64,000 nucleotides of DNA, taken from assembly GCA_946613885.1 (NCBI GenBank), contig CAMOGA010000001.1:23640-87639 (forward strand), written 5' to 3'. The number at the start of each line of letters is the position of its first letter. Within the stretch, counting starts at the first letter, position 1. The notes under the pieces are model-generated. The model had not been told where the DNA came from. It was given only the letters and a program-made list of their open reading frames with translations, and ran no database searches. The position numbers and the translations under genes are program-made. The stretch is from an uncultured Pseudomonadota bacterium (lineage in GTDB: Bacteria; Pseudomonadota; Alphaproteobacteria; Rs-D84). Positions 1 through 64,000 of this stretch are shown here, piece after piece.

Positions 1-263
1 TTATCCGCCGCATTACCAGCCGTGGTCGCAACTTTGTTAATTGCTTTTATCGCTTGGTTATATGCACCTTTAACATAACCAGCCGTAGCAAGGTTAGTAT
101 CATCGGTAGCCGCACTTTGAGCCAATGCCCATCCTGGACCAGTACTTGCCGCAGTGGCAGGATCAGCAGCAGTAGGATCAGCCACAGCATAATCTGTAGC
201 ATTTGCCGCCATTGGCAATATCGCCAACGCCGCGATAACTGATATATTTAATAATTTTTTCAT
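1..263 (-). CDS. Small secreted protein, partial: start codon at 261-263 and the frame is still open at window position 1. Begins MKKLLNISVIAALAILPMAANA. It resembles the N-terminal region of the next gene (353..1012).
   Basis: Manual translation of the minus strand. Hydrophobic signal peptide. The shared pattern T-L-x-T-x-YV...KVAT...N with the 353..1012 product suggests paralogy. Missing from the ORF track because no stop lies inside the window. Confidence 0.5.
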   Translation of the reverse strand, partial: MKKLLNISVIAALAILPMAANATDYAVADPTAADPATAASTGPGWALAQSAATDDTNLATAGYVKGAYNQAIKAINKVATTAGNAAD

Positions 264-352
264 TTCTTTTTCTCCTGGTTTTGTTTTTTTATTCCGTTTG
301 CATTATATCATAAAAAATTTATTTTTTTAACAACATAATGCTTTGTTTATGT

Positions 353-1012
353 TTATGGTGCAGCATTTAAAACACTTGCATTCCATGTATTCACGATTGG
401 TAATTCTTCCAAAGTACCGTCTTTGAATATATACGTTTTTCCATCATTGGTTGATGGTGCGCCATTCAAACTGATTGTTGCCGGATCACCCGTATTAGCC
501 CCAGGTGTCACAGAAATACCCTTACCTGCGGTATATACAATACTAGATTCTTCCAAATCATTTACTCTCTTGACTAACCCACTCGAGGCATCACCAACAG
601 TTGTTTTCAAAGTCGTGACATCGCCTTGCAAATCGTCAACATCTTTGACTAAACCATTTGTTGAATCACCAACAGTGCCTTTCAAATCGTCAACATCTTT
701 GACTAAACCATCTGTTGAATCACCAACAGTGCCTTTCAAATCGTCAACATCTTTGACTAAACCATCTGTTGAATCACCAACCGCTGTTTTCAAATCAGCA
801 ACATCTTTGACCAAACCGCCAGTTGAGTCACCAACCGCTGTTTGCAAATCTTTAACTGCACCATTTTCAGCGCCAGTTGCAACCTTATACACCTCACGCA
901 AACCGCTGTCAACATAGTTTTTTGTCGTCAATGTTGTATTATCATCTGCGAACGCGGCAGATGAAGCCATCAACACTGATGCCATAAAACCCGAAAACAC
1001 TATTTTTTTCAT
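353..1012 (-). CDS. Secreted protein with an internal array of about 5 tandem 18-aa repeats (GTVGDSTDGLVKDVDDLK). Possible fibrous or adhesin-like surface protein.
   Basis: ORF of 219 aa with an N-terminal signal peptide (MKKIVFSGFMASVLMASSAAFA). Perfect or near-perfect 54-nt tandem repeats are visible in the DNA. The antisense ORF 423..917 is an artefact of those repeats. Confidence 0.7.
   Translation of the reverse strand: MKKIVFSGFMASVLMASSAAFADDNTTLTTKNYVDSGLREVYKVATGAENGAVKDLQTAVGDSTGGLVKDVADLKTAVGDSTDGLVKDVDDLKGTVGDSTDGLVKDVDDLKGTVGDSTNGLVKDVDDLQGDVTTLKTTVGDASSGLVKRVNDLEESSIVYTAGKGISVTPGANTGDPATISLNGAPSTNDGKTYIFKDGTLEELPIVNTWNASVLNAAP
575..845. repeat. Tandem array of 54-bp coding repeats, about 5 copies, inside CDS 353..1012.
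   Basis: Direct visual repetition of tcaccaacagtgcctttcaaatcgtcaacatctttgactaaaccatctgttgaa with minor variants; the period is 54 nt, or 18 codons. Confidence 0.75.
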
Positions 1013-1046
1013 GACCTTTCCCTCTTTTGTTATTTTTCCTTTTGTG

Positions 1047-1796
1047 TTATCTTAACACATCAGGGTTAAACTCGTCAACAATAGAAACATATTTACGTTC
1101 GCCATCTGCCGCATCGTAAATTGTATCAACATCTTGACCGGTTATATTTTCCACAACATTTTGCACGTGTTGGGTGACAAACTGTTGTGTTTCGTTTTTT
1201 GTATAAACTTCGTCTTTTGTGTAATAATTGCTGGTTATGTTGGCAATATCAACCTTTTCATTTAATTGTTCGTTGATATCGGCAACAGCATCCGGCAATT
1301 CTTGAATTTCTGTGGAAACACTGATTACATTATTTTCAATTTCTATTCCCCCTCCTGCTGATAAGTTATCTTGTTTTGTTTTTTCTAATTGAATCACTCT
1401 ATCGGTCAAATTGACAAAATCATCGCTAGAAACCTGGGGTTCAGTGGTATTTCCAATTGGTTTTATATATCCACTGTTCACACCAGATGTATGAATATAT
1501 TTTCCAACCGTCAAACGTCTGTCGTCAATATTTGACCCAGATTTATCGGCTGTTTTCGTTGGTTTTGCAACATTGGCCGGCTTAACCGCCGTTCCCAATG
1601 TCCGAATCGAAGACGTTCTTGATAAATTTGATGAATTTAAAGAGGCATTTTTCGGTGTCGCAACATTGTTATTTTGAACATAATTATTATTCGCCACACC
1701 CAATCTTTTTACAGCAGGAACAGCCCACGCAGTGTGCGCAAAACCGCCCACCGACAGCAACGCAATCAATGAAAAACATACATTGCGATAAAACAT
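1047..1796 (-). CDS. Secreted hypothetical protein, 249 aa.
   Basis: Signal peptide (MFYRNVCFSLIALLSVGGFAHTAWA). Same strand as, and adjacent to, the two upstream secreted proteins. No recognisable catalytic motif. Confidence 0.55.
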   Translation of the reverse strand: MFYRNVCFSLIALLSVGGFAHTAWAVPAVKRLGVANNNYVQNNNVATPKNASLNSSNLSRTSSIRTLGTAVKPANVAKPTKTADKSGSNIDDRRLTVGKYIHTSGVNSGYIKPIGNTTEPQVSSDDFVNLTDRVIQLEKTKQDNLSAGGGIEIENNVISVSTEIQELPDAVADINEQLNEKVDIANITSNYYTKDEVYTKNETQQFVTQHVQNVVENITGQDVDTIYDAADGERKYVSIVDEFNPDVLR

Positions 1797-1974
1797 CTAC
1801 TCAGGTTTCCTTTGTTCACATTATACCATATCATTATGAAAATACAAAAATTTTTTTATCAAAACACATAAAAAATTCAAAAAAATTTCTTGACTTGTGA
1901 TATTCTGGGAAAATTCAATATAAAAAAAACAGACGACCAAAATGGTCGTCTTGTATTTGCATATTCACCCAATA

Positions 1975-2547
1975 TTATGCCGCACGTTCGCGCATCCGTT
2001 GTTGCAACATCATTTGTTGCATAATTTGTTGCATATTCAACGTTGCAGTACTAAATTTCTGGGCGGTTGGATTCTGTTTTATCACCTGATTTGTATCAGG
2101 CATATATTTTTGATACAGCATATCCAACGCAGGTTTTGATTCTTTGACACTTCTGGTTCCGTAATCAATAAAATCCTGTTTTAACCGTGGGGACAACATC
2201 ATATTAGAATTTGGATTCGTCATTATAGATTTTGCCATATTACGCCGAAAATCACGATGGAATTTGATTAATTCTTGGTTCATTGGATGATTAGCAATCT
2301 TTGCCTTGCCCATAACAAAGCCATCCATTTGCTCCAATGCCTTTTGCCATGCGCCACCCAATGTTTTTCCATTACCCCAATTAATTGAAACCAAACCAAA
2401 ATACATTGCAACGTAATCTGATTTCATTTTTTTTATTTCTGATGGGGATAATTTTTTCTGTTTTGAATCAACCATACCACCCATCATAACGATTTGTTGT
2501 TGCTGAAAACTTAAATTTTGCACATTATTATTAACTTCATTTATCAT
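1975..2547 (-). CDS. Hypothetical protein, Gln/Met-rich, with no signal peptide.
   Basis: ORF 1975..2613 on the minus strand. Start placed at ATG 2545-2547 because AAAGGGG lies 7 nt upstream; the first in-frame ATG at 2613 has no Shine-Dalgarno sequence. Confidence 0.45.
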   Translation of the reverse strand: MINEVNNNVQNLSFQQQQIVMMGGMVDSKQKKLSPSEIKKMKSDYVAMYFGLVSINWGNGKTLGGAWQKALEQMDGFVMGKAKIANHPMNQELIKFHRDFRRNMAKSIMTNPNSNMMLSPRLKQDFIDYGTRSVKESKPALDMLYQKYMPDTNQVIKQNPTAQKFSTATLNMQQIMQQMMLQQRMRERAA

Positions 2548-2818
2548 GGCGCACCCCTTTGGTTTATTGGGATTCTTCACCCACACACATAATATATAGG
2601 ACGCGTTTGACATATTTCAAGTATCTTGTCAAGCCAATTTATATTTTGACACGCACGCACAAAAGTATAACAATATACACGTTATATCGCAAAGCATACT
2701 GTTGCCAATAATGGGCGGTATGGATATAACACCAATCTTGCCAATAATGGGGGTTGGTTATTTCATCAATCCCCTGTCATTAAAACTGTGGGGGATAAAA
2801 CAACAAAGGAGTAAACGG

Positions 2819-3835
2819 ATGAAAAAATCTTTGAAATATTTGGTTGTTGCGGCGGCATCTGTTGTTTCAACCGGCGCGTTTGCAGCATCAAATATGGAAA
2901 ATCCGCTGTATATGCCTGTGAATAGAGAGGTTTATTTAAAAACAGGTGCGGCGGTTATGTATAAACAGGCCGATCATACAATTGCGTTGAAAACACGTGG
3001 TTTGGACGGTAAAGAAGAATTTCCAGTATGGCGTTTTACCGGTGATATGGGTTATGGTATTACAGACCGGTTGGCGTTAATCGGACGTTTTGGCTATACA
3101 CACGATGATGATATTGACCGCAAAGGTATGCATCGTGGTCGTATCGGCGCAATGTACCGCGTTTTGGATAATGAACAACCAATCGTTTTAGATTTGTATT
3201 CCGAAGTGTTCTTGTCTGGTATTTCACAAATGAAAGGAACTTATACACCACTTGGATTCAAATTTGATAACTATTCAAATGGTCGTTATGGAATAATTGT
3301 TGGAACACGTTTTGGAAAAACATGGGACGATTTTACATTGGCTGCACACGTTGAATATTTGCAAACGTTTGGCAACCACAACAACAAAATCGCGATTGAC
3401 CCATCTTTCCCATGGGCACCATTGTTCCCAGATGAATTATCTGTGAATATCAAGGGCAATCATGAAACATGTTTTGGATTTGATGGTATGTATCAATTCA
3501 GTTCAAATTGGTCAATTGGTGCTGGATTTGAATACTATGAACACCATGACAACAGCGTAAAAAGCATCCACACAAAATTGCCAGATGTATCTGCAATGGG
3601 ACCTATGGCGGTTGGAACACAAAATACTGTTAAACAGGCATTATTGGCTGTAACCGACGATATGAAAGACGGTTGGGATGAATATGTCGTCAAATTAAAT
3701 GTGGCAAACCAATTAAGCGACTCAATGCAATTGGCTGTGTTTACAGAATACACATTTGATGATTCTCATTCCATGTCTCAAAATGGAACAGATGTAAAAT
3801 TAGAAGCCGGTGTTCGTTTCAACGCACGTTTCTAA
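2819..3835 (+). CDS. Outer membrane beta-barrel protein, porin- or OmpA-like, with a C-terminal ...RFNARF.
   Basis: AAGGAG Shine-Dalgarno sequence 7 nt upstream of ATG 2819. Signal peptide MKKSLKYLVVAAASVVSTGAFA. Alternating hydrophobic pattern and a terminal Phe typical of BamA-dependent outer membrane proteins. The ORF-track start at 2702 is an upstream in-frame extension. Confidence 0.65.
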   Translation: MKKSLKYLVVAAASVVSTGAFAASNMENPLYMPVNREVYLKTGAAVMYKQADHTIALKTRGLDGKEEFPVWRFTGDMGYGITDRLALIGRFGYTHDDDIDRKGMHRGRIGAMYRVLDNEQPIVLDLYSEVFLSGISQMKGTYTPLGFKFDNYSNGRYGIIVGTRFGKTWDDFTLAAHVEYLQTFGNHNNKIAIDPSFPWAPLFPDELSVNIKGNHETCFGFDGMYQFSSNWSIGAGFEYYEHHDNSVKSIHTKLPDVSAMGPMAVGTQNTVKQALLAVTDDMKDGWDEYVVKLNVANQLSDSMQLAVFTEYTFDDSHSMSQNGTDVKLEAGVRFNARF

Positions 3836-3979
3836 ACTTTACAAAAAAAATTAACTTATATTGGACAATTTGCACCCATTTTTTGGGTGCATTTCATTTT
3901 TTTTGTTTTTTTCGTTTTTTAACACTTTTTTTAGACCCAATTTTATGATATAATACACGCAAAGGGATTCTGAAAAAAG

Positions 3980-5116
3980 ATGAGAAAGACCAGTTTTCTT
4001 GCGGCACTGACAGGATTAGCATCCATGACACCGTTCATGGCTGATGCGGCATATCCTGTATATAACCCACAACAATTGGCACGTCAGGGTTATGTTGTTA
4101 ACACGCAATATTATCAACCACAATACAATATGCAACAAATGCCAGGGCGCACAAATATTACCCCACAACAAATTGCTATGGTAAACGGTCGTCCAAATAA
4201 CGTTGGTGCAACAAATCCGAATCGTATCACTGGTGCGTTGCCGCGCGTTGGTTCATCTGCAACAAATGCTGGCCGTCAATATTATCAATCTGCTGATTAC
4301 GACAGATTGGCAGAAAGTGGTTTATACATCGGTTTATCTGCCGCATACAGTACCGCAATCAGTGGTGATATGTCCGCGGACTATTCTGGCGAAAACAATT
4401 CATTTTTTGCACCGGGGTCTTTCCGTGCATCGGGTATAAAATCTGACAGTGTAATTCCATTACAGGTTTCGGTTGGTGCCGCGATTAACAGTGATATTCG
4501 TGTAGATTTTTCATATTTACGGTATTCTGGTATGTCATATGCTGACAATATCCAAACATCCACAGGCGACGGTTTTGTTGATGCAACGGTATCTGGTGGT
4601 GCGATTACGTCCAATTCAACAATGTTAAACGTTTATTACAACATCGATTCATTTACTGGAAATGTTGCAGGCGGCTCTTTACGTCCATACGTTGGTGCCG
4701 GTGTTGGTTTGGCATTAAACACAATCGCAGATTATGTCGTGTTTGATGATTCTTTTTATGATGAAACCGGTGATTTAGGACCTGGCAGTGTTGAACCCGG
4801 CGGATTAACCGCGATTTCCGATGTTTATGGATATCACAACGGTGGCACAATGGAACAACTGGCTTTTCAATTAGAGGCCGGACTTACAACATCTATGAAC
4901 GATGGATTAAAATTGGACTTTTTTGTTCGTTATGCCAATTTGGGTAAAGTAAAAACATCTGGCTCTATCGTTGTTTCGCAAACAGAATGGTTAAGTGATG
5001 GTGCCGGTGATGAATACGAGGCACCGTATGACAGTGTTTTCCATTATACTAATTGGACAGAAAGTGGACGTTTAAGCAGTTTGGATGTTGGTGTCAGATT
5101 AAGATTAGAATTTTAA
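3980..5116 (+). CDS. Outer membrane beta-barrel protein, hypothetical, with a C-terminal ...RLRLEF.
   Basis: Signal peptide. Gly/Ser/Tyr-rich amphipathic strands. Terminal Phe motif. Confidence 0.6.
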   Translation: MRKTSFLAALTGLASMTPFMADAAYPVYNPQQLARQGYVVNTQYYQPQYNMQQMPGRTNITPQQIAMVNGRPNNVGATNPNRITGALPRVGSSATNAGRQYYQSADYDRLAESGLYIGLSAAYSTAISGDMSADYSGENNSFFAPGSFRASGIKSDSVIPLQVSVGAAINSDIRVDFSYLRYSGMSYADNIQTSTGDGFVDATVSGGAITSNSTMLNVYYNIDSFTGNVAGGSLRPYVGAGVGLALNTIADYVVFDDSFYDETGDLGPGSVEPGGLTAISDVYGYHNGGTMEQLAFQLEAGLTTSMNDGLKLDFFVRYANLGKVKTSGSIVVSQTEWLSDGAGDEYEAPYDSVFHYTNWTESGRLSSLDVGVRLRLEF

Positions 5117-5131
5117 TAAAACAACACAAAA

Positions 5132-6853
5132 ATGAACAAAAAAATTTGTAAAATATCTTTGTTTTCTATGATTTTGGCAGCTGTCGCAACAATGCCATCG
5201 GATGCCGCAATCAAAAACAAAAATGCCAATCGTTCATATGCAGGTGCATATCAACAGGTAAACGCCATGCGTTATGCCCAAGAATACGCAGATGCCACCG
5301 CCACAAATGCCACAACAGCCAGTGCAACGGACAATTTGCCTGTTGCTGTGGATGATGAAAAATTGGCACACGCAATCATAAATAACGAAGCCGACGCCCC
5401 AGATATTTCACAACTGGAATCATGTTCAATGATTTATCCAAACGGCGTATTTAAATGGGCAGTCCCAGAATCTGGTATTCGTAAAAATTCCACCCCACAA
5501 TGCGTTGCGGTTGTTGAATTAATGGATGCAAACACCAATACAGTTTTGGCAACAACGACTGTCGCAGCCGGCGATTCGATGAAATGTAATATTGATTCTT
5601 TTCCTAAATCTGGAATATCACATGCCGTATTAAATGGTCAAATTGAATTGCCTGCGGACGAGGCACCAACAATCGAAGATGTGACCGCTATTATGAACGA
5701 AGAACAAAAACAAAACGCGGGATTAAAAATCATTGCCGCCGCATTGGTCAGCGGGGTTGCAGGAAATTTATTGGCTCCAAAAGAGGCAGGAAAATCAAAC
5801 GGTAAAATTCCACTAGGAACCGGAAAAACACAATTAAAAGACACTGCAATTGCCGCAACAGCCGGCGCAGGCATCATGGCGGCCAGCACCTTTTCTGGCA
5901 AAGTTGCGGGCGACACAATTAAATCAACCGCTGTAAATGCTGCATCTGGGATGCTTGTTGGAAATATGTTGGCTGCAACCGGCGGTGGCGGTGTTTTGGC
6001 AACAACAAAATGTTCTGTTAATGGGACTGAATATGACTGTGTTATGGGGGATTATAATGTCGTTGGTAAGTCAATAGAAATAAATAAAGATAATACATAT
6101 ATAATCAATGAACAAGATGAAATAAAAGAGTGCAAAAAAAACTCAGAAGGAAAAATAGAATGTGACCCATTCTCCAAAAAAATAACAAATATTATAATCA
6201 AGGCAGAAGCAAACTCTGGAAACGACACAGAAATGAAAGAGATTAAAGGCAAGAGAGACCAGATACAAAAAGATATGATGCGTTGGTGTAAAAACGAGGA
6301 TGAATGGAAAAAATGTGGACAAAACGATAATGTAAATGTTTTTTATGAAATTGCAACACATCAGTGTCCAGATGATTCTGACAAAACATGCCTAAATGCG
6401 AACGAGGTAACCCAAACCATTGGTGCGTATGCTGTCTTTGCCAACGGAACATTAGATAAAAAATCGGGGTATAAAGAATGGTCTGAAATTTCTAATAAAA
6501 ACCACACCTATTGGAGACGTAATCTTGATGGCACTGTTTATACACAAATAACAGAATCAGAATCCAAGGGTCAATTTGAACCAAAAACCCGCAAAGCATC
6601 TGATGGCGGCCTGATTGATTTATCAAACCAGGCACGTATCAAAGGAACTGTTGCCGGCGGGGCGACTGGGGCTGCGTTGGGTGGATTTGCCGGATATCAG
6701 GGGGCAAAAGATGAAATTTCCCAACGGTGGCTTGCTGCACGCCAAGAATATGACGATTCTTTATTAGGTTTTGTATGTGTGACGGGTGCACGTTATTTGG
6801 AACCATACAACAATTACGTTGCCATCCCAGAACCAGGGAAAACAGAACAATAA
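5132..6853 (+). CDS. Secreted Cys-rich protein with a central Gly/Ala small-residue (glycine-zipper-like) segment.
   Basis: Signal peptide MNKKICKISLFSMILAAVATMPSDA. A central region AAALVSGVAGNLLA...ATAGAGIMAAS...AASGMLVGNMLAATGGGGVLATT resembles the motifs in the 12614/15652 paralogs. Many Cys in the C-terminal half. Confidence 0.55.
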   Translation: MNKKICKISLFSMILAAVATMPSDAAIKNKNANRSYAGAYQQVNAMRYAQEYADATATNATTASATDNLPVAVDDEKLAHAIINNEADAPDISQLESCSMIYPNGVFKWAVPESGIRKNSTPQCVAVVELMDANTNTVLATTTVAAGDSMKCNIDSFPKSGISHAVLNGQIELPADEAPTIEDVTAIMNEEQKQNAGLKIIAAALVSGVAGNLLAPKEAGKSNGKIPLGTGKTQLKDTAIAATAGAGIMAASTFSGKVAGDTIKSTAVNAASGMLVGNMLAATGGGGVLATTKCSVNGTEYDCVMGDYNVVGKSIEINKDNTYIINEQDEIKECKKNSEGKIECDPFSKKITNIIIKAEANSGNDTEMKEIKGKRDQIQKDMMRWCKNEDEWKKCGQNDNVNVFYEIATHQCPDDSDKTCLNANEVTQTIGAYAVFANGTLDKKSGYKEWSEISNKNHTYWRRNLDGTVYTQITESESKGQFEPKTRKASDGGLIDLSNQARIKGTVAGGATGAALGGFAGYQGAKDEISQRWLAARQEYDDSLLGFVCVTGARYLEPYNNYVAIPEPGKTEQ

Positions 6854-6879
6854 AAAAAACGCCAAACGGCGTTTTTTTA
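6852..6879. terminator. Bidirectional rho-independent terminator between convergent genes.
   Basis: aaaaaacgcc-aaac-ggcgttttttt: a GC stem with A and T tracts on both sides. Confidence 0.7.
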
Positions 6880-6880
6880 A

Positions 6881-8125
6881 TTATTTATGTTTATACGCCA
6901 AAACCAACGGCACCACTTTATCACGATATTGCATTGGTATTTTTTCAATTGGAATCAACAAAGAATTACCCTGACCCGCAGACATCTTTGGCAATACATC
7001 ACCAGATTTAGCGTTTATAATCGTATCCAAACGCACAGAAATTTTATCTGTGGTTAATGGTAATATAAAATTAATAACATCACCCTGCTTTATCTCGTTA
7101 CGCAATTCCAGTGTAATATTTTTATCGTCTATGTTTGTTATAACACCCGCCGCATGATATTCAGAATTTGAATGTGTCGATTCGTAATCATGTGCATCTG
7201 GTGGTAATGGCCCATCAAAAAATGCGGTTGTATATCCACGTGTTTCCAATAAATTCAAATCATCCATAAACGGTTGCGGATTAAAATGTTCAGGGTCACG
7301 TGCATACGCATCCAGCGCATTACGATACGCACGCGTCACAGAACCAACATAATATTCACTGCGATTACGTCCTTCGATTTTAAGTGTATCTGGATGCGAT
7401 TCGATTACTTCTGCCAAACGCGGCATTAAACATAAATCTTTGCTGTTCATGATATACGCACCGCGTTCATCTTCTTCGATTGGCATTTCAACCCCAGATT
7501 GTTTTTCACGTAAAATCACATCGTATTTCCAACGGCACAATTGCGCGCATGCGCCACGATTGGCAGGACGACCCGTGATATAATTTGATAACAAACAACG
7601 GCCTGAATAAGACATACACATCGCACCATGAACAAATATTTCCAAACCAATATCAGGACACTGTTCACGTATCGATTTAAATTCATTATGTGAAACCTCG
7701 CGTGCCAGAACACATTGAACCGCACCCGCCTGTTGCCAGAATTTAACAGTAGATGCCGAACAAATATTTGCCTGGGTTGAAATATGAATCGGAATATCTG
7801 GATGATGTTCACGCACCCACATTAACACCCCTGCATCAGATATAATCAACGCATCAGGTTTCAAATAATTCAAAACCTCGCTAACACGCCCCATATTTGC
7901 ATAATCCCTATCATGTGCGAACAAATTAAACGCCAAATAAACACGTTTACCATGTTGATGCGCAAAATCGATACCCTGCTTTACTTCATCTACTGTAATT
8001 TTTGCACGCGCACGCATTGAAAAACCGGGCAATCCGGCATAAATTGCATCTGCACCATACAGGATAGCCGTTTTAAACGCATCCAATGTTCCTGCTGGGG
8101 CTAAAAGTTCTGGTAATTTAATCAT
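6881..8125 (-). CDS. Peptidase U32 family protein (YegQ/YhbU/TrhP-like).
   Basis: The N-terminus MIKLPELLAPAGTLDAFKTAILYGADAIYAG is characteristic of U32 peptidases. Length 414 aa, with Cys-rich motifs in the central region. Confidence 0.8.
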   Translation of the reverse strand: MIKLPELLAPAGTLDAFKTAILYGADAIYAGLPGFSMRARAKITVDEVKQGIDFAHQHGKRVYLAFNLFAHDRDYANMGRVSEVLNYLKPDALIISDAGVLMWVREHHPDIPIHISTQANICSASTVKFWQQAGAVQCVLAREVSHNEFKSIREQCPDIGLEIFVHGAMCMSYSGRCLLSNYITGRPANRGACAQLCRWKYDVILREKQSGVEMPIEEDERGAYIMNSKDLCLMPRLAEVIESHPDTLKIEGRNRSEYYVGSVTRAYRNALDAYARDPEHFNPQPFMDDLNLLETRGYTTAFFDGPLPPDAHDYESTHSNSEYHAAGVITNIDDKNITLELRNEIKQGDVINFILPLTTDKISVRLDTIINAKSGDVLPKMSAGQGNSLLIPIEKIPMQYRDKVVPLVLAYKHK

Positions 8126-8187
8126 GCGATGTATTGTATCAATGATTTTTGCAATTTCAATATTAAAAAACGGGCATTTGCCCGTTT

Positions 8188-8730
8188 TTACAACATTTTT
8201 ATAACATCTAATGCTTGAACTATTGCTTCATTCTGCTGTTCAAATTCATTTTTTAATTTCTTTCCAATTATTGCTTTTTGGGTCGCCTTTTTTAATGCTT
8301 CTTTCTTTAATGTTTGTTCTCTTGCTTTGTTGATGATTATATTGTATAACTTTTTTGCCATAGTAAATCTGTTTGCTCGCAATTCAGATGTTGCACCTTG
8401 TGCATCGTGTAATTCACAATTCAAAAACAACAGTTTTTTTCCGGTTTTATCCATAATTGTCATATCTACGATTTCACTTATATCCGTTACATCTTTTATA
8501 ATCTCGCTTCGTGAACGATCGCCATATACCGGATTTGTCTCTTTAACATCATCTTCGTGGAAAGACATTTTAATATCCAAAGTGTCAAATCGAAATATTA
8601 AACGAACCAATTTTTTTCTCCTAGGAGCAATCGGTGCATTAGATATATGTATTTTTTCAGATTCTTGGACTTTTTTAATCAGTGTAGAAAAAAATTCTTT
8701 TTCAGCCATAATATTGTCTTGCGATAACAT
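8188..8730 (-). CDS. Hypothetical protein, 180 aa, charged, with no signal peptide.
   Basis: AAGGAAG Shine-Dalgarno sequence upstream of ATG 8730. No recognisable motif. Confidence 0.45.
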   Translation of the reverse strand: MLSQDNIMAEKEFFSTLIKKVQESEKIHISNAPIAPRRKKLVRLIFRFDTLDIKMSFHEDDVKETNPVYGDRSRSEIIKDVTDISEIVDMTIMDKTGKKLLFLNCELHDAQGATSELRANRFTMAKKLYNIIINKAREQTLKKEALKKATQKAIIGKKLKNEFEQQNEAIVQALDVIKML

Positions 8731-8856
8731 TTTACTTCCTTTTATTCTTTAACAACATATTATGTATTATATCATATATATAAAAAAAAAAAAAACAATA
8801 TTTCCGAAAAAAACTCTTGATTTTATGAAACAAAACATATAATATAATCTCACATC

Positions 8857-8932
8857 GCCAGTTTAGCTCAGCTGGTAGAGCATCTGATTTGTAATCAGAG
8901 GGTCGTTGGTTCAAGTCCGACAACTGGCACCA
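8857..8932 (+). tRNA. tRNA-Thr (anticodon UGU).
   Basis: Manual cloverleaf: acceptor GCCAGTT/AACTGGC, anticodon stem TCTGA/TCAGA with loop TTTGTAA, T-arm GTTGG-TTCAAGT-CCGAC, genomic CCA, short variable loop. A misregistered anticodon stem would give GTA (Tyr), but Tyr requires a long variable arm, which is absent. Confidence 0.85.
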
Positions 8933-8938
8933 GAATAA

Positions 8939-8962
8939 CCGCAGAAATCTGCGGTTTTTTTA
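8939..8962 (+). terminator. Rho-independent terminator after tRNA-Thr.
   Basis: ccgcag-aaat-ctgcgg followed by ttttttt. Confidence 0.7.
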
Positions 8963-9112
8963 TTATTTTTACTTATTACACTATGTTATAATATTATTAC
9001 ACCTTGTTATATTTTCGCCTTTTTTATCTTTTTTTACACAAAATCTGCACAATATATAAAAAATATTGACAAATACATTATTTCGTGTTAAATATATTCA
9101 AACAAATTATTT

Positions 9113-17597: not shown

Positions 17598-18404
17598 ATG
17601 AAACACCTCATTGGTTTTTTATCAAAAATATCTTATGTTGCCATAATGTTTTGGTGTACTGATGTATATTGTGATACAACAACCCCAACCAATGATGCCG
17701 TTGATGATATTTCTCAATCCACTGAAACACCTGACACACCGCCACTTCGTCTTTATTCAATAAAAACATTATGTCCCACCGGACAATACGTTTATAAATG
17801 TGGAAATTATCGTGTTGGTTTTAATTGGCTACGTGGTGTACAAAGTACATCTGACAACACTGCCAAGATTATATTGTCTACAAAAAATTATTATATCAGC
17901 AATGACCAATTAACATTATTACAACAGATGCGCGATTTTTTTGCTGCAAAGAACGGAACTTCTATCCGTTATTGTGAAAATAATTCGTGCAATTCCAATA
18001 CATCTGATTACAAAGATGATCGCGATGCGATTTTAAATAACGTATGTAATCCGTTTAATTCAAATACTGCGGTGACATGCGCATATTGTCCAAATTCTGC
18101 AGATGTTGATGCATCCACCGTCAGAATCACAACTGATGAAAACTCTACCGCAAAGCAAACTGCATCAGATTGGAATTTCCACACATTTGCAGATTGTTAT
18201 ACTGAGACATTTACAGATTCCACAGGAACATATAAATACACACAACAAAACCAAACCTCGGCCGAGAAATGTTTTTATGCCAACACTAACCCAGAGGCAT
18301 TTAACACATTACAGGGTGATGGCATTTCCGGTTTTGCGTCTGGAACAAACAACACTATTGATGCTGTTTTGGTCCCCATAGCACACACAAGCACGCGTTT
18401 ATAA
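17598..18404 (+). CDS. Secreted Cys-rich hypothetical protein.
   Basis: AGGAAAGGAA Shine-Dalgarno sequence before ATG 17598. Signal peptide. Many Cys (CPTGQYVYKCGNY, CENNSCNSN, CAYCPNS). The ORF-track start at 17454 is an extension that runs through the repeat. Confidence 0.55.
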   Translation: MKHLIGFLSKISYVAIMFWCTDVYCDTTTPTNDAVDDISQSTETPDTPPLRLYSIKTLCPTGQYVYKCGNYRVGFNWLRGVQSTSDNTAKIILSTKNYYISNDQLTLLQQMRDFFAAKNGTSIRYCENNSCNSNTSDYKDDRDAILNNVCNPFNSNTAVTCAYCPNSADVDASTVRITTDENSTAKQTASDWNFHTFADCYTETFTDSTGTYKYTQQNQTSAEKCFYANTNPEAFNTLQGDGISGFASGTNNTIDAVLVPIAHTSTRL

Positions 18405-18719
18405 ATACAAAACGTGTAATAAAATACTGACAACAAACAAAACTGTTATCACAGATAATATCAATTTTTGTGTTTTATGTGATTTTTCTTCATCACATTC
18501 TGCACATGGACATTCACGCAAAACCAATACCCAAGACACACCCAACATAACGACAGAAAAAACAAACAACCACGGTTCAATCCATTCTGGAATAAACGAC
18601 AAATGTGAAAATTCCGGTACAAACAAACCAACAACAGATAATAACACTGGTAAAACGCAACAAAACAAATGTGGCAAAATTGAAGCAATAACACCTATTT
18701 TAACCGCTTTATTTTTCAT
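18399..18719 (-). CDS. Small membrane protein with paired Cys motifs (CC in transmembrane helix 1 and CPCAEC). Possible metal-binding, MerT/MerF-like.
   Basis: Two transmembrane helices. LFCCVLPVLL resembles the CC motif of mercury transporters, but the similarity is weak. Confidence 0.4.
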   Translation of the reverse strand: MKNKAVKIGVIASILPHLFCCVLPVLLSVVGLFVPEFSHLSFIPEWIEPWLFVFSVVMLGVSWVLVLRECPCAECDEEKSHKTQKLILSVITVLFVVSILLHVLYL

Positions 18720-18757
18720 AATTTTCCCTTTTTATTGCATACAATTATCAAACCCCA

Positions 18758-18833
18758 TGGCGTCCCCAGCAGAATTCGAATCTGCATCTAATCCTTAGGA
18801 GGGATTTGTTCTATCCTATTGAACTATGGGGAC
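18758..18833 (-). tRNA. tRNA-Arg (anticodon CCU).
   Basis: The reverse complement folds as acceptor GTCCCCA/TGGGGAC, anticodon loop CTCCTAA, T-arm GCAGA-TTCGAAT-TCTGC, and CCA. Confidence 0.85.
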
Positions 18834-18933
18834 AGTGCTTTTTATTCTACATCAATAAAAAAATAAATCAACATTTAGTAATTGCAATACTAAAAACCTG
18901 GTGTATAATGAATATATATTCAAGGAGTAAATT

Positions 18934-19221
18934 ATGGCAACAATAACTCGTATGGATTTATCGAATGCTCTGCGTAACCGTTTTGGGTTGACTGCATCTG
19001 ATTCTTATAAAATGATTGACATTATTTTTGATGAAATAGAACAATCTTTGGTTAACGGGGAAGAGGTTAAAATCACAGGATTGGGAACATTTAAAATATT
19101 ATCAAAACCTGCACGCATCGGCCGTAATCCAAAAACAGGTACACCTGCGATTATATCCGCGCGTCGCGTTGCGTCTTTCCGCCCCAGTGAAAATTTCAGA
19201 AAAACAGTTGCAAAAAAATAA
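18934..19221 (+). CDS. ihfA: Integration host factor subunit alpha (HU/IHF family).
   Basis: GRNPKTG...ARRV.SFRPS is the IHF signature. The N-terminus ITRMDLSNAL resembles alphaproteobacterial IhfA. Length 95 aa. Confidence 0.75.
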   Translation: MATITRMDLSNALRNRFGLTASDSYKMIDIIFDEIEQSLVNGEEVKITGLGTFKILSKPARIGRNPKTGTPAIISARRVASFRPSENFRKTVAKK

Positions 19222-19231
19222 AGGGTAAATC

Positions 19232-19492
19232 ATGACGAACAAAAAACCAGGTTATCAATTTACTATATTTGATCAGATATCTAACAATGAACAACAGTCA
19301 TTTGAAAAGTTTCAGCAGGCAATCCAAGATTTACATAAACAGATGGCCGAAAAACAAAAAGAAATTGATTCATTAAGGTCATCTGACCCAGATGATGAAG
19401 ATTATGAAACCAGAAATGAAATAAATGCAATCGAACGTGAATTACGTTTCTTGCGCAATCAATATGATACATTAATGGAAAAACACAAATAA
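19232..19492 (+). CDS. Small acidic coiled-coil protein, hypothetical.
   Basis: Lies 10 nt after ihfA and is followed by a strong terminator. No recognisable motif. Confidence 0.4.
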   Translation: MTNKKPGYQFTIFDQISNNEQQSFEKFQQAIQDLHKQMAEKQKEIDSLRSSDPDDEDYETRNEINAIERELRFLRNQYDTLMEKHK

Positions 19493-19507
19493 AAAATACT
19501 ATTTATA

Positions 19508-19534
19508 AAAACCGTCCAAACGGACGGTTTTATT
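19508..19534. terminator. Bidirectional rho-independent terminator.
   Basis: accgtcc-aaa-cggacggttttatttt. Confidence 0.7.
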
Positions 19535-21517
19535 TTACCATAACTTTACCCTTTTATCTGGTGCGACATACAACGAATCTGTGTCTGAAATATTAAACAC
19601 TTCATACCATTTTTCAACATGTGGCAATATACCATTTACGCGCCAACGACCCAACGAATGTTCGTTTGTTTTTGTTTGGCTTAATGCTGCTTCATCTGTA
19701 ATATTAGATGCCTCGGTCATAGCATACGCAACAAAGAAACGTTGATCTGGGGTTAATCCCATTGCGTTTTCACTAACATCGCCAAATTTTTTATACGCAT
19801 CATAGGCAATTGTGACACCACCATAATCCGCCAAATTTTCACCCAATGTAAATTCACCATTTGCATGAGTATTTGGCGCAACCAATATGTTATTAAAATG
19901 TTGTTTCATAATGCTGGCGCGAACATCAAATTGCTTTGCATCTGTATCTGTCCACCAATCTTTCATATTACCATCACTATCAAAATGACGACCAGAATCA
20001 TCAAACCCATGTGTCATTTCATGTCCAATCACCGAACCAATCGCACCATAATTAAACGCATCATCGGCATCCATATCAAAAAAAGGATATTGTAATATTC
20101 CCGCAGGAAAACAAATTTCATTTGTTGACGGATCATAATATGCATTAACTTCATGTGCGTTCATATACCAAATTGTTGGGTCTTTTTCTTTACCAACTTT
20201 GTTCAACCAAAATTTGTCTTCAAATTCAGCAACTCGCATCATATTTTCATACAAAGAATCATTTTTGATTTCCAATTCAGAATAATCGCGCCATTTATCT
20301 GGATATCCAATTTTTGCATGAAACGTATTCAATTTTTTCAATGCCTGTTTTTTTGTTTCATCGCCCATCCATGTTAAATTTTTAATACGTTCACCCAACG
20401 CACGTTGCAAATTAGAAACTAATTTTTCCATACGTTTTTTTGCAGATATTGGAAAATATTTTTCAACATAAATCTGACCAACCAATTCACCCAAAGAACC
20501 GTCTATCTTTGCCACAGAACGTTTCCAACGTGGCTTTGGTTCTTTTTGTCCTGCGATTTCACGATTATAAAAATCAAATGCAATATTATATGTTTTATCG
20601 TCTAACAAAGATACAGAATCATCAACAATTTTAAATTTCAAATATGTTTTTAATAAATCTATATCTGTATCATTAATAATTTTCACAGATTCCGCAATTG
20701 CCTCTGGCTGTGCTACGTTTATAAATTCAGGTTTTACCCCACGTGCGTCAAAATAGGCACCCCAATCAAATTCGGAAAATTCTGATATAAATTCATCATA
20801 AGATTTTTTATGATAATTTGCCAATGGGTCGCGCAGTGTTTCTTTTTTATAGAAAGATTTTGCCATACGTTCTTCCAACGCGAACAATTTATCAACATCC
20901 ACCGCAACACCAAAATTATCCATTTGTTTTTTAATATATTCTTTATATTTCTTACGAATACTTTTTGATTTATCATCATCATCAAAATAATAATCACGTG
21001 ACAGACCCAAACCACCCTGAACAATGTTATACAGATAATGCGTGCTGTCCATTTCGTCCAAACCAACACCATCACCAAAAAATGCAGTTGCAAAACGGTG
21101 CATTTTTCCTAAATATTTTGGCAAATCATTTTTATTTTTTATACCATCAATTTCATCCAGATATTTTTGCACAGGTGCTGTTTTTTCGGCATTTAATTTA
21201 TCTTCATCCATTGCAATTTTATACAACAGCCCAATTTTACCATTATCATTTTCAACAATTTCACGAACACGTCTGTCGTTTTCTTCACCCAATTGTTCAA
21301 AAGAACCATACCGCGTATAATCATTTGGCAACGGATTATTTTTTCGCCATCCAGACGTTGCATAATCATAAAAATCATTTCCTGGATTAACAGATAAATC
21401 CATATTTTCAATTTTTATTCCAGCAATCATTACTTTCTCCTTTGTTAAAAAAAACGCCATTACAGCCGCGACAATAACGGCAACAATTCCAATTATATTT
21501 AAAAATTTATTTTTCAT
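19535..21517 (-). CDS. pepO: M13 family zinc metallopeptidase (neprilysin/PepO-like), membrane-anchored.
   Basis: N-terminal transmembrane anchor. Zinc-binding HExxH within VIGHEMTHGFD. Length 660 aa. Confidence 0.85.
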   Translation of the reverse strand: MKNKFLNIIGIVAVIVAAVMAFFLTKEKVMIAGIKIENMDLSVNPGNDFYDYATSGWRKNNPLPNDYTRYGSFEQLGEENDRRVREIVENDNGKIGLLYKIAMDEDKLNAEKTAPVQKYLDEIDGIKNKNDLPKYLGKMHRFATAFFGDGVGLDEMDSTHYLYNIVQGGLGLSRDYYFDDDDKSKSIRKKYKEYIKKQMDNFGVAVDVDKLFALEERMAKSFYKKETLRDPLANYHKKSYDEFISEFSEFDWGAYFDARGVKPEFINVAQPEAIAESVKIINDTDIDLLKTYLKFKIVDDSVSLLDDKTYNIAFDFYNREIAGQKEPKPRWKRSVAKIDGSLGELVGQIYVEKYFPISAKKRMEKLVSNLQRALGERIKNLTWMGDETKKQALKKLNTFHAKIGYPDKWRDYSELEIKNDSLYENMMRVAEFEDKFWLNKVGKEKDPTIWYMNAHEVNAYYDPSTNEICFPAGILQYPFFDMDADDAFNYGAIGSVIGHEMTHGFDDSGRHFDSDGNMKDWWTDTDAKQFDVRASIMKQHFNNILVAPNTHANGEFTLGENLADYGGVTIAYDAYKKFGDVSENAMGLTPDQRFFVAYAMTEASNITDEAALSQTKTNEHSLGRWRVNGILPHVEKWYEVFNISDTDSLYVAPDKRVKLW

Positions 21518-22569
21518 TTTATTAAATCCAATGTTATATCGTCCAATATCAACATACCACGCGGTGTAGTATGCAAATATTCATTATTTATTGCAACCAA
21601 ATCTTTATGTTTGTTTACCCAATTAAAATCAATCTGATTTTTAACATCATCTGACAATTTAACACCACGTATTGTTCGCAACCCAGTTAATATTTTTTCA
21701 ACAGCACGTGTTTCATCACTGATTTTTTCAAACAATTCATAATTTCCGCGTTGTTCATACCAAATATCATCAATAAAAACACGTCCTGCCCCGCCCTGAC
21801 CGATTCCAATATATGCACCACCATCCCATATGTTTTCATTATGTAAACAATGTTGATTTGGTGTGGCATAATTAGACACTTCATATCGTGGCAAATTCAA
21901 ATTTTCACCAATTGCGGTATACATATCCGCCATAGTATTATTATCAGGCATATTTAAATTCATTTTTCCAAACGGAGTATTTTTTTCAATTGTCAATTCA
22001 TACATTGACACATGTTGCAACCCCAGTTTATTTATTTCATTACACAAATCAATCACAGATTGCACATTATGATTTGGCAAACCATAGATAAAATCTGCAC
22101 TGACCCGTAAATTCATATTTTGTGCAACATTTAACAAATCCTGTGCCTGACGCACATTATGTCTGCGCCCCATAAATTGCAATTCAGCGTCTGTTAAAGA
22201 TTGTATTCCAACCGACAAACGATTAACACCAATTGATACAAAATCAGACAATTTATTTTTATCTAATGTCCCAGGATTAGATTCTATCGTAATTTCACAA
22301 TTTTTATCTATATCGAAATTCTTATGAATACAATTCATTATCTGTTCAAAAATTTTGATTGGCATCAAAGATGGTGTTCCACCCCCAAAAAATATTGTGG
22401 GAATATGTACCTGTCCCAATTTGTCCGACCAAAATTTTAATTCACTACAAATATCACAGGCGTATTTTTCCCAATCAGGATTATCACAAGCACGTGAAAA
22501 AAACGCGCAATATTTGCATTTCGACATACAAAACGGGACATGAATATAAAGATTATGCGGTATATTCAT
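21514..22569 (-). CDS. hemW: Radical SAM heme chaperone HemW, a coproporphyrinogen III oxidase-like protein.
   Basis: LYIHVPFCMSKCKYCAF radical SAM CxxxCxxC motif near the N-terminus. Start placed at ATG 22567-22569; the ORF-track start at 22614 adds a hydrophobic extension that looks unlikely. Confidence 0.8.
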   Translation of the reverse strand: MNIPHNLYIHVPFCMSKCKYCAFFSRACDNPDWEKYACDICSELKFWSDKLGQVHIPTIFFGGGTPSLMPIKIFEQIMNCIHKNFDIDKNCEITIESNPGTLDKNKLSDFVSIGVNRLSVGIQSLTDAELQFMGRRHNVRQAQDLLNVAQNMNLRVSADFIYGLPNHNVQSVIDLCNEINKLGLQHVSMYELTIEKNTPFGKMNLNMPDNNTMADMYTAIGENLNLPRYEVSNYATPNQHCLHNENIWDGGAYIGIGQGGAGRVFIDDIWYEQRGNYELFEKISDETRAVEKILTGLRTIRGVKLSDDVKNQIDFNWVNKHKDLVAINNEYLHTTPRGMLILDDITLDLIK

Positions 22570-22663
22570 GATAATGAATAATAGCCACATAAAAATAAAA
22601 TTCAACATAAACAAACGCTTTTTTTTATGTCAAATTTATGATATAATAACCCCCAGAAGGAAC

Positions 22664-24148
22664 ATGAAAAAGAATTTTTTTGCCTTTTTATGCACGTTTG
22701 CGGCACCGTTGATGTCTTTCGCATCGAACGAGGGTGTTCCGTCTTATTATTCTTCGACGACAACCATAAACGCAAACAACGCAGGATATACCGAATATCA
22801 AAAATACGGATATACAAAATACGTTGGAAATTCCGGACATAAACAGATTTTATCTTCACAAAATTATTCTTACCAGGTTCCACGTCCAAAGATGCCAAAA
22901 CAATCGCGTGGCGCAATGACTGTAAATGGTATTGCACAATCTACCGATGAACATAATACAACTATTTTTGCCGACTATTCCCGCCGTTTCGCAGATTTTG
23001 AATTCAAAACAGGTGTTAATTCTGTTTTGGAATGGGACGATATGATTTTTAATGAAATCAATGTTGGCGCGAAACATGTATTTGACATCCGTGGTTTTGA
23101 TTTGGCTGTATATGGTTCATATACATACGGTGATTTAGCCAGCGGTGGCCTGTCGATGGATTACGATTTGGAACCATATGATTATGCATATCCAACGGAT
23201 GGTATTTTCACAATCTCTATGGGCGGACAAAGTGGCGATTTAAACAAATTAAAACTTGGTGTTGCGGCCCACCACATATGGAATTTGGGCGGATGGAAAT
23301 TAACACCACATATTGGTTATGAAATTTTCAAACATAATTTGAAAATGGATAATCATTTATACCCAAATCCTGGTGTATATTTGCCTTTGATGACAAATTC
23401 CGGCGATTACGTATATGGGGATACCGCTGGGAATTACTACGCGGTTGCGACAAATGTAGATATCGCCGATGATTCTGGGTTATATCAAATCTGTATGGGT
23501 CCCGAAGATATCAAGGTTGTTTTGGCATCATCTGGTGGCACAAACATCGATGGTGTTTTATATCCTTTGGGCAACACATTAACAACAGTTGATTATAATT
23601 CCAGCATGGGTAATATTCCATGGGGCGTATCTGAGGGCGACTGTGTTGTAATTGGTGGCGATGGCATTATTCGTGTTGACGGCACAACACATGTTTACAA
23701 CACAACATGGTCTGGTTTTTATCTGGGCTTAGAAATTGAAAAACAAATGACATTGGCAGATAATTTGCGTTTGTACGCACAAATCAGCATGCCAAAATAT
23801 TCATCCGAAGGCACATGGCCAAATCGTGATGATTGGCAACAAAACCCCAGTTTCTTGGACGAAGGCGACAATGGTGCTTTCGCATACGAGGCAGAAATGG
23901 AATATTCTTATCGCCTGTCTGACCGGTTACAGTTATCGTTAAAGGCCGATACAAACTATTTCCATATTGGTAAAATCCCGGGTGAATTATATGTTGCAGA
24001 AACCACTATATATTACGAAGATGAAAACAATCCGGGTAATTTTATCGCAGAAACACAACCCGCATACACAGAATATGTATCTGAATCTTTGAAAGAAGCA
24101 AACTGGCAATCTTTTGGTTTACATATTGGATTCAAATATTCGTTTTAA
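22664..24148 (+). CDS. Outer membrane beta-barrel protein, hypothetical, ending ...FKYSF.
   Basis: AGAAGGAA Shine-Dalgarno sequence before ATG 22664. Signal peptide MKKNFFAFLCTFAAPLMSFA. Terminal Phe. Confidence 0.6.
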   Translation: MKKNFFAFLCTFAAPLMSFASNEGVPSYYSSTTTINANNAGYTEYQKYGYTKYVGNSGHKQILSSQNYSYQVPRPKMPKQSRGAMTVNGIAQSTDEHNTTIFADYSRRFADFEFKTGVNSVLEWDDMIFNEINVGAKHVFDIRGFDLAVYGSYTYGDLASGGLSMDYDLEPYDYAYPTDGIFTISMGGQSGDLNKLKLGVAAHHIWNLGGWKLTPHIGYEIFKHNLKMDNHLYPNPGVYLPLMTNSGDYVYGDTAGNYYAVATNVDIADDSGLYQICMGPEDIKVVLASSGGTNIDGVLYPLGNTLTTVDYNSSMGNIPWGVSEGDCVVIGGDGIIRVDGTTHVYNTTWSGFYLGLEIEKQMTLADNLRLYAQISMPKYSSEGTWPNRDDWQQNPSFLDEGDNGAFAYEAEMEYSYRLSDRLQLSLKADTNYFHIGKIPGELYVAETTIYYEDENNPGNFIAETQPAYTEYVSESLKEANWQSFGLHIGFKYSF

Positions 24149-24164
24149 TTAGTGCGGGGGTGAC

Positions 24165-25217
24165 ATGAAATATAAATTGCCAATATTTTGCGGGATATTT
24201 TCTTTGGCATTGATTGGAAATGCATTTGCAGACCGTGGCGCATTTGATTTAGAACGCTGGGACAATATCATGTCAGATATTCGCCGTCAGGCCACATCCC
24301 AAAACATTGGTGTTCAAACAATTGATGAAACATTAAAATCACCTGCGTTTATACCCGGCATTGTAAAATCAGACCGCAATCAATCAGAATTCAAATTAAC
24401 ATTGGAACAATATCTGAAACGCACAGTCAGCACCGACCGTATTCAAACAGGCCTAAAAAAACGTGCCACGTATCCAACACTATTATCACGCGTTGAACAT
24501 AAATTTGGTGTTCCGCGTAATGTAATATTGGCTTTTTGGGGCATGGAATCAAATTATGGCGCGGTCAAATCCAGATATCAATTAACCAATGCGTTTTTAA
24601 CACTGATTTATGAGGGTCGCCGCGCAGAATTTTTCACGAAACAATTATTAGCATTGATGAAAATTGCCGACAAAAATAAATTATCCATACGGGATATACA
24701 TGGTTCTTGGGCGGGCGCAATGGGACATTTTCAATTTATCCCGACAACATTGGCACAATACGGCGTTGACGGAAACGCAGACGGACGTGTTGATATTATA
24801 AACAGCATTGGCGATGCAATGTTCAGTGCAGGAAATTACCTGAATAAACTGGGTTGGGCATATAACGAACCAATTATTTATCACGTCACATTACCGGCAG
24901 ATTTTAATCGCGATTTAATGAACGGGGACACAAAGCAAACATTAACACAATGGGCAATGATGGGTGTAATGAATATGGACGGAACGCCTTTATATCCGGA
25001 CGACACAACTGTTGGCTTAATTGCAGACACAAAAACAATTGCCGAACAAGATTTATATAAAACCGAAACAACCAATGAAAATCCAGATGCAGATATTGCA
25101 CCAAAACCGGTTATACACGCATATTTAACATACCCAAATTTTTACAGAATAAAAAAATGGAATAATTCATCATGGTACGCAATTGCCATCGGCGAATTGG
25201 CCGATAAATTAAAATAA
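24165..25217 (+). CDS. mltB: Lytic murein transglycosylase (MltB/Slt35 family).
   Basis: AFWGMESNYG and GAMGHFQFIPTT motifs. Signal peptide. Confidence 0.8.
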   Translation: MKYKLPIFCGIFSLALIGNAFADRGAFDLERWDNIMSDIRRQATSQNIGVQTIDETLKSPAFIPGIVKSDRNQSEFKLTLEQYLKRTVSTDRIQTGLKKRATYPTLLSRVEHKFGVPRNVILAFWGMESNYGAVKSRYQLTNAFLTLIYEGRRAEFFTKQLLALMKIADKNKLSIRDIHGSWAGAMGHFQFIPTTLAQYGVDGNADGRVDIINSIGDAMFSAGNYLNKLGWAYNEPIIYHVTLPADFNRDLMNGDTKQTLTQWAMMGVMNMDGTPLYPDDTTVGLIADTKTIAEQDLYKTETTNENPDADIAPKPVIHAYLTYPNFYRIKKWNNSSWYAIAIGELADKLK

Positions 25218-25219
25218 GA

Positions 25220-25966
25220 TTAATTTATATGTTGGCCATATATTGCAACACGATCTATTTGCCCTAATTGTGTCCGAACTGCACAACGCGCAGCACAAGA
25301 ATCAGTACACACAGACGCAGATTCCCAATCAATACTGAATATCCATGATAAACTTGCTGTTGGTGAATATATAACATCTTCATTATCACGAAAGCCCGTC
25401 GCACGACACCAACAATATTGTCCACCATCATTTATTGGATTTCCTGGCTTCCTATATATTCCAGAAACACTGCTACACATTGATTCGCCATATACAGTAC
25501 CATAACTAAACAACGCTTTCCACTCATAACGATTTAAATCCGTAAAATCTGTATTGCAAGTTATCAAATTCCCTTCATAATAACACCTGTCTATATTGTT
25601 TGTTGTGTCTACACCGCGACCATATCTATGATTACCATTTATTGTCACATCAAATGTCGCAAAATCATATTCAGGTCTTATTTTCCATCCTTTAAACTTA
25701 TACCCCGGTTTTGTTGGATTGGCTGGTAAATTTATTGCTGTATCATAGGTACACGTATTTGAATTTGTTGACGTTGTGTCTAATAATGTATTGCTGTTAT
25801 ACCATCTTAAATCTATTGTTTCGGGTTCAAATTCTGCACGTAAATTAACAGGACCGGTATCTGTATTTAATACATTTGTATCACATGTTTCACCGCCAGT
25901 GACATCTGTTGCAAATGAAGGCATCGATATAATCATCATCGATAATACCAATATACGTTTTAACAT
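25220..25966 (-). CDS. Secreted Cys-rich protein containing the Listeria-Bacteroides-repeat-like motif KPGYKFKGWK.
   Basis: Start at ATG 25964-25966 (MLKRILVLSMMIISMPSFA) with GGAG upstream; ATG 25993 is an alternative. Shares the GYKFKGW motif with the C-terminus of CDS 48485..51634. Confidence 0.5.
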   Translation of the reverse strand: MLKRILVLSMMIISMPSFATDVTGGETCDTNVLNTDTGPVNLRAEFEPETIDLRWYNSNTLLDTTSTNSNTCTYDTAINLPANPTKPGYKFKGWKIRPEYDFATFDVTINGNHRYGRGVDTTNNIDRCYYEGNLITCNTDFTDLNRYEWKALFSYGTVYGESMCSSVSGIYRKPGNPINDGGQYCWCRATGFRDNEDVIYSPTASLSWIFSIDWESASVCTDSCAARCAVRTQLGQIDRVAIYGQHIN

Positions 25967-26276
25967 TTCTCGTCTCCGTTTTTTATCATACAAAAAACCA
26001 CCAGAAATTCAGGTGGTTGGAGGTTCGTAACAATTTAATCCGAAAATTGCATGCTTATTCTGTATATTCACATCCTCCAACCCAATGATTGGAGTTTTCG
26101 CCCCATACAGGGCGCGGATTAGTCAGAGGTTACGAAGCCCCATCAGGAAAACACTTCCTGACACAATCATTATATCAAATATAAAAATTTAAAAACAAGC
26201 AAAAAAAATAAAAACATTGCTTATGCTTTTTTTCTTTGATACCATATAACCTATATCGTTATAAAGGATTTATATT

Positions 26277-27245
26277 ATGGCTATAAAAGTTCGCGACTAC
26301 CAGGTCCGATTAACACGAAACAAAGAAGAACGCAAACAGGTTCGTCAATTAAGATATGAAGTGTTCTGTCTAGAAGAAAACGCATCCGCCACAGAAGAAC
26401 AAAAAAATCTGGGCGAAGAATATGATGCATATGATACCTATGCCGATTACATGGCGGTTTTTCATAACGGTAAAATTGTCGGAACATATCGTATTATTGA
26501 TCGCGATGCGGCTGAAAAAATGGGCGGTTTTTATACAGAAAACGAATTTAATTTATCAAAAATTAAAAAAGTTCATGGCAACATCGCAGAAATGTCCCGT
26601 GCATGTGTTAAACCTGAATATCGTGAAAACGGTTTAGTAATGCGATTGTTATGGGCTGGATTATGCGAATACGTTGTCAAACGCAAGGTTGTAATTTTAT
26701 TCGGTGTGCCGTCTTTTGTTGGAACTAATCCTGCACAATCGGCCCAGGCATTATCTTACCTGTATTATAATTATTTATCACCATCGCATTTACGTGCGAC
26801 TGTGTTAAAAGAAAACCTGGACCCATCTGTTGATCCACGTATGACCCAAATGAACATTTTGCCACGTGCATTTGTAGACGAAGACGAAGCAAAAAAGCAA
26901 ATGACCCCATTAATCAAGGGCTATTTGCGTTTGGGTGCAACATTTGGTCGTGGGGTATTTATTGACAAGGGCTTTGGAACATATGATGTATTTGTTTTGG
27001 TTCAAACAAAAAACGTTGATAAAACATATCAAAAACATTTTGCAGGTTCCGAAGATGCCTTTGCTGAATTTGGCATCAAAGAAGGACCTTTGCACATATT
27101 AACACGTATTATCATGTCGCCAATCACTGGCGCAGGCAAGGCAATCCGTGCATTTGGCGAATTGTTTATGCGCGAAGATGCCGATGATATCGAATACATT
27201 GACAAAGAAAATTCCGAAGAATCAGAAAATGGGGAAAATCAATAA
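26277..27245 (+). CDS. olsB: Ornithine-acyl-ACP N-acyltransferase OlsB-like (GNAT-fold, hemolysin-like acyltransferase).
   Basis: N-terminal domain VRQLRYEVFCLEEN...YDAYDTYADYMAV...GTYRII. Immediately followed by, and 1 nt overlapping, a PlsC-family acyltransferase: the olsBA arrangement. Confidence 0.65.
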   Translation: MAIKVRDYQVRLTRNKEERKQVRQLRYEVFCLEENASATEEQKNLGEEYDAYDTYADYMAVFHNGKIVGTYRIIDRDAAEKMGGFYTENEFNLSKIKKVHGNIAEMSRACVKPEYRENGLVMRLLWAGLCEYVVKRKVVILFGVPSFVGTNPAQSAQALSYLYYNYLSPSHLRATVLKENLDPSVDPRMTQMNILPRAFVDEDEAKKQMTPLIKGYLRLGATFGRGVFIDKGFGTYDVFVLVQTKNVDKTYQKHFAGSEDAFAEFGIKEGPLHILTRIIMSPITGAGKAIRAFGELFMREDADDIEYIDKENSEESENGENQ

Positions 27246-28054
27246 TGAAAATTCGTAAACCAAATATTTTTGTTATATCAATAAAATTTGTATGGTTCCT
27301 GTTGGCATGGGTTTTGGTATTTATAAACGCATTTATTTTACTGTTTATACCCAAAAGTAAACTGTCGGTCAAATACATGCAATTTTTCATGCGTCAATTT
27401 AATTTTATGACTGGTGTTCGTTTCAAAGTTAACGGTAAATTGTCAAACAAACGTCCTTTATTATGCGTATGCAATCATATTTCAGTATTTGAATTGGCAA
27501 CTATGCCGGTGGCGTTTGGCGGTTCTTTTTTTGGTAAAAAAGAAATTTCAGAATGGCCTTTGGTTGGTTGGATTGCAAAAAAATTCGGTGTGATATTTAT
27601 TGACAGACGACCATCACATGCGGTTGAGGCATTAAATGCCATCAAACACGAATTGGATACTGTTGATTACCCAATGTTTATATTTCCCGAAGGCACATCC
27701 ACAAACGGCGCATATGTAAAACAATTCAAAAGTTCTATGTTTGATGTTGTTGAAAAAACCGGCGTAACGGTGCAACCTGTGGTTATTCATTATCGTTTAC
27801 GTGATGGAACGAAAATCAGTGATGAAGATATGGCAAATCATTTTGCTTATTTTTCCAACGCCAAAATGGATTGCGGTCCATTATGCAAAGTGGAACGCAG
27901 TGCATTTATGCAGGTTTTTCACATCATGACATTGGGCGGATTTTTGGTTGAAATTGATGTATTACCTGTTCCCGACTTGTCGGGTATGGACAGAAAACAA
28001 ATGGCAGAAACCCTGCATAAAATAATTTCAGATGAATATATGAAAAATAAATAA
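27245..28054 (+). CDS. olsA: Lyso-ornithine lipid O-acyltransferase OlsA-like (PlsC/LPLAT family).
   Basis: NHxxxxE acyltransferase box (CNHISVFE) and FPEGT motif. N-terminal transmembrane segment. Confidence 0.65.
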   Translation: MKIRKPNIFVISIKFVWFLLAWVLVFINAFILLFIPKSKLSVKYMQFFMRQFNFMTGVRFKVNGKLSNKRPLLCVCNHISVFELATMPVAFGGSFFGKKEISEWPLVGWIAKKFGVIFIDRRPSHAVEALNAIKHELDTVDYPMFIFPEGTSTNGAYVKQFKSSMFDVVEKTGVTVQPVVIHYRLRDGTKISDEDMANHFAYFSNAKMDCGPLCKVERSAFMQVFHIMTLGGFLVEIDVLPVPDLSGMDRKQMAETLHKIISDEYMKNK

Positions 28055-28071
28055 CATAAAGAGTGGTAAAA

Positions 28072-29352
28072 ATGAAAATTGAACAATTATGTGTAAACAG
28101 ATTATACGGTGATGTTGCTGGTGCAACAACACGCGGACATAAAATAGCCGTCAAAGGTGGGTATATTTATCAAACTTTTCAAGGCGGATACACACTGACA
28201 CCATTGGGTTGGTCTGTCGTTCACAAAATCGAAAATATTATCCGTGATGAAATGAACGCGATTGATGGACAAGAGATTTTAATGCCTGTTGTTTGCAGTG
28301 CTGATTTATGGAAAGAAACCGGTCGTTATGACGCAATGTCAGTTCTTGCAAAATTCAAAGGTTCTAATGGTACAGATTATGTAATATGCCCAACACATGA
28401 AGAAGTTGTGACTGATTATGCTCGTTCTGTTATCAAATCTTATCGTCAAATGCCTTGCATGTTATATCAGATTCAAACAAAATTCCGTGATGAATTACGT
28501 GTACGCGCTGGTTTAATCAGAACACGTGAATTTATTATGAAAGATGGCTATTCTTTCCACGAAACCCAAGAAGATTTGGAACAATATTATCAACGTTGTT
28601 TCGATGCATATTACAGAATATTTAAACGTTGCGGATTAAAAAACTTTACTGATGTTATGTCTTCTACTGGTGATATGGGTGGAAAAATTGCTCACGAATT
28701 CCAGTTAATCAATGAAATGGGCGAAGACACTTTGTATATCTGTGATTGCGGGTTCCGTGCAAATAAAGAATTGGAAGATACTGATTCCACAAAGTGTCCA
28801 AAATGTGGAAAAGAATTAAACAAAGTTCGCGGTATTGAAATTGGAAATATTTTCCAATTGGGTAAAAAATATACTGAATCGATGCATATGACATACACAG
28901 ACAAAGACGGTAATGAAAAAACACCTATTATGGGATGTTATGGCATTGGTGTGACACGTGTAATGGCGGCAATAATTGAAGAAAGCGCAGATGATAACGG
29001 TCCAATTTGGAATATGGAAACCGCACCTTTTGCAGTGGAAGTAATTGGTTTACCAGACAAAGAAAATAAAACTTTTGAATTGGCTGAAAAAATCTATAAC
29101 GATTTGAAAAAATCTGGCATAGAAGTTTTATTGGATAATCGCGATAATCGTGCCGGAGAAAAATTTGCAGACGCAGATTTAATCGCGGCACCAATCAGAT
29201 TGATTATATCTACCAAGAACTTAGCCAACAATCAGATTGAGGTTAAATATCGTGTGAATAATTATGATACATCAACATTACCAAATGCAATTGATGTAAA
29301 TAATTATTTGAATACAATCAAAGATTTGATTTCAAAATTATCACAACATTAA
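28072..29352 (+). CDS. proS: Prolyl-tRNA synthetase (short alphaproteobacterial type without an editing insertion).
   Basis: Class II motif 2 FRDELRVRAGLIRTREFIMKDGYSFH and motif 3 GCYGIGVTR. Length 427 aa. ATG at 28072 preceded by AAAGAG; the track start at 28063 is a GTG. Confidence 0.85.
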   Translation: MKIEQLCVNRLYGDVAGATTRGHKIAVKGGYIYQTFQGGYTLTPLGWSVVHKIENIIRDEMNAIDGQEILMPVVCSADLWKETGRYDAMSVLAKFKGSNGTDYVICPTHEEVVTDYARSVIKSYRQMPCMLYQIQTKFRDELRVRAGLIRTREFIMKDGYSFHETQEDLEQYYQRCFDAYYRIFKRCGLKNFTDVMSSTGDMGGKIAHEFQLINEMGEDTLYICDCGFRANKELEDTDSTKCPKCGKELNKVRGIEIGNIFQLGKKYTESMHMTYTDKDGNEKTPIMGCYGIGVTRVMAAIIEESADDNGPIWNMETAPFAVEVIGLPDKENKTFELAEKIYNDLKKSGIEVLLDNRDNRAGEKFADADLIAAPIRLIISTKNLANNQIEVKYRVNNYDTSTLPNAIDVNNYLNTIKDLISKLSQH

Positions 29353-29378
29353 AAAACGCCCGTTTGGGCGTTTTTAAT
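29352..29378. terminator. Bidirectional rho-independent terminator.
   Basis: aaacgcccg-tttg-ggcgttttt. Confidence 0.7.
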
Positions 29379-30126
29379 TTTTACATGCCAATAATATATT
29401 GTCTGTTATTGCTCCACATGTTGCACCGCGCGAATTTAACAGGACTATATTTTTTGCCCCCATTAAAAAGCATAATGGTTCCCATGTTCCCGCCACCACC
29501 GACAAAGATTTAAATATTGCATTTCCTGTGTTGATATTATCAACAACGATTATATCTGCAATTTCACCAGTTAAATGTTTTTCCACGCGAATATTTTTAT
29601 CCAGCGCAACATCCAATTGTTCCAAACGTAATGTATCATTTGGAAATTCGTTTTTGTGTGATGTCCACCACGAATACAACACTGGCGACAATTTAGTGTT
29701 CGTATCGCCACCCGCAGATATCAGTGATATAAACGGTGCACGTTCTGTTTCAAAAACTTTGCCAAATAACGCAACCGCATTTTGCACAATATGTGTTAAT
29801 TGGTTTTCATCTGGCATTGGAATACATGCGGCATCTGTTAAGATAAACGGTGGTCTTTGTTTTGTTTTATCAAAAAAAACCGCGCAATGTGTTAAGTAAA
29901 ATTTTTCACCATTTGATAATTTTTTATTAATTGCGATTATATGTCGCAAAAAATCATCACTGTGAATATCGCATTTCATCAAAATCAATTCACCATCAAA
30001 ATCTGGCAAATCATCAGTGTTTGGCGCATATTCCCACCCGATGATTTCAGGACATTTTTTCATTGCATTTTCAATTGCGTTTTTATATTTATTCGTCACA
30101 TCACCAAAACATAAAATTTTTTTCAT
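29374..30126 (-). CDS. Phosphate acetyl/butyryl-transferase family protein (short Pta/Ptb-like).
   Basis: The C-terminal region DNINTGNAIFK...GAKNIVLLNSRGATCGAITDNILLA matches the conserved Pta C-terminal block (DLEAGNIGYK...PVNDLSRGA...DIVN). Only 250 aa. Confidence 0.55.
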   Translation of the reverse strand: MKKILCFGDVTNKYKNAIENAMKKCPEIIGWEYAPNTDDLPDFDGELILMKCDIHSDDFLRHIIAINKKLSNGEKFYLTHCAVFFDKTKQRPPFILTDAACIPMPDENQLTHIVQNAVALFGKVFETERAPFISLISAGGDTNTKLSPVLYSWWTSHKNEFPNDTLRLEQLDVALDKNIRVEKHLTGEIADIIVVDNINTGNAIFKSLSVVAGTWEPLCFLMGAKNIVLLNSRGATCGAITDNILLACKN

Positions 30127-30230
30127 AAAACCCTTCCTTGATTATCTTGCATGAGATAATAGCAAAACATAAATATTTTTATCAAATACTTTTTATGATA
30201 TAATTATCTCAACAAACCCAGGAGTGAGAA

Positions 30231-31160
30231 ATGAAAATAGCAATCATCGGCGTTGGCAGTGTTGGTTCTGCTGTTGCCACAGCTGTTAAAAATACAGGAT
30301 TAGCACACGAAATCGTTTTATTTGACAGGGACGGCATTCGCGCACGCGCTGCCGCAGAAGATTTGGGACATGCATCGGCATTTTCATACGATATAAAAAT
30401 AACCGCTGTTTCAAATTATCGCGCGATTCGTGGTTCTGAAATAGTTATTGTTGCCGCCGGAGCAAATCAAAAACCCGGTGAAACACGTATGGATTTATTG
30501 TACAAAAATGCAGATGTTATTTCTGATATTATTCCACGCGTTATGGCAAATACAGATAATAAAAATGTAAAAATTATCATTGTCACAAATCCATTGGATG
30601 TAATGGTTATGTTGGCACAAAAGTTATCTAAATTGCCGGCAAACCGAGTTATTGGCACTGGGACTATGTTAGATTCTGCACGTCTAAAAATCATATTATC
30701 GCGATATTTTGGTATTTCCACACGTTCAATTAATTCGTATGTTTTGGGCGAACATGGTGATTCTTCTGTTGTCAATTGGTCATCTGTTAACATTGGCGGA
30801 ATTGATTTAGATAATTTTTGTAAACAGAGCAAAATCCCCCTGCCCCAGACATCCCGCAACACAATAGAACATCGTGTAAAAAATGCAGCATATGAAATCA
30901 TCCAAGGCCGTGGTGCTACATGGGATGGAATCGGCGCTGCAGTTGCAGATTTATTACACGCAATTATTAACGATGAACATCGTATATTAACAACATCTGT
31001 TGTGGATGGTGTTGGTAAAAATTCAGTTGCAATATCAATGCCGCGTGTTATCGGTGCAAATGGTGTTATTATGAATCTGGCACCTGCGATGAATACATCG
31101 GAAAAAAATGCATTACGCAAAAGTGCAAAAATCATCCGTAAAAATTTTGATTTATTGTAA
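30231..31160 (+). CDS. ldh: L-lactate dehydrogenase (LDH/MDH superfamily, with Gln at the substrate-specificity position).
   Basis: Rossmann IIGVGSVG. The GANQKPGETRMDLL loop has Gln rather than Arg. GEHGDS active-site signature. Confidence 0.8.
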   Translation: MKIAIIGVGSVGSAVATAVKNTGLAHEIVLFDRDGIRARAAAEDLGHASAFSYDIKITAVSNYRAIRGSEIVIVAAGANQKPGETRMDLLYKNADVISDIIPRVMANTDNKNVKIIIVTNPLDVMVMLAQKLSKLPANRVIGTGTMLDSARLKIILSRYFGISTRSINSYVLGEHGDSSVVNWSSVNIGGIDLDNFCKQSKIPLPQTSRNTIEHRVKNAAYEIIQGRGATWDGIGAAVADLLHAIINDEHRILTTSVVDGVGKNSVAISMPRVIGANGVIMNLAPAMNTSEKNALRKSAKIIRKNFDLL

Positions 31161-31185
31161 AAGAAATCAATCTTATAGCCCACAA

Positions 31186-31230
31186 AAAATCCCGTGTTAT
31201 ATTTTGTATAAAATATTCATGGGATTTTTT
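31186..31230 (+). terminator. Rho-independent terminator after ldh.
   Basis: aaaatcccgtg...catgggatttttt: a 9-bp stem including a G-U pair, then a U-run ending 1 nt before the next ATG. Confidence 0.6.
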
Positions 31231-31231
31231 A

Positions 31232-31537
31232 ATGAACAAAAATGACATAACTTTTCAAATTGGTGATAACGGTTGCAGGATTTATGCAATCTGCAACGGC
31301 AAAAAAATTGGCAATATATTCTTTGTTCGTGTTGGCACCGATAAAATTATGATTTCCGATGCAGAAATAGACCCTGAATATACCGCACACGATATCGAAT
31401 TATACCTGGTTCAAGAAATAATTGCGATTGCCCGCAATCAGCATCGCCGTATAATATCAATATGTCCATATATTTCTGAAATTTTTGCACAACATCCAGA
31501 ATTTGATGATGTCCGAATGTTAAATCGTGAAAGATAA
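31232..31537 (+). CDS. Small GNAT-like N-acetyltransferase (YjdC / Acetyltransf_CG-like), 101 aa.
   Basis: Size and the central YLVQEIIAIARNQHRRII region are typical of the minimal GNAT family. Weak call. Confidence 0.45.
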   Translation: MNKNDITFQIGDNGCRIYAICNGKKIGNIFFVRVGTDKIMISDAEIDPEYTAHDIELYLVQEIIAIARNQHRRIISICPYISEIFAQHPEFDDVRMLNRER

Positions 31538-31610
31538 AAGAATGCCCGCCACAAAGTTGTAGAGAGAAATGTGGCGGGTGCTCCCTTCCTTCCGCAATAG
31601 CGGAAACTGA

Positions 31611-31946
31611 TTATGCGGCCATACGTGTTGTCTTTTTATTAGACACTTCGCCAGAATCCATAATCTTTTTGGCTTCTGCGAAAACCATTTCTTTTACACG
31701 TAATGCCAAATCTGCTGTTTCCAAAGATTCGGCTGCCACATCAAAATTGTCTGTTCTGATTTGCAATGACACATATGCACCAATTAATGCACTGCGCGAC
31801 AAATCTTCAATCGAGCGTGGTGCATTATTTTTTCCAATATGCAATTCATCACTTAATGAAACGATTTGACGATCTGCATTGACCCATACAGTTGTTGTTA
31901 GTACTTGGTTCAATGCAATCATTATTTCCTTTATGTTTTTGGCCAT
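31611..31946 (-). CDS. Hypothetical protein, 111 aa.
   Basis: ORF with coding composition. Convergent with the GNAT gene across an inverted repeat (cccgccaca...tgtggcggg). Confidence 0.4.
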   Translation of the reverse strand: MAKNIKEIMIALNQVLTTTVWVNADRQIVSLSDELHIGKNNAPRSIEDLSRSALIGAYVSLQIRTDNFDVAAESLETADLALRVKEMVFAEAKKIMDSGEVSNKKTTRMAA

Positions 31947-32237
31947 TTGTTTATCCTCCCTTTTTAATTTGTGGCGAAAAAAACAATTTTTTTGTATTTA
32001 CGATTGTATTTACAAATTTTATTTTTTATTTTTTTCGTTTTTTTATTTTTTTCCAGATTTCCGGTTTTATTTAGATTTCTGGTGTTTTTAATTAACTTTC
32101 CCCTTGTCTATACAAACATCTTAGAACAAAAACGAATCGCTCGTCAAGCATAAAATTAATTTATTTTCATTTTATTTAAAAAAAATCTAATTTGACTTAA
32201 AATCCCATAAAAAACCATATAATAATTATTAATTGTC

Positions 32238-32266
32238 ATTGACAACCATAAAAACATTTGCTAAAT
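32238..32266 (+). promoter_or_regulatory. Candidate sigma-70 promoter for mraZ: TTGACA, 17-bp spacer, TAAATT.
   Basis: Consensus-like hexamers with canonical spacing, 34 nt upstream of the mraZ ATG. Confidence 0.3.
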
Positions 32267-32299
32267 TCGATTACGAAGAACAAAAAGCACGGTGTATAA

Positions 32300-32749
32300 A
32301 TGGGTCTGTTTCTTTCTTCTTATGAAAATCGTTTGGACACCAAAGGGCGCATTTCTGTACCTGCGTCTTTTCGTTCTTCACTAAACAACGAAAATTTTGC
32401 CGGCGTTGTTCTTTTCCGTTCTTTTACACATAATTGCATAGAGGGATTATCCATGTCTCGCATGGAAAAAATTGCCAACGCAACCGATAAAATGGGTGTA
32501 TTTGATAACGATTTGGATGATTTAAGCGCCATGGTTTTTGCCGATGCGCGCCCATTACAATTTGATGTCACTGGGCGAATTGTAATCCCAAATGATTTAT
32601 TAAAACATGCAAACATCTCTGATACTGCATTATTTGTTGGTCGCGGAAACAGTTTTCAAATCTGGAATCCGGTTGATTTCAAAAATGCGCAACAAAAATC
32701 TTTATCAAAATTACGCAACGCTCGTCCAACTTTGAAAATTGGCGAATAA
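32300..32749 (+). CDS. mraZ: Transcriptional regulator MraZ.
   Basis: MGLFLSSYENRLDTKGRISVPASFR and a duplicated SpoVT/AbrB-like domain. Length 149 aa. Confidence 0.85.
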   Translation: MGLFLSSYENRLDTKGRISVPASFRSSLNNENFAGVVLFRSFTHNCIEGLSMSRMEKIANATDKMGVFDNDLDDLSAMVFADARPLQFDVTGRIVIPNDLLKHANISDTALFVGRGNSFQIWNPVDFKNAQQKSLSKLRNARPTLKIGE

Positions 32750-32821
32750 AATCACGTTTTTATACTTGTCACCAATCTATTTTTATGATAAAATTATAAT
32801 ACAAAGAAGGGAAGTCATACC

Positions 32822-35263
32822 ATGAAAAGATTTATCGCAGTATTAAGCAGTTTGTTGGTTTTACCCGCTTTTTCAGAGGTTGCACCAACATATTACGATG
32901 ATTCAATCGAATATTCTGACGGCGTTATCGATGACGCAGATACAGAATATGTTGATGAACAATCTGAATCCGTGGCGCAAAAAAACGTATCCCAACGGAC
33001 AACGATTAATCGTTCAACTGCATCGCGTGCGATAACATCTGGGAATAATGGTGTTGTATCACGCGCAAATGCTAATTCTCGTGCGGTTGCGTCTTCACCA
33101 CGTTCAACAACTGGAACGGCACGTGGAACTGCATCACGCACAACAAAAACAAATGCGGTTGTATCACGTACACCAACAACGACACGTGCAACGGTAAAAT
33201 CACGCAATACACAAAACACATCCAAGGCGACAACTGCCCGTGTTGGAACATCTAATAATCCAGTAATGCCAACATACAGAACACGTCAAAACAACACATC
33301 TGCCACGTTAAATGATTCTGGTGATGCATTGTATATCCCAAATTCGGCACGTGTTAGTGTTGCAAATCGTCGTTCATCTGCACGTATATCAACTACGGCA
33401 CGCGCATCAACGCCTGTAATTACCGAAGAAGATATATCCACAACCACATCAAATTTGACGGCTTTGGCGGAATTAACCGATTATTGCAAGGCACAATATG
33501 CGGCATGTATGGATAATTATTGTAATGTTTTGGACGATAATCAGGGTCGTTGTTCATGTTCCAAAAACATCAAAAATTACGCTAAGACAGAGGCAGCTTT
33601 GGCGGCTGCCACCGAAGAATTTCAAAATGTCGTTCAAAAAATTAAATACATTGGATTAACTGGCAATCAAATTGAAACTCTGTTTACCGAGACCGAGGCC
33701 GAATTAACCATGAAATCAAAAACAGATTCTTCACGGTTAAAAACCAGTTTGGACGCAATTAAAAAGAATATTGTTGACGTATCAACATCTTCATCTTCGT
33801 CTGCCGATTTAAACACCGGTTTATCATGGGATATTTCCGGATTGTTAAATGCAGATTTTACATCTGGATTTGATTTGTCATCATTTTTGGGTCAAAACAA
33901 CACATCAACATCCAACGTATCAAATCAACGTGGCGAAACATTATACAAAACCGCACAAAATCGTTGCAGAACGGCGGTGTTAAATTCTTGCACCAGTCAG
34001 GGTATTGATGCCAATGTGATTACAAATTCTTATGATTTGGAAATTGATAAACAATGTGTTGCCTATGAACGTTCTTTGAACGAGGCAAACAGTGAAATGC
34101 GTAACAATGTCACAAATGCGCAATTCATCTTGCAACAGGCACGTTTATTATTGGCACAAAACCGTAATTCTTACGATTTACGTGGTTGTGTGGCGGCAAT
34201 TGATTCATGTATGCAGGACGATTATGTCTGTGGCAGCGATTATGAATTATGTCTGGATCCAACGGGTAAGTATCTGGCAAACGGCGAAGTTGTCAAGGGT
34301 GGAACACCCGGCGTTTCTGGCGGTCAGAATATAAATACAACTCCTATATCTGATTCTGGCGAGAATACTTTAGACAAATGGACCAGTGGCGGTATGTATA
34401 ATTTATATTCTATCTGGAATTATGGTGATAATAAAAATGCGTGGGGCGTTGGTAAACAAGAAAACCTAGGTGGATATATTGATGCCGAATTAACAAATTG
34501 GAAATCAATCTATGCAAAATCCAAAGACACAACAAAAACAGATAGCATGGCAACATATTTGTTGCAAAAAATTGGTTATATCGACAGCGATGACAAAGTT
34601 CATGGTATGTGTGCTTCGGTTATGAAACAATGCCAAGATTACACATACAGCAACCAGGCATCGAATAACAAAAAATATATTCCTGCGAATGAAGTTGTTC
34701 GTCAATACCTGGCATCTACATTATCAAAGATAAAGGTTCAACAAGATTCAATTTTGTCTGATTATGCCGAGGGCTGCCGTTCTGACGTTCAATCATGTTT
34801 ATCAACAAACGGTTATGATGATTCAAATACATCATCCACCGCATCAAAAACCGCGGTTAACGCATGTGCCGCCGAAATTACAACATGTATGTCTGTTGGC
34901 GGATACCAGGTTAAAGATGGCGTAAAATTAACTCTGCGCGCAATGTCAGATTGGGTTGCAAGTATTTTAATCAATTGCCCAGTCAACACATATCTGGTTG
35001 ATGACGGTATTGGTGATGGGACTGTAATCGGTTCCACAAATACTACTGGCACAGCAACACAATGTAAACCTTGTGGATACCCATTTATATATACCAGTGA
35101 CGGAGACAACACAAATCGCCGCACCACAAATATGGCAACATCATCTGGCGGTCAGGCAACAATTTGTACTTGCCCAGAAGGTTATGACGATTACATAATA
35201 ACCGATGACAGTAACACCAGAACATTGGGTTGTATAGAACAAACAACAACGTCTGGTAATTAA
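32822..35263 (+). CDS. Large secreted protein with an N-terminal Thr/Ser/Arg/Ala-rich low-complexity region and a Cys-rich C-terminal domain.
   Basis: Signal peptide MKRFIAVLSSLLVLPAFS. The TARGTASRTTKTNAVVSRTPTTTRATVKSR low-complexity region. More than 40 Cys in the C-terminal 550 aa. Confidence 0.55.
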   Translation: MKRFIAVLSSLLVLPAFSEVAPTYYDDSIEYSDGVIDDADTEYVDEQSESVAQKNVSQRTTINRSTASRAITSGNNGVVSRANANSRAVASSPRSTTGTARGTASRTTKTNAVVSRTPTTTRATVKSRNTQNTSKATTARVGTSNNPVMPTYRTRQNNTSATLNDSGDALYIPNSARVSVANRRSSARISTTARASTPVITEEDISTTTSNLTALAELTDYCKAQYAACMDNYCNVLDDNQGRCSCSKNIKNYAKTEAALAAATEEFQNVVQKIKYIGLTGNQIETLFTETEAELTMKSKTDSSRLKTSLDAIKKNIVDVSTSSSSSADLNTGLSWDISGLLNADFTSGFDLSSFLGQNNTSTSNVSNQRGETLYKTAQNRCRTAVLNSCTSQGIDANVITNSYDLEIDKQCVAYERSLNEANSEMRNNVTNAQFILQQARLLLAQNRNSYDLRGCVAAIDSCMQDDYVCGSDYELCLDPTGKYLANGEVVKGGTPGVSGGQNINTTPISDSGENTLDKWTSGGMYNLYSIWNYGDNKNAWGVGKQENLGGYIDAELTNWKSIYAKSKDTTKTDSMATYLLQKIGYIDSDDKVHGMCASVMKQCQDYTYSNQASNNKKYIPANEVVRQYLASTLSKIKVQQDSILSDYAEGCRSDVQSCLSTNGYDDSNTSSTASKTAVNACAAEITTCMSVGGYQVKDGVKLTLRAMSDWVASILINCPVNTYLVDDGIGDGTVIGSTNTTGTATQCKPCGYPFIYTSDGDNTNRRTTNMATSSGGQATICTCPEGYDDYIITDDSNTRTLGCIEQTTTSGN

Positions 35264-35277
35264 AAACAATAAAAATA

Positions 35278-35306
35278 AAAAAGCGTTGGAAACAACGCTT
35301 TTTTAT
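35278..35306. terminator. Bidirectional rho-independent terminator.
   Basis: aagcgttg-gaaa-caacgcttttttatt. Confidence 0.7.
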
Positions 35307-35312
35307 TTAACT

Positions 35313-36386
35313 TTAATTATCTTTTAATTTTCGAATTTCATCTTTGATATTGCTTAATGCGTTTGTGCGTTCACGAATTTTGCCATAAAAATCAGATTTA
35401 CATAAATTCGCAGCATATTCCAGCGCATGCGTCCACGACAATGCATCTGAATTTCCATGTGTTTTTACAGAAAATCCGTTTAACCCCAAAAACACAGCCC
35501 CCGCATAAGAACGTGGGTCAATTTTATTCTTTAATCTTTTGAATAAATGAATCAAGAAAAATGTCCCCAATATTGCCAACACAGAACGCTTATAATTTGC
35601 CTTTACAATGCGGGAAATCATTTTTGCGGTACCCTCGACCGTTTTTAACATAACATTGCCTGTAAAGCCATCTGTGACAACAACCTGAACGTTTCCAGCT
35701 GTGACATCATTACCTTCGACAAAGCCGATATATTCATACGGCAATTCATCAGTATGTTCTGATAAAATTTTGTTCAAACGTTGTAATGTTTCACTGCCCT
35801 TGGTTTCTTCTTCGCCGATGTTCAAAATACCCACGCGCGGGCGTTTCATATTTCCAATGATTTCTGCGTACACACTGCCTAAAATGGCAAAATCAAATAA
35901 AATCTCTTCATCGCATTGAACATTGGCACCCAAATCCAAACCAACAACACGACTGTCCCCATTGCCAGATGGCAGCATCGTTGTAATTGCCGGCCGTGAT
36001 ATACCATCAACTGTTTTTAATGCTAATTTAGACAGAGCCATCAAAACCCCTGTATTACCAGCCGACACCACCGCAGATGAATTTCCATCCCTGACATCTT
36101 TGACCGCCATATACATCGAAGTATTTTGTGCATGACGAATAACATCACGAACTTTGTCTGTTCCAGAAATCACGTCATCTGCATTTATAATTTCACAATT
36201 ACGCGCAACACGTGGAAATTTTTTCAATAAATGACGCAAAACATTTTCCCGACCAAACACACGAAAAAATACGGAATCTTCACCATATTGGTATAAATAT
36301 TGATTCATACCACCAAACACAGCAATCGGAGCATTATCCCCCCCCATTGCATCAACCGAAATTATTCTTTTAGCATCTGTCATCAT
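35313..36386 (-). CDS. plsX: Phosphate acyltransferase PlsX.
   Basis: IISVDAMGGDNAP N-terminal signature. Sits in the rpmF-plsX arrangement. Confidence 0.85.
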   Translation of the reverse strand: MMTDAKRIISVDAMGGDNAPIAVFGGMNQYLYQYGEDSVFFRVFGRENVLRHLLKKFPRVARNCEIINADDVISGTDKVRDVIRHAQNTSMYMAVKDVRDGNSSAVVSAGNTGVLMALSKLALKTVDGISRPAITTMLPSGNGDSRVVGLDLGANVQCDEEILFDFAILGSVYAEIIGNMKRPRVGILNIGEEETKGSETLQRLNKILSEHTDELPYEYIGFVEGNDVTAGNVQVVVTDGFTGNVMLKTVEGTAKMISRIVKANYKRSVLAILGTFFLIHLFKRLKNKIDPRSYAGAVFLGLNGFSVKTHGNSDALSWTHALEYAANLCKSDFYGKIRERTNALSNIKDEIRKLKDN

Positions 36387-36442
36387 AAATATAAAAAAAG
36401 GGCCGTGTAAAAATACCCTGCCCTTTAATTTCCCTTATCAGA

Positions 36443-36592
36443 TTATTTAGATCCACACGCAGGGCAAATATGATGTGGACGTTTCTTTTCACCACATTTT
36501 TTGCACACACTAACCGGCATCACAGACAAAGCATCATGTGATTGACGTTGTGCAGAACGTGCTTTACTTGTTTTACTTCTTGGAACTGCCAT
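36443..36592 (-). CDS. rpmF: 50S ribosomal protein L32.
   Basis: Manual translation MAVPRSKTSKARSAQRQSHDALSVMPVSVCKKCGEKKRPHHICPACGSK, 49 aa. Below the ORF-track size cutoff. Classic position upstream of plsX. Confidence 0.8.
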   Translation of the reverse strand: MAVPRSKTSKARSAQRQSHDALSVMPVSVCKKCGEKKRPHHICPACGSK

Positions 36593-36659
36593 TTTATAAT
36601 CCTTTTTATTTTACTCTGCTAATTCTATTCAATTATTCTACATTTGCAAGCAAAAAATC

Positions 36660-36712
36660 AACAAAACAACAAATGCCCAACGCAAACAATATGTCTAACA
36701 TTGGGCATTATT
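36660..36712 (-). terminator. Rho-independent terminator downstream of rpoC.
   Basis: Minus strand: atgcccaatg...cgttgggcat stem followed by a U-rich tract. Confidence 0.55.
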
Positions 36713-36719
36713 GATTATC

Positions 36720-39700
36720 TTACAAATCCAACAATTGTTGTTCTTTACCACCGTCACGGGCCAATTTTTCGGCACGTTCTTCTTCTTTTGCGATTTCACG
36801 AACGCGACGAACATAGGCACCTGTTCCGATTGGAATCAAACGACCAACAATCAAGTTTTCATTTACACCAACCAATTTATCGGTTGCACCACTGATTGCG
36901 GCATCCACCAAAACCTTGGTTGTTTGTTGGAACGATGCGTTGGATATAAACGAACGTGAAGTTAAAGACGCACGGGTCAAACCAACCAACACCTGAGATG
37001 CAGTTGCAACACGACCGCCATCTTTGGCAACACGTGCATTTTCTTCTTCGAAATCAACACGATCAACAACTGCCCCGCCCAAGAACGAAGTATCACCTGG
37101 ATCGCTGATTTCGACACGACGTGTCATTTCACGTATCAAAATTTCGATATGTTTGTCATTGATAGACACACCCTGCAAACGATAAACCTGTTGCACTTGT
37201 TCCACCATAAATTGTGCCAATGCCTTTTGACCCAAGATACGCAAGATGTCTTGTGGTACAGGATCACCATCGACCAATTTATCTGCTTTGCGAACAGTAT
37301 CGCCGCTGCGAACCAATAAATTTGTTCCCTTTGGCACAGCATATTCCACAGGTGCGGTTCCATCTGATGGTTCGATACGAATAATAATCTTTGATTTCGC
37401 ATCTTCCAATTCGATGGTACCGTCAACCTCTGCCAATAATGCAGGATTCGCAGGACGACGGATTTCTAACAACTCTTCCACACGTGGCAAACCACCGGTA
37501 ATATCGCCTGTTTTCTTGGTTTGTACCGGGATACGCGCCAAAACATCACCTGCATTAATTTTATCCCCATTTGATACGTTCAATGTTGAATACGTTGGTA
37601 ATAAATATTCAGCAATCTTCTTACCACCCAAAGATATTACATTACCTTTGTCATCAACAATACGGATAGATGGGCTTAATGCCTTTTTGGTATTTGTTTT
37701 CCAGTTTATAACTTTGCGTGAAACGATACCTGTAATTGCATCCATTTCTTCTTGATAAGAAACGTTTTCAATTAAATCGTTAAACGCCACAAATCCATCT
37801 TTTTCAGCAATAATTGTATTGGAATATGGATCCCATTCCGCAACCTTTTGTCCTTTGGCGACGGTATCACCATCATTGACCAATAACATTGATGCGTATG
37901 GCAATGCAACACTGAACAATTCTTTACCAGAATTATCCACTACGCCGATTTTACCAGTACGTGATAAAACTACCACACGACCGGCAGAATTTTTAATTGT
38001 GTTAACATTGTCCAACTTGATTTTTCCAGCAACTGGCATTTCGATAAAGTGAGATTCAGAATTACCTTCTGCAATACCACCAATATGGAAGGTACGCAAC
38101 GTCAACTGAGTCCCAGGTTCACCAATTGATTGACCAGCAATCAAACCAACTGCTTCGCCAACATGAACCAATGCGTTTCTGGACAAATCCATACCATAAC
38201 ATTTTGCACACAAACCATCACTTTGACATGTCAAAACACTACGCACATCAACAGATGGCAAACCAGATTCATTGATTTGGCGTGCTGCTGCTTTGGTCAC
38301 CAATTCACCGGCTGGCACAATAACTTCTTTGGTTATTGGATGAACAATATCGTGCGCGGCTGTACGACCCAACACAACATCACCCAACGGAACAGTTAAT
38401 GTAGAACCCTGATATACTGGTTTTGCAGTAATAAATTCATGCGTTCCACAATCATGTTCTGTGATAACAGTGTTAATTGCCAAATCAACCAAACGACGTG
38501 TTAAATATCCAGCTGTAGCGGTCTTTAAAGCCGTATCCGACATACCTTTACGCGCACCGTGTGTTGATGTAAAGTATTCAGACATGGTCAGACCTTCTTT
38601 AAAGTTCGAAATAATTGGAACTTCGATAATAGAACCGTCTGGTTTCTGCATCATACCACGCATACCTGCCAACTGCTGAATCTGACCCTTAGAACCACGC
38701 GCGCCAGACAAAGCCATCATATGAATTGAATTCCAATTTTCACCTGTGGTATTGCCTAATGATGCATATGCTTTATCACCTAATTCATCGGTTGTATGTT
38801 GCCACAAATCGATTAATTTGTTATGACGTTCACCACTGGACAGCAAACCATTTTGATACTGATTTTCAATTTCTGCCGCTGCCTTTTCAGATTTTTCGAT
38901 GATTGCTTCTTTGTCACTTGGAACAACGATATCATCAAATCCAATGGAAATACCACTGCGCACCGCTTGTTCAAAACCGGTATCTTTCAACGCGTCAGCC
39001 AACAAAATCATTGCCTTGTCGCCACATTTTTCGTATGTTGCAGCCAACAATTTTTTGATTTCTTTCACAGGCATAACTTTGTTCACAGAATCAAATGGCA
39101 TACCCGCTGGTAATAATTGTCCCAAAATCATACGACCCGCAGTTGTTGCATATTTTTGACCATTAACACGTGCATAAATTGGCGTATGTAATGTGATTGC
39201 ATGATTGTCCAAAGCCATTTGCACTTCGTCCATATTTGCAAAACGTGGTGATTTCTTTTCATCATGTTCACCATTTATCAAAGATATATAGTAAACACCC
39301 AACACCATGTCCTGAGATGGAACAGTCATTGGTTCACCATTTGCAGGTGATAATACGTTATTTGTTGATAACATCAATGTACGCGCTTCCAATTGTGCTT
39401 CCAATGAAATTGGAACATGTACTGACATCTGGTCACCGTCAAAGTCCGCATTGAATCCCTTGCAAACCAATGGATGTAAACGAATTGCCTTGCCTTCTAT
39501 CAAGACCGGTTCAAACGCAATCAATGACAATCTGTGCAAAGATGGCGCACGGTTTAACAATACAGGATGTTGATAAATAACTTTTTCCAAAATTTCCCAT
39601 ACAATATCTTCGCCGTTTTCAACCATTCTGCGTGCAGTTTTCAACGTATTTGCATAATCGCCAGCCATTAATTTTGCAAAAACAAATGGTTTAAACAATT

Positions 39701-40826
39701 CCAAAGCCATCGTTTTTGGCAAACCAACCTGGTGCATACGCAATGTTGGCCCAGGTGTAATAACACTACGACCCGAATAATCCACACGTTTACCCAACAT
39801 GTTCATACGGAAACGCCCCTGTTTACCACGCAAAGAATCAGATAATGATTTCAACGGACGACGATTCTGAGAAACCATCGGACGTGCCTTGTGGCTGTTA
39901 TCAAACAAAGAATCTACTGCTTCCTGCAACATACGTTTTTCGTTACGAACGATAATTTCAGGCGCATGCATTTCCATAAATCTTTTCAAACGATTATTAC
40001 GGATAATCACACGACGATACAAATCATTTAAATCAGACGAAGCCACATGCCCCGCATCCAAATTAACCAATGGGCGCATATCTGGTGGAATTACTGGAAT
40101 AATATCCGGCAACATCCATTGTGGTTCGGTCTTAGAATCCAAAAATGATTCAACCAATTTCAATTGTTTGATAATCATTTTGCGTTTTGATTCAGATTTT
40201 GTTTCTGCCAATTCAGCACGCAAACGGGTTCTTTCATCACCCATATCCAAATTTGCGATAATGGAACGAATACCTTCTGCACCAATGCCAACATGGAAAG
40301 AATCTTCACCGAATTCTTCGATTGCATTTTGATATTCATCTTCGCTGATGACATCATATTGTTTCAAACTGGTTAATCCAGGTTCTGTCACGATATAGGC
40401 ATCGTATGAAATAACCTGTTCCAATTTCTTTTGTGGTAAATTGTTTAACAAAGTGGCAATTTTACCTTCGCGTAAAAACCAAGTGTGCGCCACAGGAATT
40501 GCCAATTTAATATGTCCCATACGTTCACGACGTACCGCCGAAGAACCAACTTCGACCCCGCAACGTTCACAAACAACACCACGGAATTTTATACGTTTAT
40601 ATTTTCCGCACGCACATTCATAATCTTTAACAGGCCCAAAGATTTGTTGACAGAACAAACCTTCCGCTTCTGGTTTCAAGGAATGATAATTGATAGTTTC
40701 TGGTTTTTTTACTTCACCATGCGACCATGAAAGAATTTCTTCTGGGGACGCGATAGAAATACGCAGAGCATCAAATTGTTCCTTGGTTTCTATTTGTCCA
40801 AATATCTTTTGCAACATATTTGTCAT
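36720..40826 (-). CDS. rpoC: DNA-directed RNA polymerase subunit beta'.
   Basis: Length 1368 aa. The N-terminal zinc-finger region CACGKYKRIKFRGVVCERCGVEV and the NADFDGD catalytic motif. Confidence 0.95.
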   Translation of the reverse strand: MTNMLQKIFGQIETKEQFDALRISIASPEEILSWSHGEVKKPETINYHSLKPEAEGLFCQQIFGPVKDYECACGKYKRIKFRGVVCERCGVEVGSSAVRRERMGHIKLAIPVAHTWFLREGKIATLLNNLPQKKLEQVISYDAYIVTEPGLTSLKQYDVISEDEYQNAIEEFGEDSFHVGIGAEGIRSIIANLDMGDERTRLRAELAETKSESKRKMIIKQLKLVESFLDSKTEPQWMLPDIIPVIPPDMRPLVNLDAGHVASSDLNDLYRRVIIRNNRLKRFMEMHAPEIIVRNEKRMLQEAVDSLFDNSHKARPMVSQNRRPLKSLSDSLRGKQGRFRMNMLGKRVDYSGRSVITPGPTLRMHQVGLPKTMALELFKPFVFAKLMAGDYANTLKTARRMVENGEDIVWEILEKVIYQHPVLLNRAPSLHRLSLIAFEPVLIEGKAIRLHPLVCKGFNADFDGDQMSVHVPISLEAQLEARTLMLSTNNVLSPANGEPMTVPSQDMVLGVYYISLINGEHDEKKSPRFANMDEVQMALDNHAITLHTPIYARVNGQKYATTAGRMILGQLLPAGMPFDSVNKVMPVKEIKKLLAATYEKCGDKAMILLADALKDTGFEQAVRSGISIGFDDIVVPSDKEAIIEKSEKAAAEIENQYQNGLLSSGERHNKLIDLWQHTTDELGDKAYASLGNTTGENWNSIHMMALSGARGSKGQIQQLAGMRGMMQKPDGSIIEVPIISNFKEGLTMSEYFTSTHGARKGMSDTALKTATAGYLTRRLVDLAINTVITEHDCGTHEFITAKPVYQGSTLTVPLGDVVLGRTAAHDIVHPITKEVIVPAGELVTKAAARQINESGLPSVDVRSVLTCQSDGLCAKCYGMDLSRNALVHVGEAVGLIAGQSIGEPGTQLTLRTFHIGGIAEGNSESHFIEMPVAGKIKLDNVNTIKNSAGRVVVLSRTGKIGVVDNSGKELFSVALPYASMLLVNDGDTVAKGQKVAEWDPYSNTIIAEKDGFVAFNDLIENVSYQEEMDAITGIVSRKVINWKTNTKKALSPSIRIVDDKGNVISLGGKKIAEYLLPTYSTLNVSNGDKINAGDVLARIPVQTKKTGDITGGLPRVEELLEIRRPANPALLAEVDGTIELEDAKSKIIIRIEPSDGTAPVEYAVPKGTNLLVRSGDTVRKADKLVDGDPVPQDILRILGQKALAQFMVEQVQQVYRLQGVSINDKHIEILIREMTRRVEISDPGDTSFLGGAVVDRVDFEEENARVAKDGGRVATASQVLVGLTRASLTSRSFISNASFQQTTKVLVDAAISGATDKLVGVNENLIVGRLIPIGTGAYVRRVREIAKEEERAEKLARDGGKEQQLLDL

Positions 40827-40903
40827 TTGTTTTTGCTCCTTTTAGTCACTAAAAGTGCCTTGTGGCCGGCGAACAATTTTAACATTGTCCGTTGGCCCGG
40901 CCA

Positions 40904-43900
40904 CTAGTCCATTTTTTTCGGGTTTAACGCCAAACCCAAACCACGCAATTCGCGCACCAAAACATTAAATGCCTCTGGTGTGCCCATTTGAATATCGTTA
41001 TTGCCAGAAATAATAGATTCATACATCTTGTTTCTGCCAACGATATCGTCGGATTTGACAGTTAACATTTCACGCAACAGGTGTGCTGCACCGTGCGCTT
41101 CCAATGCCCAAACTTCCATTTCACCCAATCTCTGACCACCCATGTGTGCCTTACCAGACAATGGCTGTTGTGTGACCAAAGAATAATTACCGGTTGAACG
41201 TGCATGAATCTTTTCATCAACCAAATGATGCAATTTCATCATGTACATTACACCAACCGTCACAGGGCGTGCAAATTTTTCACCGGTGACACCATCATAC
41301 AATGTAAATTGTCCAGATTCTGGTAATTTAGCCAATTTTAACAATGCCTTGATTTCTTCTGGTGTTGCACCATCAAACGTCGGGGTTGACATTGGAACAC
41401 CATTACGCAACAAAGCGGCCTGGGCACGGACATCTGTATCCGTCATTTTTTCCAATTTTTCTGCAACCTGTTTGCCATAAATCTTACCCATAACAGCGCG
41501 CAAATCATCCGTCACTGCACGTTTTTGTTTTACTTCGTCCAGAACATCACCGATTTGTTTACCCAACGCACGCGCAGCCATCCCCAAGTGGGTTTCAAAA
41601 ATCTGCCCAATGTTCATACGGCTTGGCACACCCAAAGGATTCAATACGATATCAATTGGTGTCCCATCTTCCATATATGGCATATCTTCGATTGGAACAA
41701 CGCGGGATACAATACCCTTGTTTCCATGACGACCTGCCATTTTATCACCTGGCTGTAATTTCATTTTGTGAGCGATGTAAACTTTGACTTCTTTCAAAAC
41801 ACCGGCACCCAAAGTTGTGCTTTCTGTTGCCTTGGCGATTTCAGCATCCGCACGTTCATTTAATTCTTGTAATTTCAAAACATGCTGTTCGCGCAATTCG
41901 TCAATCTTTGATTGAACTTCTTTATTTGAAACAACCAATTTTTTCATATCAGACGCACGAATACCCTCAAACACTTCGGCGGTCAATTTTTTACCGATAA
42001 ATGGTTTCAAACTGCCTGTCCCTGCGGAAATTGTTGCATTTTCAGCCAATTGGAATATTTGGTCTGCAAATCCATTTTCAACAATTTTCGTTTCTTCGTC
42101 ACGTTGTTTATTAATTGCTTCTATTTTTTGCAATTCAATCATTTGTGTTCTGTCATCTTTTTTAACACCATGACGTGTTAAAACATTAACGCCAATAACA
42201 GTACCTTCTTCGTTTGGACCAACCTTTAACGAAGTGTCTTTGACGTTCAGTGCTTTTTCACCAAAGATATTACGCAACAGTGCTTCTTCTGGCGTTAACA
42301 AAGTTTCAGATTTTGGCGACACACGACCAACCAAAATATCACCCTGTTTTACACGTGCACCGACATAAATCATACCGGATTCGTCCAAATTCTTCAATGC
42401 TTCTTCGCTGACATTTGGAATATCACGAGTGAAACTTTCTGGGCCTAATTGTGTATCACGCAATTTAATTTCTTTTTCAACGATTTTTATAGATGTGTAA
42501 ACATCATCACGTGAAATACGTTCAGAAATCACAATCGCGTCTTCATAGTTATAACCACGCCATGGCACAAAAGCGACCAATACATTGCGACCCAACGCCA
42601 ATTCACCATAGTTCATAGAAGAACCGTCCGCGATAATATCACCTGTGGAAATTCTGTCGCCAACATGAACCAATGGTTTTTGATGCACCAATGTTTCGCC
42701 ATTTGAACGACCAAATTTTTCCAGGTTGTAAATATCCACACCGGTCACAACATTACGTGAATTCATACATTTCACCACGATACGATTTGCATCCACAGAT
42801 TCGACAATACCACTGTGTTTTGCAACCTTACCTGTTCTGGAATCACGTGCCACTTCGCGTTCAATACCTGTACCAACCAATGGTGCCTCAACACGCATTA
42901 ATGGTACACCCTGACGTTGCATGTTTGAACCCATCAACGCACGGTTCGCGTCATCGTTTGCAACGAACGGTATCAACCCAGTTGCAATAGATACCACCTG
43001 ACGTGGTGCCACGTCGATTAAATCAATTTCATCTTTTGGTATCATGGTAAATTCACCATCAACACGTGCCGTCACCATATCTTCAGCCAAAACCCCAGAC
43101 GATGTTGTAGGTGTGTTTCCTTGGGCAATTTTATGACCCAATTCTTCATCGGCAGTTAAATACACCATTTCATCTGTGATTTTACTGTTTTTAACAACAT
43201 AATACGGTGTTTCAATGAATCCGTACGGATTAACACGCGCATAAGATGCCAAATGGGAAATCAATCCAATATTTGCACCTTCTGGTGTATGAATTGGGCA
43301 CAATCTACCATAATGTGTTGGATGAACGTCACGCACATCGATACCCGCACGTTCACGGTTCAACCCACCAGGCCCCAACGCAGAAATCAAACGTTTATGT
43401 TCTACCTCTGCCAATGGGTTATAAGAATCCATAAATTGTGATAATTGTGATGTTCCCAAAAATTCCGTCACCAATGCCATCAAAGGTTTCGCATTAATAA
43501 CATCTTGTGGTTGCATTGTTGCGATATTTGGTGAAGTTAAACTTTCACGAACTAATCTTTCAATACGCAACATACCATTACGGAACGTTTGTTCAAACAA
43601 TTCGCCAACTGTACGAACACGACGATTAGACAAATTATCAATATCATCAATAACATCTTTGTGATCGATAATATTTGTTAATGTCTTTAACACCGCCAAG
43701 AAATCTGTTTTGGTCAATGTGCGTTCATCTTCTGGTTTTTTACCGGAATCAATTTTCAAACGTTTGTTCATTTTGAAACGACCAACCGCAGACAAATCAT
43801 AATAAGCCGGATCAAAACCTTGACGCAAGAACAAATTCAACGCCGCTTCAACTGTTGGACGTTCACCTGGACGTATTAAATCATAAATTGCGATTAATGC

Positions 43901-45040
43901 TTCATCACGGCTGGATGTTTTATCTGCCATCAACGTATTACGCATATGTGATGTGATTGTCGTATTATCGATTGAAATTATAGAAATGTTTTTAACACCC
44001 AATTTTTCCAATTCGTTTAATACTTCGTCTGTGATTTCTGTGCCTTCTGGGAATAAAACATCTTCGCCATTTTTAACAGCACCGAACAAATATTCGCCAA
44101 TCAAAGCATCACGTTCAACACCAAACTTCTTAGATGTCGCAGCAATCTTTGCCAAACGTTTTGCATTTAAACGATCGCCTTTTGATGCCAGTACTTTTTT
44201 ATCTTTTGGATTAATCAAATCATAATTCAAGCGATATTTATCCAATCCTTCAAAACTAGCAACATCACCGACCCACAATTTTCCTTCGAAAGTTAACGGA
44301 ATTTTTTTGTAAAAATTCGATAAAATTTCTTCGGCATCCATACCTTTAATTGCTGTTTTATGTGGATCGTCAGCAAACTTCTTTTCATCAGATGCCGCCG
44401 GCAAACAACGTAACAACACAGTCGCAGGTATCTTGCGTCTGCGATCGATACGAACATAAATAATACCTTTGGATTCTTCAAAATCAATCCACGAACCGTG
44501 TTCTGGAATTATACGACCAGTATAGGTTTCTGGATTTCCGGCAATTTTTGCTTCCTTAGTAGTTCCAAATACCACACCCTGGGCACGGTGCATTTGTGAT
44601 ACAACGACACGTTCCACACCTGCGGCGATAAAACTGCCGCGTTCTGTCATCAATGGAACATCGCCCATAAATATTTCTTGTTCTTTGATATCGCGCAAAG
44701 TTTTTTTACCGTCTTCTGCAATATCCCATAAAATCAATCTCAGCTTCAATTTCAGTTTGCTGGAATATGTCATATTACGCAGCATACATTCTTGAACATT
44801 ATACACAGGTTTATCCAATGTATATTCGATAAATTCCAAATCTGCGATTCCTGCATAATCTTTGATAGGAAACATAGATTTAAATACATTTTGCAACCCC
44901 ATATTTTTTCTGTTTTCTGGGGCCACGTCTGCCTGCAAGAAATCTCTGTAAGAATTGTATTGAATTTCAACCAAATCAGGAAGCGGAGTTTGCAAAAAAC
45001 TTTTACCAAAAGATTTTCTAAGTTTCTGAATAACTGCCAT
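40904..45040 (-). CDS. rpoB: DNA-directed RNA polymerase subunit beta.
   Basis: Length 1378 aa. Conserved blocks GTSQLSQFMD, ALGPGGL and PIHTPEG. Confidence 0.95.
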   Translation of the reverse strand: MAVIQKLRKSFGKSFLQTPLPDLVEIQYNSYRDFLQADVAPENRKNMGLQNVFKSMFPIKDYAGIADLEFIEYTLDKPVYNVQECMLRNMTYSSKLKLKLRLILWDIAEDGKKTLRDIKEQEIFMGDVPLMTERGSFIAAGVERVVVSQMHRAQGVVFGTTKEAKIAGNPETYTGRIIPEHGSWIDFEESKGIIYVRIDRRRKIPATVLLRCLPAASDEKKFADDPHKTAIKGMDAEEILSNFYKKIPLTFEGKLWVGDVASFEGLDKYRLNYDLINPKDKKVLASKGDRLNAKRLAKIAATSKKFGVERDALIGEYLFGAVKNGEDVLFPEGTEITDEVLNELEKLGVKNISIISIDNTTITSHMRNTLMADKTSSRDEALIAIYDLIRPGERPTVEAALNLFLRQGFDPAYYDLSAVGRFKMNKRLKIDSGKKPEDERTLTKTDFLAVLKTLTNIIDHKDVIDDIDNLSNRRVRTVGELFEQTFRNGMLRIERLVRESLTSPNIATMQPQDVINAKPLMALVTEFLGTSQLSQFMDSYNPLAEVEHKRLISALGPGGLNRERAGIDVRDVHPTHYGRLCPIHTPEGANIGLISHLASYARVNPYGFIETPYYVVKNSKITDEMVYLTADEELGHKIAQGNTPTTSSGVLAEDMVTARVDGEFTMIPKDEIDLIDVAPRQVVSIATGLIPFVANDDANRALMGSNMQRQGVPLMRVEAPLVGTGIEREVARDSRTGKVAKHSGIVESVDANRIVVKCMNSRNVVTGVDIYNLEKFGRSNGETLVHQKPLVHVGDRISTGDIIADGSSMNYGELALGRNVLVAFVPWRGYNYEDAIVISERISRDDVYTSIKIVEKEIKLRDTQLGPESFTRDIPNVSEEALKNLDESGMIYVGARVKQGDILVGRVSPKSETLLTPEEALLRNIFGEKALNVKDTSLKVGPNEEGTVIGVNVLTRHGVKKDDRTQMIELQKIEAINKQRDEETKIVENGFADQIFQLAENATISAGTGSLKPFIGKKLTAEVFEGIRASDMKKLVVSNKEVQSKIDELREQHVLKLQELNERADAEIAKATESTTLGAGVLKEVKVYIAHKMKLQPGDKMAGRHGNKGIVSRVVPIEDMPYMEDGTPIDIVLNPLGVPSRMNIGQIFETHLGMAARALGKQIGDVLDEVKQKRAVTDDLRAVMGKIYGKQVAEKLEKMTDTDVRAQAALLRNGVPMSTPTFDGATPEEIKALLKLAKLPESGQFTLYDGVTGEKFARPVTVGVMYMMKLHHLVDEKIHARSTGNYSLVTQQPLSGKAHMGGQRLGEMEVWALEAHGAAHLLREMLTVKSDDIVGRNKMYESIISGNNDIQMGTPEAFNVLVRELRGLGLALNPKKMD

Positions 45041-45214
45041 GTTCTGAATCCTTTTTATTTGTCTCTTCTGTGTTTTTATTTTGCAAACGAAAAAAGTGTA
45101 TCACCTTTTACGCCTGTGTGCCCGCCACAGAATTTTACATCCTTGGCGGGCGGCGAAATCGCACAAATGTGCAATTTTTTATTTTTTAGGAATCGTTAGA
45201 TTCCACAACGCAAA
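45041..45214 (-). promoter_or_regulatory. rplL-rpoB intergenic region with a GC hairpin (partial terminator or attenuator).
   Basis: Minus-strand hairpin gccgcccgccaagg...ctgtggcgggc between the rplL stop and the rpoB start, as in other bacteria. Confidence 0.4.
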
Positions 45215-45583
45215 TTATTTCATTTCAACCTTTGCGCCAGCAGCTTCTAATGTTGCTTTCATTTTTTCAGCTTCATCTTTTGCAACTGCTTCTTTTACAG
45301 CTTTTGGTGCAGATTCAACCAATGCTTTGGCTTCACCTAAACCCAAACCTGTGATATCTTTAACAGCTTTGATAACAGCCAATTTGTTTGCGCCAACATC
45401 TGTCAACACAACATCAAATTCTGTTTTTTCTTCAGCCGCAGCACCAGCAGCAGGACCAGCAGCAACTGCAACAGCAGCAGCAGCACTTACGCCCCATGTT
45501 TCTTCTAATGCTTTTGATAATTCAACTGCTTCTTGAACAGTTAATTTTGACAATTCTTCAACGATTTTTTGAATATCTGCCAT
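45215..45583 (-). CDS. rplL: 50S ribosomal protein L7/L12.
   Basis: Length 122 aa. Ala-rich hinge. C-terminal domain [19 protein letters not shown]. Confidence 0.9.
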
Positions 45584-45606
45584 TTTTTTACTCCTTGTGA
45601 GTTATA

Positions 45607-46086
45607 TTAATCTTGTTTTTTTCCATATTCTGCGGAAACACGCGCCAAACGAGATGCTGGTTCTATCAATATACGCGCGATAGTACCACGGATTTCCAAC
45701 AGTGATGGAAGCTTGGATAATTGCACAACGCCGTTCACATCCAGAAGTTCTGCGTCCATCTTACCACCCAAAATAGTTAAATTTTGGTGTTCTTCGGCAA
45801 ATTTAGCCAAAACTTTGGTGACCGCCAACGCATCTGTTGCGATTGCAACCGCTGTTGGGTGTTTCATCAAATCGGACACAGGTTCAAAATTGGTATCTTT
45901 CAACGCCAATTTCATCAAACGGTTTTTGACAACTTTAAACAAAGAAACTTTATCACGTAATTCATTACGCAAAATTTCCATTTCTTTAACTGTCAAACCA
46001 TGGTTTTCAATAACGAAAACACCGTCTGCTTCTTTCAAGGACGACTGCAACGCTGAAATCAGGTCTGATTTTTGTTCGCGTCTCAT
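45607..46086 (-). CDS. rplJ: 50S ribosomal protein L10.
   Basis: Length 159 aa. Sits in the rplJ-rplL arrangement. Confidence 0.9.
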   Translation of the reverse strand: MRREQKSDLISALQSSLKEADGVFVIENHGLTVKEMEILRNELRDKVSLFKVVKNRLMKLALKDTNFEPVSDLMKHPTAVAIATDALAVTKVLAKFAEEHQNLTILGGKMDAELLDVNGVVQLSKLPSLLEIRGTIARILIEPASRLARVSAEYGKKQD

Positions 46087-46263
46087 CTTTATATATCCTT
46101 TTAAGCTTTTTGTTAACTTTCCATCTGTGGTTTCCCACGGGTGGGGCCTGTACTTCCTGCCCCAAAGAAATCTTTTCTTTGTCTATGATGGAAATTAAGT
46201 GATTTTCTTCACACCATCAGTCACGGACAGAAATCTGCTTTTTGGTGGGTTGCCCCACCAAAA
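46087..46263 (-). promoter_or_regulatory. rplJ (L10) leader region, a putative autoregulatory L10(L12)4-binding structure.
   Basis: A structured intergenic region of 177 nt between rplA and rplJ, with the inverted repeat ggtggggcaac...gttgccccacc. Inferred from position. Confidence 0.4.
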
Positions 46264-46938
46264 TTATTTTACATCCACACGAACGCCTGGACCCTGGGTT
46301 GTCGCAACAGACACACCCAATATATATTGTCCCTTGGCGGACGCTGGTTTAACCTTTTTCAATTGTTCAATCAATGCATTTGCATTTTCGACCAATTTAT
46401 CAGTTGCAAAAGACATTTTACCGATACCGGCATGAATAATACCGTTCTTTTCTGCACGATATTCAATTTGTCCGGCCTTGGCATTTGCGATTGCTTCGGC
46501 AACGTTGTTTGTGACCGTACCTAATTTTGGATTTGGCATCAAACCCTTTGGTCCCAAAACACGTGCAACCTTAGACATTTTTGGCATCATATCAGGTGTT
46601 GCAATAACACGATCAAAATCCAAAAATCCATTTGCAACTTTGTCAATTAAATCTTCGCCACCGACAACATCTGCACCGGCTTTTTTTGCATCTTCTTGGC
46701 TGTTTAATGTGAACACTGCAACACGGACAGATTTACCAGTACCATTTGGCAAAGACAACATTCCACGAATGTTTTGATCTGCCTTGGTCACATCAATACC
46801 TAATTTGATGGCTATTTCCAAACTTTCATCAAATTTAGAAGAACAAAAACCACGCAAAGTTTCGATTGCTTCATTTAATGTATAAACTTTTTTTGCATCC
46901 AATGTGGACCAAGTTTTCTTTCTTTTTGTAATTTTCAT
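46264..46938 (-). CDS. rplA: 50S ribosomal protein L1.
   Basis: Length 224 aa. Sits in the rplK-rplA arrangement. Confidence 0.9.
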   Translation of the reverse strand: MKITKRKKTWSTLDAKKVYTLNEAIETLRGFCSSKFDESLEIAIKLGIDVTKADQNIRGMLSLPNGTGKSVRVAVFTLNSQEDAKKAGADVVGGEDLIDKVANGFLDFDRVIATPDMMPKMSKVARVLGPKGLMPNPKLGTVTNNVAEAIANAKAGQIEYRAEKNGIIHAGIGKMSFATDKLVENANALIEQLKKVKPASAKGQYILGVSVATTQGPGVRVDVK

Positions 46939-46941
46939 TGC

Positions 46942-47373
46942 TTAGTCCTCCACTTTTACACCCATTGAACGGCATTGACCGGCAACAATATTCATTGCAG
47001 ATTCAACTGTAGAACAATTCAAATCCGGCATTTTGTTTTTTGCAATTTCTTCGATTTGCGCTTTTGAAATTGTGCCAACAAAATCACGACCTGGTTTCTT
47101 AGAACCAGATTTGATTTTCAATGCTTTTTTAATGTAATAGGATACAGGTGGCAATTTCATAATAAATTCGAAACTGCGGTCTGTATAAACAGTAATTATG
47201 CAAGGAATCGGCATACCCGGTTCTTTGTCAGCCGTTTTATCATTAAATTGTTTGCAGAATTCTGCAATATTAACACCGGCTGCACCCAACGCTGGCCCAA
47301 TTGGTGGCGCAGGATTTGCTTGCTTTGCAGGGACGACTAATTTAACAATCCCTTTTAATTCTTTTTTTGCCAT
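46942..47373 (-). CDS. rplK: 50S ribosomal protein L11.
   Basis: Length 143 aa. PPIGPALG motif. Confidence 0.9.
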
Positions 47374-47451
47374 AATTCACTCCATTTTTTATTTGTTAGT
47401 GTCGTGGTTCGATGTGGCGCATCTACCACGTTTTTTTATTCAGTATTTCTA

Positions 47452-47997
47452 CTAAATCTTTTCAACCTGGGTAAAATCCAGTTCAACACTGGTTTCACGC
47501 CCAAACACCAAAATCGTCACAGTCATTTTTTGTTTCACATTATCAACATTAGATGCAATACCATTGAAATTTGCAAACGGTCCATCGATAACATGCACTT
47601 CTTGACCTTCTTGATATGTTGTATCTTCTGTGACAACAGAACCCTCTTCGACCTGTTTCAACAGGCGACGTGCTTCGGCTTCTGTGATTGGAATTGGTTT
47701 AGATTGGTTTTTAACCTTTTGCCCTAAAAACATAACAACCTGGGGCATTAATTTAACCAAAGAAAACGTTTCGTTATTCATAATCATTTGAACAACGATA
47801 TAACCTGGAAAAAACTTTTTTTCTGTTTTGACACGTTTTCCGGCTTTAACTTCCGAGACTTCGCGTGTTGGCACCAAAATTTCCCCGAAATAAGCATTTA
47901 ATTTACGTTTATCGATTTGTTCACGTAATTCACGTGCAACCTTGTCTTCACAAGCCGTATGAACATTAACAACATACCATTGCATTTTTTCTTCCAT
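47452..47997 (-). CDS. nusG: Transcription termination/antitermination factor NusG.
   Basis: NGN domain WYVVNVHTACE and a C-terminal KOW domain. An alternative start at 47985 (MQWYVV) is possible. Confidence 0.85.
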   Translation of the reverse strand: MEEKMQWYVVNVHTACEDKVARELREQIDKRKLNAYFGEILVPTREVSEVKAGKRVKTEKKFFPGYIVVQMIMNNETFSLVKLMPQVVMFLGQKVKNQSKPIPITEAEARRLLKQVEEGSVVTEDTTYQEGQEVHVIDGPFANFNGIASNVDNVKQKMTVTILVFGRETSVELDFTQVEKI

Positions 47998-48012
47998 TGC
48001 CCATTCCTTTGT

Positions 48013-48192
48013 TTAGAAAATCCAGTTCACCAAAGCGTTCAAAATACTATCTACGACAAAAAAGAACAACGCCGCCAGGCCTGAAAACAGCAATATCATA
48101 AAAGTAGTATTAATCACAGTTTCACGTGTTGGCCAAACAATTTTAAACCATTCGGAACGCACTGATTTTATAAATTCAATAATTTTTTTCAT
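48013..48192 (-). CDS. secE: Protein translocase subunit SecE (short single-transmembrane form).
   Basis: Manual translation MKKIIEFIKSVRSEWFKIVWPTRETVINTTFMILLFSGLAALFFFVVDSILNALVNWIF, 59 aa. Canonical position between tRNA-Trp and nusG. Confidence 0.75.
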   Translation of the reverse strand: MKKIIEFIKSVRSEWFKIVWPTRETVINTTFMILLFSGLAALFFFVVDSILNALVNWIF

Positions 48193-48229
48193 ATTTACCT
48201 GCTTTTTTGCGTTGTCTTACCGATTTTTC

Positions 48230-48303
48230 TGGCAGGGGCTGAAGGAATCGAACCCTCATCCGCGGTTTTGGAGACCGATATTCTACCGTTGAACTAAGCC
48301 CCT
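48230..48303 (-). tRNA. tRNA-Trp (anticodon CCA).
   Basis: Reverse complement AGGGGCTTAGTTCAACGGTAGAATATCGGTCTCCAAAACCG...GGTTCGATTCC...CCCCTGCCA, with anticodon loop CTCCAAA. Confidence 0.85.
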
Positions 48304-48484
48304 ATAATCGCTTTTTTTCAATCTGTACCCATACAAACACCCCGGCATTTCGCCATTTTTTATCGATAATCGGTGCAATAATAGCACACCAGTATCAAAA
48401 ATCAAGCGCAAATATTATAATATTTTAAAAATTTTAAGGCAAGTAAAAAATTCAAGTTAAAACAAGACAAAACTGGCCATGGGA

Positions 48485-51400
48485 TTATTCCGCAGGCACA
48501 ACTGTCCACCCCTTGAATTTATACCCCTGTTTAGCCGGTGCATCCGGCAAAGATATGGTCGTACCATATTCGCATGATCCGGTTGATATTTCATTACCTT
48601 CTTCATCATGATACACCAATGTTATGTCGTTTGCACTGCACGATGCATTATATTGCCCATTGTTTTGGATATCGCCATATCCAGTATTACAAGACGTTGT
48701 ATATGTACAAACATTATTCACAACACTTAACGAACAACTGGCATTTGTCGCCGCACATGCCTGACATTCACTCCATTGTGCTGTGCACGTTGTATCATCA
48801 GTTATTGTAAATGTTCCGCCCGCTGCAACAGTGTTTCCACCGCATGACCAATTGGTAAATACACTGTTCGTTTTTGAACATGTATTCGACAATGTGGTGA
48901 CGGCTTCGTCAGATATATATTCTGTTGAATCTGTTGGTGCGGTTCCGGTTCCATCGCCACATGAATATGTGACAGTATATGTTTCGGTTCCTTGTTCAAT
49001 CCATTTGGCATAAAATGTTTTATTACCGGTGGCGGATGCCGATATTGTCTGTGATATCGCACAAGATGTTAATCCAGAATCAGTGCACCATCCCTTAAAC
49101 ACATAACCTTCCCTGGTTGGAACACCATTAATCGTTGCGCCGGTTCCAAAAGTATACGTTGTTGGTGCATTGGCATAATTTGTTCCACAATTACCCGCAG
49201 TGGCAGCATTACAATTTTCAACATAAGGAACAAAAGCATGCGCAACATTACCCAATTCAAATTGAACATTAGTTGCCTCACCATTTGCCGGAGTTATATC
49301 AGTAGAATAATTATTGGATGAGAGTTGAAGCCAAACATATCTGGTATTTGACAAGGTTGTAAACGTATAAGTAGTAGTAGATGAAGACACCCATCCGCTA
49401 TCTCGTAAATAAGGATTAGAAGTACTGCTTTTAACACTATTTGCATATTGTTGCACAGCCAAACGCAAATTTCCTGTTCTGGATATAGTATATGTAGTAT
49501 TAGGTGTAACCGGTATTAAATTGACAGCATGGATACGTTTAGAATAATTTCCATTGTTATCATTATACCAATACCCGCCCCCCTGGGCCCATTGATTATC
49601 AAACAAGTTGCAATAAGCTGCACACGATACCCCGCCAGTCAAATCATATGTAATATTATAAGTACTCAGTGAACATGATGCATTATATTTACCATTGTTT
49701 TGAATATTTCCATACCCAGTATTGCAAGATGTTGTATATGTACAAACATTATTCACAACACTTAACGAACAACTGGCATTTGTCGCCGCACATGCCTGAC
49801 ATTCACCCCATTGTGCTGTACATGTTGTATCATCAGTTATTGTAAATGTTCCGCCCGCTGCAACAGTGTTTCCACTGCACGACCATCCAGTAAATATATC
49901 ACCTGTCTTGGTGCAGGTATTGTTTGCCACCGTCACAGATGAACCAGATTCATATTCTGTTGAATCTGTTGGTGCGGTTCCAGTTCCATCGCCACATGCA
50001 TATGTGACATTGTAAAAATCAACCTCGCTGCAACTGACATTATATGCGCCATTGTTTTGAATATTTCCATATCCAGTATTGCAGGATGTTGTATATGTAC
50101 ATGTATTATTTACTACGCTTAATGAACACGATGCATTTGTCGCCGCACATGCCTGACATTCACTCCATTGTGCTGTGCATGTTGTATCATCAGTTATTGT
50201 AAATGTTCCGCCCGCTGCAACATTTGTTCCACCGCATGACCAATTGGTAAATACACTGTTCGTTTTTGAACATGTATTCGACAATGTAGTGACGGATTCA
50301 TCAGATATATATTCTGTTGAATCTGTTGGTGCGGTTCCAGTTCCATCGCCACATGCATATGTGACATTATATGTTTCGGCATCCGTATTAATCCATTTAG
50401 CATAAAATGTCTTATCACCAGTGGCAGATGTTCCGATTGTTTGTGACATGGCGCAGTTTTGTAATTCCGCATCTGTACACCATCCAGCAAACACACTTCC
50501 GGATTTAGTTGGCGTTCCCCCAACTGTTGCCCCTGTAAGCTCATAATATTGTGTTGGTGCACCAGAATAATTTGTTCCACTATTCATCACGTATGAAATA
50601 TTATATTTTTTCACACACAAAACCTTACTATTCCAATAACTTTCCCATCCTGTTGTATATTTTTGTGTTCCTGACGGACAAGAAGTCGACAACCCTGTAT
50701 TTGCAAATGTCCTGACCATCGTACTGGTTGTATTTGAACCACGTGGGGTTATACCCGCAAAAAAGGTTGCAGGTATATATCCTGACAATTTACTACAACC
50801 TTCAAATGTACTAACAAATTCATTAATTGCACCAACAGTTATGTTTGCAAACAAACCGTCTGGCAACGATGTTAACTTAGAACAACCGTAAAATGTATTT
50901 CCAAAGGCCCCAGCTGCCCCACCAGTTATTTTTGCAAACAACCCTGCTGGTATTGATGCTAAACTGGTACAATTTAGAAACGTTGCCACAAAAAGGCTTT
51001 GTTGAGCAGGTACAGAAACAGCATTTGGAAAAAACAAATTTTCTGGGATTGCTGTTATACCAGTATTACTAAATGTACTGGAAAACATCGCGGTTGCAGC
51101 CGATGTATAACCACTAAACAAAGTTGCAGGAATTGATTTTAAATTGTTTGCATTACTAAATGTTCCAGCAAAACGTGGTTGCGCACCATCTGCTGGATTT
51201 TCGGAAATATACGGAAATATCTCTGATAAATCGCCAGAAATAGATGCTATTTTATTCGCCTCATCCGAAGAGCCGCCCATAAACGATATTGCAGCAATTT
51301 GCATACTTGTATTATAATCAGTCGCGGTACCGGAAAATTTAACTGTTCTAGCATTTGCATATGACCACGTGCATGTATATGTTGTATCAGTAGTACCTGT

Positions 51401-51634
51401 ACGTGTAATAATCTTACCAGAAACATCGGACGCTGTACTACTTAACGTTCCACCAGTACCACAATCAACATTAAATGTTCCAGCAGCAGATAAAGAAAAA
51501 CTCAAACGGGATGTCGAGGATGTTGTTGTAACAGAAAAAGGATACGTTACTGCATTTGCCACACCCATTGCACAAAACATAAAAACAACAGTTGCAAATA
51601 CGCATGATAAAATACCATCAACGAATCGTTTCAT
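48485..51634 (-). CDS. Giant secreted or surface protein, 1049 aa. Architecture: signal peptide, BspA-type leucine-rich repeats, Listeria-Bacteroides repeat (Flg_new-like, GYxFxGW...FYAKW) domains, and a triplicated module of about 120 aa with a Cys-rich end (CQACAATNASCSLSVVNN.CTYTTSCNTGYGNIQNNG).
   Basis: Signal peptide. Repeated IP(A/E)(T/N/G)LF... LRR units. Three GW-containing repeats (SVFAGWCTD, GYVFKGWCTD and a terminal GYKFKGW). Near-identical DNA direct repeats. Confidence 0.7.
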   Translation of the reverse strand: MKRFVDGILSCVFATVVFMFCAMGVANAVTYPFSVTTTSSTSRLSFSLSAAGTFNVDCGTGGTLSSTASDVSGKIITRTGTTDTTYTCTWSYANARTVKFSGTATDYNTSMQIAAISFMGGSSDEANKIASISGDLSEIFPYISENPADGAQPRFAGTFSNANNLKSIPATLFSGYTSAATAMFSSTFSNTGITAIPENLFFPNAVSVPAQQSLFVATFLNCTSLASIPAGLFAKITGGAAGAFGNTFYGCSKLTSLPDGLFANITVGAINEFVSTFEGCSKLSGYIPATFFAGITPRGSNTTSTMVRTFANTGLSTSCPSGTQKYTTGWESYWNSKVLCVKKYNISYVMNSGTNYSGAPTQYYELTGATVGGTPTKSGSVFAGWCTDAELQNCAMSQTIGTSATGDKTFYAKWINTDAETYNVTYACGDGTGTAPTDSTEYISDESVTTLSNTCSKTNSVFTNWSCGGTNVAAGGTFTITDDTTCTAQWSECQACAATNASCSLSVVNNTCTYTTSCNTGYGNIQNNGAYNVSCSEVDFYNVTYACGDGTGTAPTDSTEYESGSSVTVANNTCTKTGDIFTGWSCSGNTVAAGGTFTITDDTTCTAQWGECQACAATNASCSLSVVNNVCTYTTSCNTGYGNIQNNGKYNASCSLSTYNITYDLTGGVSCAAYCNLFDNQWAQGGGYWYNDNNGNYSKRIHAVNLIPVTPNTTYTISRTGNLRLAVQQYANSVKSSTSNPYLRDSGWVSSSTTTYTFTTLSNTRYVWLQLSSNNYSTDITPANGEATNVQFELGNVAHAFVPYVENCNAATAGNCGTNYANAPTTYTFGTGATINGVPTREGYVFKGWCTDSGLTSCAISQTISASATGNKTFYAKWIEQGTETYTVTYSCGDGTGTAPTDSTEYISDEAVTTLSNTCSKTNSVFTNWSCGGNTVAAGGTFTITDDTTCTAQWSECQACAATNASCSLSVVNNVCTYTTSCNTGYGDIQNNGQYNASCSANDITLVYHDEEGNEISTGSCEYGTTISLPDAPAKQGYKFKGWTVVPAE
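48690..50600. repeat. Three near-identical intragenic direct repeats (each at least about 360 bp; copies near 48700, 49740 and 50090).
   Basis: tcatcagttattgtaaatgttccgcccgctgcaaca recurs at 48797, 49835 and 50189. The ORF-track phantom ORFs 48783..49013 and 50175..50405 are near-identical. Risk of assembly collapse. Confidence 0.8.
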
Positions 51635-51803
51635 AAAAAAACTCTCTTTTTCTCCAATTCTCTAACGATAAAATATATCGCCGGTGCCACTATAGACAAT
51701 CCATGTTTTTTTATCAAACAAAAAAAATTTTTAACACCATATTTTTTACTTGCACTGTATAAACAAAATTTTCTAAGATAAAAATAATTAATGTAGGGGT
51801 CAC

Positions 51804-52493
51804 ATGGCAAAGGTTATTGAACCACCGATTTTAATGTCACGAATTTTGGCATTTGTGCTGGCTGCATCTATTGTGGTGTTGGCGGCATTGGGGTTCGTTT
51901 TATATAAAATGATTCCACTAGAACGGCCAGAGGTTTTCTTTCTAATCAATGCGACACGTTCTGTTAATGTTGTTATTGAACCGTTTGATGCCAATAACGC
52001 AAACAATACATCTATTGAAAATTATAAACGTGGTTTTATTCGTGAATACATAATTGCACGAAACGAATTAAACGCAAATCCAATTATCACTCGCAATAAT
52101 TGGAATAATATTGTAAAACCTTGGTCTGGTAATACGGTTTACAAGAATTTTACCAGTACCAGTTTATATCGTAAATATATGCGCAATACGCAACCGCAAA
52201 ATGTATCGTGCTATGTAGATTTTTCTGATCCAGAACACTCGGATGCAATCATAAAAACAAACCGTAATGATTATACTGTGTATTTCAGGTGGATTTGCAA
52301 AAATATTTCTGGACAGCCGACAACAAAAAATTATAAGATACAAATAAAGATACAAACAGATTTGGACAAACGTATCAGTGGAACCATGGAAAACCTGGAA
52401 AAATTAAAAATAAATCCGTTGGGAATCCAGGTTACACAATACAAAATTCAAGATGACAAAGATCCTTTGAGTTCTGACGTTATCGGAAAATAA
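51804..52493 (+). CDS. Bitopic inner-membrane protein, putative VirB8/DotI-like T4SS component.
   Basis: A short cytoplasmic N-terminus, one transmembrane helix (ILAFVLAASIVVLAALGFVLY), and a periplasmic domain of about 190 aa. Sits immediately upstream of VirB9-like and VirB10 genes on the same strand. The call rests on context and topology, not strong motifs. Confidence 0.4.
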   Translation: MAKVIEPPILMSRILAFVLAASIVVLAALGFVLYKMIPLERPEVFFLINATRSVNVVIEPFDANNANNTSIENYKRGFIREYIIARNELNANPIITRNNWNNIVKPWSGNTVYKNFTSTSLYRKYMRNTQPQNVSCYVDFSDPEHSDAIIKTNRNDYTVYFRWICKNISGQPTTKNYKIQIKIQTDLDKRISGTMENLEKLKINPLGIQVTQYKIQDDKDPLSSDVIGK

Positions 52494-52513
52494 GTTTGTT
52501 TCACAAGGTAAGG

Positions 52514-54022
52514 ATGAAGGACATGACATTACTAAACACATTAAAATTAAATGTTTCAATATTGGCGGTTATGTGTTCCATAACTCCTGCGTGGGCTGCG
52601 TTTCAAATGGCATGGGACAATCCAAACGCAAATATGGCAATGGGTTCATCTAAACCTGGGTACGCGAATTTAACATGGTCCACAGGGACAGTATTGCCGA
52701 TAAAAACACGCTCTGGTATGGCAACATTGGTGACATTACCAAATGGTGAAAAAATTGCAGATATTGTGACTGGTAACGACGGTTTGTTTAATATTGATTC
52801 TTCTGTTGGCGAACAATCAATGTACATTACACCAGCCTCAGGAAATACCGGTAATGATACAAACATGATTGTCACAGGACAATCTGGAAATAAATATATA
52901 TTCTATCTGCGTGCATATCCGGTTAATTCATCTGAAATCACATATTCCCAGGTTGATATTTCCACTGGTGGTTCGGGTGTCGTTGCGACAAATAATGCAA
53001 CACAAACAAATGGCTCTATGGGTTCGATATTCAAAAAATCTGCACCGAAAACGTCAACCATTGGTGTTGATGGCGAAGATTATGGATGGATAAAAACAAT
53101 GAAAATTGACCCGTCTGAATTTCGGTTTGATTTGGATATTTTCGTTCCTAATCCTGATGATTATGTAATCGCACCAGAACGTGTATGGCGCGACAGAATA
53201 TTCACTTATATTGATTTCGGTGACAAAGTTATTTCCATGACACAACGCCCTGTTGTATCTTTATTGGTCGAAGGTGGCGAAAGCCCTGTTGGTTTCCGCA
53301 CAGATGGCGAAGACGGCCGTCTATTAATTGTCGAGGCTGTTGGTGACATGGTTTTACGCAGTGGACAAAGAATTGTTTGTATAAAGAAACGTGCAAAACC
53401 GTTCTTGATTGCTGATACCGCATCTGTTATGGCATTGGCTGAGGCAAATGTTGCACAATCAATGGCTGCAAATCAATCATTGAACACAATTGCATATAAC
53501 GATGAACAATATGCAATGAACGCGAATATGAACGATTATTATTCAACTACACCAACCTATGTCTACAATCAACCAAATGATATGATGTATGCAAATGGCG
53601 CAATGTATGGAACAATGGATTATACAGGTTCAAATTCTGGTGCAAATATGATACCGACATCACATGCCACAGCGGGATCTTATTTACCACAAACAAATAT
53701 TCCTTTGATAACCAACTCGCAAACAGGCGTTGCGGTTGAATTAAAATCAGACACCTCGGTCAAGGCATTAAATGATTACTGGACAGATTTGTTGGCTAAA
53801 TTCAGCGGTGATGATGGTGCCGGTTTATTAACACCATATAAAAATAGCGTATTTTTCGCTGTTGACGAACAGGGGGTTGGTGATTTGGGCGCTGAATCTG
53901 CGACTGCACGGTTATACCGGTTAAGAATTGGGCCATTGTCTGATATCGATACAGCGCAACAATTATGTGATCAACTATTAAAATTCAGTGGTGCCAGTTG
54001 CCACGTGGTCAGAATACAATAA
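52514..54022 (+). CDS. VirB9/TrbG/DotH-like T4SS outer-membrane core protein with an extended Asn/Tyr/Met-rich C-terminal region.
   Basis: Signal peptide ending ITPAWA. A region resembling the VirB9 C-terminal beta-sandwich (YVIAPERVWRDRIFTYIDFGDKV...RPVVSLLVEGGESPVGFRTDGEDGRLLIVEAVGDMVLRSGQRIVCIKK). Start chosen at ATG 52514 after AAGG; the track start at 52496 is a TTG. Confidence 0.6.
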   Translation: MKDMTLLNTLKLNVSILAVMCSITPAWAAFQMAWDNPNANMAMGSSKPGYANLTWSTGTVLPIKTRSGMATLVTLPNGEKIADIVTGNDGLFNIDSSVGEQSMYITPASGNTGNDTNMIVTGQSGNKYIFYLRAYPVNSSEITYSQVDISTGGSGVVATNNATQTNGSMGSIFKKSAPKTSTIGVDGEDYGWIKTMKIDPSEFRFDLDIFVPNPDDYVIAPERVWRDRIFTYIDFGDKVISMTQRPVVSLLVEGGESPVGFRTDGEDGRLLIVEAVGDMVLRSGQRIVCIKKRAKPFLIADTASVMALAEANVAQSMAANQSLNTIAYNDEQYAMNANMNDYYSTTPTYVYNQPNDMMYANGAMYGTMDYTGSNSGANMIPTSHATAGSYLPQTNIPLITNSQTGVAVELKSDTSVKALNDYWTDLLAKFSGDDGAGLLTPYKNSVFFAVDEQGVGDLGAESATARLYRLRIGPLSDIDTAQQLCDQLLKFSGASCHVVRIQ

Positions 54023-54028
54023 AGCAAC

Positions 54029-56479
54029 ATGAAAAATATAAAACAACAATTTAATGATTTTCGTTCTACTACACCAAAGCATGTACAATGGTTATTGTTG
54101 ATTGCGGCGTTTGTGGTGGTAATCATTTTGTTGACTTTATTATTGACGCACAATAAATCTAAAAACGATGAAACTGTTGCAAAATCAAACATTACAACAG
54201 ATTTACAATATGCACCAATAAAACTTAAATTTGACAATATTATGGTTGGCGAAACAGATGAACAACAAATCGATGTGGAAGCGAACAATAATATTGTAAT
54301 TAATAATGTGAAAATCCCTGAATCAGATTTTAACATTACCAACGATTGTAATGGGCAATTAACAAAATCTTGCACTATATGGGTTGAATATGCGCCAACG
54401 CACGCAACAAACAATCAAACAACAAATTTAACAATTACATGGAACATTATTGGTGGTGAATCTGATGCACCGTTTACAAAAACTATTCCTATTACGCACA
54501 GTGCACAAACAAAACCAGAACCTAAACCGGAACCAAAACCAGAGCCAAAACCAGAACCTGTTGTGATTCCGGAACCAGAACCTGAACCAGAACCAATTGA
54601 AATCATTGAAGAAGAAGAATACGATGAACCAATTGACACATTGGACGATATTGTTGTTGAAAATCCATTTGTTGAACCTGAACCAGAACCAACACCAATA
54701 TTACCACCTGAAAAATGTTCTGAATTTGCAATTCCTGGGTATGACACATCTGGTCGTCAGATTGGATGGATAAAACCAGAACGTGGTGCAAACTATTTTC
54801 ATCCGTTTTCTGACAAAGATTGTTCAAATCCGACCGGTAAATATGATATGAATACTGGTATCATTACATCTTTGAAAGACGGTAAAAAGATTGGTACGGA
54901 TTCTGACCATATTGGATACCGTAATGTTCGCGACAGGAATTTAAAGATTCCGCAATTATCTGCACCAAATGCACCTGTGTCAGACGTTGCACAATTAAAT
55001 GGCGACGGAACATTCGGTGAAAACGCAGTTTGGGCAACAACAGACCATGATGATACCAGAAAATTTGATCGTTCAAAAAAATCCTCTAAATGGGATGAAC
55101 CTGAATATATGACATCCAATGCAGAACGCGTTATATCAACAAAACCACACGACAGAACATTTATATTACGTCAATTCAAACCAATTCCTGCAACAATTGT
55201 TTCAGAAGTTCGCGCAGACCCCAGTGTTTATGGTTGCAACAAAGCGGGACAAAATTGTAAACCAGAAAAAAATTACAGCATCCCAGTCCGTGCAACAGTT
55301 GACAGAAACGTTTATTCAGATGATGGACGCACAATTATATTACCAACCGGAACATTATTAATGGGATATTTGGCTGGCGAATTACCGGGGCCGTATCAAT
55401 CATTTGGTCGTATGAATATACGTTGGTATCAATTTATACGCCCTGATGGTATCGAATTTAATTTTAATGACGATGACACTGATCCATATTCTGGCGATGC
55501 CCAGGGACGTATGGGGGTTCCAGGTCATGGCAGCACTGATTATGTTGAACAAATGGTTATGCCAATTATAACTGCATTGGTTCCGGCGGCTGTTAATATG
55601 ATTGCCCCGATAACTGATACCGTTATAAATCAAATCGATTTGGATAATAATACAGTCGTTCAATCTGGAACAATTCGTTCATCTGAAATGGCAAAGCAAG
55701 ATATTATTAACACATGGAATAAAATCACGCAAAAATTAATTGTTGATTCAATTGATAACACCGTTCCACCGTTTTCAATTGCTGCTGGAACACGTATAAA
55801 CGTATTTTCACCTGTGGATTTGGTTGTTTCTTGTGGTGAAGACGAAACAGATACCAGTAGAAAATGTTCATTTGGCTACGGCAACAAATCACCACGTAAA
55901 TGGTCTGATTTGAAAAAAATCGAAGATGCATCTGATGATAACAAGGCCGCATGGCAGGGTCAGGTTCGTTCATTTAATCTAAATGAATACTGCGATTTTG
56001 ATGCAAAAAAGAACAAAGTAACCATCAAAGAAGGATCTGCATGGGCGGAATCTGGATACGATTATCGAACTGTATTGGCATATTGCGAATCACAAAATTA
56101 TACCGCCATTAATAACGCAAAAAATGCGGCATATAATAAACAAATTCAGGCACAATCTGCCGCCAAGAAAGAAGAATACGGCGCACAGTGGACAGCAGAA
56201 GACGGTTGGACAACCAATTTTACAGATGCAGATGCAGAAAAGAAATACAATACAGAAGTTCTGGGGTTAACATATGACGAAGATGGCAATATTGAAAATC
56301 CATTTACTTCATCAAAAAACGCGCAAATCGTTGACGAAGGTTTAACATGCGAAGATGGCTCTGCGCCAGATGCAAATGGATGTTGTGCCGGTGAAACATT
56401 TACCGATATGGGCGAAGACGGTTGGAATTGTTGCCCTGATGCAGGTGGTGATTGTTTCCCGCCTATCCCCATCGAATAA
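54029..56479 (+). CDS. virB10: VirB10/TrbI/DotG-family T4SS core protein with an N-terminal transmembrane helix, a (KPEP)n-rich linker and a C-terminal TrbI domain.
   Basis: The C-terminal block VRATVDRNVYSDDGRTIILPTGTLLMGYLAGE...SFGRMNIRWYQFIRPDGIEF...DPYSGDAQGRMGVPGHGSTDYVEQ matches the TrbI/VirB10 consensus. Pro/Glu/Lys linker KPEPKPEPKPEPKPEPVVIPEPEPEPEP. Transmembrane segment at residues 20-40. Confidence 0.8.
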   Translation: MKNIKQQFNDFRSTTPKHVQWLLLIAAFVVVIILLTLLLTHNKSKNDETVAKSNITTDLQYAPIKLKFDNIMVGETDEQQIDVEANNNIVINNVKIPESDFNITNDCNGQLTKSCTIWVEYAPTHATNNQTTNLTITWNIIGGESDAPFTKTIPITHSAQTKPEPKPEPKPEPKPEPVVIPEPEPEPEPIEIIEEEEYDEPIDTLDDIVVENPFVEPEPEPTPILPPEKCSEFAIPGYDTSGRQIGWIKPERGANYFHPFSDKDCSNPTGKYDMNTGIITSLKDGKKIGTDSDHIGYRNVRDRNLKIPQLSAPNAPVSDVAQLNGDGTFGENAVWATTDHDDTRKFDRSKKSSKWDEPEYMTSNAERVISTKPHDRTFILRQFKPIPATIVSEVRADPSVYGCNKAGQNCKPEKNYSIPVRATVDRNVYSDDGRTIILPTGTLLMGYLAGELPGPYQSFGRMNIRWYQFIRPDGIEFNFNDDDTDPYSGDAQGRMGVPGHGSTDYVEQMVMPIITALVPAAVNMIAPITDTVINQIDLDNNTVVQSGTIRSSEMAKQDIINTWNKITQKLIVDSIDNTVPPFSIAAGTRINVFSPVDLVVSCGEDETDTSRKCSFGYGNKSPRKWSDLKKIEDASDDNKAAWQGQVRSFNLNEYCDFDAKKNKVTIKEGSAWAESGYDYRTVLAYCESQNYTAINNAKNAAYNKQIQAQSAAKKEEYGAQWTAEDGWTTNFTDADAEKKYNTEVLGLTYDEDGNIENPFTSSKNAQIVDEGLTCEDGSAPDANGCCAGETFTDMGEDGWNCCPDAGGDCFPPIPIE

Positions 56480-56503
56480 GAAATAAAATTATTAAACAAC
56501 AAT

Positions 56504-56553
56504 AAACCGATTCGAATTAGTTTCCACAAAAACATATTTCGAATCGGTTTTTC
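56504..56553 (+). terminator. Strong rho-independent terminator after virB10.
   Basis: 13-bp stem aaaccgattcgaa...ttcgaatcggttt with a U-run. Confidence 0.75.
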
Positions 56554-56676
56554 GATTCGGTTTTCTATCTGTGGTTGTATCATTTTACACTATTCAATTT
56601 TTGTTTTACTTTCTAAAAGCGTTCAAATACAAACGCAAAAAAAACAAAAATAATTACAAAACCCAAGGAGAAAAAT

Positions 56677-57018
56677 ATGTTAAACACTCAAGAATTAAAT
56701 CAATCAGATAAATTTCAAAATGCCGAACAATTATGGTTCTGGTTTTTATATTCTAAATCAATTCAAAACGGATTTAATCATAATCACTCTTCTATAAAAC
56801 GGCCATGTGAATTACTGGATGTCGAAACATTGATAACCAAATTATATTTATCTGGAAAATTAAGCGAAGAACAATTAAACGTTATGAAAAAATTTGGTGA
56901 TAAAAGGCGCGCCCCCCACCAATATATATATTCTGAAAACAAATCTGCCGCATTATGGCAATCTGCAATGGAAACCTTAGAAAAATATGCACGCGCCAAA
57001 GGATGGATTATCGATTAA
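56677..57018 (+). CDS. Hypothetical protein, 113 aa.
   Basis: GGAG Shine-Dalgarno sequence upstream. No recognisable motif. Lies downstream of the T4SS module. Confidence 0.4.
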   Translation: MLNTQELNQSDKFQNAEQLWFWFLYSKSIQNGFNHNHSSIKRPCELLDVETLITKLYLSGKLSEEQLNVMKKFGDKRRAPHQYIYSENKSAALWQSAMETLEKYARAKGWIID

Positions 57019-57085
57019 TAATTTTCTTTCTGATTTATAGTAGGAGGTAAATCAGAACGTACAATTTTTAACCTAAGGATAAAAC

Positions 57086-57448
57086 ATGATTACATATATC
57101 GGATTTTCAACCCAGACACATAAACCAATTGCAAAATTTGTTTGTCATAAATTCAAACATTGTGCACCTGTTATTATTGATAAAAACAACGTCAAGATAT
57201 ACCAATTTACAAAATACAGAAATGTAAATATCATCGAAATAAAATTACGTGATATTAAAATTTTGAAACAATACGGTTGGATATTTATTAAATATAAAAG
57301 CAACAAAAAAACACCAAAATATAAACAAATACATGCGATAACATGTGTTCAATTTACAAAACAATTTTTTAACATACATAAAATCAGTATCCAAACACCT
57401 GACGCGTTATTAAAACATTTAAAAAAAGACCAATTTTTATCATCATAA
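57086..57448 (+). CDS. Hypothetical basic protein, 120 aa.
   Basis: AAGGA Shine-Dalgarno sequence upstream. Lys-rich. No motif. Confidence 0.4.
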   Translation: MITYIGFSTQTHKPIAKFVCHKFKHCAPVIIDKNNVKIYQFTKYRNVNIIEIKLRDIKILKQYGWIFIKYKSNKKTPKYKQIHAITCVQFTKQFFNIHKISIQTPDALLKHLKKDQFLSS

Positions 57449-57535
57449 AAATTATTAAATTTTTTAATGTTTTATCTTGACTTTATTATGAATATCCATA
57501 TAATCATTAAAGTTTTTAATAATTAAAGGATTATT

Positions 57536-57985
57536 ATGACACACAACAAAGTAACTGGTTTAATGGCAGAAAACATGCGAATTATCAGTCGCATGTCCAG
57601 TCGCCTGCAACCTATTTTCGAAGAAACATCCTGTGCATCGCGCCAACAAATGTCTATTTTGGTGCGGTTATATTTGGCTGGGAAAATAAAATTAAAAGAT
57701 TTTGCTGCGCGTGAGGTTATATCCACCGCCAATCTTTGCGTGATATTTCGTAAATTAGAATCTGAAAAATTGGTTATGCGTTCTGTGGATAAAAACGATC
57801 GCCGTGACACGTGGTATGAAGTGACAAAATCTGGACGAATAATGGCTGAAAAATTATTAGATAAATTTTTGACAGCACTGGAATCTTTGTGTAAGGTATT
57901 GCCCGAATCTGACAAACATGCATTGACAGAAACGGTAAAAACAATGAATAACATATTAAAAAAGATGGAGAATTTAAATGCGTAA
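57536..57985 (+). CDS. MarR family transcriptional regulator.
   Basis: Winged-HTH core with the DKNDRRDTWYEVTKSGR wing motif. Precedes the efflux genes with an 8-nt overlap. Confidence 0.75.
   Translation: MTHNKVTGLMAENMRIISRMSSRLQPIFEETSCASRQQMSILVRLYLAGKIKLKDFAAREVISTANLCVIFRKLESEKLVMRSVDKNDRRDTWYEVTKSGRIMAEKLLDKFLTALESLCKVLPESDKHALTETVKTMNNILKKMENLNA

Positions 57986-64000: not shown

Follow-up and report, generated by a model that had tools for sequence, protein, structure and literature searches.

What does an alphaproteobacterium from the rumen export from a 3.1-kb gene that is built from repeated modules and adjoins genes of a type IV secretion system (T4SS)? The gene (48485..51634, minus strand, as are all of its parts given below; ATG start) lies in a window of 64,000 nucleotides, i.e., the whole stretch of DNA analysed, and encodes 1049 aa in an intact open reading frame. 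A first-pass annotation of the window described the product as a large, secreted, multi-part protein of the adhesin type, which is borne out by its domain make-up: a signal peptide is followed by a head of ~317 aa, a stalk of Flg_new repeats and cysteine knots, a nested domain that resembles carbohydrate-binding modules (CBMs), and a terminal half-repeat. The product is probably a Sec-exported, disulfide-rich, modular candidate attachment protein (adhesin) of a likely genome-reduced, uncultured rumen bacterium that is placed close to Ca. Enterousia (order Rs-D84) by the distribution of the protein family, and the best reading of the locus as a whole is that of a candidate fast-evolving attachment protein.

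Export is indicated by a type I signal peptide with an AxA site (MKRFVDGILSCVFATVVFMFCAMGVANA; aa 1–28, 51551..51634), which was assigned by eye from the sequence as MKR...GVANA, with cleavage before the following V. The first 85 nt of the gene are kept in all strains, and the assignment is backed by the strain comparison, because the two alleles of the head part exactly after ...GVANA. The mature protein contains 46 cysteines, which are grouped in sets module by module and fit an exported, oxidised protein. An outer-membrane anchor, an autotransporter barrel, a lipobox, and a recognised sorting signal were all sought in the protein, and none was found.

The head consists of two parts. The first (aa 29–134; 51233..51550) is an N-terminal beta-sandwich with the motif GTF.VDCG.GG, which is defined by conservation among the homologues and by the AF2 model of the head (pLDDT 93.8), where its strands lie within model residues 5–106; it has no match in Pfam. 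The second (aa 135–343; 50606..51232) comprises five leucine-rich repeats (LRRs) of ~29 aa with the consensus F..TF.GC..LTSIP.GLF..IT.GA and a Cys-containing cap that ends in ...KVLCVKK. The pattern [IL]Pxx[LF]F occurs five times (aa 168, 196, 228, 257, and 287) with a period of ~29 aa, and an 87-nt direct repeat lies within the LRR-coding part; the motifs IPATLFSG, IPENLFF, IPAGLFAKITG, and LPDGLFANITVG, which had been picked out from the sequence, are all found in the protein. The tandem repeats and the matches of the head profile (A1) to known LRR proteins in the PDB (LRRTM, 4.8e-7; VLR/repebodies, 2e-5 to 1e-3; 4fs7, 2.4e-5) place this part in the generic LRR superfamily; a Foldseek search of the AF2 model of the head against the PDB matched no LRR structure. 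The ~317-aa head unit is present, at varying positions, in 119 of the 120 listed homologues.

The LRRs had been assigned to the BspA type, and here the LRR part of the claim stands but the BspA part does not. The LRR segment alone reaches only 9.9 bits (E=0.9) with Pfam LRR_5 (PF13306), whose gathering cutoff is 27.7 bits, and the whole protein has no match to this model at E<=1; among the related head units, only 4 of 25 match LRR_5 at E<=0.01, with a best value of 1.9e-5. The PARCEL/26-residue repeat (TIGR02167; 17.9 bits against a cutoff of 30, E=0.0019) is matched only over a single stretch of 12 residues and was likewise rejected, and a scan of the window protein with DUF285 (PF03382) gave no match. 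Some likeness to both groups is nevertheless apparent. The window repeats have the core F.GC..L(T)S(I/L) in common with the BspA-like LRR_5 surface proteins known from Bacteroidota, Treponema, and Trichomonas, as well as with the DUF285/PARCEL proteins of Mycoplasma and Listeria, and some members of the family carry PF13306 or PF03382 in precomputed tables; the weak LRR_5 matches among the head units and the profile match to 4fs7 point in the same direction. By contrast, the second half of the window repeat (IP.GLF..IT) is closer to LRRs of the VLR/LRRTM type, and these repeats form part of an invariant head unit that brings along an N-terminal sandwich and a Cys cap.

Another relevant comparison is internalin B (InlB) of Listeria, an exported protein with LRRs and a B-repeat that functions in cell attachment and invasion (PMC8900821). 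Both proteins combine a ligand-binding LRR head with at least one subsequent Flg_new (B-repeat) domain of the beta-grasp-like kind. However, internalin LRRs have 22 residues, whereas those of the window protein have a period of ~29 with an F..TF.GC core and are preceded by the beta-sandwich. The window protein has neither an internalin cap nor an Ig-like inter-repeat domain, lacks the GW or LPXTG anchoring modules and belongs to a Gram-negative host, and adds six-Cys knots and the nested CBM-like domain. Membership in the internalins (InlA/InlB) was rejected on the basis of the repeat period, the leading beta-sandwich, and the lack of matches to the internalin, LPXTG, and GW models of Pfam.

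The stalk begins with a canonical Flg_new repeat of the Listeria-Bacteroides/InlB B-repeat type (F1; aa 344–419, 50378..50605). Flg_new-like repeats had already been proposed, and the two models that describe them are both matched above their curated cutoffs (PF09479, E=4.3e-34, 116.9 bits against 27, in six stretches; TIGR02543, E=8e-25, 86.9 bits against 20.95). The stalk also contains three modules, each composed of a Cys-containing Flg_new repeat and a 45-aa six-Cys knot: M1 (repeat aa 420–491, which covers model positions 1–65 with 24.8 bits; knot aa 492–538; 50021..50377), M2 (aa 539–610 and 611–657; 49664..50020) and M3 (aa 884–955 and 956–1002; 48629..48985). A triplicated module of ~120 aa with a Cys-rich end had been described, in good agreement with a length of 119 aa (357 nt), starts at aa 420, 539, and 884, and ends with six cysteines. 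The DNA repeats reported at 48797, 49835, and 50189 fall inside a 33-nt core (48782–48814, 49817–49849, and 50174–50206) that is 94–100% identical among the copies. The near-identity claimed for the module copies does not hold, as whole modules are only 79–88% identical in DNA, with longest exact runs of 57–76 nt. M2 carries a divergent patch (ESGSSVTVANNTCTKTGDIFTGWSCSG) that is seen only in the window and shares 61–67% identity with M1 and M3 across ~100 nt, and M3 is a mosaic with an M1-like 5' part and an M2-like 3' part. The knot alone has no Pfam match at E<=10, and the best PDB match of its profile (A2; E=7) is spurious, so that the searches point to no relative of the knot in either database. 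Ephrin_rec_like/GCC2_GCC3 (PF07699), which some relatives contain elsewhere in their sequence, was considered for the knot and rejected, as this model gave no match.

Comparison of F1 with a second, split Flg_new repeat (F2) reveals an insertion in the stalk. F2 is interrupted after its first strand (aa 658–668, nt 49631–49663) by a CBM-like beta-jelly-roll of the phage-tail type (~145 aa; aa 669–812, 49199..49630), which is flanked by Cys pairs, and it resumes at aa 813–883 (48986..49198), with the best Pfam stretch at aa 816–877 (model positions 9–65). The first-pass annotation makes no mention of this domain. A word-index homologue search and a single-sequence PDB search with the domain were both empty, and an exhaustive HMMER search recovered 93 representatives at E<=1e-3. 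The domain has links to PHROG tail proteins, and its profile matches 4q8k and 8xmz (E=0.0019 for the latter). Its AF2 model (pLDDT 91) has weak structural matches in the PDB (best E=3.7e-3, TM ~0.35–0.42), headed by CBM16, a porphyran-binding CBM, CBM4, and lectinolysin, and 44 matches at E<=1e-3 among the viral models of BFVD (best 4.7e-7, TM 0.6–0.69), which are tail fibre, receptor-binding (RBP), Dit, and tail-extension proteins. As modelled, the fold of aa 669–812 qualifies as a phage-tail-type carbohydrate-binding module, and glycan binding is predicted.

CBMs on the tails of siphophages mediate adhesion to the cell-wall glycans of their hosts (PMC6669499). Those of evolved Dit proteins, tail fibres/RBPs, and extensions of the major tail protein have the same fold and the signature …PNTTYT.S…FTT…QLE.GS.AT.Y.PY. 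Unlike the phage modules, the module in the window is part of a cellular, alphaproteobacterial protein, where it sits in a loop of a Flg_new repeat between Cys pairs.

In an attachment protein of this architecture, the LRR head would bind a protein ligand, the CBM-like domain would bind a surface glycan of a partner or host cell, and the Flg_new and knot units would form a rigid spacer. The same parts could also belong to a released, non-anchored binder of glycans or other ligands that captures substrates, binds mucin or dietary polysaccharides, or acts as an immune or phage decoy, as would suit the missing anchor and sorting signals, the presence of the CBM-like domain, and the polysaccharide-rich rumen in which the organism lives. 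This is unlikely. The usual ligands of LRR heads are proteins, the dimorphism of the head cassette and the expansion to multiple copies are features seen more typically in recognition proteins or antigens, and the terminal module with its lone conserved cysteine hints at tethering. Moreover, polysaccharide foraging is improbable because standard systems for sugar uptake, along with much of the central metabolism, are reported to be missing from the genomes of Rs-D84 (PMC12306168).

The terminal module (...SCEYG...GYKFKGWTVVPAE; aa 1003–1049 and stop codon, 48485..48628) is a conserved half-Flg_new repeat that covers model positions 4–39 of 65 (E=6e-9). The protein had been described as ending abruptly inside a Flg_new motif. 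The stop does fall in the middle of the model, but the ending is not abrupt, as 21 of the 120 listed homologues, with identities down to ~32%, likewise end 3–11 aa past the motif G..F.GW. In 17 other listed homologues, the half-module precedes a Cys-rich C-terminal domain; the cysteine of SC.YG is kept in 34 of 39 terminal modules, including that of the window protein. That the gene is a pseudogene, in decay or cut short and without its true C-terminus, is extremely improbable, even if the stop at position 39 of 65 and a short Logan contig from another sample, which carries an 80-aa frameshifted remnant, could be read in this way. In addition to the homologues that share the ending, the reading frame is unbroken over 3.1 kb, the ending is identical in alleles that differ elsewhere, and a search downstream of the stop found no out-of-frame continuation; this region is occupied by tRNA-Trp and secE.

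A stand-alone relative of the C-terminal region is encoded elsewhere in the window (25220..25966, minus strand) and consists of a signal peptide, a half-Flg_new repeat (model positions 10–45 of 65), and a Cys-rich C-terminal domain of ~150 aa. It contains the motif GYKFKGW, as had been noted, but it is not the unrelated protein it was taken for: residues 42–245 share homology with the last ~200 aa of 16 or more members of the family (blastp, E 5e-28 to 1e-9). By this homology, the gene appears to be an alternative C-terminal cassette of the head-unit family. Its half-repeat was all that a scan of the 64-kb window for further paralogues recovered.

Strain comparison suggests that the gene evolves rapidly. 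At this one locus, whose flanks are 98–99% identical among assemblies of the species, the encoded protein has 704, 1049, or ~1870 or more aa, with all alleles taken from short-read metagenome assemblies, in which repeats may be collapsed or chimeric. The size variation that had been suspected is thus seen among strains, but phase variation, which had been suspected as well, is not supported, as the gene has no simple-sequence tract; a search for such tracts found only C6 at 49578 in the gene and A8 at 51720 upstream. The 704-aa allele corresponds to the window allele minus 1035 nt (345 aa), which is the spacing of repeat family D1, and the junction of the deletion lies inside the repeat module. 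In these short-read assemblies, the length difference between alleles thus amounts to entire repeat units and its junction falls within the repeats, as in a size-variable repeat surface protein. There are also two head types among the strains, with the switch exactly at the boundary of the signal peptide.

As the strain comparison shows, subject to the limits of short-read assembly, the locus diversifies by homologous recombination between its own internal repeats, as seen in the 1035-nt difference and the mosaic modules, and, as a second route, by exchanging or duplicating the entire head cassette behind the conserved signal peptide; the two routes together account for alleles of such different length within one species. 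The allele pattern is consistent with diversifying selection on a recognition protein at the cell surface. Length changes by intragenic repeat recombination and the replacement of domain cassettes are likewise found in alpha-C/Rib proteins, the variable lipoproteins of Mycoplasma, and the repeat antigens of Anaplasma/Ehrlichia, although these share no homology with the window protein, which has no simple-sequence tract and whose variation is seen between strains.

The triplicated 1049-aa form might instead be an assembly chimera or mis-join of co-occurring strains, with a true gene of 704 aa or another length. Its exact product is absent from public gene calls, and the window allele combines the 5' structure of one assembly (L001) with the 3' structure of another (L002), with the overlap within a knot; many contigs break at the gene, which contains exact repeats of 57–76 nt, and L002 has a scaffold N-gap inside the LRR array. 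Such an artefact is nonetheless quite unlikely. A third assembly (L084) is 100% identical over the first 1326 nt and then stops inside a repeat, as a real repeat would give, all junctions between modules recur in other assemblies, and the 704-aa form was assembled twice, with a difference of 1 nt. M2 did not arise by collapse or duplication of M1 and M3, because its divergent patch occurs nowhere else. The reality of the gene and of its modules does not depend on which allele is correct. The locus represents a natural case of fast allele turnover by repeat recombination, head swap, and presence or absence in a neighbourhood that is 98–99% conserved, which makes it useful as a strain marker; it is also a warning that short-read MAGs systematically break or collapse such genes.

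The family was found in 137 stretches, the best 80 of which represent 76 distinct loci. All stretches stem from MAGs of gut or rumen Alphaproteobacteria, often with several copies per MAG, and the family appears to be confined to genome-reduced gut members of this class (Ca. Enterousia and relatives). Genomes of this lineage are smaller than 1 Mb, and a dependence on partner cells has been predicted; Rs-D84/Ca. Enterousia are common in the guts of ruminants, horses, chickens, and humans (PMC12306168). In a broader and decidedly tentative interpretation, the head-unit family would be the partner-cell recognition apparatus of Rs-D84/Ca. Enterousia, with swappable heads and a novel tether. If so, the swappable LRR heads and the CBM, which would be borrowed from, or common with, phage tails, would decide which bacterial or protist surface is bound, and head swaps and repeat recombination would change the partner range in the manner of receptor-binding protein swaps in phages. 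The conserved terminal half-Flg_new module with its lone conserved cysteine would then be a new kind of tether that, by a disulfide or by strand complementation, links the protein to the cell envelope or a partner subunit, and the Cys-rich C-terminal domain encoded apart at 25220 would be an alternative ending. The locus and its multi-copy family provide a concrete candidate for the attachment machinery of Rs-D84/Ca. Enterousia, with separable modules (LRR head and phage-type CBM) that can be expressed as probes for the ligand or partner. Three of the units, namely the head, the six-Cys knot, and the half-repeat at the end, lie outside the current Pfam models and could become new families.

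The T4SS genes virB8, virB9/CagX, and virB10/TrbI are located upstream of the gene in divergent orientation. The gap of 169 nt (51635..51803) presumably contains both promoters; promoter-like and terminator matches are no commoner than in shuffled sequence. The juxtaposition with T4SS genes, as originally reported, is confirmed at this locus but fails as a feature of the family, as no VirB8, VirB9, or VirB10 lies within 6 kb at the 76 loci of the family outside this species; a search of the 76 loci for a conserved transporter or anchor among the neighbours yielded, as the best cluster, a housekeeping one that occurs at 7 of them. Pertussis toxin, with the Ptl system, is an example of a Sec-dependent T4SS substrate, and the candidate attachment protein might be tied to the T4SS in the same way, or as an adhesin through which the T4SS is docked onto its target cells. 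The divergent arrangement is the same in all assemblies of the species, and no other export route across the outer membrane was identified. Nevertheless, a functional link is very unlikely, given the lack of T4SS genes at the other loci and a classical N-terminal signal peptide without a recognisable C-terminal T4SS signal. In addition, a related lineage that lacks the gene retains virB9-virB8 at ~120 nt from the tRNA-Trp/secE region, so that the adjacency of virB and secE is the backbone and the gene an occupant of the gap.

The open reading frame at 48485..51634 on the minus strand starts with ATG and encodes 1049 amino acids, as the first-pass annotation had proposed. Its product begins with a Sec-type leader, recognized by inspection (aa 1–28, with an AxA site and an end that coincides with the switch point between alleles), followed by a head unit (aa 29–343, delimited by an AlphaFold2 model and profile search), a canonical Flg_new repeat (F1, aa 344–419), and two consecutive modules that each combine a Cys-containing Flg_new part with a knot (M1, aa 420–538; M2, aa 539–657). 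A second Flg_new repeat (F2, aa 658–883), split by a CBM-like domain (aa 669–812), precedes a third such module (M3, aa 884–1002) and a terminal half-repeat (aa 1003–1049; Flg_new model positions 4–39 of 65). The Flg_new assignment is firm, with matches to PF09479 in six stretches (E=4.3e-34) and to TIGR02543 (E=8e-25); these repeats are of the InlB B-repeat type and beta-grasp-like (PMC8900821). InlB is also the nearest functional analogy to the protein as a whole, which is probably a recognition protein, either surface-exposed or released: the head would bind a protein ligand, the CBM-like domain a glycan carried by a host or partner cell, and variation of the gene would reflect diversifying selection on specificity or antigenicity. 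That the protein is released and acts as a non-adhesive binder is unlikely, and this and the three other alternatives weighed here are all ranked below a role in recognition.

In each of the modules M1–M3, the Flg_new part carries four cysteines and by itself matches model positions 1–65 with 24.8 bits. The knot comprises 45 aa with six cysteines (C..C...NA.C.........C.Y.T.C..GY.NIQN.G.Y..SC), which contribute to the 46 cysteines of the mature protein. Ten of 120 homologs contain this knot, in some cases as tandem copies, and a Flg_new repeat always immediately precedes it; no relatives were found in Pfam or, by profile, in the PDB. At the DNA level, a direct repeat of approximately 300 nt occurs three times (48646, 49681, and 50038; spacings of 1035 and 357 nt). 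The copies, previously described as nearly identical, are so in a 33-nt core (94–100% identity) that lies exactly at the copy positions reported at the time (48797, 49835, and 50189), but the whole modules, which are in register at 357 nt (119 aa) apiece, share 79–88% DNA identity, with exact runs of no more than 57–76 nt. Module M3 is M1-like at nt 51–153 (94–96% identity vs 63–65% to M2) and M2-like at nt 204–306 (94–98%), a mosaic of the kind that recombination or gene conversion among the modules would produce.

The AlphaFold2 model of the head unit (25-sequence alignment; mean pLDDT 93.8, pTM 0.92) consists of an N-terminal beta-sandwich, a repeat region of five units of approximately 29 aa (F..TF.GC..LTSIP.GLF..IT.GA), in whose DNA an 87-nt (29-aa) direct repeat lies, and a Cys-containing cap. 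Its profile matches genuine LRR structures, namely LRRTM (4.8e-7), variable lymphocyte receptors, and repebodies, and also the uncharacterized structure 4fs7 (2.4e-5). The repeats had been classified as BspA-type LRRs; the profile matches bear out the LRRs but not the type, because Pfam LRR_5 reaches only 9.9 bits on the repeats of the window protein (E=0.9; cutoff 27.7). In related heads, LRR_5 is detected at E<=0.01 in only 4 of 25; the score of the window protein for TIGR02167/PARCEL is below cutoff, and a Foldseek search of the head model against the PDB returned nothing significant. In our reading, the head repeats are LRRs, yet the protein falls outside the BspA/LRR_5 family as defined.

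The CBM-like domain had been overlooked in the first-pass annotation. Comparison of F1 with the split F2, together with a Pfam match of F2 that begins at model position 9, makes the interruption evident: an insert of approximately 145 aa between Cys pairs separates the first strand of F2 (TYNITYDLTGG) from the remainder (TNYANAPTTYTFG...FYAKW). The insert has no Pfam match, and a word-index homolog search was empty; with HMMER, run exhaustively over 1.84 billion representatives, 93 relatives came up at E<=1e-3, which have a signature in common (...KNLFD...PNTTYT.S...FTT...QLE.GS.AT.YEPY). The homologous stretch of one relative corresponds to PHROG 18629 "tail protein" (E=2.5e-12), other relatives contain segments of the tail-fibre or minor-tail type, and the domain of the window protein itself matches phrog_11541 (E=1.2e-4). 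By profile, the domain matches an alginase (4q8k, E=1.4e-5) and 8xmz (E=0.0019), which is a porphyran-binding CBM according to its Foldseek description. The AlphaFold2 model of the domain (pLDDT 91) is most similar in the PDB to CBM16, 8xmz, CBM4, and the lectin domain of lectinolysin, all weakly (best E=3.7e-3, TM approximately 0.35–0.42), and has 44 matches at E<=1e-3 in a viral structure library (best 4.7e-7, TM up to 0.69), comprising tail-fibre, receptor-binding, distal-tail, and major-tail-protein-extension proteins. The tails of siphophages are decorated with such CBMs, which serve host adhesion (PMC6669499). We conclude that the insert is a CBM-like jelly roll of the phage-tail type, which would be expected to bind glycans. 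Two homologs (P0006 and P0008) carry a different insert (…GYTQLEYLQSTGTQYINTGF…) at the same position, likewise within a Flg_new repeat, and Flg_new repeats may more generally act as scaffolds in which binding domains are nested.

The gene undergoes strong allelic turnover. Contigs with identical synteny and flanks that are 98–99% identical carry different alleles, with products of 704, 1049, and approximately 1870 aa or more at a single locus, which substantiates the previously suspected size variation among strains; phase variation, also suspected, gains no such support, as the gene is devoid of simple-sequence tracts. The 704-aa allele, present in two assemblies that are 1 nt apart (L001/L082 and L083), corresponds to the window allele shortened by exactly 1035 nt, and the junction falls within a module. 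The longest allele (L002/L079), a single open reading frame when read across a scaffold gap in the LRR array, has two heads in tandem, a much larger number of LRR units, and GCC2_GCC3-like Cys repeats, and its 3' 1.27 kb are 99% identical to those of the window. In L002 (8983–14602), where the N-gap lies within the LRR array, both heads are complete, with the Cys repeats (YTCASGYYLP...C.AC.SG..CPGG) between them, and the split gene call yields an artificial product of 1533 aa (P0001). Among the partial alleles, L084 is 100% identical to the window over its first 1326 nt and then stops inside a repeat, whereas L085, L086, and L088 have the L002-type head; the point at which the two head types part, nt 85, coincides with the end of the signal peptide. 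All allele data stem from short-read metagenomes, and public gene calls lack an exact match to the 1049-aa product, as would also be the case if the window allele were an assembly chimera. A chimera is nevertheless decidedly unlikely: all junctions of the window allele recur in other assemblies, and the divergent patch in M2 cannot stem from mis-joining of M1 and M3 because it is unique. A short Logan contig (L093, 1118–1360) encodes an 80-aa frameshifted remnant, in which the end of the signal peptide is fused out of frame to the last ~70 nt of the gene; it reflects either natural loss of nearly the entire gene or an artefact of k-mer assembly.

Downstream of the gene and on the same strand are tRNA-Trp (48230–48303) and secE (48013–48192), followed by nusG, rplK, rplA, and rplJ. 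The divergent genes upstream encode VirB8 (PF04335), VirB9/CagX (PF03524), and VirB10/TrbI (PF03743), an adjacency that is real in the window and might indicate a function coupled to the type IV secretion system. Such coupling is very unlikely, since VirB8, VirB9, VirB10, NusG, or SecE are encoded within 6 kb of none of 76 family loci in other species, and the virB–secE backbone exists without the gene in a related lineage, where virB9–virB8 are located approximately 120 nt from the tRNA-Trp/secE region. No neighbor recurs across the 76 loci; the best cluster is present at seven and has a housekeeping function. Between the related lineage (L091, L092) and the window (51804–54022), secE–nusG are 96–97% identical in DNA, VirB8 is 49% identical in protein, and the N terminus of VirB9 71%; this sharp boundary of divergence at an intergenic site suggests recombination or allelic replacement of the secretion genes themselves. 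The VirB9/CagX homolog (52496–54022, plus strand) has a C-terminal match to the peptidoglycan-binding SPOR domain (E=4e-4; 21.1 bits vs a cutoff of 21), to our knowledge an unusual fusion for VirB9. The intergenic region between the divergent genes contains an A8 tract (51720–51727), immediately 5' of the strongest promoter-like match for the large gene.

The C terminus had been perceived as ending abruptly, and because the tail reaches only position 39 of the 65 in the Flg_new model, the gene might be taken for a pseudogene. This is scarcely credible: the ending ...GYKFKGWTVVPAE is kept exactly in the closest alleles, and 21 of the 120 homologs listed, with overall identities that go down to ~32%, likewise end 3–11 residues past the same G..F.GW motif. 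No continuation was found downstream of the stop in any frame. Another 17 of the listed homologs run on for 145–194 residues into a Cys-rich C-terminal domain, and the SC.YG cysteine of the terminal module is present in 34 of 39 cases, including the window protein. The small secreted protein at 25220..25966 (minus strand, 248 aa from ATG), formerly considered unrelated, belongs here, because its residues 42–245 are homologous to the cassette of half-repeat and C-terminal domain in at least 16 family members (E 5e-28 to 1e-9). By sequence, it corresponds to the alternative C terminus of the family encoded on its own, and consists of a terminal half-Flg_new repeat and a Cys-rich domain of ~150 aa, which contains a YCWC motif, ends in C..C...C, and has no Pfam match.

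Searches with the whole window protein retrieved 207 homologs. Of the 120 listed, 119 contain the head unit of approximately 317 aa (35–50% identity), in N-terminal, internal, or C-terminal position. Its motif was confirmed in 137 stretches (one genome per species), with 76 distinct loci among the best 80 and up to five per MAG among those listed; all are from MAGs of gut or rumen Alphaproteobacteria, many named Ca. Enterousia. The multi-copy expansion of the family is restricted to one lineage. Members of Ca. Enterousia (order Rs-D84) have genomes of mostly <1 Mb, lack respiration and flagella, and are predicted to be obligate symbionts or parasites that draw metabolites from other cells (PMC12306168). 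The housekeeping proteins of the window cluster with those of MAGs labeled "Alphaproteobacteria bacterium", and the locus was found again in sheep-rumen assemblies. Given the distribution of the family, the organism is probably affiliated with Rs-D84. The building blocks of the family (LRR, Flg_new, and CBM) are of known kinds. Current family models do not cover the fixed head unit, in which the 29-residue LRRs lie between a sandwich and a cap; the knot; the nesting of a CBM within Flg_new; the terminal half-repeat, which is conserved and has alternative endings; or the head dimorphism at a core-genome locus. The family would be of greater interest still if it served as a partner-recognition system of the Rs-D84 lineage. 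It includes truly giant proteins, given an open reading frame of ~12.3 kb (~4100 aa) in another MAG (L033, CACYHO010000002.1, approximately 4–12331).

Elsewhere in the window, two open reading frames of ~815 aa each (9113–11566 and 32822–35263, both plus strand) have no Pfam match at E<=1e-3. At 22568–24148 (plus strand), a 526-aa protein with similarity to Pom, a Protochlamydia outer membrane protein family (E=2e-9), is a candidate for the major porin of this probably genome-reduced alphaproteobacterium.

Follow-up and report, generated by a model that had tools for sequence, protein, structure and literature searches.

A VirB8-VirB9-VirB10 module with a SPOR-like VirB9 tail in Candidatus Enterousia, possible core islet of a scattered type IVA secretion system

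We analysed a three-gene virB8-virB9-virB10 module on a 64-kb stretch of DNA (hereafter the window) from Candidatus Enterousia (order Rs-D84), an uncultured gut alphaproteobacterium with a genome below 1 Mb. The reading that we favour, with considerable reserve, is that the module is one islet, encoding the core, of a type IVA (P-type, rvh-like) secretion system (T4SS) whose genes lie scattered over the chromosome and are inherited vertically. We lean towards it because the three families match above curated cut-offs and profiles reach solved T4SS core proteins; because the operon is tight, with its own terminator, a fixed secE-yidC site and low dN/dS; and because the distant members are rvh-like and the closest cultured member belongs to a complete conjugative T4SS. 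Rs-D84 genomes measure less than 1 Mb; they encode no standard transporters, many biosynthetic pathways are missing, and the proposal has been made that these organisms live at the expense of partner cells (PMC12306168).

A sequence check located all five open reading frames (ORFs) where an earlier note on this DNA had placed them. The first three form a tight operon, with intergenic gaps of 2 bp and then 6 bp. That it ends at a strong terminator, as the note had held, is borne out by a hairpin of −22.4 kcal/mol (z −4.0), a stability reached by 0 of 200 shuffles. The operon consists of:
51804..52493, + strand: virB8-like gene, 229 aa; product predicted to be bitopic, with the periplasmic VirB8 domain following a hydrophobic stretch (aa 14-34, 51843-51905)
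52496..54022, + strand: virB9-like gene, 508 aa from the first TTG; the ATG at 52523 is the likely start, giving 499 aa
54029..56479, + strand: virB10-like gene, 816 aa; a 20-aa cytoplasmic tail, then a TM segment at aa 21-39 (54089-54145)
56504..56568, + strand: terminator-like hairpin with a 13-bp stem and a U-rich tail, closing the three-gene operon

HMM searches upheld the VirB8, VirB9 and VirB10 identities and the 8-9-10 order proposed earlier, all three proteins scoring above the curated Pfam cut-offs. The virB8-like product matched VirB8 (PF04335) over profile positions 20-213 of 213 with 50.9 bits (cut-off 23.2, E 2e-13), and the segment at aa 14-34 is the only hydrophobic one that can be read from its sequence; in VirB8 proteins a short cytoplasmic N-terminus and a single TM helix precede an NTF2-like domain in the periplasm. 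The virB9-like product matched CagX/VirB9 (PF03524; 69.5 bits, cut-off 34.2) and the virB10-like product matched TrbI/VirB10 (PF03743; 51.2 bits, cut-off 35) at aa 386-595. The NCBIfam cut-offs were reached by none of them (12.6 versus 188 for the VirB8 equivalog, 46.1 versus 217.7 for the equivalog TIGR02781 with the virB9-like protein, 56.7 versus 220 for NF038091 with the virB10-like protein); the best NCBIfam matches were the VirB9 and VirB10 models, though far under equivalog cut-offs. A VirB9 profile built from orthologues matched Xanthomonas citri VirB9 with its N-terminal part (6gyb, E 3e-5) and R388 TrwF with its C-terminal part (7o3j). The corresponding VirB10 profile matched solved ComB10 (the best, E 2e-8), CagY, TrwE and VirB10. 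We rejected a type IVB Dot/Icm system (DotI/DotH/DotG): Pfam and NCBIfam scans at E values up to 1 gave only VirB8, CagX/VirB9 and TrbI/VirB10/ComB10. Because only the VirB8, CagX and TrbI families matched, the system is, judged by its sequence, type IVA (P-type) and not Dot/Icm-like.

VirB9 is the best conserved gene of the operon, with 67-83% identity over 80 species and dN/dS of 0.025-0.064. Gene callers report a product of 499 aa, that is, from the ATG at 52523, and a signal peptide is predicted at aa 10-34 (52523-52597); its cleavage motif reads AWA-A. The remainder of the protein falls into three parts:
52667..53389, + strand: VirB9/CagX core, aa 58-298, with N- and C-terminal VirB9 domains and an inserted Gly/Ser-rich loop (Pfam stretch)
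53390..53719, + strand: Asn/Tyr/Met/Gln-rich low-complexity linker, aa 299-408, varying in length and sequence among relatives (alignment)
53720..54019, + strand: SPOR-like domain at the VirB9 C-terminus, aa ~409-508, with conserved C491 and C502 (508-aa numbering)

The match of the tail to SPOR (PF05036) is partial and at threshold (21.1 bits, GA 21). SPOR was matched in 10 of 16 members of the sub-family (best E 2.4e-5) and appears in the precomputed annotation of several homologues. The predicted secondary structure is beta-alpha-beta-beta-alpha-beta, the element order of the RNP-like, denuded-glycan-binding SPOR fold, in a model of low confidence (pLDDT 46). The Asn/Tyr/Met-rich stretch described in the earlier note is real. 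Linker and SPOR-like domain are common to the sub-family and, as far as the sequences indicate, ancestral to the whole of it rather than peculiar to this genome. SPOR proteins such as FtsN, DamX and the RlpA family are division or cell-wall proteins, unlike VirB9, and a full-text literature search returned no paper naming both VirB9 and a SPOR domain.

VirB10 comprises the following segments:
54197..54478, + strand: periplasmic domain of Ig-like type (ASH / choice-of-anchor-D-like), aa 57-150; C107 and C115 are invariant
54500..54706, + strand: Pro/Glu-rich (KPEP)n linker, aa 158-226, hypervariable between species (alignment)
54710..54928, + strand: conserved domain, aa 228-300, containing the motif CSDFAFPGY..G.QIGWIKP; C230 and C265 are invariant
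55151..55828, + strand: TrbI/VirB10 beta-barrel domain, aa 375-600 (Pfam stretch 386-595, PDB profile matches)
55829..56476, + strand: Enterousia-specific C-terminal extension, aa 601-816 (216 aa), with 10 conserved Cys

The Ig-like segment, taken in isolation, matched Pfam ASH with E 7e-5, below GA, and NCBIfam choice_anch_D with E 0.002; the domain is also kept in the distant relatives L095, L089 and L090. The (KPEP)n linker had been correctly spotted before. The domain at aa 228-300 has no Pfam match and is conserved as far as L095 and L089 (alignment), and a conserved hydrophobic helix-loop-helix at aa ~500-575 is a candidate antenna projection, the element of VirB10 proteins whose helices make the outer-membrane pore. 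The C-terminal extension, which has no Pfam or PHROG match, is absent from L095, L089, L087 and L090 (alignment). Its last 39 aa (56348-56464) hold a near-invariant 7-Cys motif, C.DG..PD.NGCC.GE.YTDMG..G.NCCP..GGDCFPPI, found as a single copy per locus in 77 loci.

Relatives of the module occupy at least 576 stretches in a species-representative genome collection. The best 80, which we used for locus comparison, all come from MAGs of uncultured gut alphaproteobacteria, and many of these MAGs carry the name Ca. Enterousia. Across the operon dN/dS is about 0.025-0.24, indicating strong purifying selection (0-0.14 for virB8, kept in 79 of the 80 loci at 33-58% identity; 0.06-0.24 for virB10). The chromosomal site between secE and yidC is the same in ~75 of 80 species. 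Since the same arrangement recurs on 13 independent contigs with identical VirB8 and in ~80 species, we rejected a misassembly. A functionless, decaying remnant of a lost T4SS or integrated conjugative element might be suspected, as adjoining T4SS genes are missing and the proteins are highly divergent from the reference families. We find this barely credible: the ORFs are intact and of conserved length in ~80 species with dN/dS down to 0.025, they lie at a fixed site between housekeeping genes with the GC content of their flanks, and Enterousia-type genomes have a high coding density and no accumulation of pseudogenes (PMC12306168). The conservation and selection data thus effectively refute decay.

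The VirB9 sub-family comprises long proteins (400-620 aa) with a SPOR-like tail and gathers only 450 matches among 1.84 billion representatives; by these sequence features the module belongs to a distinct T4SS sub-family. In its closest chromosomal relatives the gene order is B8, B7-like lipoprotein, B8, B9, an extra gene of ~1000 aa, B10 and B11. The rvh system of Rickettsiales is a P-type T4SS whose genes are scattered over several chromosomal islets, with virB7/8/9/10/11(/D4) together in one of them (PMC4676284). L090, L087 and L093 share this islet order, including the duplicated virB8 flanking a small lipoprotein gene, and the likeness to split T4SS islets of Rickettsiales-like symbionts suggested earlier holds for these closest chromosomal relatives. 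The host is likewise an alphaproteobacterium with a reduced genome, but a gut-lumen member of Rs-D84, not of the Rickettsiales. Unlike rvh, the Enterousia islet ends after virB10, without virB7, virB11 or virD4, and it encodes a VirB9 with a SPOR-like tail and a VirB10 with an Ig-like domain and a Cys-rich extension. The hallmarks of rvh are duplicated virB4, virB8 and virB9, scattered islets and a monophyletic rvh lineage; Neorickettsia and Wolbachia have similarly small genomes yet full rvh systems.

The closest cultured relative that we found is the conjugative P-type T4SS of the Microvirga sp. VF16 megaplasmid pMVF16-3 (NZ_CP069357.1). Its 550-aa VirB9 is 31% identical over the core and has the same 'LG..Q.AW.DP' N-terminal motif and a Cys-Cys C-terminal tail, which Pfam does not recognise as SPOR. 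The order VirB8-VirB9-VirB10 is shared, and a 58-aa 'SPCAC' lipoprotein lies ahead, as in L087 and L090. The Microvirga system is complete and plasmid-borne (VirB2, B3, B4, B6, B7, B8-B11, D4 and a MobA/MobL relaxase), whereas the Enterousia module consists of three chromosomal genes. Among solved structures, the X-T4SS core of X. citri (PDB 6gyb) is the best match for the VirB9 N-terminal domain. The X. citri core complex is decorated by an N0 domain on VirB7, and the system attacks neighbouring bacteria with effectors that degrade the cell envelope. In Enterousia it is VirB9 (SPOR) and VirB10 that carry additional domains, and neither VirB7 nor effector/immunity pairs were identified in the window.

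The VirB4-family ATPase is the universal signature of T4SSs, with VirB6/VirB3 and usually VirB11/VirD4 alongside. The earlier observation that the window holds no ATPase or pilus genes stands: Pfam scans of 30 further large window ORFs gave no T4SS ATPase, pilin, VirB6 or coupling protein, and Microvirga-derived VirB2, B3, B4, B6, B11 and D4 had no tblastn match in the 64 kb. No other T4SS genes were detected within ~10 kb of the operon in the 80 related species, no homologue of the VirB7-like 'SPCAC' lipoprotein (queries from L087, L090 and Microvirga) in the window or in 86 loci, and none of VirB2-B6 among the called genes in the 9 kb upstream of L087. Relatives encode VirB11 directly 3' of virB10, but neither Enterousia nor a second lineage (L095) has it at that place. 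These absences, and the scores far below the NCBIfam equivalogs, count against a scattered complete system. So do published metabolic reconstructions of Enterousia, which sought means of partner interaction and mention no T4SS (PMC12306168). VirB11 is retained in the distant chromosomal members, which argues that the remaining T4SS parts lie elsewhere; the inspected sequence amounts to ~7% of one genome, and relatives were inspected around the operon.

The same absences invite another explanation, which we regard as unlikely yet deserving of serious weight: VirB4, VirB11 and VirD4 would have been lost, and VirB8, VirB9 and VirB10 co-opted as a peptidoglycan-anchored trans-envelope scaffold. 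It might act as a passive channel, tether the envelope, or provide attachment to a partner or a junction with it, with the Cys-rich VirB10 extension as a new functional surface. Outer-membrane core complexes of VirB7/9/10 homologues do assemble without ATPases upon heterologous expression. VirB11 and VirB7 are gone from their ancestral positions, the 216-aa VirB10 extension with its near-invariant 7-Cys tail was gained in this lineage only, and purifying selection is strong despite a minimal genome; the silence of the published analyses on any T4SS (PMC12306168) fits as well. However, an inner-membrane partner complex is suggested by the fact that VirB8 is still present and that VirB10 conserves its cytoplasmic tail and TM segment, the small share of the genome inspected weakens the case from absence, and scattered full systems are kept in other reduced alphaproteobacterial genomes. 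We also know of no precedent for a functional VirB8/9/10 complex without VirB4. We consider it rather doubtful that all T4SS ATPase and pilus genes have gone from Enterousia, and perhaps also from another alphaproteobacterial lineage with a reduced genome, and that strong selection keeps VirB8/VirB9-SPOR/VirB10 as an envelope-spanning structure that is anchored in peptidoglycan and has taken on a different role. If true, this structure could be, for example, a junction or conduit for drawing metabolites from a partner cell, with the VirB10 Cys-rich extension as the contact surface.

An 8-9-10 block apart from the ATPase gene is also found in the ComB system of Helicobacter pylori, where comB6-10 and comB2-4 are separate operons. 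We wondered about a ComB-like role, in which the module would supply the 8-9-10 half of a competence apparatus of T4SS origin and imported DNA would be used for its nucleotides. Among solved structures the VirB10 profile matches ComB10 best, the NCBIfam ComB10 model matches with E 6e-10, comEC lies two genes after virB11 in L087, and nucleotide biosynthesis is absent in Rs-D84 (PMC12306168). Nevertheless, such a role is improbable. At 38.9 bits, the match to ComB10 falls far short of the cut-off of 300 and scores less than that to VirB10, ComB family cut-offs being far from reached in general, and H. pylori belongs to a different phylum. The proximity of comEC is seen in one distant relative only, beyond an opposite-strand gene. 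A ComB4 ATPase would be required too, and none was found in the window. Among complete relatives, the closest serves conjugation and includes a relaxase.

Two small ORFs follow the operon:
56677..57018, + strand: orf113, a conserved small protein without signal peptide or TM segment, syntenic with the operon
57086..57448, + strand: orf120, a predicted papain-fold cysteine hydrolase of the permuted NlpC/P60 type (YaeF/YiiX/TseH-like), minimal in size and without signal peptide

Their presence had been reported before, but the label "unknown" no longer fits: both are conserved operon neighbours in ~69 of 80 species, and orf120 is a predicted permuted papain-like hydrolase. Orf113, intact in 69 of 80 species (56-81% identity, dN/dS 0-0.14), has no Pfam, PDB or PHROG match. 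Orf120 has no sequence-level match to any family; it displays the papain-like core, the circular permutation and the conserved His / polar / Cys triad of permuted NlpC/P60 proteins, with His25, Gln40 and Cys87 as the candidate catalytic triad. It is much smaller than Escherichia coli YiiX (2if6), Bacillus cereus BcPPNE (3kw0) and the Vibrio cholerae T6SS effector TseH (6v98), at ~115 versus 180-190 aa, and its candidate third catalytic residue is Gln, unlike in these enzymes. Orf120 is, weakly, a candidate effector or envelope-lipid enzyme. The giant gene upstream is a species-specific insertion; its product had been taken for an LRR protein, whereas Pfam finds Listeria-Bacteroides repeats (Flg_new) and no LRR.

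Taken together, these results allow us to propose how the module would work as the core islet of a scattered type IVA system. By homology, VirB10 is anchored in the inner membrane by its N-terminal TM helix, crosses the periplasm via the Ig-like domain and the Pro/Glu-rich linker and ends in the TrbI beta-barrel; VirB9 is exported by its signal peptide, and VirB8 would sit bitopically in the inner membrane. Solved T4SS structures suggest that VirB9 and VirB10 form a ring-shaped outer-membrane core complex, which VirB8 would connect to the inner-membrane platform. At least VirB4, the energising ATPase, would be encoded at another locus, by analogy with the scattered rvh islets of Rickettsiales. 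The Enterousia-only Cys-rich extension of VirB10 may decorate the complex on its periplasmic or its outer side. The T4SS core families themselves (VirB8, CagX, TrbI) are known; the unusual element is the SPOR-like domain on VirB9. Such a domain would be expected to bind peptidoglycan glycan strands and would thereby tie the complex to the wall, perhaps at the poles or where the cell divides. By analogy, the machine may serve contact-dependent exchange with a partner cell on which its transporter-poor, biosynthetically deficient host is presumed to depend.

Read from the sequence, the plus strand carries five ORFs between 51804 and 57448, the first three of them spaced by 2 and 6 bp:

51804-52493, plus strand, virB8-like gene
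52496-54022, plus strand, virB9-like gene
54029-56479, plus strand, virB10-like gene
56677-57018, plus strand, orf113
57086-57448, plus strand, orf120

We scanned the first three products against Pfam. Each scored above its curated cut-off: VirB8 with 50.9 bits against 23.2 over almost the full profile, CagX/VirB9 with 69.5 bits against 34.2, and TrbI/VirB10 with 51.2 bits against 35. The top NCBIfam matches were the VirB9 and VirB10 models, at scores far under the equivalog cut-offs, and single-sequence searches against solved structures scarcely detected the three proteins. Profiles built from orthologues matched solved structures: the VirB9 profile found X. citri VirB9 (E 3e-5) and R388 TrwF, and the VirB10 profile found H. 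pylori ComB10 (E 2e-8), CagY, TrwE and X. citri VirB10. Family profile scans matched none of the operon proteins to a Dot/Icm family, and thus the module is type IVA; the earlier note had allowed for either a canonical 8-9-10 or a dotI-dotH-dotG order, and only the former stands. The strong terminator proposed after virB10 is a hairpin with a 13-bp stem and a U-rich tail (−22.4 kcal/mol, z −4.0).

We looked for the rest of the secretion system. Pfam scans of 30 further ORFs found no other T4SS component in the window, and tblastn gave no match there for VirB2, B3, B4, B6, B11 or D4 of the nearest cultured relative, nor for VirB11 of two uncultured relatives. Since the Pfam assignments hold and no further component occurs in the window, the first observation of a VirB8/9/10 core without ATPase or pilus genes is confirmed. 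A VirB7-like lipoprotein was found neither in the window nor in 86 loci with "SPCAC" lipoprotein queries. For VirB11 in Enterousia we searched with the query from L090, the locus of an uncultured relative; the 120 matches listed are all 76-80% identical and all from the L090-type gut clade, which filled the list, so they do not bear on Enterousia. The match checked (P0307) is placed after virB9-X-virB10.

More than 1,200 homologues of the VirB9-like protein are detectable; identity to it is 77-99% in the best 120 clusters. Scanning one genome per species with a profile from a 16-sequence VirB9 alignment, we identified at least 576 stretches coding for a relative. The 80 best (67-83% identity) are all from MAGs of uncultured gut alphaproteobacteria, many of which bear the name Candidatus Enterousia; they are of human, ruminant, horse, bird and mouse origin and include a closed chromosome of 958,618 bp (OZ007020.1). 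Exact look-ups of the window's flanking proteins returned nothing, or a single contig of 5.4 kb carrying yidC and lspA. Enterousia belongs to the GTDB order Rs-D84, whose genomes measure less than 1 Mb and are devoid of respiration, most biosynthetic pathways and standard transporters; a life as an obligate symbiont or parasite of other cells has been proposed for it (PMC12306168). A literature search for RF32 or Rs-D84 together with T4SS gave nothing usable.

Ordinary VirB9 proteins are about 250-300 aa long. When 1.84 billion representative proteins were searched exhaustively with phmmer, the VirB9-like protein had only 450 matches (79 below 1e-30), most of them 400-620 aa long. In the alignment, the nearer members share an N-terminal motif, LG..Q.AW.DP...GEGQ.KPGY, and consist of a VirB9 core, a variable low-complexity linker and, at the C-terminus, a conserved domain that is about 100 aa long and has two Cys. 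In the window this domain reaches 21.1 bits with the Pfam SPOR profile (GA 21), and SPOR was matched in 10 of 16 sub-family members (best E 2.4e-5). An AlphaFold2 model of the tail has low confidence (pLDDT 46), and its predicted beta-alpha-beta-beta-alpha-beta order is that expected for SPOR. On the strength of the SPOR matches and the conserved domain, we read the extension as a linker plus a probable peptidoglycan-binding domain. The Asn/Tyr/Met-rich extension noticed earlier is thus real as the linker, but the remainder is a SPOR-like domain common to the nearer members. A full-text search returned no paper naming both VirB9 and a SPOR domain.

VirB10 is composite, as an alignment of 28 orthologues showed.

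Parts of VirB10, in order
1. Conserved 20-aa cytoplasmic tail and TM helix
2. Ig-like domain with two invariant Cys (ASH-like, E 7e-5, isolated segment)
3. Hypervariable Pro/Glu linker
4. Conserved 70-aa domain with two invariant Cys, also present in distant relatives
5. Second variable linker
6. TrbI barrel
7. C-terminal extension of 216 aa, Enterousia only

The extension matched no Pfam or PHROG family and closes with a near-invariant 7-Cys motif, present once per locus in 77 loci. The 16 Cys of the whole protein fit a disulfide-bonded location, putatively periplasmic or on the surface. A weak FlgJ/GH73-like match at aa 639-703 was lost when the C-terminal segment was scanned alone and was discarded. 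We also rejected paralogy among the window's three ORFs of about 815 aa: 9113-11566 (plus strand, 817 aa) and 32822-35263 (plus strand, 813 aa, with a signal peptide and many Cys) have no Pfam match and no similarity to each other or to VirB10.

We then compared the loci of relatives. Two uncultured gut/rumen lineages, with VirB9 about 34-40% identical, encode a VirB7-like "SPCAC" lipoprotein, VirB8 (duplicated in one of them), VirB9-SPOR, a giant VirB10 of about 1,400-1,600 aa (1421-1628 aa in loci L090 and L093) and VirB11. No VirB2-B6 was found among the called genes in the 9 kb upstream of L087, another relative's locus. The order in these lineages is that of the main Rickettsia rvh islet (rvhB7, B8-I, B9-II, B10, B11), one of the islets in which the rvh genes are scattered (PMC4676284), which bears out the comparison with split systems of Rickettsiales-like symbionts. 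In L090 (3622-6615) and L093 (2539-5760), a gene of 997-1073 aa lies between virB9 and the giant virB10; its product has the N-terminus of VirB10, with TM and Ig-like domain, and long Bflower-like repeats, as if the N-terminal half of VirB10 had been duplicated. In the GCA_016735385.1 lineage (VirB9 46% identical) the locus reads rpsB-tsf-virB8-virB9-virB10; next comes an ORF for an unrelated secreted protein of 135 aa, and there is no VirB11 after virB10 among the locus genes. Among cultured bacteria, the nearest relative is the VirB9 of Microvirga, which is 550 aa long and encoded on megaplasmid pMVF16-3 within a full conjugation system: MobA/MobL, VirB2, VirB3, VirB4 (confirmed by Pfam), VirB6, the "SPCAC" lipoprotein, VirB8-11 and VirD4. 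These layouts, the complete Microvirga system among them, argue that the VirB9-SPOR sub-family arose from ordinary P-type systems and that its members on chromosomes have been pared down step by step.

We lean towards reading the operon as the islet that holds the core genes of a type IVA system, one that is scattered over the genome and inherited vertically. VirB10 would bridge the inner to the outer membrane and form the outer-membrane ring with VirB9, whose SPOR domain would tie the ring to peptidoglycan; VirB8 would join a platform in the inner membrane, with the ATPase or ATPases of that platform encoded at other loci. The main rival, which we consider rather unlikely, is that the ATPases were lost and VirB8/9/10 co-opted: VirB7 and VirB11 are gone from their ancestral positions, the VirB10 extension is lineage-specific, and the published Enterousia analysis does not mention a T4SS (PMC12306168). 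The evidence bearing on these two readings comes from the 64 kb window and the matching region of other species. A ComB-like role in DNA uptake is less likely than either, and we regard it as improbable. In L087, the locus of a distant relative, comEC (18865-21015) is the second gene past virB11, separated from it by gltX on the other strand, and a gene for a ComM-like Mg-chelatase stands shortly before the islet; these neighbours could hint at DNA uptake or be a coincidence.

About 75 of 80 species share the layout secE (minus), virB8-virB9-virB10-orf113-orf120 (plus), yidC (minus). The window's operon layout occurs on 13 independent contigs with identical VirB8, so it is not a misassembly, a possibility the earlier note had raised. 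All five genes are intact and of constant length across species, and their dN/dS ratios are low.

dN/dS of the five genes (Nei-Gojobori, eight species pairs)
virB8: 0-0.14
virB9: 0.025-0.064
virB10: 0.06-0.24
orf113: 0-0.14
orf120: 0.13-0.31

The conserved lengths and low ratios rule out a recently acquired mobile fragment or a decaying remnant; a dead remnant, less likely than an islet or a co-opted core, is scarcely credible.

The giant divergent neighbour (48485-51634, minus), described earlier as an LRR protein, gave a Listeria-Bacteroides-repeat (Flg_new) match and no LRR match in Pfam. It is an insertion specific to the window's species, missing from this site in other Enterousia species. 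With internal DNA repeats of about 340-460 bp (84-87% identity) and lengths of 1049, 1533 and 704 aa among near-identical strains, it resembles a gene for a surface protein or adhesin that changes fast. A MarR-OEP (TolC-like)-HlyD-like-RND efflux block (57536-62946, plus) is likewise confined to the window's species; in other species yidC directly follows orf120. Elsewhere in the window, a membrane-bound lytic transglycosylase (SLT_2, 291 bits; 24165-25217, plus) adjoins a homologue of the Protochlamydia-type outer membrane protein Pom (22568-24148, plus) and is the window's only candidate for opening the wall as VirB1 does, although 27 kb separate it from the operon. Two secreted Gly/Ala/Thr-rich paralogues without a Pfam family (12614-13558, minus; 15652-16620, plus; 36% identity over 323 aa, E 1e-34) cluster with further unannotated secreted ORFs (13567-13980 and 16599-18404).

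About 200-350 bp separate virB10 from orf113 and orf120, and in the window the terminator also lies between them; the pair is probably its own transcription unit. Adjacency is weak evidence of a functional link to the T4SS genes, Enterousia genomes being reduced and highly syntenic. No relative of orf113 was detected outside Enterousia or beside the T4SS genes of non-Enterousia relatives, and it had no match in Pfam, NCBIfam, PDB or PHROG. The product of orf120 has invariant His25, Gln40 and Cys87 and a confident AlphaFold2 model (pLDDT 86.5, pTM 0.80), whose best fold matches are followed by other papain-like folds. Its 15-residue His-to-polar spacing and Cys at a helix start resemble His49/Glu64/Cys154 of the permuted NlpC/P60 enzyme BcPPNE (PMC3142127). 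From the fold matches and this arrangement, orf120 is predicted to be a minimal permuted papain-like hydrolase. Permuted NlpC/P60 enzymes are tied to lipids as substrates, and interbacterial toxins occur among them (PMC12994826). The product of orf120 could serve as an effector or act on envelope lipids, or it could have nothing to do with the T4SS genes. At 26277-28054 (plus), a gene for an OlsB-like N-acyltransferase (Acetyltransf_5/FeeM) precedes one for an OlsA-like acyltransferase, a pair that suggests aminolipid synthesis. This could matter if the targets of orf120 were lipid-amino acid amide bonds, on which YiiX-like enzymes have been proposed to act.

Taken together, the earlier interpretation is supported and sharpened: a gut lineage that is prevalent but unstudied, with a reduced genome, carries a stripped-down, SPOR-fused T4SS core as a fixed part of its chromosome. 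It defines a T4SS sub-family in which the VirB9 outer-membrane core protein is fused to a SPOR-like domain, a fusion we did not find in the literature. It suggests how secretion cores could be anchored to the wall by simple means, possibly at poles or septa. If VirB4 is missing genome-wide, a T4SS core would have been kept for an ATPase-independent function, and we know of no earlier case. Rs-D84/Enterousia are widespread in the guts of humans, ruminants, horses, birds and mice. A conserved, strongly selected envelope-spanning operon gives a concrete, testable handle on the Enterousia lifestyle.
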